A stretch of 49,308 bases of DNA from Klebsormidium nitens (Eukaryota > Plantae > Klebsormidiophyceae). The stretch lies in contig DF237370.1 in assembly GCA_000708835.1 (NCBI GenBank), forward strand, positions 1 to 49,308, in the 5' to 3' direction. This document shows positions 1-49,308 of the stretch, piece after piece. The notes below the pieces were generated by a model. It made no database searches. It was not told the origin of the DNA and worked only from the letters and a program-made list of their open reading frames with translations. The first letter of the stretch is position 1; the number at the start of each line of letters is the position of its first letter. The position numbers were made by a program, and so were the translations under genes.

Positions 1-318
1 AATCTAGGTTCAAGACTCTGCATATTGTCTAGTTGACCGATATCAAACGGACGGGGTCCTTATCTCTAATCTTGAGCTTTACTGCCAATGCCTTTTTGAC
101 TTTACACTCTCAGTCTCATCTTTTCCATCTCCACCTACTTCTGCGAAGTGCTCCGCCTAGTTGCTTGCATTCTGTTCTACAATCATGTCCAGGGACATGA
201 CTACCCAAAGATAACTCTCAAAACTCGGAAATACAGGATTTCAGAGTTTCCGCTGCCTGAATTTTCACGTGTTGTGCATGGTCTAACCAGCAGGCTGTTC
301 CGACTCTTTGGTTTGTAG

Positions 319-3300
319 ATCGAGGCAGGAAAGATGGTTCTGGACAAAGTGCCGTTTGACTTGCTGCACCTGCTGGAGTCCTTAGTGGACATCTTTGGTG
401 TACTGGGCACCAAAAAGGGTCTTGACCTCTGCCTAGACGTCCATGGTGAGAACTCTAAATGGCGCCTGAAGTTGACTTGTGATCATACCCGGACTCTATC
501 CAAACCGTTCGAGTGTAGATATTTTTGATACTTCTCTATGTTGACGTACTCTCCATCGACTGCCTCTATTCGTTTCTAGACTCGACTACTTTTAGAGTTG
601 CTGCAGGCCCCTGCGCACAAACTTAGAATCCCGATTGGCGCTAACGCGGCTCTTTTTGGCACTGCATTGGTAAGATTGAACCGGTGATTGTGAAGAACCG
701 TGGATCGACCTGTCCAAAAGCAGCCTAGAAAGCATCGAGAAGCGCCGCCAGTCTTCGTTCTCCCTCCGACTAGGCTGCTTAGCTGACCTGTCCTTATAGC
801 CTCATGACGTCATACTTGTTTGCTTGGCAGCATCTGTACCCAGGAAACTTTTGGGAGACGCCACCAGGATCCGGCAGATTTTCTCCAACCTACTAAGCAA
901 CAGTATCAAATTCACTGAGGTGAAAAGGCCCCGCCTCTAATAGCTTCCTTCATGTGGCACAGAATTCTGCTTCGCAGATCGGCAAATTGTGTTCGGAAAG
1001 ACCTATGCTTGAAAGCTATGCCTCTGATTTTCTTTTGCCTTCTACGACGCTGTATGCGACACTGTTTAGCAACCTCGATTCACCTATCCTTGCATGTGGA
1101 ACCGCAAGCTTTCAGCTCAGCGTTTTGCAGTCCCTCGACTTCTCGTCATCAGAGTTTTCAGTGATCGTTTCTGTGGCAGTAGCACTATGACGTCAGACCC
1201 GTCACTTTGCTTCCAAATTCTATCTCTCGTTCAATCATCTCGACTAAATACCAGCCTTTGTAGACGTTGAAGTGCTGCTCAAAAATTCTAATGTAAGGTG
1301 GTTTTAACTTTTTCCCCCCCAGACTGGTTATGTCGTCGTTCGCTGTGCCTTAACGGAGACCGATGCCAACGCCGGCGCAGACCCCGGGCCCGTCCGGCTC
1401 CGTTTCGAAGTCGAAGACACCGGCCGGGGCATCCCCCCCGAGAAGCGCGACCTCGTCTTCTCCGACTACTGCCAAGCCGACGGCGCAGCCACGACTCAGA
1501 GCCACGGGGGCACTGGATTGGGCCTGGGGATCGTCCAAAAAGTCGTCCGCATGATGGACGGCGAGATCGCGTTCGTAGATAAGAACACCCCGGGCTGCCT
1601 CATCTGCTTCGACCTGGTGTTTGCGGCTGAGGAGAGTGCCCGGGACGTCTCCATCCGGGCATCCGGCCAGTCCTTCTTCGGCCGCTCCTCTCGTCCCTCG
1701 CATTCGCCCCGGCCGTCATCGGTCTTCCCGGTGGAATTCCCCGCCCCGCTAACCGGGGCCACGGTCGTGCTCGCGCACGCGAACTTCATGGCCCGGTCGA
1801 TTGTCGCCGGGACGATCCGCGAGCTCAACGCGACGGTGGTCGAAGTCCTCAACCTGGAAGAAACTTCGCTGGCGATCCGGACGCTCGCGAGCCTGGGGCG
1901 CCGGCGCTCCAGCTACGCCTCGCCCCGCCAGTCGGACGGTCCAGCCAGTGCTCCGATCACTCCCAGCGTCCAAACCGCCGACGAGCTGCCGCCGGACGGC
2001 CCCGCGGGATCCGCGCTCCGCGATGCTGAAGGCCGACCGCTCCGCCTGGCACTCCCGCACCTTCCGGACGCCTTCCGGACGTGTCTGGATCCGGCCGGCA
2101 TCCGGCGGAGCTCGTCCGGCGGCTTGATCGACCGTGGCGCGGCCGCGGCCGCGTCGCCACTGAGCTGCGCTCTGCTGGACGCGTCGATACTGCCGGACGC
2201 TGCGGACGCACCGCTGGTACTGCAGGATGCGCTGCAGAAGTTGCGTGCGGACATTCAAGAGGGCACCGGTGAGTGATCGACCTGCGCTTTGCGAAGTTTT
2301 GCTAAGCTTCGTGTGTCTCCTTGCGGGGCGACTCATCGGCCTGATTCAAACCACTTTGTTGTAATTACAGTTCCCGATGCGAGGCGGAAACTAAGTCCAT
2401 TTGAAACTGACGGTTTCGTTCTGGGTACTTCAAAATGATGTCAAGCACAAAAGCGCTGAAGTTGCAAGTGTCGTCTTCATTATCACGGCGTTCAGGTTTT
2501 CGGCGCTGATAGGATGCGTCCCGTTCAATTGGACTTGGTCACGCTGTCAGTCTGTAGCTGCCATAAGCCGGGATTCGATTTTGAATGTTTCTCCACGTCT
2601 GGATGACAGTAATCGCGTTTGACCAATCTCGGAGGCAAACGCGATTTGAACGGAGCGGTTGCATACAAATACCGAAATAGCCTAACGGCAGCACAATCCG
2701 GGGGGAAGAATAAAAACGATGACTATAGAAACCACGCGCGCTTCGGTAACAAAGCTGCCTGGGATTCACCCAGATGTTGGGGCCAGCGGTGATCCCAAAT
2801 GGGGCTGAAGGCGTTGAAGCAACATACGAGTCTCCTCTTGTCAATCGATATGCTTACATTCTACCACTGTCCGGAGGGGTGACATCCGGCGACCTTTTGG
2901 CTGTCGCTTCCGGAAAAATACCGCCGGGCCTTCCTCCGCCCCAACCAGAACTGATCCCGCCCTATGTAGATGACGCTCGAAAGGCGTGACCCCGCACTCC
3001 GTTTCAAAGTGCACGCCACAGTACCGACTCCCAGCAGACGCCATTTACTCCCTCCTCTCGCAGTGACGTCACCCTCTTCTGGGGGACACAGAGTAGCTGT
3101 CGTGTGGATCGTGGGGGCAAGCACCCCGCCGTCGACGCGCGCGGCACTCCAGCGGGCCGGCTTCGTTCACCTGGTGCAAAAGCCGCTCTACCGCTCCAAG
3201 GTCGAGCAGCTTTTGCGTTCGCTCACCGATTCCCCTGAGGTGGAACTGGCCAGTCTTGAAGACCCGACGGACCCTCACGTTACGATCGAAATCATCCCTG

Positions 3301-4132
3301 CATCGCCCATCTTCTCGCGCCAGGCTGAGGCGAAGCAGACTTATGTGTCAATGAGTGGAGCGGACAGCCAGCGTTGGGTGCGGTTACGGTTTCTGGTTGT
3401 GGAGGACAACCCTGTGTTAAGCCGGCTGACCGTAAGGGCAATAGAAAAGCTGGGAGCTCAGGTGGCGACAAGCGGAAACGGTCAGGAAGCGCTGGGAATG
3501 CTCCACGTGGCGAGCTCGGGCGGAAAGCCGCCGTTTGATGTGGTGCTAATGGACTGTCAGGTGAAGACCTTGCTCTTGAACTTTATGTTGCTGCGATGGA
3601 TCGCGGCGTCCTTGCGATTTCTGCTCTAGAAGCTTGTTGAGTCTTCTTTCAAGTTTTTGCCTCAACAAAGTGGAAGAGAAAGGCTGGAAACTCTGGACCT
3701 TGCATGTTGTATTGTATACTGGGCCTTCTCACATAGGGGTACTGACATGTCCTCCTAGACAAAAGCTACTTAGGTCCTACCCACACCTCGGTTTGTTCAA
3801 GACTGCGGATCCATTTGATATTGAAGGCACTAAGCTGCAAAAGGTCCTTCTACCACAGAGTGTCGTTCACCTCAATCGAAGTGTCACCCTTCTTTCTTCA
3901 GATGCCAGTGATGGATGGATACACCGCGGCACGGAGGATCCGAGAGACAGAGTTGGGCGCCGCGAGAAGGAACAGGGTGACCATCATAGCACTGACAGCA
4001 GACGGGAGCGAGGATGCAGCGAAGCGTTGCGTCGAAGCGGGCATGGACGCAGTGATGACCAAGCCATTTGGGCAGGCGGCTCTAATAGATTTAGTAGAGA
4101 GGCTAGTTGATGAAAAGGCTCGCAGTGTCTAA
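319..4132 (+). CDS. Hybrid histidine kinase, AHK1/CKI1-like (5'-partial; HATPase + receiver-like + receiver domains)
   Basis: Exons 319-445, 831-919, 1323-2268, 3064-3560, 3902-4132(TAA); all GT-AG, phases consistent, 630 codons. Motifs: IEAGKMVLDKVPFDL; N-box RIRQIFSNLLSNSIKFT; G1 FEVEDTGRGIP; G2 HGGTGLGLGIV; VVWIV...VQKPLYRSKV (resembles the AHK1 receiver-like segment); receiver FLVVEDN...VLMDCQMPVMDGY...IIALTA...MTKP. The H-box and sensor exons lie upstream of the window. Confidence 0.9.
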
Positions 4133-6065
4133 GAAGATTCACAAGGCTGGATGGCGACCGCTAGAAACCGAGCCGCAAAACATCAAGGCTCAATACGAGG
4201 AGCTTAGGATCAATACGCAAAGCTGCGACGCTGCGCGGGTATCACTAAATCAGACCTAGGCGAACTATAGTCAAGCAGAGCCTGCGATTGACAGGGGATT
4301 GTCATGAGAAAGCAAGCGAGCCAGTTGGCCAGGGAGAAGTAAGCAGCCTGAAGGGTATCTTGAAAACAAAGACGTAGTCCTTCTAGTAATTTGGCGCCCG
4401 TGTATATTTTTTGTGCCCACAGTGAATGCATTTGATCGTTTCGTCTGGAATAAGCGCCCATCCATCTTTAAATCTAACACGAACTCATCGCCTACATATA
4501 ACATTAATCATTCAATGGAATTCTGTTGTATGGAGCGTGTCCGTTAGGCAGCTCCGAGTCTGTGCAGTGATCGGACCGCATCATACGTCCGGTCACTGAC
4601 TATACTATCAGTGGTGCCAGCCTCCTTGAGACTTAGGCGTTCCTGCATCCATTCATGGGTTGAAGTCCCTCAACGCTATAGTTAATTGACCGAGCTTGTG
4701 GTGGCGGCCATCGAATCTGTCTTAGCAGACTTAGTCTACGCTGGCCGCCTCGGTTCTGCATGGACCGCTTCAACCATTGAATCACGGACGGTCAGTGGTG
4801 GTTGTCATACATGTACTACACATCAGCCACGACCGGCAAGTCTGCAAGTCTGCGCGCGTGCACACAGGATTCCAAAGCCGGCCCTCGCATGCAGGTCACG
4901 AAGATCCAAAAAAATACAGAGCCTGCCTGCAGTGATTGTCTTCTGTGTTCAATTTCAAGCCCTTCGAGCGTTCTCCGACGTCGCCGCAACTTGTCTGCGG
5001 GGCCAGACATACGTGCTAGTGTAGCTGGAGTCCGCGTTGGGCGCGGCAGTGTTCGGACTTTCGCGCGCAGAAATCTTAGCCACGGAAAAGGGCAATTTTG
5101 ACGCGTAGTCTGCTTCACGCGCGATCGAGTCTGGCCGACTCGGTGATCGCGCATGGCAAATTACTACGGTAAGTTAAGTTCCGACGCGTGCAACCTGAGG
5201 GAACGGCCCGCTGCGGTCGCGCGGCTGCTAGTCCAGCGCGGAGGGCTGTGCGCATAAGCGTGCCTGACTCCACACCTAGAGCCACCGTCTCAGGGGCGGC
5301 TGGACCAGACTGGTTAGGTCATAGTGGTTCGATGGTGGTTCACTTTTAGTGGCTTTTCTTCTGATATGCACTCGAGGTCAATCAGCCCTGTAACGGAGTC
5401 CTCTCATAATTCGGGCCCATGTCGCGGTGATTGTGAGAGCGCATGCTGTTGTCGCCTAGCAAATTTTGAAACACGGTTGTGTGTGCTTCTTTCGCACCAG
5501 AACTTGATGGTTGCACTTTTGTAAGCTGCCAGAAGCTCCTTTGAATTGATACGGCCACCACATCGGATTGAACTCAGATGGGCGTATAAAAGTTCCACTT
5601 TGTCAAGCTTGTCATCAATCTCCGTTTCTACAGTTTGACGAACGATGCTGATTATCCGATTAACTTGTCTAGAGGGTGTCGAAAGCCCCCGCTGCCTGGA
5701 GATAAACCTGCTTGTGAAAATACAAAACGCTGGTGGCTTTCTAAGCGATGATGAGCCGGCAGCATGTTTTGACTATTTTCGCCCAACTGATCTCCTCATT
5801 GCTTCAACTCGTGAATGATCAACCAACTACTCAACCGCAGAATGCACCTCTTAGAATGTTTCAGTGCGCCAGCTGCGCCAGCTGTCACGAATTGCAAAAT
5901 GAATCTCGACCGCAGTCACCTATACTGAATTATGCAACCTGTAAGCTATGTACTGTCCTCAAGGACCCAACTGGAGCGCCCTTTGAACTTAAAGCAAGCT
6001 TGGTTCAAGCTTCGACGGCGTCCGCTCTGGAAGGAATTGGAACCCGAGCACGGCCCCCGCGGGGC

Positions 6066-6810
6066 TCAAGTGGAGCCGGTTGCTTTCGGCGCCCTGAACG
6101 CTTCCAGGATCCGCAGACGGGCGCCGATCGCCTGCACGCCCGCCTCCTTGAGTTGCTCAGGCGTCATCGTGGCCAAAATGTCGACCGTCACCTCCGCCTG
6201 AAAAACGAAATCCAATAAAGAAGTCAGCGCTGGACGGCAGCGTGCATTAGACCTGTTTCGCCGCTTGCTGAACGGACCAGTGGCTAATTCAACTTTTTCG
6301 ACGGCTGCTAGAAGCGAGCTGTGTATGTAAGCGTAGATTTCCGATAAGGAGGCCTGCTAGAAGAAGGATAGCTTTGACCTCCAAGTCCGCTTCCGATTCT
6401 GGAACTTAGGACCTTTATTTCCGACCCGCAGAGAGATGCACAACCTCTAAGGAACCGGAGCAAACTCGTGAGCAAACACATTCCAACTTGAGACAATTAC
6501 TGGCCTCGACGAATTCCGGGCTGAGCTTACGTGCGTTACAAAATGCAAGGCTGCCGCCAAGTTTTTGAGGGGGCCTTTCCAAGCCGCCAATCTATGACAG
6601 CCACTCAGAAGGAACTGAATGGCCGCCGCCACCGTGGTTCACGGATATTCCGACAAACGAATGCTGAGTTGTTGCAGTTCCGGCAGGAGTCGACCGGAAC
6701 TTACGTAAACAGCGGGGCCCAGAAAACTCAGAAAATGTTTGCATGCCTTACCTCCTCAAGCACGCTCGCGTACCGCCCCAGGCCCATCCCGTCCAGAATC
6801 TCGAAGAGTC
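6066..6810 (-). other. C-terminal SAM (sterile alpha motif) domain, split by an intron
   Basis: [19 protein letters not shown] | [34 protein letters not shown]. Donor GTAAGG after 6752, acceptor CAG before 6197; matches the SAM pattern L..LGL..Y...F....I....L..L...DL...GI...G.R.+IL. Confidence 0.8.
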
Positions 6811-9800
6811 CCGTTGGGTCGCTCAACCCGTCCTGTACGCCTAACCCAGTTCTCCATTTGATCCCGTCCTCCTGTGCCGGTGTCTCCCGCCCGCTTGGCA
6901 TCTGCTGAGCCGCCACGCGGCCCAGATCCGTCGACGGCCTAGGCACGGCCACGTGGCTCGTCACGTGTTCCGGAAGAGGCCTGTCGCCGCTTCTGTTTAG
7001 CGCCTGAGCTGCCACGACCGGAATGTTGTTCACAGAGCTCTCGTCCACTCGGAGCGTGCGTACCGGGTCAGGGTTGACGGCCGGGGCGGACTCCTCCTTC
7101 TGAGCAGTCATTCCGCTGAACGATCCGCTCCTCCGCAGCGGAGTTATGCCCAGGAGCGCTGAACCGAGGCTACGTCTTGGGGGCGTGCGAGTCCGCTCCA
7201 ACTTCTTTTCCCGCCCCGGAGCTGGCCCGCCTCCACAGCTGACGTCATCAGAGACGTAGCCGCTTGGCAGATCCCGAGCGTACTCGAGATCCTGCTCTTT
7301 CCGGGGCCCCGTGCGAGTCCGGTCCAACTTTCTTTCTCGCCCCGGAGCTGGCCCGCCTCCACAGCTGACGTCATCAGACACGTAGCCGCTTGGCAGATCC
7401 TGAGCGAACTCGACATCCTGCTCTCTCCGGGGCCCCTCGCTCTTGAACCTGGAAGTCTTGCGACTTGGCCCTTCAAGCGACTGCTTCAGAAGCGGCGAGA
7501 CCGAAGGGGGCAGCGAAGCCGGGTCGATTTTCGCGTGCCTCTTCAGGAGATCGGGGGATGAGTCTGAGCGCGCGAGGGTCGGCCGGTTCTCCGCGCGCAG
7601 CGCCTGCAGCCCAGCCTCGTATTCGCCGTACTTCAGCAGGAAAGTCTCCATCGGTCCTTTGCCCTTGATGATGCGACGGCCGACCTGTACGAATACATCT
7701 TGCGCTCGCTCATTTGTTGAAAAGAGAGTTAAGCTGCTGAACTCTAAAGAAGGAGAAAAGAGCCAGCAGTCTCTTTCGATTATGGTTGAATTTCCGTATC
7801 AAGGCGTCACAGATTGGTGCACGCGAACACGAAGTGCGGCAGTGAAAGCGCTCAATCTCCTGAAAATCCGTCGCATTACACGCGTAGAATCTCAACCCAA
7901 CCTCATCAGAGCTTCCACTTCTCTTTGGTTTCAAATATCGCTTCAGATTGAGCTCCGGTCTCAGATGCCACAAAAAGCTTGAGATACGATACCCCGCGTT
8001 CCAGCCAGCTACTTGCAGAAGTTTCCTGCTTTGAAATGTCAGTCTGAGCCAAGCACGATACTTTCGTTGTATAGAAGTTCAAGTGACCAGCCCGGTCCAC
8101 TTTTGAATTAGAGGCGCCCCCCGCATAGCTGTGCAACGTCCTCAAAGCTGCTGCACCTGTCTTTTGGTCGCTAACAGATTGGCTGCTATCTGGGCGACCG
8201 ACGGGGTGCGCTTGCGGCGTCGAAGTCGCCGGCAGAACAGTCGGATGCGCGCTCTTTTGTGATCCTAATGTTCTAAAGCAAGAGGAAAGCACCGAAAGCA
8301 AAGCCAGCTTCTCACCGGTGCAAACTCGAAGGAGTCCTGACAGCGCTCGTATGTCGTCATGCTGGTGTGGATGCTCATCTGGAACCCGTTGCTCTCCATG
8401 CGGCTCGCGGTGTTGACCGTGTCGCCGAAGAAACAGTAGCGCGGGCACTTCGTCCCGATGACACCTGAGGAAAGAAATATAGGTATCTGATGTCTGTATT
8501 TACCTGCTTCTTCACTCATCAATTCCAATAGTAACGAACTAGGTGCCGGCAGATCTTCACTGAAGCCCCTGTCAAACTCTGGAACAGAAGAGCGATACCT
8601 CAGCGGCAAGGGTCGGATGAGAATCCGGTGGTAGCGCGAACCGTTCTCAGCCGAGTGCGTCTGTCGAAGCTGAATCGTCCAGTCCTCTGACCTGTCTAAA
8701 AGGGAGAGCTCGCATGCTGTTCTCCAAATCTCAACGGGCATGAGTTGACGCAATTTTCACGGGACTTATTCTACAAGCCCATCTTTGTCCAGAAGTGGAT
8801 GGACAAACTGTTCAAGTGCTCTGGATCGGCGCCAACTTCTTCATTGATCAACCTTTCAAGGCAGATACGTCCACGGGCAGCGATGCAGTGGTCCAACTCT
8901 ATTTTTCGAAACAATCTTGACTCCAAGAGATTCAAAACCTCAATCAATCGAAGAGAAGGCCCAATCATTACCTGCATACGCCGGGCCAGTGTGTATCCCA
9001 ACCCGAATGCGCACTGGGTCCACGTGGTTTGGCTGCTTGACGTCGCGCACTTTGGCGAGCATATCCATGGCCATGCGGACGATCCGAAGGGCGTGGTCGG
9101 GCGATCCATCGTGACCCGCCACCACCATGTAAGCGTCGCCGATTGTTTCCACCTGTGAGATTCAAAATTCAATCCAGTCATCCATATTGAAAACCAATTG
9201 CGCGTTCCAGTGACGGTTTTCCAACGGCTCAGAAAGTAGCTCTGAGCATCGCAGATCAGCCGGAGTACTTTCCCCGCCGGGGTACTCTCTTTTGTGAAAC
9301 GGTTTCACAAAAGAGAGCGCTTTGGCCTGCAGCTGTGAAAAACGATGAGAAGCAGACCATAAGACGAGGTACTACGCGGAGGCGCAAAGCTTTCTCTTTC
9401 CGCCATTGAGTCACTTTTTCAGAACGGGTTAAGCCCTGTCCAATTCAAAACGTCGATCGGTCGCACACAAGGAGCGGCCAGGCTATGTATGTCATCCGAG
9501 GCGCCACTTGAACTTGCAAAGAGACAGGGATGAGGCGTTAGTGACTGTGGTCAAGGAAAGACTGGAGCCCCTCACCATAAACTCAAAAGGCTAAAGAACT
9601 TAAAGAAGAGGGTGGAAACTCATATATTACCTCCACTTCGGGGCGACACGTCACTTCGTCGCTTGTTTAGATATGCAGCTTACGGATGTAGCTCCTCTCT
9701 CCCTCCTGAGGAATTTGACAGAAAGCCCCTGATAGAGAGCTTGTGCTGAATACCGGTTTCATAAAATCCTCACCTTGTAAACACCGTGCTTGTCAACCAG

Positions 9801-12800
9801 AGCGTCAAAGGCCGTAAACATCTCGTTGAGCATGAGAATGAGATCTTCCGTTGCGGAGGAGCCGGAAATCTCCGTAAATCCTACGATGTCGCTGAACAGA
9901 ATCGTCACCTGCGACGAATAAGGATCGAAAGAATCAGAGATCTTCACTCACATGCCTTCAAATGTGCCCCGAAATACCGTGGGGAGACGTTGCGTGGAGA
10001 ATCGGAGTCTGGCAGAGCAAGGATGCTGCTGTCAGTAACCAGACAGAAACGCTTCTTGCACGCGAATTGCTTGATCCCCTTTGGCTAAAGGGTCTAATCT
10101 TTGATTGAGCAGAGAGGGCAATCGAGGAGCTCTGCAAGCTTTTTCCTTCCTTTCAATTCCTCCTGCCATTATCCTGGGTATGCATTCCCGGAAACTAAAT
10201 CGCTTTTCTTCACTTCCTTACTCCTGCTGCAGTATATTCCTCTGTTTGTACGTTACTCCCCCTGTTCATCCTAAAGCCCGATGCCGACCACAGCGCATGC
10301 ACACTCACCTCCTTGTGACTGTCCGCGATAAGAGACTGTCCCGCGCTCAGCCGTTCGATGATCGAATCAGGTAGCATCTTCTTGAGCAGTTGGTAGCTCT
10401 TCTTAGCCTCGATTTCCACCCGCCACAGCCTCTTGATCTTGAGCTGCACCTCGATACGCGCCAGGATCTCCAGCCGCTTGAACGGCTGCAATCAGGGGAG
10501 GAGTCCTCTAGTAATGATTTTTCAAACAATCTGCACTCATCAGTGGAGCTGAGCTCGGCGCCAAAATGGATGGGAGGTTTTCGCCACGCGGCGGAAACAG
10601 TAAGCGGACCTCTTGTAAATGCTGAAGGTTTTGACACGTGCCTCGGGCAGCTCAGTCGCCAAGGATCGCGCGGCAAATTGGATGGCCGAAAGCTCAACCC
10701 TTAGTGGTGGAAATCAGAGGAAGGGATCGGTATTTGGAGAACTCGGGACCTTTCCTGAGCGCGGTGAAAACCCTGTTCCGCTCAAAACAGCTGAGAGCGA
10801 AATCCAGGGAGAAGAGCCGGTTTTGGAGGCTTTGAGAAGCTTACCTGGTTTTGGAGACATGATGGAAAGCGTAGTCCTGAAATCACTTCTGGAATTTTAG
10901 CTTAGATCTGAATGCGCGCTCGAAGTCATTCTAACGTGGACGCCCTCGAATAGTCTGGCCAACGATCCGCAAGCCAGAAAAAGTGACATTGTTTTGCGGT
11001 GAGCTTTTCGTCGCCCGACTGACGTTGGACACAGTGAGATGTGCTACTTGGTCCGGGTTATCAGACGCCCGCTTTAAAGGCAAGATTAGTTGAGCATGCG
11101 ATGGCGCATGATTTCGTACGCCGGTCTCACCTTGGTTAGGTAGTCGTTGCTACCCGCACGGAGCCCCTTGACAATGTCTCCTTCCTGCGACTTGGCGCTG
11201 ACCATGATCACAGGAAGCGCGCTCGAGGGAAACATCTCGCGGACCTTCTTGCACACCTGCGGGAAAGAGATTGGGCAACTTATATGCTTCGTCCGGCTGA
11301 ATTCGCAGCGACAGCACTGAGAGTTGGTTGGGATCAGGCGGGGCTTCGTTCGATCCGAAATAACTGGAGAAACGCAGCAGTCAAATGAACGATTCCTTCA
11401 AGAGTGGGGCCATTAGTTCTCGTTTACATTCCCTGCCTTGAGATGGGATTGAATCAGAGGATCTGAAATTTTCCAAATCGGTGAGGTTCTGGGAACACTT
11501 TCGACGCGTTCTAAGGAACTTCAAAGGCTGATTAATATTCAGACGGTCTCTACTCCAAACGTGAAGAGTTGGATCTGGAAAGGTCTGTATTTGGTGCCCC
11601 TTCAGAAGCGGCTGCTCTGGAAGCGATGTGATATGCTTCGTGGATCCCAATACATCATCCAGACGCTTCAACCGTGAGAATCCGTCGTCCCTTCCGACTG
11701 GATTCAATTGCCTTTGCTTCTTCATCTGCTTCAAATGATTTCTTTCTCCAGAATCTACGGCTCCTTTTATCCTCCTTCTGGGCTTCCATTCGACTCATCT
11801 ACAGTGTTGGAGATCGGATAACGTTCGCAGCAAAGGTCACAAAGGTGGGGCGACCCGCTTACCTCGTATCCGTCCAGTCCCGGCATCATGACATCGAGCA
11901 TGATCAGGTCCGGAATGACTTCGCTGCCCTCCAGATATGCCAGGGCCTCCATACCGTCCATCTTCTTCGTGATCTGCGGGGAAAACGGGGCTGCTTTTGT
12001 TGAATTTCCGTGTACCTACCTGGCCCGGCAACTTAGTCAAGAATGCGATTTCAGAGCTCCACCTGAAGACTCGTTCTTTCAGTACGCGCAACGATCTGTA
12101 ATAGTTTGAAGAACGCACCGATCTGTTATAGTTTGAAGAACGCCCAATGGCTGTACGTGTAACAGTATGGTCAAAGGGGAACGAGCATGTTGGTTTGCTA
12201 GTGATGCCGGTTGTTTTGACAGAAACTTTCTTCTGAGCTTTCAGACATAACCGCTAAAGACACGCAGCGCAGCAAGGTTCCGAGTTCTTGATGGATCAGA
12301 CACGACCTTTGAGTTTCGACCTTTGAGTTTACAGTCGCTAAAGCAATAAGTGCTGGACGTACGGCATGTGTCCCTCTCCTTGGTTCTTGGTGACGTCGAG
12401 TTTTTTATCGCTCACAAAAAAGTGGAATCTGATAGCCGGCTTAGGCTCTACGGCAGACTAGGGACAGAGCGGATCGTGTCAATGATCTCAACAATCTGGT
12501 ACGTACCTTGTACCCGGCAGGCCGCAGCAGTCCGTCGACCACCATCTGGTTCACCCGGTCGTCGTCCACGCTTAGTATCTCGTACTGCCCGTGGACTTCG
12601 TAGTGAGAGCGCAGCTTGGTCGGATAGTGCACGGCAGTCGAGCTGTGGTCCTCAGTCTGCAATGAGAGAACGGCTGGACTAAGGCTGAGAGAACGGCTGG
12701 ACTGAGGCGGGGTGTCGACTTTTTCCTGCCCGCTAGCAAGCTTGATCTGTGTAACTCCCAACTGGATCCTGACGATCATTTTGGATACATCGCTGTGCCG

Positions 12801-15800
12801 TCTACCCGGTGATGATTTCCATTCAGCCTTATCTGCTCTGCTTCGTGGAGCAGATAATCTTCCCCGAATCATTCCAAACAATTGTTATGAAGAAAGTCCT
12901 GAACGCAAGTTGGAAAAATATCTTTCGTTGAATCCCTTCTCGTGGAAACGTGCATGTGTACCAGAGGGAGAAGACCCTACGGATACCCGCAAGGTTGCTT
13001 TATGTTTAATCTCAACAGCGTTGGGCTTCATGACGTCACGATGTCAACTCCACAACCTAGGGGTCGAACCATATTGGACAGCTTGCACCTCGAGATTGTG
13101 GGAGTTCGTTGAAATAGTAGCTCGACGCCCAACTTTGGCTTCTGAAATGCCCGCGACTCACCTGGTCTTTGAAGGAGAGCTCTACCTCCACGGGCTTGAG
13201 TGACCGCAAGTCGGGCCATAAAGAACCCGCCTTCCGCGCTATCTTTGACGATTCTTGTCCAGCGGTCGCCGGCGCCGAAACGGCCCGCTTCGGCAGCTCA
13301 AACTCGCCCACATAAAGATTTCCGACGAGCCTCGTGCTCGCACACCGTGAAAGGGACCCCTTCTTGCCGCTCTCGGGGGTGCTCCCGCCGTCCCCTTTGG
13401 GAATTCCCGCGCCGCCAGCTTCGAACGTCACTGCTCGCTTTTCATCTTGTGTGACGTCACTGTCGGGGATGGCTGCCAGAGCGGTTTTGGGGGTCAGTGT
13501 GACGTGCCCCTTGCCGTCACTGCAGACGAACATTCGACCTGGGGACCCCGTCAACTTTTGTTTGAGCGATGCGGCCATGGGTGACGCGGCCGCGGGTGAT
13601 GCGGCCTTCGGTGATGTGTTCTTCGGTGACCTGGCTCCGGGAGGCGTGACAGCCTTCGGTGACGTGCCCTTCGGTGACGTCGCCTTCGGTGACGTGGCCT
13701 TAGATGACGCCGTCTTTGGTGTACTGTTGAGGCCGTCGTCAGGTGTCTTGACAGCGAGCGACACCAGCCTTGAACGCGGAGCCGGACCGGGTTTGCTTTT
13801 ATTAACATCAACCTGCAGTGGCTTCGAGGCTTTCAATATATGATCAGGTGTATGCTGGTCGTAGGCCTTTTACTGTGAGGAACCAAAGCCGGAGATGGAA
13901 GTTGGAACTACTTTACAATGAGGGAACGGAAAGATCCAGTACTGCATGTGACAACATAACAGATGTCAGCTTAAAATGCACGCTTATGCCAACCAACCTC
14001 GAGAGATAACAAGCTGTGAATTCAGCTCGATGAAGAAGTCTTCTGACACAACAGAAGGTAGCCGCCAACCACCGCAACAGGGTCCTCTCTGAAGCGTACT
14101 ACTTTCTGCGAGCATTTTTCCGATGCCAGTTCGTACTCACAGATCCAACCGTCTTTTGTTCGCATGACTCAGGGAACCTTCCAGCCGTTAAACGCAGAAT
14201 GACTTTCATCTTCCTTCCTACGATTATAAGCTGTGAGACCTCGTATCGCGCACGTTGGCGCGGACCGCTTTTTGCGATGTGCTCACATGCTTGAGGGGCA
14301 GCTTGAGTGTGAAGCAACTGCCGTGCCCGATTTCGGACGTCACGGAGATGGTTCCGCCATGCGCGCGCACAAGGGAATCCACGAGGAAGAGCCCCAGCCC
14401 GGTTCCACCGCGCTGGTCCATACTCGTCTCATTCACTTGCTCGAACGCGAGGAAGATCGTCTGCAGCTTGTGGCTAGGGATGCCGATGCCTGCGAAAGCG
14501 AGAACAAGGGATTGAGAACAGGGTAAATATGTTGGTCTATTGCCAAAATTGGGTGCGCTTTTGCACGGAGTCCCTGAAAAGGCAGAAATCCACGAAGATA
14601 GAGTCGAGCTGTCGCCCCGAGGTTGCGGATAGGGAGAAAGATAGTGGTCGCCAGCACACTTTTAAAGGGGAATAACAAGGATGGACAGGAGCATCAAAGC
14701 GATCGGCCATGTGATGAATGACAGAGAACATGGTTGGCAGAAAGCCAGGGGAGCAACTGACACCCTCAAGGAGACGGGATTCAAACGGCCCACGACAGAC
14801 AATTCGCATCGTTTGATGTGGTGCAAGAGGCGTGTTCTCGTTACTACTCTGACAAATTGCAAGATGAAATCACTGACCTGTGTCTCTGACGTCCACAATC
14901 ATGAACTCATGCCCGTCATCAGTTTCTCGTACTCTGGCGCAGACGCGTATCTCTCCTGCAAAAGACCAGGTCGACTTGGCTTATGAAAGTGGTTCGATCT
15001 TCTCAAGTACAGCAGGCTTTTTAATAGATTTTGAAATGCTCATAGACGCAAAGTTATCAGCCGGTCCCCAAATCTGTGAAAAGAAGAGTCGTCAAGATGC
15101 TCAAAGGTCCTGCAGACTCTGCACCAATTGGCATATAGAAACTAAAGATCTAGTCGGCCCTCAAGAGTCTCAGAGTGAAATATAAATCCACGGCTTCTAG
15201 AATGAGAGAGGTAAGCGACTGGAAGTTTACTGCATCTCAAAAACTGGATGAAGCGCCGGCTATTCAAATGTGGGGCGACTTGGCCTAAAGGAACCTGCAG
15301 CATAAGACTTACCACCGTCGGTGAACTTGGCAGCATTGCCGACCAGATTGTGCAGAATTTGAATCAGCCGTGCCTGATTACAATCGATCTCCGGAATGTC
15401 TTTGGAGACGTCATTATAGAGCTGCAAAAAAAGCAGGCAAACAGCCTTCAGTGTAATGGGGTAGGTATGGTCCACTGACCGGAGACGTTGTGCTTTGAGA
15501 GAGCGACGGCTTCCGGATACGAAGAGACAAGGCTGAAGCTAAACCTGCTTCTTTCGTCGTACGACTGAGCTTTCACGAGGATCAGCTTGGATCTTCTTTG
15601 ATTATGGGACGAGAGCGTAACATGTTCTTTATTTGTCGTCTATTAGCCTCTGTTGAGAAGATCTTACCTTTACGTTCCATTTGACCATAGGTGATGTCAG
15701 ATCCATGACGTGATCTACAAGGTGGCGAAGGTAGACTACCTCGTAGTGCAACGTCAGCTTGCGCTGGCGCAAGGATTCGACGTCCAAAATATCTGCAATT

Positions 15801-18800
15801 GAGGGAAACCTCAGTAAAGGTTTGCAGCATCATTCACTCGCAGGCGAAGAGCTCCTAGTGTCTTGCAAGTAACATTCAGATGTAAGGTGAGGTCAGCTGT
15901 GCTACTTTGCGAGCTCGACCTTCCGCTGCCTTTCAGAACTTTGTGGTGGCAAGTCAAAGGACTTGGACGAGTTGTTCGGAAGTGTCAGACTTGGCCGGAA
16001 AGGGAACTTACCATTTACGAGATTCTTGAGACGGCCGCCACTCTGCTTTATTGTCTCTAGTGTCTTCTTCATGTCTTCATTGACCTCCCCCAAGGACCCC
16101 TGCAAGCGTCCGTCTAAGTTCTGCTCGCGTCCGAAAAGTACAGACAGTTTGCAAGCAAGGAGACGGACAGCAACCATAGAAGTACTACCGATCTGGCACC
16201 CAACAAGCAGATAATTAAGATCGATCTAGAGCTCATCAAGTCAAACTCTGTTCACCTGCGTCGTCAAGCTCGTCTTCGAAGGACGACAGAGCGGGCTAAA
16301 TTTCAGCAAGGAACGTGAAGTTGGAGCAGACAATGTCCAAGGAGCTATTCGAACAGGACTGCAAGCCGAATAGCTCAGAGTCAGCGGTCTCACCAGGAGC
16401 ATGGCGTCAGACAGTCCGATGATGCCGTTTAAAGGTGTCCGCAGCTCGTGCGACACGGACGCCAAAAAACGGTTCTTTTCTGTGATAGCCTGTTGAAGCT
16501 GTTCGATGAGCGCACTTTTGTTGCTCTCATCGCGGGCCACCTCCGCGACGCGCCTGTTCTCCTCAAGAGACAAAAACTTCCCTTCGAGTAGTAAAGCCGA
16601 GAAGACAAACTGCGTCCAATTCGAGTTACTAGTCAGATCTTTGCAATGAGAACAAAGGTGTTTCTGAGCTAGTCGCAAGAGCATAGGTATCGCTTCGATC
16701 TTTATGGCATCCTTTCTGGATTCGGTCCTTGTCGGAATGCTTCAAAAGCTCGCCAGAGAAATGTGCTCAGGCTGTGGCGCCGAAAGTCTGAGACTGGACG
16801 TAAAGTATAGAAGCCAAGCATCGCAATGGCTATTTTCAAAAGGAATTCCCTTCTGCTTGAGGGCCCTCTTACCTTGCACGCGAGTTCGAGCGCAAGGAAC
16901 ATGTGAGCCTCCATTATTGGGCTGACCAGGTTCGTCTCGCTCAAGAATGCAACGCACGGGAAGGCGGTCCATGTTGTCAGAATGTATATTTGCAGAAGGT
17001 GGAAGCTCCAGTGGCATCCCGAGTCACGTGTCTGCAAGAGAAACGTCTATGAAGATTTGACTTCGACTGGCAGATTTGCGTGCGTAATTGGCTCAACGTC
17101 GAGTTTCATCAGAGGCGAAAAATGCTGCAAGCTTGGAAGGGAAGTTGTACGCAGGACTCATTCCAATTTCAATGCCGTGTAGTAGCATCGCGAACTCGTA
17201 GCCAGGAATTCAAAAGGCTTTCTAAAGGTGTCGGCCCTTTTCACCTTTCATACCCTGGAAATGGTTGATTTCAAACCTCTCAGCAACGTCTATCTTATAC
17301 TGGTGGGAAGAAAGATGCATGTAGCTAGCTAACATCGTTCCGAACAGCCGACTCGAGCTGCTTGCTGCCTTGTTTCCCATTACCTCGAGTACCGCGTCGT
17401 TGGTCATTCTGTGCACGTTCCTAAGAAGGGTCACAAAAGCGAAGCCCGCTGCAGTTAAGCAGACGCCGCTCATAAGGTTGGAGGAGCTGAGAAGTCCGTT
17501 GAGCCCGACCATCAGGATGAACAGGTCACAGAAGGTATTCAGAATGATCTGCAACCAAAGGCAATTTCGTCAGACCCTGAAATATCCGCCACTTCTGAAA
17601 GCAGTCCTGATAGGGCCACGGATCGGTTTTGAAAGACACTGATGTGAACAAGGTCATCACTGGTCAGGCTGGTTTCCAATCTTCATTGTAGTTCTTCTGC
17701 AAATATTTCTTCGCAGGAGTCTTGTTGCCTTGAGTCCCCATCCTTGATGGAACATAGAAATGGCAGAAAGCGCTTCCTTCAACCTCAAAAGCGTGTGAAC
17801 ATTCTTAGTTCTCAAAACCAGGCGTGTATCCGCGTGCAGCAACGTTTCCTTTCATCTACAGCTGGGAGCACTTTGAAGATGCCCAGAGAGACCAACAAGC
17901 CGGAGAACACAAAGGCTGGCTCTATGGAGCTAGAGCCTCCGGCCATGAGGAACGGAGCACGATTCCTCCATCTCGACCAAGTCAAGCTGCAACTTAGAGC
18001 GTCCAGGGTGCAATTTGGCAGCACACTGGTTCATCTGCCTGCTATGGCAGCTAAGAATATCTCCGGGACTGTCCTCACCTGACGATGGCTCTGGCCGGAT
18101 ATCGAGGCAGTCAAGTATATCATGATGGGCGTTGTGAGCATCCACTGTAAGAAGCGGGCCGGATAGTGCGGTCGCCCAAAGTGGTCCACTAACACCGGTG
18201 TGTAATCTCGGTCCAGAAGAACGTAAGTGAGCAATGCAGTTCCGTTGATATACGCTACCAGAGCGGCCTGCAGATAAGGCAGGATGTAGACTCTGGACAA
18301 GGTGCAGCCTGAACCGAATCTGCTTCGAGCCGGGCTTCGAGCAGCCAGTTTTGACGCCATCAAGCAACCAGCTCCAGACTGTCAATCAGCAACGCCATCC
18401 TCGGCGGAAAGAACGTCGAAGCCTGAAGAATCAAGCTGAAAGAATACAAACGGTGAAGCTTTTTATTCGTAAATGATTCACTTTCGCAGCTCAGCTCCTA
18501 AAACTTTCATACCATCATCAAATCGTTCAGAAGAAAAACGTGCCTACGGTAGCAGCTTGTATATCGTTCAAACGGTCAAGATCTCGCTGAAGCTATTCAC
18601 CAAGGTGTTGGAAAACGAGAGCTTTATGAAGAGGCAGGATATGGTCAGCACAAAGAGAACTTCAAGAACAGGAAAGAGTACTTACAGAAGCCCGTTTTTC
18701 CCTCTCAGTACGGCACGTGAAGATGCATGTGGAAATCACGAGTGCGCAACTGAAAGCAATCACTCCCACCTGCATAACAGACGATGAAGTTCGTATATTT

Positions 18801-20622
18801 CTTGTGGAAGCCAGGGGAGTACGAGGGAACAAGTGGGAGATTCAGTAAGCTCATATGTAGAAGAAACGTGGCGATTCTTTCCATATACTTCTCCAACGAG
18901 AAGAAGCTAGTCGGTGAAACAATATTCAATCTGCACCTCGGTGACTGGAAAGCTTTTGAAGAACAGAGCACGAATCTGCCAGTTGCTTGCTGTTGCTTTG
19001 ATTTGGATAGAAGGAGCGTGTCACCAGAATTTGATCTCTGGGACTGAATACTGTTTTACTGGTGTGGTTCGTAAGACGATCGAGGGGATATAACCTCAGA
19101 CTTCTAGCACTATACAGGGCCAAGCGAAGTAAAGGCATGGCAGCTCCTTGGAGTCTCCCCGACAGGAAAGAGAATTATTTGACAGCCCTATGACGAGTCA
19201 AGAACAGGTTGTACTTTGCGATCTCTTGGTGGAAACAGCCTCTTTGAGCTTTCAGGTTGTAGTACTTCTTTGAAGGTCCTTGACTTTCGAAAGTGAACAG
19301 CCGTGAGGAAAGGCCCAAACACAAGCGACAAGGTAGTACTGAGGAGCAGGTCAATTTACCTACATCAGGCAACGCTGTCATGAAAAGCTGTAGCCTTCTG
19401 CCTCTCTGACAAAGAAGGGCCAGCATGCTCGTGAATCTGCAATTCTACCATTTAGAGACAGAGCTTCCCACTGTTTGATAGGCTGCAAGGAAGCTGCTTC
19501 GCCTTTGCAAGTAACGGTAGGTCCTCGAACATACCCTGGTATGGTCCCCAGGCGGGGGGCCTGTGGTGTACTGGCTGGCATCCAGGTACAGGCTTCGCAC
19601 AAAAAGGGCCAAGGCCGTGACAAGCGCGGCAGCAAAGATCATCAAGAACACCGTAAGTTGAGTGCACCGGGCCTCTGCTCGCAGGGGGGACTCCTGGACA
19701 GGAATGAGGACCAATGAGAATCACATATGAATCAGAGCGCTCGGGCAAGTACTGCAAATGCTTTCAAAATCGCATCAGTTGGACACTTGTCACTGGCAGA
19801 TGATATCCAGACACCTTGAACATTGTCTGGTTAGAGGAAGGTCAACAGGTCGTTACATGCTCGCTTTAGAGACTGGGTGCTGAACTGGTGTTGATTGGCC
19901 GGTGTTTAGTGTGCCACATATGCAGAAGAGTCAGCTATTTGAAAGTCTGCGGCAGTCTTCCAAGAAAACTACTCAACTCCTGGATGTCGTCATCAGTCAT
20001 ACCTAAGGACAGGACGGGTTATTAGGAAGGCAATTGCAAAACCCGAAACGTGGCAGTGTGGTTTGCTGGTAGGACATATTCCAAGCAATCGAGCCTGAAC
20101 AATTTATATGCCAATCTTCTGTCGAAGCCCTTGTAATGGCTGCCACCAAAGACAAAGAAGGAACAAGATATTTGAAGAGATGCCACTCACCATCTTGCTA
20201 CCCTTCGGAGCTTCTGTTTGATTCAGGACAGTGTCAGCAACTTGCAGGTCACCTGGACCTCCTCCCCATGAAACTGCACTTTCCTCCTTGTCCACATGTG
20301 TGGAGTCATGAATGGGTGCCCCTGACTTGGATGGCTTTTCAGAAGGAGTACAAGTGTCTTCTTGTTCGCCAAGCTCTCCATCATCCTTGAACGCCGCCAT
20401 ATTACCTCTTCCGAACCTCTACATGCACTGTGCTTAGTGTTGAACTTGCGTTTGCTACCGTATTGAAGGCTCATGATGTATACATGAGATTGAATTTAGC
20501 CAGGTATATCTTTCACGTCGAAAGCGCCATGAACTTGGTCCTACAACGGTAGCTTGCTGCTCTGACTTTACATATCCTGAGGTGAACTTGGCTGTGCCTG
20601 CTGTGCCTGCATCATTGGCCAT
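6066..20622 (-). CDS. Two-component cyclase opsin (2c-Cyclop / histidine-kinase rhodopsin): rhodopsin-HisKA-HATPase-receiver-guanylyl cyclase-SAM, ~1530 aa, ~23 exons
   Basis: Minus-strand exons: (20622-20572, tentative), 20418-20191, 19693-19535, 18769-18686, 18267-18079, 17548-17384, 17031-16873, 16609-16394, 16099-16012, 15792-15668, 15421-15313, 14955-14878, 14489-14287, ~13812(or 13854)-13162, 12656-12507, 11973-11863, 11256-11131, 10485-10309, 9908-9774, 9152-8972, 8464-8316, 7684-6752, 6197-6066(TGA). All GT-AG and in phase. The start codon (20622 vs 20400) and the 14287/138xx junction are uncertain. Confidence 0.92.
7184..7435 (-). repeat. In-frame 126-bp (42-aa) tandem duplication in the cyclase-SAM linker
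   Basis: [42 protein letters not shown] / [42 protein letters not shown]; units 7435-7310 and 7309-7184. Confidence 0.95.
7620..9908 (-). other. Class III nucleotide cyclase domain, guanylyl-type
   Basis: [12 protein letters not shown]; [12 protein letters not shown]; IRVGIHTGP; [25 protein letters not shown]; [12 protein letters not shown]. Both metal-binding Asp residues are present, and the Glu (KVE) and Cys (RYC) are the GTP-specifying residues. Confidence 0.93.
10309..12656 (-). other. Receiver domain plus signalling helix of the 2c-Cyclop
   Basis: ILSVDDD...[15 protein letters not shown]...VIMVSAK...DYLTK|[12 protein letters not shown], followed by helical [14 protein letters not shown]. 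Confidence 0.93.
12087..12144. repeat. 27-bp intronic tandem repeat (x2)
   Basis: cgcaacgatctgtaatagtttgaagaa / cgcaccgatctgttatagtttgaagaa. Confidence 0.85.
12663..12708. repeat. 23-bp tandem repeat in the polypyrimidine tract of the acceptor at 12657 (minus strand)
   Basis: tgagagaacggctggactaaggc / tgagagaacggctggactgaggc. Confidence 0.85.
13570..13720 (-). repeat. Coding 15-bp minisatellite encoding (T/A)SPK(A/G) pentapeptides in the kinase-receiver linker
   Basis: [52 protein letters not shown]; plus strand shows repeated cttcggtgacgt units. Confidence 0.85.
14287..16530 (-). other. Histidine kinase core (DHp + CA) of the 2c-Cyclop
   Basis: H-box [18 protein letters not shown]; N-box [17 protein letters not shown]; G1 VRDTGIGIP; F-box IFLAFEQ; G2 [10 protein letters not shown]. 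Confidence 0.93.
16560..19693 (-). other. Microbial (type-1) rhodopsin domain with an extra N-terminal TM helix (part of the 2c-Cyclop gene)
   Basis: TM0 [20 protein letters not shown]; [18 protein letters not shown]; [16 protein letters not shown]; [16 protein letters not shown]; [13 protein letters not shown]; [16 protein letters not shown]; [15 protein letters not shown]; [12 protein letters not shown]|FVFSALLL. The retinal Schiff-base Lys is the last codon of exon 17031-16873. Confidence 0.9.
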
Positions 20623-23496
20623 GCTGCAAACCAGTGTAACCCTGTGCCAGGACTTACATGATTTTGTGATGTATCGATGCACCAAAGAAGGGAACCAGCT
20701 ACTATTTAGCTGTACTAGTCGTGCTTAGTAGGTGGATCATTTGGCAGCTCACACCTGCTAAAGGCGCTGTGCTCTATTCGTGCGCTCAATGATGTCACTC
20801 AAAAGGACTAGTCAACTTGGGGAATCCCGAACGAAAATTAATGCGATTTACCTGATCTCTTAAGATCTCAATGAACTACCGTACCTCTCTAGCTGGATCC
20901 GGGCTTGATCCGTCTAGTCTTGTCTCGCTAGCTGAGGTCTATAGCAAGAGCTTTATCAGTAGGCTGTCTGATTTATGCTCATTTGACCTTCTACGGTAGA
21001 TTACGACTGCCTGGATCTGACACTCCCGAATCGCTTTAACAGCCTGCAAATATAGCTGTCAGAGTCAGCGGGGCCGGTGACACTCTTCCATCTTTTTACA
21101 GACCTGTAGACTTTCAATGTGTTGCTGACAGCTGCTTTTTGCAGCTTTTCGATTGTTTAGCTGTTCAAAGTGACACTTTTTGCACTGGTTTAGTTGGTGG
21201 ATCATCAAATCCAACGCAATCCAGTACTAGTACCGTACCTTCAAAAGTCAACCACTTCCATTGAAGTACGGTGCCAGCGATCTTCAATGTTAGGATTTTT
21301 CTGGTCCGCTGGTTTGCGCAAATACCTATTAGCATCGCTGATCTCAGGTTCTGTATCTGGCAGACTGGGTGAGAGTGGCTCCGCCCCGCTAACATGCCGG
21401 CCTAGATGGCTGATTAAGCTGTCACCTATGCACCTAGCTGTGCAACATTGACCAGCGCCGGCCGAAAAGTACACGGTTGCATATTTGTTAGGATCTGTCA
21501 GACGAGAATGACGAGCAGGCACGTGTCACTGTGAAAAGATCAGCATGTGTGTCAGACGAAGTACCAGCCTGCCTGATTACGCCTTGGCCCAATTGGGCCG
21601 CCCGTGACTCGATCGCGATTCGTGTCGTCACTCTCACAACGGGCCGGGATTGCACAGTCCCACTGTTCCAGTCCGAAAGACAGCAAACTGCAAGAGCAAA
21701 TGACTTCGCTCGAGTTGCCCTGCATATCGCACCTAGGTAGCACGTAACGGTACCGGTATACCGTAGGTACTGCGCCGTTGCCTTCGGGCATGATGTCAGT
21801 TGCTTCCAACATGCACCATACTATCTAAATGCGAAGTTGCTAAGGGATAAGGATGCGGATAAGGCTCTCTCGTGCCTTTGACTCGAGAGACAAGGTTGAT
21901 TATGCACACAGGCTTGGCTGCACTTTCAATCTTGTCGATTCTGTCAATTTATACAGTCAGAAATCAGGATACTACCTACCGTATGATCTGCGAACCAGCA
22001 AAAAGAAAGTAAGGTAGACGGTACGAGTCACAACTGTTGACTGGGTAGGTGCCTACAGCCGGCGAAGGGCATCATGTTTTGCAACGGCGCTACTGCCACG
22101 CTGCTGTCACGACTCATTAGTCACGCGCTACTGCAGTCACGGTATGTACATTTATAATACCGGTACACAGTACCTGCTACCGTACCTCGATCAAACTAAC
22201 GCCAGCGTTTGCAAGCTCCGTGTCCCGAACGCAGTATTATAAGGTACCGGTACACCGGTAGTCTGCACGTACTGTAGGCTTTAGCTAGGTACTTTAGTAC
22301 CGAACCAGGTGCCCGATCCGTGCGCGCAGGCGTGGCACTATGCCGCGCGCAGACCTGGGAGTGCCACTATATATGACGCGTGGCGAGGATGGACGGTTCG
22401 ATCCGACTGCATTGAGGCCCGGCGGCCAGCATGGCATCATCAACGGTACCGTACCGCGAGGTCATCGCTAGCCGATGCGACGGCTAGCGCGATCCACTGG
22501 CAAAGGAACCGTCACACACTCTCATCATGGCATACATGTATGCCATGCATGAGAGAATGAGAAGCCTATCATTGGCCTATCAGTTTGGCTACGGCGAGAA
22601 CGAAAAGAGACTCAGTGACAATCCACTGGGCAAGCCTGAATGTTCAAGTTATAACTTATAGCGCGGCCGCTAGAGCTGGTGACTTTGAGAAAACATGCAT
22701 ACTTTGTGCAACTGTAATGATACGGTAGTAGTACAACTGCTTTCAAGTTTTATCTGAATAGTTGAGTCTGCCTACATTCAGATTATCATTAGTTGCCGCC
22801 AACTAGTGCACTGTCGATCGCAATGATCGGTTGACTCGATATGTTAGTATTTTCGCCTGCTGCCCGGCCGGCCCAAGTTATTGATTGTCCGGCAGGCTAC
22901 CCTTTAAATGAGTTGCTGAGAGCGGCGCGCTAATTCAAGCCAGGTTCCGGTCCACTAAGTGGGTTGCAATGCACAGATAAACACTGCATCGGATTCTGCC
23001 AAGGATCTGCAATCCGCATTCGCAACGTTTGCATCTCGTGCACACATGGCCCGACAATCGCGAGTCAGTGGCATGAGTCCGGCAAGAATTATGTACAAAC
23101 AATATGAAGACTAAACATGCAAGGGCCGCAGGTCCGACGGACCGATCCGTACGTGGCACCCGGCACTTCAGGCTTAGTATCAAACGGTGATGCACCGGCT
23201 ATCGCTGTCGTGTGTTGCAAGCATTCGCATCAATGATTGCAATCATTCAAGCGCGGATTCCAAATCTAGGTTCAATCTTTTCTTCTACTTGGCCGCAAGC
23301 ACTGAGTATGTCCTCTGGTGCACCACCGTATGCAAAGAGCCCATCTCAATGCAGCCTACAAAAGGCCGTAGAGCCTGGCATGAGGCAATATTTGATTCAT
23401 GATTGGACGTCAAGCGTGTCCCGTCAAGGCCACAACTTATGCTGCAAGGTGGTGGCAAGCCATGTCTCCGCAAATGTACATACACTGCACGTTCAA

Positions 23497-26400
23497 TTAT
23501 TGGGAGGCCTGATCAACCTTCTGGTCTTCTTGCCTCCATTTCACAAGGCGATGAAGAAAGTCGGAGACCTGCAATCACACAAACGTAGTTTCTTGGACGA
23601 TGAAGCAATAACAGTGTGTTTGATGACTTCCCTCCAGAAAATTCACGTCGACTAGAACCCGCTCTATGCCTTTTGCTACTGAAGACCTCAGTCACGCTCG
23701 CCACTCAAGAGATCAATAGTTGCATAGCAAAACAATGACAAGTGACAAACGCCCACTAATAAAGATTGCAGACAATCGAAGCCCTCTAAAGACAAGAGGA
23801 TGGGCCTTTTGTCATGCAGAGTTACATTCTAATCATCTGATAAAAACCGCTGAATCATGTCCCTTTACAGAAGACGAAGCAACGAGGCTTAAGCGAGGAC
23901 AAAACAACCTTCAAAGAACTTTCCCCCATGCGGATACAAGCGAAAGTGCGCTTTTGCATAAGGGAGATGATGTAGCCACGGCCGCTACCAGTATGGCCAA
24001 AAAGCCGTTTCTTGCTTACGACGAAGACACAACAAATGCCAACAACCAAACCGCTTCTGACATCTATGATAACGAGCACCAGTGATTGAGGAACGTTAGT
24101 AAGCCTGGTTGCAACAGCGATCACTTGTTAGCAAACCAGTTCCTAGGTTCTCGTAACCAAGAATCAGCAGCCGAAAGCGTCGAAGCTGAATGCAACATAA
24201 TGCCGAGTCGGCAAAGATGAACGCGCAAAAGCGAGCCGGAAAACGGAGCACAAATCCTATGCCCTTTGGCAACTTGACCCTGAGGGATGTTGTGTCTCGG
24301 ACCCTCAATTACAGGAACCGAGAGCCGGAGGGCGCAAAAGCAGCAAGGAAGACGGGCGCGACTTTTCCTGCCCTTATTCCATCAAGGCCTGGCGTTGCGA
24401 CATTGAACCGAGCAGAACGCCGCCCTTCCGCTGCTCACGGTCCTAGCTGGAAACGAACGAAAGCCCTAGTCCGGTACGAATCATCAACACAAGAAGACCG
24501 AGGGATCCCGTAACAAGTACACGGCAGCCGTGGAGTTCGCAACAGTCGACACGAGGATGCCGCACAAAAGCAGACCGAAAGAAGGCGCGGGAACCATCTG
24601 TCACTTGGCGATACGCTCCAGGGGGTTGGTCGAAGACCCTCGTCATGAAGTAAACTCGCCAGCTACACGGCCTAAGGAGAAGCAGCGGTTCAAAAAAGGG
24701 GACTCACTTCCGAGGGATCCCGTAGCGAGTATGCGGCGGCCGTGGGTTTCGCGACGGTCGATACTAGGATGCCGCACCCGCAGCCCCGCTCCTGGAACAG
24801 GTTGAAAGCGTCCTCGTCCGTCCGATCGTCCCCTATGTAGAGCGGCAAAACGCCCGACGAGTCGTCTAAATCTGCACAGATGCAGAAACGGAAATGAAGG
24901 TGAGCCTTTACCCAGTGTGCCGGGACACGTGTCCGGATTGAAGTGATGTTCTCGGAGTACTGCTACACAATGGAGCTCAGAAAGTGATCTGAGGGCGTCG
25001 GGCAGCTGTCCAGGAGCGATGGCAAGTGCCGCGACCCTGAGTGAGTTTCCATTATTCGACCGTAGGGTCGGAAGCGAACGTTGGCAACTCGAATTTGCAT
25101 CTGGTAACAGTGTCCGCAATCCAACGTTCAACCCTTTGGGACCGCCGCTTTCACTGATTCCGTTTCCACCAATCACCACAACGGTTGCCTCGCTGTCGCT
25201 ATACGGTGCAAAGCAGAAGTGTCAGCTACACCTTCCCTTTCTCCAGAATCCAAAAATAAGCAAAGCAAGCGCCCGTGCCCCACACCCCTCACTGCTTCGT
25301 CAAGGAAAAAGATCTATCAGGTTCGTCAAGGGCCGCCACTTCGAGCATCCAGGAGAAAGTTTGAACCACCAAAAGCTTTTGGAAGGAGCGGGGTGCCTCT
25401 GCCCCATGTGACCTTTGGCTAGCACCTTTTTGAAGTGCGGATCCTGAGACGAAAACACTCCAGAACGTTTCCGAACGGGAGAATTAAGCTTTGAGAAAGC
25501 AACTGACCCACGTAACCAATATGACCCACCTAGAGCTTTCAGCAGGTACGCAAGCGCGGTGCCCTTGTTCCACTCGACCTTCGGCCGCACCTCCAGCACC
25601 TTGCGCCCGTGCGTTGTCCGCAGCTTTGGGTACTCGCTCACGACGGTCCGCACGATCTCGCCCAGCTGCTCCCAGTACTGCACGAAGGGAGAATAGACGT
25701 TTTGCAAGGGCGCTGAATGCAAGTCGGGATACAAAACTCACAAAAAAGTTTCCGGGGTACATGATGACCACTGGTTTAGTGTACACAATTCACAACTCCA
25801 TCCCTCGGTTAGGATCGCAACTTGGAGTGAACGGAGAACTTGAGGTACATTTTCATCACCACGCGATTGTCCTTCTACTGTTAGCCCCTTGCATATAGCA
25901 CGCAGCCGCAATACTTAGTCGTGCACCAAGCAGTCACATGTCTCATCAGGCGGCGGCCGCTCTGCCACTCTACTTAGTCGAACTGTTTTCACATCGAATC
26001 TAATGTGAAAAGTCTACCAAGTTGGAACTCGTCTCCTTTTCCCAGAAAGCATACGAAATTCGTTTGGCCCCCTTTATTTGTCCGTCTGTTGAGACTTGCC
26101 TGAGACATAGCCTGCAATTACCTGCCCCGAGAGGCTTCAAAAGAACCGCGCAGAACCTTCCACAAACGAGAGTCACCTGCTATAATGCTCTCAAGACTTT
26201 TATTGAACGTCTCTGTGGCTACGCAGGCGCGCCCAAACCATGCAATCGTGAGCCCTCGATTGGTCAGTCCCGAAACTCTTGAGCAGCTTTTCAATCAGTG
26301 TACCACTAACTGCAGAATATACCTTCACCCAGTCATCAAGCATTTGAGCCCTCAAATCTGAGAGCCGAGATCGAGCAGAACGCCAAAGCAGAGGCCGAAG

Positions 26401-29400
26401 TGGTCGAGACCAATCACCTGCTCCGCTACCTTCGAAGTGACTAAAAACTCGTCGTGTTCCACGAAATGCCTCCGAAACTGCATAAACCCCAGACGCCCCG
26501 CGGACCGAATTCCCATTGACGGAAAACTCAAGACTCAAAACGTGGGATGGCTCACCTGCTCGGCCACCCTCCAAAATGCACCGTAAGCAAGAACTTGTCT
26601 TGTTCCACGCATGCCCTCACCACCACAACAATTCCAGGACTCACAGAATTCCAAAACTTGACAACTGAGATTAGAATAGAGCCAGAACTTCGAATGCGAG
26701 AAAGGAGTACCTGCTCTGCTACCCTCCGAAAGTGGACCGTGACCGAAAACTTGTTGTGTTCCACAAACGCCCCCGGCACCGGTGCAACCTCCCGCTGCAG
26801 CCGAGCATAGATTTCGTCTAACAGGGGAACGTACTCGGCGGCCGGCTGAAACACCGACAAGTCGTCCTGCGCAAATGGAGTGACGTCAAACAGGGTCAGG
26901 ATGACGTCAGACGGGGATATAAGAGGGAAGTTTAGCACCTCATTGTAACCACTCCCCTTACGTGTGTCGACATTTTCAGAATCAGTGACAAAACCTTGTG
27001 TTTGACGGGAAGACCCTCGACAAGAGGGGGAGAAGACTGGTGTGCTTTTAAAGCACTATTGGAGGTGACGTAAGCCAACCATTCAGAGCTCCGAGGGGGG
27101 GCCGGTGATTTCTGTCAAAGGCGAAGCAGGCATGAGCGGTGCCAGCTTCGTACGGGCTCGGCTTTCGTTTCGGGGAGGGGCACCAAAAGGACTCTCGCAT
27201 ATCACTTTCCCTTTCACTTGATTCGGACTGCATGTCTCTTGAAGATACTTTGCACAGTGAGAGGATGGCCGGACGCTGACGCACAAAAAGGTGGAATCCA
27301 CATGGGGCTTGCAAGGATCTGAAGGCCCCCAACCAATCTCAATTGCTGCAGAAAGCAAAGGTTCCACAGTTTCACATTTCAGCTCTTGTACGCTGTCCAC
27401 TGGATCAGCTTGCGTCGACCCCTCAACTCTCAACGCTCACCTTGGCTTCACCACAGAGGGGATCTTTGAAACAACAAGAACAGGTCGGGATCCAATGGAC
27501 ACCAACAGACGAGCGGGATAAAAATTTCTACAACAAAAGAAACGTAAACCCCACCTTTTCTGCCCCGTCGACCGGGATCGCTTCCGAGCTCCCATTGCCA
27601 GCTGGCGCCCGTGAGGGGCCTGCGATGTCCAGACCGTGGCTGCCGGCGTAGTACAACTCCGAAAGTTTGACAAACGAAAACACCTGCACTTTCCAAGAAA
27701 AGCAGGTCTGAGAAACTTTGACTGAGCAAAGCCATGGGCGGGGATCTCCAGATTAGGGTATCCTCGTGGTCAGAATCGTCGAGCTTGGAGGAGAAGGTTG
27801 TCACTGCCGGTATGGTGATAACGAAGTTACACGGAGGCACGAGGACCTGCGTCTTCACCTAAAGCGGGTTCAGATTACCAGACCGACGACTTAGCCTTGT
27901 CTATTATCTTGCGCTTTCTAGAGAGCTTCTGCCTACTTGCCGGTACTCAAAAAGCCTTCACAAACGAGAAGACCTGCCATAGGAAGAAAAGAGCGTGTTT
28001 CCATACCAAACCGAGATGTTTTCTTGCTTGGGATTCCAGCCTCAAAGAAGGGCTTTTAGCTGTCGGCATGGATGACTCCGGGAATCTAACAAAGCAAAGA
28101 ACCTGCAATCTTGGACAGCGATGGATAACGGTTACCTATCTCTTCCTTGCCCCCAACTGCAGACCGGTTAACAATATAAAGTCGACACCAGAAATACAAA
28201 GTCTATCCAAGCTTCCGCTTTTGACTATGGCGTTTTGAGCTTGCAAGCCCCCCTGCCTTGTCAGCAGTCGCCAGCATCCTTTCCAGCATCCTGGGCCGGG
28301 GCGTCTATGTCCAATTACTTCTGATGATGTAATTTTGACACGAGGAGTGCGAATGGGGCAGTGTTATGATGGACGTACGAGCAGCAAGAATCCGTGAGAC
28401 CCGCATTTCTCAAAGTCGGGAGGCCGGTTTAGCCTTTCAGTAGAGACATGATCCTCGAGACGCACCTTCTCCCGCCCCCGTCCACTGATGATTGCTGTCG
28501 GGAACAACGTCGCCACCTCCTTCACAACCGCTCGCATCTGCAAGGGATGCCAAAACGACAAGTCGATCAGCATACGTCCAGGATTCTGACAGACTATGCT
28601 ATTCACTTGCATGTTGTTACAGCGTCTGGAAGTTGCGTCTCGCTGGATGTGATCAAGATGACCGTCTCTGCCAGGGCTCGCGCTTTGTGGCTGACTGTGG
28701 CTAAAGGGGTGAGAGAACAGACTCTATTACCAGCCACGCTTTGTGACTAATCGGAAGGAAACGGTTTTGCGAGGTCGTGCAAGTCCTGTTAGGCGAGCCA
28801 GTCTTTGACGAAGGGGTGACAGTTAATGTGGAATAAAATTCTTCTTTGTTCTCCAGTGAGGTAGAAATGATGTTGGGACTTCAGATACATACCGCTTGCA
28901 TATTGTCTGTCTGGAGTCCAGAACCAAGACTTCGGTCCAACGAGACCCCTATGCTCGCGTCAGAGCCGGCAGAAAAGCTGGCAGAAGGCAGAAAAGCTGC
29001 TCCATCGTTTCAAGGCTTTGTGCCCAATATGTCGGCTGAACAGAACCTGGAGAATCTCTAGGCTGCCTAACCGGGCTTCGTACAACTCCGACTATAGCAA
29101 GCCGGATAAAAATACAAAGAATGGACGACGCGTATACCTGGCGGAAGCATACTCTGACACGATAGAATTCACTAAGGGGAGTCGGGCATGCAAACGCAGA
29201 TTCTTCGACCTCAAAACAAGTGACTTAGGATTATGCGGGCCTCCGACTAGAATGCGCCAAACGTCGATACAAGGTGAGAGATCCCATTCAAAACAGTCCA
29301 AGACGGCTACACAAGCGGAACCTCCTCGAGATTAAGAAGGCAGCACCTCATTTTCGTAACAGGTCTGTGGCAGCGAGGGAACTAGAAAAGCTCTCAGTGA

Positions 29401-31182
29401 ATCTTGCTATCCACACTGCCCGGAGGCTCAGAATAGCGTATAGTTGATCATCATTGAGCGCTCCCATACCTCTCAGAACAAAACCAGGATATCAACGAAA
29501 ACCTCTCTGCTTAAAAGGGAGTCCGGATTCAGCAATTCAACTCTTGGCGGCTTTTGCAGAAGAAACCTTTGTGCTTTCGCACTTTGGCTTGACCTTTCTG
29601 TCACAATGAAACTGACAATGAACAACCACTCACTTCAGCCAGAACGACTACCTGGGTTTCACAGCTCTGCAAACATGAAGCTCCACAAGGGCCGTCGAAC
29701 ACCTAACAGGCTAAGCGAAGGGCAAGAAAGCAGAAACCAGCCGCCATTTCCGGCTGTTTGGAGTCCAAGCCCAGATTAATACAAAGATTGCATTCAATCA
29801 GAACAGTCCCGCTTCCCAGCCTGAGTTTGGAAGGTCAAAAACGTCCAGCTTCTGGTTGGTAGAGGCTTCTTCTGCAACTTCAGCTCAAACAAGCAAAATT
29901 GGGGGGGTGGGGGGGAGCTGCAATCATACTCGCAGTCTGTGTCCTCACCCATAAACTCTGGTGCATTACGCAACTGATTATGATCAAACCCTGGAAACGC
30001 AAACCTGTGGCTGATTCTCAAACTTTAGTTGGCAGAAAAGCCCTCGCCATGAGCTTTGTCTTCAGCAGCGGGCAATATGAAGAAGGAACAACAGTCAGAG
30101 GATGGGGGGAAAAAACCAAAGGCCCCATACTCCGCTAATTGGTACCATGTCTTACTTGGTCTGACATGAACGCGCGTTCCGGGTCCTCCACTATCGGCGA
30201 CAGCGTGCCGTCGTAGTCCAAAAAGACGGCCACCCGCTTGTCCCGCGCGCTGGAAGTAATGCTGTCAAAGAACTCCAGAGCAGACGGGTGCAGCTTCTGC
30301 AGGCACAAAAGTGAAAGTGCTTATAGGTCTGCAATCCAGATAGATTTCTACTTTCCTCGTGTATCCTTCTGACAAGAATTTCCAGATACGAGGAGTCCAG
30401 ATCCTGATGGCAGGAACGCGGCACTGGTTCCAGCGATGTATCCAGTCTAGTTACTTCTGTCTTCGCTTGCCTCGTCTCTTGTTTTATGTAAGAGTGGGTT
30501 GTGTCGGTATTCTGCAGCAAGAGGGGTTGCCCCCTCTCAGGCCGTAAAGAAGTGAATCACGAATGCGTAATATTCCTTTGTTTAGAGGGATTTTTTTTTG
30601 TACTTGTAAGGCCACAGACACAAGTGAACGAGATGGCTTTCCATCTGAGCATCAGACTGAGCAGCTACAAAGAATGGTGCCAGCATGTTCCCCCCTCTTC
30701 AGACATTCAGTGGATTAAGCAGACCACCAGACATGAGCACCACTCCGTGAAAAGCATACGTCCACGTTTAGCGGAAGTGACGCCAATCTCAAATAGATGA
30801 ACAACACAATGTCACCGAACAGTTTGACGCAAGAGGCATGCCCCTCCAGATTTTGCACATTCAAGCCCTGGACCAATAGACGTCTTCTAGAGCACACCAC
30901 TAAGTACAGTCACCACTTCTGACAACTCGTCAGCCTCCGAAATGCCTCCGCTCAGGACAAAAGCTGAGCGGATAGGCTATGCAGCTGCCCATAGCAGATA
31001 CGCACCTTCCAGGCCTTGTACTGCACAGCGACCGCATCCTCCCCGTAGAGGTCCAGACCGCCATCCTCCTCTCCCTGCCTAGGGGGGGAGGCCGCTCTCA
31101 TGAGATCCAGGATTTCTGCCCCCCCAACTGCTTGTCTCGGCCCTTCTATCACTACTGGCTGGGGGCCGGTCCTCCAGGCCAT
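23497..31182 (-). CDS. TPP: Trehalose-6-phosphate phosphatase (plant class III TPP, HAD superfamily), 352 aa, 8 exons
   Basis: Exons 31182-31006, 30296-30156, 28537-28466, 27683-27555, 26866-26711, 25677-25530, 24871-24708, 23568-23497(TAA). Motifs [97 protein letters not shown]. Confidence 0.95.
24499..24777 (-). repeat. Decayed copy of the TPP exon7 3' end in the last intron
   Basis: 24499-24565 vs 24711-24777: offset 212 nt, no indels, 56/67 identical. Confidence 0.9.
26416..26774 (-). repeat. Two decayed copies of the TPP exon5 3' end plus donor
   Basis: Real 26709-26774; copies 26554-26618 (reads [12 protein letters not shown]) and 26416-26473; both keep a GT donor-like site (gtgagc, gtgatt). 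Confidence 0.85.
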
Positions 31183-32611
31183 ATACCAAACCCCGCGGTT
31201 GCTTTTATAACCAAGCTGGGCTTATGCACTCCAATGCAGCTTATGCAAGTGGCTTACGCACACCTAGTCTGGTGCGTGGAGTCCAAAACCGCCTTTCAGA
31301 TTTGGGCCAAAGGCATGTTTTGCTCTAGCATTACTGTTAGGGTTCAGACCAATCAGTGGTGAGAGTGAGCAACCCTATGAGGGCAGCTTGGGCTTGGACG
31401 TTTTGCCGCCTGTCTTCAGCTGTACTGGACATAAGAACTCCGGGGCTCTGTATTTTGCAAATGCAGGTGTGGCCAGGGGTTAATAGTTCCACAAGCCGGC
31501 CTCTAGAAGAAGCTGGTGGAATCTGTCCTGGAAGTTCTGAAAAGATGCGGCGTTTGGTGCACACTTTCCTCTACATGGGACCCCTCCAAACTTCGAAACA
31601 ACGACGATCCTTTGAATCTCTTGACGGTCCTCACCACCTTAACTCCTACCCCTATCTCTGCAAACAACGTTGCCAACCTGCAGACTGCAGGCTTCCAAAA
31701 CCCCTAAACCTGCTCACTTGACGCCAAAAATGCTATGCCGGCAACGTCTAATGTAGAAAAACTGAAGAGTATGCTGGCATAGGATTGATATTATCCAGCA
31801 GGGTATAAGCAAGTAGAGTTCATCTTCCTTCAACAAGCAGAGCAGTCTTCGTTGGGGTCTCTCAAGATGAGTCGGATTGCCGCTGCTAGACAATGCACTG
31901 GGATGCCACGTTCTTGCGCAACAGAATGTGGCAAAGACACAATCACCGTTACTTTCCCGCAGGCCACTTTGCTCCGCAAAACCTGTAGCTTCCTAGCCTG
32001 GATTTGACTAGCCCTTCAAAACCTGATGGCAGCTGAATCACCAGCACTGGGGCAGCTCGAGGAACCAGGAGAGAGAAATTCAAAAGGCGTCCAGGCTTCA
32101 CTTGGAAGTTGGAATGAACACTGACAGAGCTTGCAAATGGAGGTCTACGTGACTTTGGAGTTCGAGTCTGACTGAGCTCATCGAAAGGACTCCCTGGAAT
32201 CTTAGCTAAAAGTTCAGAAGTTCAGAAGCTTTCCTAAGGGGGCGGTGTCTGTCGAAGCAGCACATTCGCCGAGAGTCGTTTAAGTCCTTCTGTGGAGCAA
32301 CTTGGAGCAACTTACAAATCGCGCGATCCAATCAAAACCGTCGAGGCGTCCAGGTCTTCAAACTGGCGGCGACCATCATCAGAGTTCTGCTCAGCCTGAG
32401 CAAGTCTGCTGCTCAACCCGTTGCTATCAGATTCATAGTAGGTATCAAGAGCAAACCTCCTCCTGATCCGAGTCCAGCAGTTAAAGAGCGACAGCTAGTG
32501 AAAGGAGGCTGCTGGGTTGGCCATTCAGAGCATCTTAATGTGTCCAATTGGGTGCAGCTCTGTGCAAGCAAGTTGCAAAGATACATCGTTGACGGTCTCT
32601 CACTTGCGTAG

Positions 32612-37332
<4,721 letters not shown>

Positions 37333-37964
37333 TCTGCCTGCCTTTGGAACGCGGAAACTTCAAGCCCCGAAACGTGATGTTAACCTGATTGGTTTTCTCT
37401 AGCCGCCATTCAAGACAAGCCATTTGAGTTCGGCCCCGCCGATTGTCCATGCAGCAAATTAAGAAGTGCAAGCCGGCCAATGACGCAGTTTTGGACCTCT
37501 CTTAGCTCGCAACCCTAGTCTGTCACTTAGACTCTCAGAAGTACATGCCATGAGGACGCGCCTAGCTGTGCATATGGAAAACGGTATGGCATCATCTTAG
37601 TAGCCTCTATATGTGTGCTTTCAACCGAACCCTGTACTCAGCTCAAATGCCGGCGGCCGTAGGGTGGACGCAGTAGCCGTGACGAAGCATCCTGGCCGCC
37701 GATTGCTTCTTGTTGCAATCGGACGGTTCCAGGCTCTAGTCAACGCGCCTACTTCATCATGGTGCAGCACCGTGACTGCTCAGCACATATCAGGCTCGCT
37801 CTACACGTTCCATTCTTCTGAATTAGTTATGTGCTTGTCCACAAGCCGCTTCGATCGAAGAAACCATCTTTTGAAACATCCTTCTTCACAGTATTTGTCA
37901 GGAACCTGTTGTGTCGAGTCCCTCTGAGAATTATTGGCTTCCGGTTTGTCGTAGAGTTCCCAGA

Positions 37965-40900
37965 ATGGGCGACTTTGAGGCGAAGGGTGATGAATTCGCC
38001 AAGAAAGCGGACAAAAAGCTGAAGAGCTTCTCGTTGTTCGGGAGTAGCAGCAAGTACGAGGACGGGGCTGAGTTGCTGGACAAGGCCGCCAACCAGTATA
38101 AGCTTGGAAAAGCATGTAAGTTTTAATCCGACCACATATCGGCATCCTTGGCATTCAAACCCCTGGCATCATTGGTGACTTGAAGACGTACTGTCCTCAC
38201 ATCAGATGCTCTTTGGATGGAACTTTTGACTGAAGTTTGAAGTAGGCTCGTTCTAGCTCTCATTGCTTTGAGATCTCCGGAGTATTCCTCTTGAAAGTGC
38301 TCCGTCTCCTCATTGCGGCAGATCAAAGGCACAAGTTCTGCTTCTTTTATACCACGTCTCTGATTTGAAACGCTCTTTCAATACAGGGGAGAAGGCGGGA
38401 GAAACATATGTGCACCTTTCAGAAGTACACAAAAAGGTATGCGGTTAGTCTACAGGCATTTGATACCGTCATGATAGCACTTTGGCCATGAGCATTCTAA
38501 AGGAAACATAAACTCTCTCTCTGATACTTGCGACTTTGATCTTTGAAACTGTCTAGCTTGAGTAGCAGCTATGCTTGGCTTTCTTTCAGCTCAGTGGAAC
38601 AGTCGATGTGCAAATTTTGTAGGTCTAGTGTCGGAAGAACAGGTTCCTTGACCAGCAAAGCTGCTTTCATTGATCGATCAACTGGTCCCAGTGCCAAAGC
38701 TCCATGATCACAGCAGTCGAAAATCATCAACAATGAAGTTGCTTGTATCCTGATGCGCCATCTGGTTGCTTTTCCAATCAAGCTCACACAAGCGTTGGCA
38801 CCGCTCTGCAGTTGGAAAGTGAGCATGAGGCGGCCTCGGCTCTTGTTGATGCTGCAAATGCATACCGGAAAGTCAATAGTGCAAGTAAGTCGAGGGGACC
38901 TACTGCTGCATTAGGGTTTCGTATCAGTAACCTCATTTCGCAATCAAAACTGGTGCATATTCAGCATGATGTGAAAGTTTTGAGAGTCTTTAGAGCACTG
39001 ATTGTATTTCATTTGAGTAGGCCAAGATCGTGTAGCGCCCCAATGCCATCTGCTTAAGCGAGGGAAGAGCTCCATTCCTGCTAAAAGCATCCGATCATTC
39101 TGAGTGTTGGTGAGCTTCCTCGGCCAACTTACATTAAGAAGACATCATCGGTGCAGCCAGCTAGTATAATATGCACTTTTGAAGCTTCTATGTTGGTGAA
39201 GTCCCCGCGTCTCAGGTCTGTTTTCAAGCTTAAAGCACGTGAAAAGGCCTTATCAGCTATTCACTTTCCTGTTGCTGTTGGATAGGTGGAAGCTGGTTTA
39301 AGTTTGATGGAACACCGGGGCTGGTTGTCTGCTCCCCCAGGAGTTGATGAAACCATTTCACATAGAGCTACAATGTTGGAGGAGCCCAGGTCACTCAAGT
39401 CAAGCTTTCAAGCTTTTGTTTACAATGACACAATGACCGGCTTGCTTGATTCGTCAAGGTCTGGTGACCACTGAAGCACAGCAGACATCGGTCTTAGCTG
39501 GAAACGTGCCGTTGAAGAGCATCTGAGCAGCGACCGGGAAGACTCTGACGTCAGCAACCGGGGAGACTCTGACATCAGCGCTGCCTGTGCAGAGGCGCTG
39601 GAGTGCATGCAGAACGCGGTCGGCATCTTCACCAACATCGGGCGGCTGAGCATGGCGGCCAAGCATCTCAAGGACATAGCGGAGATCTACGAGAAGGAGG
39701 ACAATGCAGAGGACGCGCTCACCTTCTACCAGCAGGCGGCCGACCTATATGCAGGAGAGGAGGTGAACAGGTATGCGCTTCCTGCTGGCTCGCTCGCATA
39801 CTGACACGTTTTTTTTGACTTTTCCGCCTGTGATTAGCCTGGCTGGCAAGTTGATTGATCAGTGGGGTTTAGTCCTAGCCTACGTACTAGATTGTGTTAT
39901 GTGTTACTTATTCACTGGTCGCCAAGTATTGTCACTTTGGTTAGCTCACATGGATTTGCCTGAGGAGTGTAGCCGGTTTACTGTTTGTACCCTTGCACGG
40001 GAGGGGCGCTTTTGTCACCTTCGGGAGTACATGTATGCTCGCACTTTTTGTAATTCTGGGGCGAGTTTCCTCCGAGCTAAACGCGGCGACTCGCTTTCAA
40101 ACTGAACGCGTCCTGCAAGTGAGGTAATGAAATGTTGGCATGCCTCCGACCTTTTCGCAATCCCCAATCCCCGCAGCACCAGCAACCAGTGCAAGCTGAA
40201 GGTGGCCCAGTTTGCGGCGCAGCTGGAGCAGTACCCCAAGGCGGTTGAGATCTACGAGGAGATTGCCAAGAGTTCGCTAGACAACAACCTTTTGCGGTAC
40301 AGGTAAGTCTTGCATGTCATTTTGGATCGGTTGCCAGCCGTGATCGCAAGCACAAAAGTAGCTGTTACTTTGTTGGTCGCATGGGCTTGTTCAAGTGGTT
40401 CAATGGGGCGTGACGGAAGTTGGTGCGAACTTGCGAGCAAATCGAGTTTATCGATCGCTGGCCCTTTTTGGATGATATCGGCAAGTCTCAAGCTACCAAT
40501 ACGGACACGTTTGATACAGCCTTCGGAATCCACGCTGTGAGGGCCCAATTTAAGCAAATGACTACAGCTCCTCGAGGTGCCGCACGATCGAGATGCACAT
40601 GGTGTGGCTGCATAACTCAGGAGAAATTGCGATCGAGGTTTCGATGACCGTCGAAGTGTTTCAACCAGTGCGCCGTCCATAGCTACCTAATTCGCCTGGG
40701 GCTGTGCCACGAGTGTCACCACGTCTTCCTTGGACAATTGCTCTATAGTTCGACTTTCATCCAGGATATCCTAAGTCGAATGTTCGCGCTGTGTTTTTCA
40801 AGTCAACAACTTTGGTGTATTTCGGACTTCGAACCTCTGTTCAGATGTTCGGACCCTTTTTGTTGCTGTACAGGCGAAGGGCTTAGTGCTGAGTCGGGGG

Positions 40901-42033
40901 CAGTACCACCGTTCCAGCCGCCCTGTCAGCCACTCTAGACTGACTATTGAGTTATTTTTTTGGGATCTGATCGATCTCAGCGAGTTGAAAGCCCTTCTCA
41001 GAATCCGGCCCCTCTTCTGGCGTGCAGCGTGAAGGGCTACCTGCTGAACGCGGGTCTATGCCACCTGGCGGCCGGCGACGTGGTCAACATCCGCAACGCA
41101 ATCGACAAGTACCAGGAGCTCGACCTCAGCTTCTCGGGGACGCGCGAGTGCAAGTTCATTCAGGTAGAGCGCCTCTTCTGGTTTCTATTTTCAAGTCAGT
41201 GATGCATTGATATTTGAAGGATCTTCCACGTAGATGTTACTTCCTTAGTCCTGTTCTTCTTCCTTGTTCCCATTCCTCTTGTTTGTCTATTGTCTTACGC
41301 TCTCTCCTCTCCATTTCCGCTGAAGTATCGTTGCTTTGATTTGGTGGAGTGTCTTCGTTCCGTTTGCCCCTCTTGCCTCGTTTTCTTCTTTTCCTGCTTC
41401 GTTGCCGTCTCCTTCGTCATCTAAGCTTTTCGTCTCGCTGGAGACAAATGCAGGCCTTTTGATAAAGCGCCTCTACGCTTCCTCCCCTTGTTCCTGCCAG
41501 ATTCTCTGTGCTCTCACTCTCTCTCGTTCTTCTTCGCAATACTTTTTGCCTTACGTTTCTCCATTCCGGTATTCAGTAGTGCACGGTATGCGAGAGTCCC
41601 TCCGCTTTAAACGGACACAGATTCCTTGTCGAACCCGCAATGAAAACTTTAGATTCTGGCGTGTTAGCGAAGTCTGTAACACTCTCAATGCACAGTCCCG
41701 GTCAGGGCGAGCCGGGATGCAATACGGCACAAGTACTGCAGAGGAGCTACTCGGAGGTTGTAAAGGGCCAGACTCCTGCACCCAAATCAGTTTGTTTTCT
41801 GTGTTACGCCCAAGTTTGCAACCTGGCGAACACGGACAGGTGTGATTGAAACTGGCATTGCCACCTTGCAGGACTTGGCGGACGCGATCGAGGAGGGCGA
41901 GGTGCAGAAGTTCACCGAGGTTGTGTACCAGTTTGACAGCATGACGCGGCTCGACCCTTGGAAAACGACGCTTTTGTTGCGGACCAAGCAGAACATCACA
42001 GCTAAAGAACAGGAAGAGGACGACTTGACATAA
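37965..42033 (+). CDS. ASNAP: Alpha-soluble NSF attachment protein (alpha-SNAP), 291 aa, 7 exons
   Basis: Exons 37965-38115, 38387-38436, 38812-38884, 39593-39770, 40177-40302, 41028-41163, 41872-42033(TAA). [34 protein letters not shown]; [18 protein letters not shown]; FSGTRECKF; [17 protein letters not shown]; acidic C-terminus EEDDLT. Confidence 0.96.
39528..39580. repeat. 24-bp tandem repeat duplicating a CTGAC branch-point-like motif before alpha-SNAP exon 4
   Basis: cagcgaccgggaagactctgacgt / cagcaaccggggagactctgacat; acceptor at 39592. Confidence 0.8.
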
Positions 42034-43172
42034 CCATGCTAGCTCTGGTCCTTCCTCCTCTTCTGGACCACAGGACATGAACCTTCCATGTACAGTAGTT
42101 GGCGCCACTGAATTGCTTGCCGTTTCAAGTTTGGATCTCCACTGCGACGTACGGATCATACATACAACCGGGCCGGGTTCAAGATTTGTGCAGCCGGACA
42201 TACTGGAGTTGAGCTTCCGACATTTGCTGGGCCCTGCATGCAAGCTGCCCATGACGGTTAATTGAATCTGCAATACCCGGTGACTTGGTACAGCTGAGTC
42301 AGTACATGCCAATTAAATTGAAGGAGCTTTAAGTTGGCTGCACGCATGACCGTCATATTTTCATCAATGATTGACGACGTAGCCTGGCCGGGCATCCCAG
42401 CTTGACGATCGGCCCCGGCAAGCTGAGCGATTTATGATATATGTGTTAATTATAATACCATCGATCGCTCGGTCGACGTCATATAAAGCAATTATCGCCC
42501 GGCCATGCACATGTGCATGTCATGACATGCATGCATGTGCCAGCTGTGTCACTATATAGTGCTCTCATAGATTCTATAACAGCCGTCTCGCAAAGTTGGC
42601 CTTGTGGCCATCAATCATTCTTAAACATTGTAGCCATGATATCTCGAATGTCCGATCATCAAGTGACTTTTGTTCTCGTGATTTAATGAATTGTATATAG
42701 AGGGGCCCAAGCTGATCTCAGCGAATGATACTAATAGGGCCAGGTGGCTCCGACCGGCCACGATCATTGAGTCTGACCAACAATCGCGTGAGAGTCTAAC
42801 TATGGTAGGGTGTAGTGATCTTCATGTAGACGTACACTGGGGCGCAAATCTCGTGCCTCAGTTTACAAAGAATCTGAACACGGAAAGCGGATTACCCACC
42901 TACTAGTAGATCGAGGTATCAGTCATGTACGGTACTAAGGCTGTGTACACTAGTAGCAAACCCAAGTGAAGCTTTCTATGACAACACTTTCCTCCTGTGC
43001 GCCCTCGGTCGCTTCCTTTTTCAAAGACAGGGCGCAAGATATGCATTACATGTTCAACGCCACCGACTTGAAGAGACCCCGCTTGTGTGGTACATGTACA
43101 TAGCACGTCATCCCCGACCATTCCCCTTCCGAGGTCGCTTTACAGCTCCGGCCAACACGTGTGTTCGCTATC

Positions 43173-46100
43173 TTACTCGTGGGCCCGTCCAGTGTAACCG
43201 GCGTCCAAAAGGACCTTCTCCCTCTTGGCACGCTCAAGATCGCTCTCAACCATCATCTTGATGAGCGTCTTGAACGTGACCTTGGGCTTCCACCCCAGGA
43301 GCTTCTTCGCCTTGGCCGACGAGCCCCGCAGGTTGTCGACCTCGGAAGGCCGGAAGTACCGCGGGTCAATCTCAACATACTCCTGCAGGATAAAGTTCGA
43401 GAAAGGTTCAAAAAAAGGCCGATAGCAGAATGTGTCAGGATAGCGTGAGTTGCCTTTGTCTTGTGAATATACTCGTGACTACTCCCTACTGAGAGGAACG
43501 AAGAAGTGAATCGGAACAAGGAATCAAAGGTGGCCAACAGAACCTGAAGTCCGTTTTGCAGTAGGTTCTTCAAAGAAACCAGAGAGCCTCCTCAGGGACC
43601 ATCGGCGCAAAGTTTCCACCACACAATCTGCTTCCTACTGCCAACGGAAATGGATGATCAGTCTCCCGCACATGCAAATATGCTTCCCGATGGGCTTTGA
43701 ATGCCATTCAGCTTGTTTGCCTGCCAAAGTCGATATCTCAAAATCTATAAGAACCTCTACAGCGTCTCCTTCAGCTTCTCGAAGTGAGCCTCAGTCCCGA
43801 TCAGAGCAAAGAGCCCCTCGGATCTCCGTTTTAACATCTTCACACTCGCTGCAGCTAGAACCTCTGAACGAGTCAGAAACACATGGCTTGGACACTGAAG
43901 CTTTAAACCGTAGCCCGATGGCCATAACTGCAAGACTTGCTTCGCAGCTCCTCGACCATGTTTTTCACCTGATCAAAGTCAGGGTTGGAACCTTGCATGC
44001 ACCATACCCCATTTCTCATTAGAAGGTCCTTGTACGAATGAGACTGTGTGGAGTGATTCTATGCCTAACTAATCACCTGACGAGTGTTGCTGACGTTCAA
44101 TCAAAGTACGGTCCGAAATGACCAGCTCGATCCCAGATTCCACGGAACGAATTTTACCCAAGTTTCGATACGATCAGAAAGCACAAGTCATTCAAAACTC
44201 GTATCCCCTTTCTGAGAAGGCACGCCGAGCCAACTTGCCGAAGACCTCATCTAGGGAACCCTTCTTCGTCAAGCCCTCCCACAAACACCCGAACTGAACA
44301 ATCGTGTGCTCAAACATCTTCACAGTTACTTGAGTGCAGTCACCCCACTTCAGATGTAGTAAAGCCAACGATCATCTGCCACTCAAGGTCAACTCAATCG
44401 AAGGCCTCTTCTAGCAACTCTCCAGACCCTCTCCAAAACCATCCACTCTGATCTAATCACACCAATGTAAATGGGCTTCGCACCTCAAACTTAATGGGGC
44501 CTCCTGCGTGCTTTTATCTTGGTTTAGAACCTAGTTCACTCAAATTGGTTCCGTCAGAGGAGAGCCTATCCGCACCTGCCACTTCAGGCCAACTTGCAAA
44601 AAGTCGTCCTCTAGGATCCCCTCATCTATCCCCCTCAACCACTCACAATGATACAATAGCCTCGCACACCTAAGAGGCCCTTCTCAGTCTAACCACACCA
44701 AATCAATCAGAGGAGAGACAGCCTATTCGCACCTCCCACTTGAGGCCGACTTGCGAGAAGGCCTCCTCGAGCAGCTCCTCGATCGTGTGCGACTCCTCGG
44801 TGGCGACGACGTAGTCATCAGGCGATTCCTGCTGGAGCATGAGCCACATGGCCTCGACGTAGTCCCCGGCGAAACCCCAATCCCTCGACGACTTCAAGTT
44901 GCCCATGTACAGCTTCTTCTGGAGGCCCATCTTGATGCGCCCCACTGCGCGGGTGACCTGGCAGGAAACAGATTAGGGGCGGGTTAGGATCACCGGGGTG
45001 GTTAAGAATGCCGCAGATTCTAGAGGTTTGCTAAGCTTGACTAAGAGTATGTTAGGATCTATTGTTTGTGAAAGGGACAAGAGCTATCGTTCGGAGGCCC
45101 ATCTTGATGCGCCCCACCGCGCGGGTGACCTGGCAGAAAAGAGGTTAGGGGCGGGTAAGGATTAACGGATGATTTTGATGGCAACTAGATACAAAAGTTT
45201 CACAAGCTTGACTGCAAGTTTGTGAGGATCTGGTGTCTGTGGAAGGTACAAGAGCTATTCATCAAGGCCAATCTTGGTGCGCCTCAGTGCACAGGTGAGC
45301 TGACAGGAGATAGGTTAGAGGAAGTTAGGTTGGTCGGGTGACCGTGGGTCTTACTATAGAGTTTAGCTTGATGAATGTTTTGAGCCGATCATGAATCCGT
45401 GATGACGTTTTCTGTTTTTGAGAGTCAAGAGATAGTCATGGAGGCACGTCTTGATGCGCCCCATTCGCAGACAATCTGACAGGTTCGAGGCTGATTATGT
45501 TGACCGGGATTCTGATTCCAGAAACTTCAAGAAAGGTTAACATTTTTCACAAGCTGATCTTATGTTTGTGATGCTCTTTGTTGGTGGTGAAAGCTACAAG
45601 AGCCATACATGGAGGCTGCTCTGCAGGCGGCCTATGAAAATGGAAAATGGTTCACAGAGCTGATTCAGCAAGGTGAGACTTTTCTGCCCATATCAAGTTT
45701 GCTGACTCCATGAGATCTCGGCAGACTAAGGGAACAGGCAGCGCTGTCAGTTGCGAGCAAAAGGAGGCATAGGAGAACTGCAGGGAAGAGAACTAGAACC
45801 TGCTTTAAGTGATGGCTGAAGTGAACATGGACCACGCAATCCAGGCTAGGCAAAAACTTTTGAGCTGATCAAAAAACACTTGTCAGATTGCAGGCCCACT
45901 TTGATGCCCACCGCCCTGATTGTGACCTATTGGGGCTGGAAGGTGGTTTCTTTCACAACAGGTACAGCTAACCTAATCATTCCACTTAAATGCGGTCTGC
46001 AGGATCCACATTATGATGCATCATGAGCAACTTACACAAAGGGGTACAGGGCAAAACATAAATCAGATGGGGTTAATCAACGTGGATTGAAAAGAAAGTC

Positions 46101-48544
46101 TTGTGTCGATCAGCTGAGCTGACAGTCAGAGCGAAACATAGATCTGTAGGGGGTGATATTTGTAATTTGAAAGAAATATCTCAGGTCAGCAGAGCTGACC
46201 CAATTTTGTGTATCAACAGAAGCAAATCAGAACGCTTTCACGAGCTTCACCAGAGAACCAGGCCCTTTAAAGCTACGTACCATAACGTACACAGTACTTG
46301 AAAATTCCAACTTTCAGTGTGGAATCAGCTTGGAGCTGAACTGTGTTTGTTATGCTGAGGATATTAGTGGTGTCTCTCTAAAGTTATTGGCTGTGACAAC
46401 TCATAGCTGCCGTCAGATCATAAAAGTTTTCGACATGCCTGTGGTGCTCTTATATCCACCCCATGTTCAACTCTGCAAAATCAGCTTAACACTGTGAAAA
46501 CCAAGCTGCCATGATTGAACCATCAACACCAGCTCAATTTCTAAGGACTAGGTCTTCCAGCTTTTAAAGTACCCAGATCAGTTGCTAGGATCAGAGTTGC
46601 TGCAACAAATTACATTGTGACCCTTGAGCAGTTGCTTAGGGAACTCCAAGGTGAAAGTAGGAAATGTCCAATCTAGAGCTGCTTGATGATGCAGATTATC
46701 AAGGGCCTGTAGATGTTCAAACCTAGCAATGCACCTCTCTGGCTAAAGAGATACTCAAACTCTGACGCTCCCAGAAATCAAGATGGATTGTGGGTCGTCC
46801 TTCAGCTTGCCATACCTTATCACAACTGCTCAAATCATTTACAACTGCTGCNNNNNNNNNNNNNNNNNNNNNNNNNNNNNNNNNNNNNNNNNNNNNNNNN
46901 NNNNNNNNNNNNNNNNNNNNNNNNNNNNNNNNNNNNNNNNNNNNNNNNNNNNNNNNNNNNNNNNNNNNNNNNNNNNNNNNNNNNNNNNNNNNNNNNNNNN
47001 NNNNNNNNNNNNNNNNNNNNNNNNNNNNNNNNNNNNNNNNNNNNNNNNNNNNNNNNNNNNNNNNNNNNNNNNNNNNNNNNNNNNNNNNNNNNNNNNNNNN
47101 NNNNNNNNNNNNNNNNNNNNNNNNNNNNNNNNNNNNNNNNNNNNNNNNNNNNNNNNNNNNNNNNNNNNNNNNNNNNNNNNNNNNNNNNNNNNNNNNNNNN
47201 NNNNNNNNNNNNNNNNNNNNNNNNNNNNNNNNNNNNNNNNNNNNNNNNNNNNNNNNNNNNNNNNNNNNNNNNNNNNNNNNNNNNNNNNNNNNNNNNNNNN
47301 NNNNNNNNNNNNNNNNNNNNNNNNCAAATCATTTACAACTGCTGCAGGAGCTCAACTTTCACAAGTCACCTACTTTATGCAGACTTTGTTCTATGAATCT
47401 CAATTATGCACATACCAATGATGAAAAGCTTCATGGCAGTCACTCAAAACGCAGATTCAATCTAGCAGAACTATTGCAAAGTCTGAACCAGAATATATGC
47501 GCACATAAGCAGGTCAAAATTCAGCTCTTTGCAGACACTGGATCTTTCTGGCAAGTTCCAATCAGAACAGATCTCTGCAGTCGGCTAAACAGACAAACAC
47601 TTCAAAGCGCCAGCATCCTGGATATTGGATGAAATCAGAAGCTACAAGCTAGTCATTCAGAACAAACCTGACTCTGCCAAGGAACTCATACAAAGCAGAT
47701 CTAACAAAAAAGGCAGCTTGTGGGGTCCTCCAGACCAACTGCAGCCTCTTGAAACCCTAATCGGCACATAGACAATGGACTTTGAAGCTGAAGAAGGGAT
47801 TGCTCTGAAGTTCTTTGGTCTTCGATCTGACAGAATGCATTGTGCTCCCTATCTTTGCTGTGAATCCATTCTTTTGTGATCTGCGTCCCAGAGCTGCTTC
47901 CTCACCTTCCTGGTCACAAAGTTCTCCCCGCGCCTCGGTGACTCGTGGTTGAACAGGATCCCATTGCAGGCAAACAAGCCATACGCCTCCCGGTAGTTGA
48001 CGGTGTACCAGTGCGCAGCAACCTTGGCAACAGCATAAGGACTCCGAGGGTGGAAGGGAGTGTCCTCCGCCTGAGGGGGGGGCGTGGATCCATACATCTC
48101 AGACGACCCTGCCTGGTAGTACTTGACTTTCCTCCCCGTGTCTTCTTGGTGAGTCCTGACGGCCTCCAGCAGACGCAGAGCTCCAGTCCCCGTCACATCA
48201 GCAGTAAACTCGGGGTTTTCGAAGGAGACACCGACGTGAGACTGCGCCCCCAGGTTGTAGATCTCGTCCGGCTGGATGGTATCGATCCACTTACGCAGCG
48301 AGTTGGAGTCGCTTAGGTCTCCATAATGCAGCTTGAGCTTGGCGTTGGTCGTGTGGGGGTCGACATAAATGTGATCCAGCCTCTGCGTATTAAAGTTGGA
48401 AGAACGCCGGATGATCCCATGGACCTCGTACCCTTGAGAGAGAAGAAACTCCGTGAGATAGGAGCCGTCCTGACCAGTGACCCCCGTAATCAGGGCCCGC
48501 TTTACGGGGGGGTGGGGAGAGGTGGAAAGGGCAGGGACAGACAT
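43173..48544 (-). CDS. GMD: GDP-mannose 4,6-dehydratase (MUR1/GMD1-like), 357 aa, 3 exons
   Basis: Exons 48544-47906, 44957-44733, 43382-43173(TAA). [48 protein letters not shown]|[31 protein letters not shown]. Confidence 0.97.
44210..44790 (-). repeat. Decayed tandem copies of the GMD exon2/intron2 donor junction
   Basis: Real junction 44707-44780 (cgcacctcccacttgaggccgacttgcgagaaggcctcctcgagcagctcctc); copies at 44554-44625, ~44377-44430, ~44220-44275. Confidence 0.75.
44921..45780 (-). repeat. Tandem ~172-bp array derived from the GMD intron1/exon2 acceptor junction
   Basis: Units begin ~44921 (real exon), 45093, 45264, 45440, 45611. The first copy differs at only 5 of 70 nt from the real junction (ggaggcccatcttgatgcgcccca...gggtgacctggcag). 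Confidence 0.9.
46852..47324. other. Assembly gap (473 N) inside GMD intron 1
   Basis: Run of n; identical 21-mer caaatcatttacaactgctgc on both flanks (46831-46851 and 47325-47345). Confidence 0.98.
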
Positions 48545-49145
48545 GGTTGCACTTTTCTTTGCGCGAGGTGTGCTTGGATTGAGAAGGAAAGGAAAGGCGC
48601 AGGCTGCAGGAAGAAGAAGCTGGGACTTGTGGAAGTGGAAAATCGTGATGGCTCAAGTCCAAAGAGACGAGTCGTTCACGGGCGCACTGTTCCCGAAAAA
48701 GACGGTGCTTTGCGATGCAACCAACATGGTGCATTCAAGTTCTTCTCGTTGAGGAGTGCGTGAAACTTGAAGCTGGTCGCCCTTTCCCTCTCGTGGTGGT
48801 GCACTTTTCTTGACACTTCATTCATTCTCAAAAATTTAATGAAGGATATGTTTGCTCTTGTAGTGTCAACAGCTGAAATGCGTACCGGCCGTGTTTAGGT
48901 GAGCTTCTTCCTGAAAACAACCGCCACGGGCAACCGTTGCGGGCCCGTTCGACAATGACGCGTTTTACTACCGTACGAACGTATCAGATCGAAGCATACA
49001 TTTCGGCAGCGGCAGCTGGATGAATCATTGAATGCACGTGCGACTCAGACAGAGCTTCTGGTACGGATTATGCGCCAGGAAGTTCCGGCCGGACTGAGTC
49101 TGGCCGGACAACGGATAGCCAGCTATCGCATTTCCCGCTGGTGCG

Positions 49146-49289
49146 AACCCTAAAACCCTCAGATTATATTGGCGCGCTACGCGCGCGCGCAGTAGCCTAG
49201 ATTGTCCATGGCTGCCACATTCGCCATGCTTCAAATTCAATCTGATTTTAAGGTCGAACTCCCCTAATTCGACGATTTCAAAACCCTAA
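49146..49289 (+). promoter_or_regulatory. Telo-box-like elements (AAACCCTA) upstream of GMD / possible divergent promoter
   Basis: aaccctaaaaccct at 49146-49159 and aaaccctaa at 49281-49289. Telo-boxes are known cis-elements in plant housekeeping and translation-gene promoters; function here is inferred. Confidence 0.45.
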
Positions 49290-49308
49290 TGCCGTGGGAC
49301 GATGATCA

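What the first reader, a model, noticed from the sequence alone, without database searches (positions are those of the whole stretch)
6066..20622. Complete rhodopsin-kinase-receiver-guanylyl cyclase photoreceptor in a plant-lineage (probably streptophyte) alga
Seen in sequence: one spliced gene links an 8-TM-type microbial rhodopsin that retains its retinal Lys to an intact H-box His, receiver Asp and a cyclase with all catalytic residues and GTP-type specificity residues. Established: Chlamydomonas and Volvox 2c-Cyclops with this layout are light-inhibited, ATP-dependent guanylyl cyclases, and land plants have no rhodopsins. Inference: the neighbours (AHK1-like kinase, plant class III TPP, telo-boxes) point to a streptophyte alga. 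This would be a light-to-phosphorelay-to-cGMP pathway retained in the lineage leading to land plants and a candidate optogenetic tool. Homologues may already be listed in in-silico surveys.
Basis: partly seen in the sequence, partly recalled or inferred. Interest (0 to 1): 0.85.

Follow-up and report, generated by a model that had tools for sequence, protein, structure and literature searches.

The report
Known Klebsormidium rhodopsin-kinase-cyclase gene KnRh2
This is a real, expressed gene for a light sensor fused to a histidine kinase, a receiver and a guanylyl cyclase in the streptophyte alga Klebsormidium nitens, but it is already annotated and named (KnRh2); what is new is that the public protein model lacks one membrane helix.

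Summary
On the minus strand, about 20400 to 6066, lies one intact 22-exon gene (my model: 1509 aa). It encodes an 8-helix microbial rhodopsin, HisKA/HATPase, a receiver, a class III cyclase and a SAM domain, with all key residues present.

Spliced RNA contigs from four studies join the retinal-Lys exon to the kinase, receiver and first cyclase exon. All 10 joints are GT..AG on the minus strand.

The window is 100% identical to Klebsormidium nitens NIES-2285 scaffold DF237370.1, so the streptophyte inference is right.

The gene is not new. It is kfl00421_0020 / GAQ88354.1, named KnRh2 and listed as HisK-RR-Cyc-SAM in Awasthi et al. 2020 (PMC7693036). I found no functional study. This scan already reported its paralogue KnRh1 on another piece of the same genome.

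Two things are added here:
- The public model omits an 84-nt exon (18769-18686) encoding helix A. The paralogue conserves it, and RNA contig length supports it.
- Intron 6, exactly between rhodopsin and kinase, is partly retained in RNA contigs.

The most likely function is a light-regulated, probably light-inhibited, ATP-dependent guanylyl cyclase like Cr2c-Cyclop1. This is untested.

Read laying was given 6,000 letters.

The parts
20191..20400 (-). Exon 1 (aa 1-70). Proposed start ATG at 20400. The public model starts at ATG 20193-20191, the last codon of this exon.
   Evidence: DP gene model. In-frame ORF with a strong donor, ATG|GTGAGT. By length, the X5 RNA contig reaches about 20414. Weak codon score. 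The start codon is not settled.
19535..19693 (-). Exon 2 (aa 71-123): extra N-terminal helix TM0 and a loop
   Evidence: Same as the public GAQ88354.1 sequence. Strongest hydropathy peak, centred at residue 93. The X6 contig ends exactly at this exon's 5' edge plus one shared base.
18686..18769 (-). Exon 3 (aa 124-151): rhodopsin helix A, absent from the public protein model
   Evidence: Canonical CAG|G and T|GTAAGT sites, phase 0 to 0. 50-53% aa identity to the KnRh1-type locus L003 and 40-44% to L001/L004. The same helix is in printed KnRh1. Contig-length arithmetic supports inclusion.
18079..18267 (-). Exon 4 (aa 152-214): helices B and C, with R189, Q192, W193, T196, T197
   Evidence: Pfam Bac_rhodopsin 1.7e-7. 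Aligns to rhodopsins 6KFQ, 7CJ3 and BR, placing Q at the D85 position.
17384..17548 (-). Exon 5 (aa 215-269): helices D and E
   Evidence: The RNA loose end behind 17033 reads the end of this exon. Hydropathy peaks.
16873..17031 (-). Exon 6 (aa 270-322): helices F and G, with E318 and retinal Lys K322 as the last codon
   Evidence: Pfam Bac_rhodopsin 2.4e-4. RNA contigs cover it in all four runs laid (X5, X6, X7, X11).
16610..16872 (-). Intron 6 (263 nt), between rhodopsin and kinase. Spliced in X5, X6 and X11, but also covered by RNA contigs in X5, X6 and X7.
   Evidence: Joint 16873|16609, plus contigs over 16582-16831 and 16780-17033. Read through, the frame stops 56 codons after K322.
16394..16609 (-). 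Exon 7 (aa 323-394): linker helix and H-box with H376 and T380
   Evidence: HisKA 1.4e-10. RNA joints on both sides.
16012..16099 (-). Exon 8 (aa 395-424): DHp second helix. The public model uses an acceptor 21 nt upstream.
   Evidence: RNA joint 16394|16099 in X5, X6 and X7. The public sequence has 7 extra residues here.
15668..15792 (-). Exon 9 (aa 424-465)
   Evidence: RNA joints. 53% identity to L003.
15313..15421 (-). Exon 10 (aa 466-502): N-box
   Evidence: RNA joints. Matches to HKRs.
14878..14955 (-). Exon 11 (aa 502-528): start of the G1 box
   Evidence: RNA joints.
14287..14489 (-). Exon 12 (aa 528-595): G1 and G2 boxes, end of the ATPase domain
   Evidence: HATPase_c 2.2e-15. RNA joints.
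13162..13812 (-). Exon 13 (aa 596-812): low-complexity Ser/Pro/Lys-rich linker between kinase and receiver
   Evidence: RNA joints on both sides. No Pfam hit. 15-nt repeats.
12507..12656 (-). Exon 14 (aa 813-862): receiver start, acidic pocket D843/D844
   Evidence: RNA joints. 69% identity to L003.
11863..11973 (-). Exon 15 (aa 863-899): receiver phospho-acceptor D889
   Evidence: Response_reg 2e-5, 25.1 bits, below the 30.2-bit cut-off for this piece alone. RNA joints.
11131..11256 (-). Exon 16 (aa 900-941): receiver S919 and K941
   Evidence: Response_reg 9.5e-6, 26.2 bits, below the cut-off for this piece alone. RNA joint, and a loose end that reads the start of exon 17.
10309..10485 (-). 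Exon 17 (aa 942-1000): last receiver helix, coiled-coil signalling helix and cyclase start, all in one exon
   Evidence: 85% identity to L003. Weak HNOBA C-terminal match, E 0.1. The 30-nt loose end of all four runs matches its first bases.
9774..9908 (-). Exon 18 (aa 1001-1045): cyclase, metal Asp D1007
   Evidence: Guanylate_cyc 5e-11.
8972..9152 (-). Exon 19 (aa 1046-1106): cyclase, E1047 (base specificity) and D1051 (metal)
   Evidence: Guanylate_cyc 6.8e-16. Best solved matches are soluble GC alpha and GC-A.
8316..8464 (-). Exon 20 (aa 1106-1155): cyclase, C1116 (base specificity), N1123 and R1127
   Evidence: Guanylate_cyc 1.5e-13. Aligns to the same motif of GC-A, GC-C and Cyg12.
6752..7684 (-). 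Exon 21 (aa 1156-1466): end of the cyclase, a disordered tail with a 42-aa tandem repeat, and the first half of SAM
   Evidence: Single ORF. 126-nt x2 repeat at 7184-7436, 92% matches. By length, the X7 contig reaches about 335 nt into it.
6066..6197 (-). Exon 22 (aa 1467-1509 plus stop): second half of the SAM domain
   Evidence: SAM_1 5.5e-5, 23.9 bits against a cut-off of 23. Same C-terminus as the public sequence.

Best explanation
The locus is the Klebsormidium nitens gene KnRh2 (kfl00421_0020, GAQ88354.1), a two-component cyclase opsin of the 2c-Cyclop / histidine-kinase-rhodopsin family.

One mRNA encodes an 8-helix retinal-binding rhodopsin. A linker of fixed length (54 residues from the retinal Lys to the phospho-His) joins it to a histidine kinase. 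After that come a roughly 220-residue disordered linker, a receiver, a coiled coil, a guanylyl cyclase, a disordered tail and a SAM domain.

Shown here: the architecture, the intact catalytic residues, transcription and splicing.

Inferred by analogy with Cr2c-Cyclop1: in the dark the kinase autophosphorylates H376 from ATP and passes the phosphoryl group to D889. The phosphorylated receiver switches on the homodimeric cyclase, which makes cGMP. Light absorbed by retinal on K322 changes kinase output, most likely inhibiting it. The protein would then be an ATP-dependent, light-inhibited guanylyl cyclase.
For: Identity:
- The window is 100% identical to DF237370.1 of K. nitens.
- All eight tabulated KnRh2 residues and their spacing match.
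- The printed GAQ88354.1 sequence is this protein, apart from three model differences.

Single transcript:
- Ten GT..AG joints appear in RNA contigs from four studies.
- A 2040-nt contig in each of X5 and X6 runs from exon 7 to exon 17.
- A 2521-nt contig in X7 runs from exon 9 to, by length, beyond the cyclase.
- The joint between exons 6 and 7 is seen in three runs.

Catalytic residues are all present.

The cyclase exons match guanylyl rather than adenylyl cyclases best, with the Glu and Cys aligned.

The Lys-to-His spacing is 54 in this protein and in all 12 chlorophyte HKRs examined. It is also 54 in Cr2c-Cyclop1 (K298 and H352).

The mechanism in Cr2c-Cyclop1 was shown by mutagenesis (PMC6284317).
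Against: - There are no biochemical data for KnRh2 or KnRh1 in the library searched.
- The sign and colour of light regulation depend on the opsin. The Cop5 opsin on the same enzyme is UV-activated and bistable (PMC8006352).
- KnRh2 has Gln at BR-85 like Cop6, but a Glu at BR-212. No other entry in the published table has a Glu there.
- Cop5 has the same layout and shows no cyclase activity, though it lacks cyclase key residues that KnRh2 keeps.
- Part of the RNA retains intron 6, which would give a rhodopsin-only product.
Confidence: 0.6

Rival explanations
1. Same protein and the same phosphorelay, but with the opposite or a bistable light response. Light, or one colour of light, would activate the kinase and hence the cyclase, as in the engineered switch-Cyclop that carries the Cop5 opsin.
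For: The opsin part alone sets the sign and colour of regulation in chimeras (PMC8006352). KnRh2 keeps a carboxylate (E318) at the BR-212 position, like Cop5 (Asp) and unlike Cop6 (Asn).
Against: At the BR-85 position KnRh2 has Gln, as the light-inhibited Cop6/Vop6 do, not Met as Cop5 does. No spectral data exist.
Confidence: 0.2
2. The cyclase is not the regulated output. KnRh2 would act mainly as a light-sensing hybrid histidine kinase feeding other phosphorelay partners, with the cyclase inactive or constitutive, as found for Cop5 in oocytes.
For: Cop5 has the same layout and shows no cyclase activity. K. nitens has 67 histidine kinases, so a large phosphorelay network exists (PMC6324907).
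Against: Cop5's inactivity is ascribed to missing cyclase residues. KnRh2 has both metal Asp, Glu/Cys, Asn and Arg. The receiver and the cyclase start share one exon with a conserved signalling helix that is 85% identical to the paralogue.
Confidence: 0.1
3. The locus yields two kinds of product. Besides the full fusion, transcripts that keep intron 6 would encode a free 8-helix rhodopsin (322 residues plus a 56-residue tail) with no enzyme part. Sensor and enzyme would then be partly uncoupled by regulated intron retention.
For: Of the ten introns in the laid stretch, only intron 6 is covered by contigs in X5, X6 and X7. Its contig word depth is about 7, against 12-16 for the spliced contigs. 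In X7 the spliced 6/7 joint was not assembled at all. The retained reading frame stops inside the intron.
Against: Contig depth is a poor measure, and unspliced nuclear pre-mRNA gives the same picture. X11 shows other introns covered too. Contigs cannot show transcript ends. No protein evidence exists.
Confidence: 0.12
4. It is not a functional gene: a pseudogene, an assembly chimera or a chance run of domain-like ORFs.
For: None found. Only the start codon and the first exon remain uncertain.
Against: - Uninterrupted 1509-codon frame with canonical splice sites.
- Spliced RNA in four studies at 99-100% identity.
- A co-linear paralogous locus with the same intron positions.
- The best codon score in frame for all 22 exons.
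Confidence: 0.02

Closest known systems
KnRh2 = kfl00421_0020_v1.1 = GAQ88354.1 (Awasthi et al. 2020, Life 10:259, PMC7693036)
   Same: It is this gene. The scaffold is the same, and the printed sequence is the same from exon 2 to the C-terminus. The eight tabulated residues (Q95, T99, T100, L106, E221, T205, E213, K225) match in identity and spacing. The listed domains are also the same: HisK, RR, Cyc, SAM.
   Different: - The public model starts at ATG 20193, so it lacks my 69 N-terminal residues.
- It omits the 28-residue helix-A exon (18769-18686).
- It has 7 extra residues from an acceptor 21 nt upstream of the one seen in RNA contigs (16099).
- The 'MotB' domain listed for it has no Pfam support in the linker exon.
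Cr2c-Cyclop1 (Cop6) and Vc2c-Cyclop1 (Tian et al. 2018, PMC6284317)
   Same: - Same order of parts: 8-TM opsin, histidine kinase, disordered linker, receiver, guanylyl cyclase, long tail.
- Gln at BR-85 and Thr-Thr at BR-89/90.
- 54 residues from the retinal Lys to the phospho-His.
- H-box Thr, G-box, receiver Asp and GC-type cyclase residues.
   Different: - Shorter: 1509 aa against 2549 and 2210 aa for the predicted full ORFs.
- The kinase-receiver linker is about 220 residues rather than about 500.
- Glu rather than Asn at BR-212, and Leu rather than Ile at BR-96.
- It has a C-terminal SAM domain; the same survey lists SAM for Cop5-8, which includes Cop6.
- It comes from a streptophyte, not a chlorophyte.
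- Its activity is untested.
KnRh1 (kfl00193_0190, GAQ84541.1), paralogue in the same genome; L003 is a KnRh1-type locus
   Same: Same architecture including SAM, and the same intron positions wherever they can be compared. Amino-acid identity is 50-85% exon by exon. Helix A and TM0 are present.
   Different: KnRh1 is much longer, with a large tail. It has Asp at BR-212 and Met at BR-96.
Cop5 / HKR1 (Luck et al. 2012; Tian et al. 2021, PMC8006352)
   Same: Rhodopsin-HK-RR-cyclase-SAM layout, with a carboxylate at BR-212.
   Different: Cop5 has Met at BR-85 and is a UV-A/blue bistable pigment. Its cyclase lacks key residues and is inactive. The KnRh2 cyclase residues are intact.
Fungal rhodopsin-guanylyl cyclases (BeGC1/RhGC; 6SIR, 6AO9, 5OYH)
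   Same: 8-TM enzyme rhodopsin controlling a class III GC. The cyclase exons match these structures.
   Different: In RhGC the opsin is coupled directly to the cyclase by a coiled coil and is light-activated. It has no kinase or receiver and does not need ATP.

Membership tests
2c-Cyclop / histidine-kinase rhodopsin | Microbial (type I) rhodopsin domain with the retinal-binding Lys in the last helix | tested here: met
   Bac_rhodopsin hits on exons 4 and 6. K322 aligns with the helix-G Lys of 12 HKRs. R189, W193, T196/T197 and P198 are in helix C.
2c-Cyclop / histidine-kinase rhodopsin | Eight transmembrane helices: an extra TM0 before helix A, with a cytosolic N-terminus | tested here: met
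   Seven Kyte-Doolittle peaks at or above the 1.3 threshold, plus helix C, which falls below it but is identified by motif. TM0 is in exon 2. Helix A is in exon 3, which is conserved in KnRh1-type loci. Topology itself is predicted, not measured.
2c-Cyclop / histidine-kinase rhodopsin | Histidine kinase directly behind the opsin, with H-box His, N-box and G-boxes | tested here: met
   HisKA 1.4e-10 and HATPase_c 2.2e-15. H376, T380, N-box, G1 and G2 present. Lys-to-His spacing is 54 here, in 12 HKRs and in Cr2c-Cyclop1.
2c-Cyclop / histidine-kinase rhodopsin | Receiver domain with a phospho-acceptor Asp on the same chain | tested here: met
   Response_reg hits on exons 15 and 16, each below the Pfam cut-off on its own. 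D843/D844, D889, S919 and K941 present.
2c-Cyclop (cyclase-bearing subgroup) | Class III cyclase with complete catalytic residues and the Glu/Cys guanine-specifying pair | tested here: met
   Guanylate_cyc hits on three exons. D1007, D1051, E1047, C1116, N1123 and R1127 present. The best solved matches are guanylyl cyclases, with Glu and Cys aligned.
2c-Cyclop / histidine-kinase rhodopsin | All modules encoded by one mRNA | tested here: met
   Spliced RNA contigs join exon 5 through exon 17.
2c-Cyclop | ATP-dependent cGMP synthesis regulated (inhibited) by light through His-to-Asp phosphotransfer | not testable with these tools
   Shown only for Cr2c-Cyclop1 and Vc2c-Cyclop1. No data on KnRh2 were found.
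2c-Cyclop / histidine-kinase rhodopsin | Orthology to chlorophyte Cop/Vop genes, that is, vertical descent within green plants | not tested
   Cop5-12 sequences could not be brought into the tools. All that is known is that KnRh1-type loci are closer (50-85% identity) than Volvocine HKRs (30-51%).

The most novel reading that the evidence does not exclude
KnRh2 may be a functionally distinct 2c-Cyclop. Its Schiff-base region combines Gln at BR-85 with a Glu at BR-212, and no other entry in the published survey table has a Glu there. That could give a different colour or sign of regulation. Retention of intron 6, placed exactly between sensor and kinase, could be a regulated switch that releases a free 8-helix rhodopsin. 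Either would make it the first enzyme rhodopsin with a new regulatory mode in the streptophyte lineage.
Probability: 0.12. Interest if true: 0.55.

Novelty: already known. Interest (0 to 1): 0.27.

Why it matters
Land plants lack rhodopsins, and cGMP signalling in plants is poorly understood. A rhodopsin-driven phosphorelay-to-cGMP enzyme in an early-branching streptophyte alga is therefore worth testing. That point has been in the literature since 2020.

The practical value added here is a corrected coding sequence. A construct built from GAQ88354.1 would lack helix A and possibly 69 N-terminal residues. It would also carry 7 extra residues in the DHp domain, and it would probably not fold as a rhodopsin. 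Anyone wishing to test KnRh2 as an optogenetic tool should clone from cDNA or use the 22-exon model.

Tried and rejected
1. The search of protein representatives with the helix B/C exon gave only short fragments at or below 49% identity and no self hit.
2. Two homologous-protein searches failed to retrieve the annotated K. nitens protein. One used a Volvox HKR, the other an alignment of HKRs plus window exons. Both were swamped by bacterial hybrid kinases.
3. My first DP model contained three spurious exons:
   - A 40-nt exon (16295-16256) and a 12-nt exon (12031-12020), both rejected by RNA joints.
4. I first matched the published numbering (Q95) to a wrong N-terminal model. The printed sequence showed the real reason: the public model starts at M plus exon 2 and lacks exon 3.
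5. A start at ATG 20622 is rejected. It is in frame with 20400, but three stops lie between them.
6. No TM0 homologue was detectable by tblastn in L001, L003 or L004.
7. A paper search for the SRA and IMG accessions of the related loci found nothing, so their organisms remain unnamed.
8. The protein-atlas search was busy.
9. I made no tree against Cop5-12. Those sequences exist only as machine-read supplement text, and I did not type them in.
10. I made no structure prediction.
Full report
**What is there**

Six-frame translation showed that the coding pieces lie on the minus strand. Pfam scans of the pieces gave, in order from 18.3 kb down to 6.1 kb:
- Bac_rhodopsin: 1.7e-7 and 2.4e-4
- HisKA: 1.4e-10
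- HATPase_c: 2.2e-15
- Response_reg: two pieces at about 1e-5, each below Pfam's cut-off on its own
- Guanylate_cyc: 5e-11, 6.8e-16 and 1.5e-13
- SAM_1: 5.5e-5

The described domain series is therefore real and far beyond chance.

**Gene model**

I wrote a small splice-aware dynamic programme that scores codon usage and GT/AG sites. I then corrected its output with three kinds of evidence.

- RNA. Logan contigs of four runs from four studies (X5, X6, X7, X11) were laid on 11080-17079, which is 6,000 letters. They gave ten joints, all CT..AC on the plus strand, which is GT..AG on the minus strand. All have strong consensus sites. This removed two spurious mini-exons and fixed exons 6 to 16.
- A co-linear homologous locus, L003. 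It is a 30-kb Logan contig that I reached through an exon-sized rhodopsin ORF. It matches exon by exon at 50-85% amino-acid identity, from helix A to the end of the cyclase. It revealed an 84-nt exon (18769-18686) that my programme had missed. It also showed that helix A is spliced directly to helix B.
- The reading frame. The final model has 22 exons, 4530 nt and 1509 residues. All sites are canonical, there is one terminal stop, and the in-frame codon score is the best of the three frames for every exon.

**One transcript**

- In X5 and X6 a 2040-nt contig runs from 16611 (exon 7, H-box) through all kinase, linker and receiver exons to 11131, and then 181 nt further. Its next 30 letters are exactly the start of exon 17.
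- Exon 17 carries, in a single exon, the last receiver helix, a coiled coil and the beginning of the cyclase.
- In X7 a 2521-nt contig runs from exon 9 to 11131 and 977 nt beyond. By length that is exons 17-20 plus about 335 nt of exon 21, which covers the whole catalytic domain.
- The joint between the retinal-Lys exon and the H-box exon (16873|16609) is present in X5, X6 and X11.
- The letters beyond exon 6 read the end of exon 5.

Rhodopsin, kinase, receiver and cyclase are therefore on one spliced mRNA.

**Residues**

- Rhodopsin:
  - R189, Q192 (BR D85 position), W193, T196/T197, L203 (BR D96 position).
  - E318 (BR D212 position) and K322 (retinal Lys).
- Kinase: H376 and T380 in the H-box, plus the N-box, G1 and G2.
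- Receiver: D843/D844, D889, S919, K941.
- Cyclase: D1007 and D1051 (metal), E1047 and C1116 (base specificity), N1123 and R1127 (transition state).

The two cyclase exons that carry Glu and Cys find guanylyl cyclases as their best solved relatives: soluble GC, GC-A, GC-C, Chlamydomonas Cyg12 and fungal RhGC. The Glu and Cys are aligned in these matches.

Hydropathy shows seven hydrophobic segments in residues 80-330 above the threshold I used. Helix C falls below that threshold and is identified by its motif, which makes eight in all. One segment is a TM0 before helix A.

The retinal Lys and the phospho-His are 54 residues apart. The spacing is also 54 in all 12 chlorophyte histidine-kinase rhodopsins I had and in Cr2c-Cyclop1 (K298 and H352; PMC6284317). 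This points to a rigid, conserved coupling helix.

**Whose genome, and is the gene known**

A note from this scan (s1-353328) said that another piece of the same genome is Klebsormidium nitens and carries KnRh1. I tested this as follows.

- The GDP-mannose dehydratase exon in the window finds streptophyte proteins first. Its cluster holds GAQ88358.1 of K. nitens.
- The NCBI contig that encodes GAQ88358.1, DF237370.1 of GCA_000708835.1, is 100% identical to the window over 15.6 kb, at the same coordinates.
- The window is therefore the first 49.3 kb of that scaffold, and the streptophyte inference is correct.

Awasthi et al. 2020 (PMC7693036) list KnRh1 and KnRh2 of K. nitens as HisK-RR-Cyc-SAM rhodopsins.

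- Their residue table gives KnRh2 as Q95, T99, T100, L106, E221, T205, E213, K225. My model matches all eight in identity and spacing.
- Their supplement names KnRh2 as kfl00421_0020_v1.1 / GAQ88354.1 and prints its sequence. It is this protein.
- A 2026 preprint mentions KnRh1/2 only as nodes of a predicted interaction network.
- I found no functional study.

**What differs from the public model**

1. It starts at ATG 20193, the last codon of my exon 1. An in-frame ATG at 20400 with no intervening stop lies upstream. By length, the X5 contig reaches about 20414.
2. It lacks exon 3, the 28 residues of helix A.
3. It has 7 extra residues from an acceptor 21 nt upstream of the 16099 acceptor used in the X5, X6 and X7 contigs.

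The evidence that exon 3 is used:
- Its splice sites are canonical and it runs from phase 0 to phase 0.
- It is 50-53% identical to the helix-A exon of the KnRh1-type locus, and printed KnRh1 contains that helix.
- Contig length agrees. The X6 contig has 598 nt upstream of exon 6. That equals exon 5 (165) + exon 4 (189) + exon 3 (84) + exon 2 (159) + 1 base shared by the spliced and unspliced forms.
- In other words, the contig stops exactly where a branch in the assembly graph is expected at the 5' edge of exon 2.

As printed, GAQ88354.1 has seven hydrophobic helices, but they are TM0 plus B to G, which is not a rhodopsin fold.

**How it most likely works**

Shown here are the architecture, intact residues, transcription and splicing. 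The rest is inferred from the family.

- Tian et al. 2018 showed by mutagenesis how Cr2c-Cyclop1 works.
  - ATP-dependent autophosphorylation of the H-box His and transfer to the receiver Asp keep the cyclase active in the dark.
  - Green light inhibits this activity.
- KnRh2 shares Gln at BR-85 with Cop6/Vop6, so I take light inhibition as the most likely sign.
- The sign is uncertain for two reasons.
  - The opsin alone sets sign and colour in chimeras (PMC8006352).
  - KnRh2 has a Glu at BR-212, which no other entry in the published table shows.

**An unexpected detail**

Of the ten introns in the laid stretch, only intron 6 is covered by contigs in X5, X6 and X7. It is the intron between the retinal Lys codon and the kinase. 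In X7 the spliced 6/7 joint was not assembled at all. Read through, the frame ends 56 codons after K322, which would give a rhodopsin-only protein. This may be unspliced pre-mRNA. Contigs cannot settle it.

**Verdict**

- The finding is correct as an observation and largely correct as an interpretation.
- The gene is already annotated, named and catalogued, and its kind is known.
- The scan had already met its paralogue, KnRh1.
- The useful residue is a corrected coding sequence and the intron-retention lead.

Noticed in passing
window 16610-16872 (minus strand): Intron 6, exactly between the retinal-Lys codon and the kinase, is the only one of ten introns covered by RNA contigs in X5, X6 and X7. 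Retention would stop the frame 56 codons after K322 and give a rhodopsin-only product.
   Followed up: partly
window 18686-18769 and 16099-16120 (minus strand): The public protein GAQ88354.1 (KnRh2) omits the 84-nt helix-A exon. It also uses an acceptor 21 nt upstream of the one seen in RNA contigs, which adds 7 residues in the DHp domain.
   Followed up: yes
window 7184-7436: A 126-nt tandem duplication (2 copies, 92% matches) lies inside the C-terminal tail. It encodes two 42-residue repeats between the cyclase and SAM.
   Followed up: no
window 13568-13721: 15-nt and 30-nt repeats encode a Ser/Pro/Lys/Ala-rich run in the kinase-receiver linker. Pfam finds nothing here, so the published 'MotB' label for KnRh2 looks like a low-complexity artefact.
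   Followed up: partly
If the long 5' leader suggested by the X7 contig length is real, the mRNA carries several upstream ORFs.
   Followed up: partly
window 1308-4129 (plus strand): The 3' part of another hybrid histidine kinase (HATPase_c 2.8e-14, two Response_reg pieces) ends about 2 kb from the 3' end of KnRh2. The two genes converge.
   Followed up: partly
window 24693-27055 (minus strand): A trehalose-phosphate phosphatase gene. The ORF at 26555-27055 holds two similar stretches in a row, possibly a duplicated exon segment.
   Followed up: no
window 46852-47324: A run of 473 N (an assembly gap) lies just downstream of the first exon of the GDP-mannose 4,6-dehydratase gene (GAQ88358.1), within one of its introns.
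   Followed up: yes
L003:2870-12810 (Logan SRR23617307), L001/L002 (SRR14092360/59), L004:9755-12930 (JGI 3300060284): - L003 is a KnRh1-type rhodopsin-kinase-receiver-cyclase locus with the same intron positions.
- L001 and L002 carry a more distant KnRh1-type opsin.
- L004 is a metagenome locus with opsin, kinase and receiver but no cyclase seen in the stretch fetched.
- The organisms are unnamed.
   Followed up: partly
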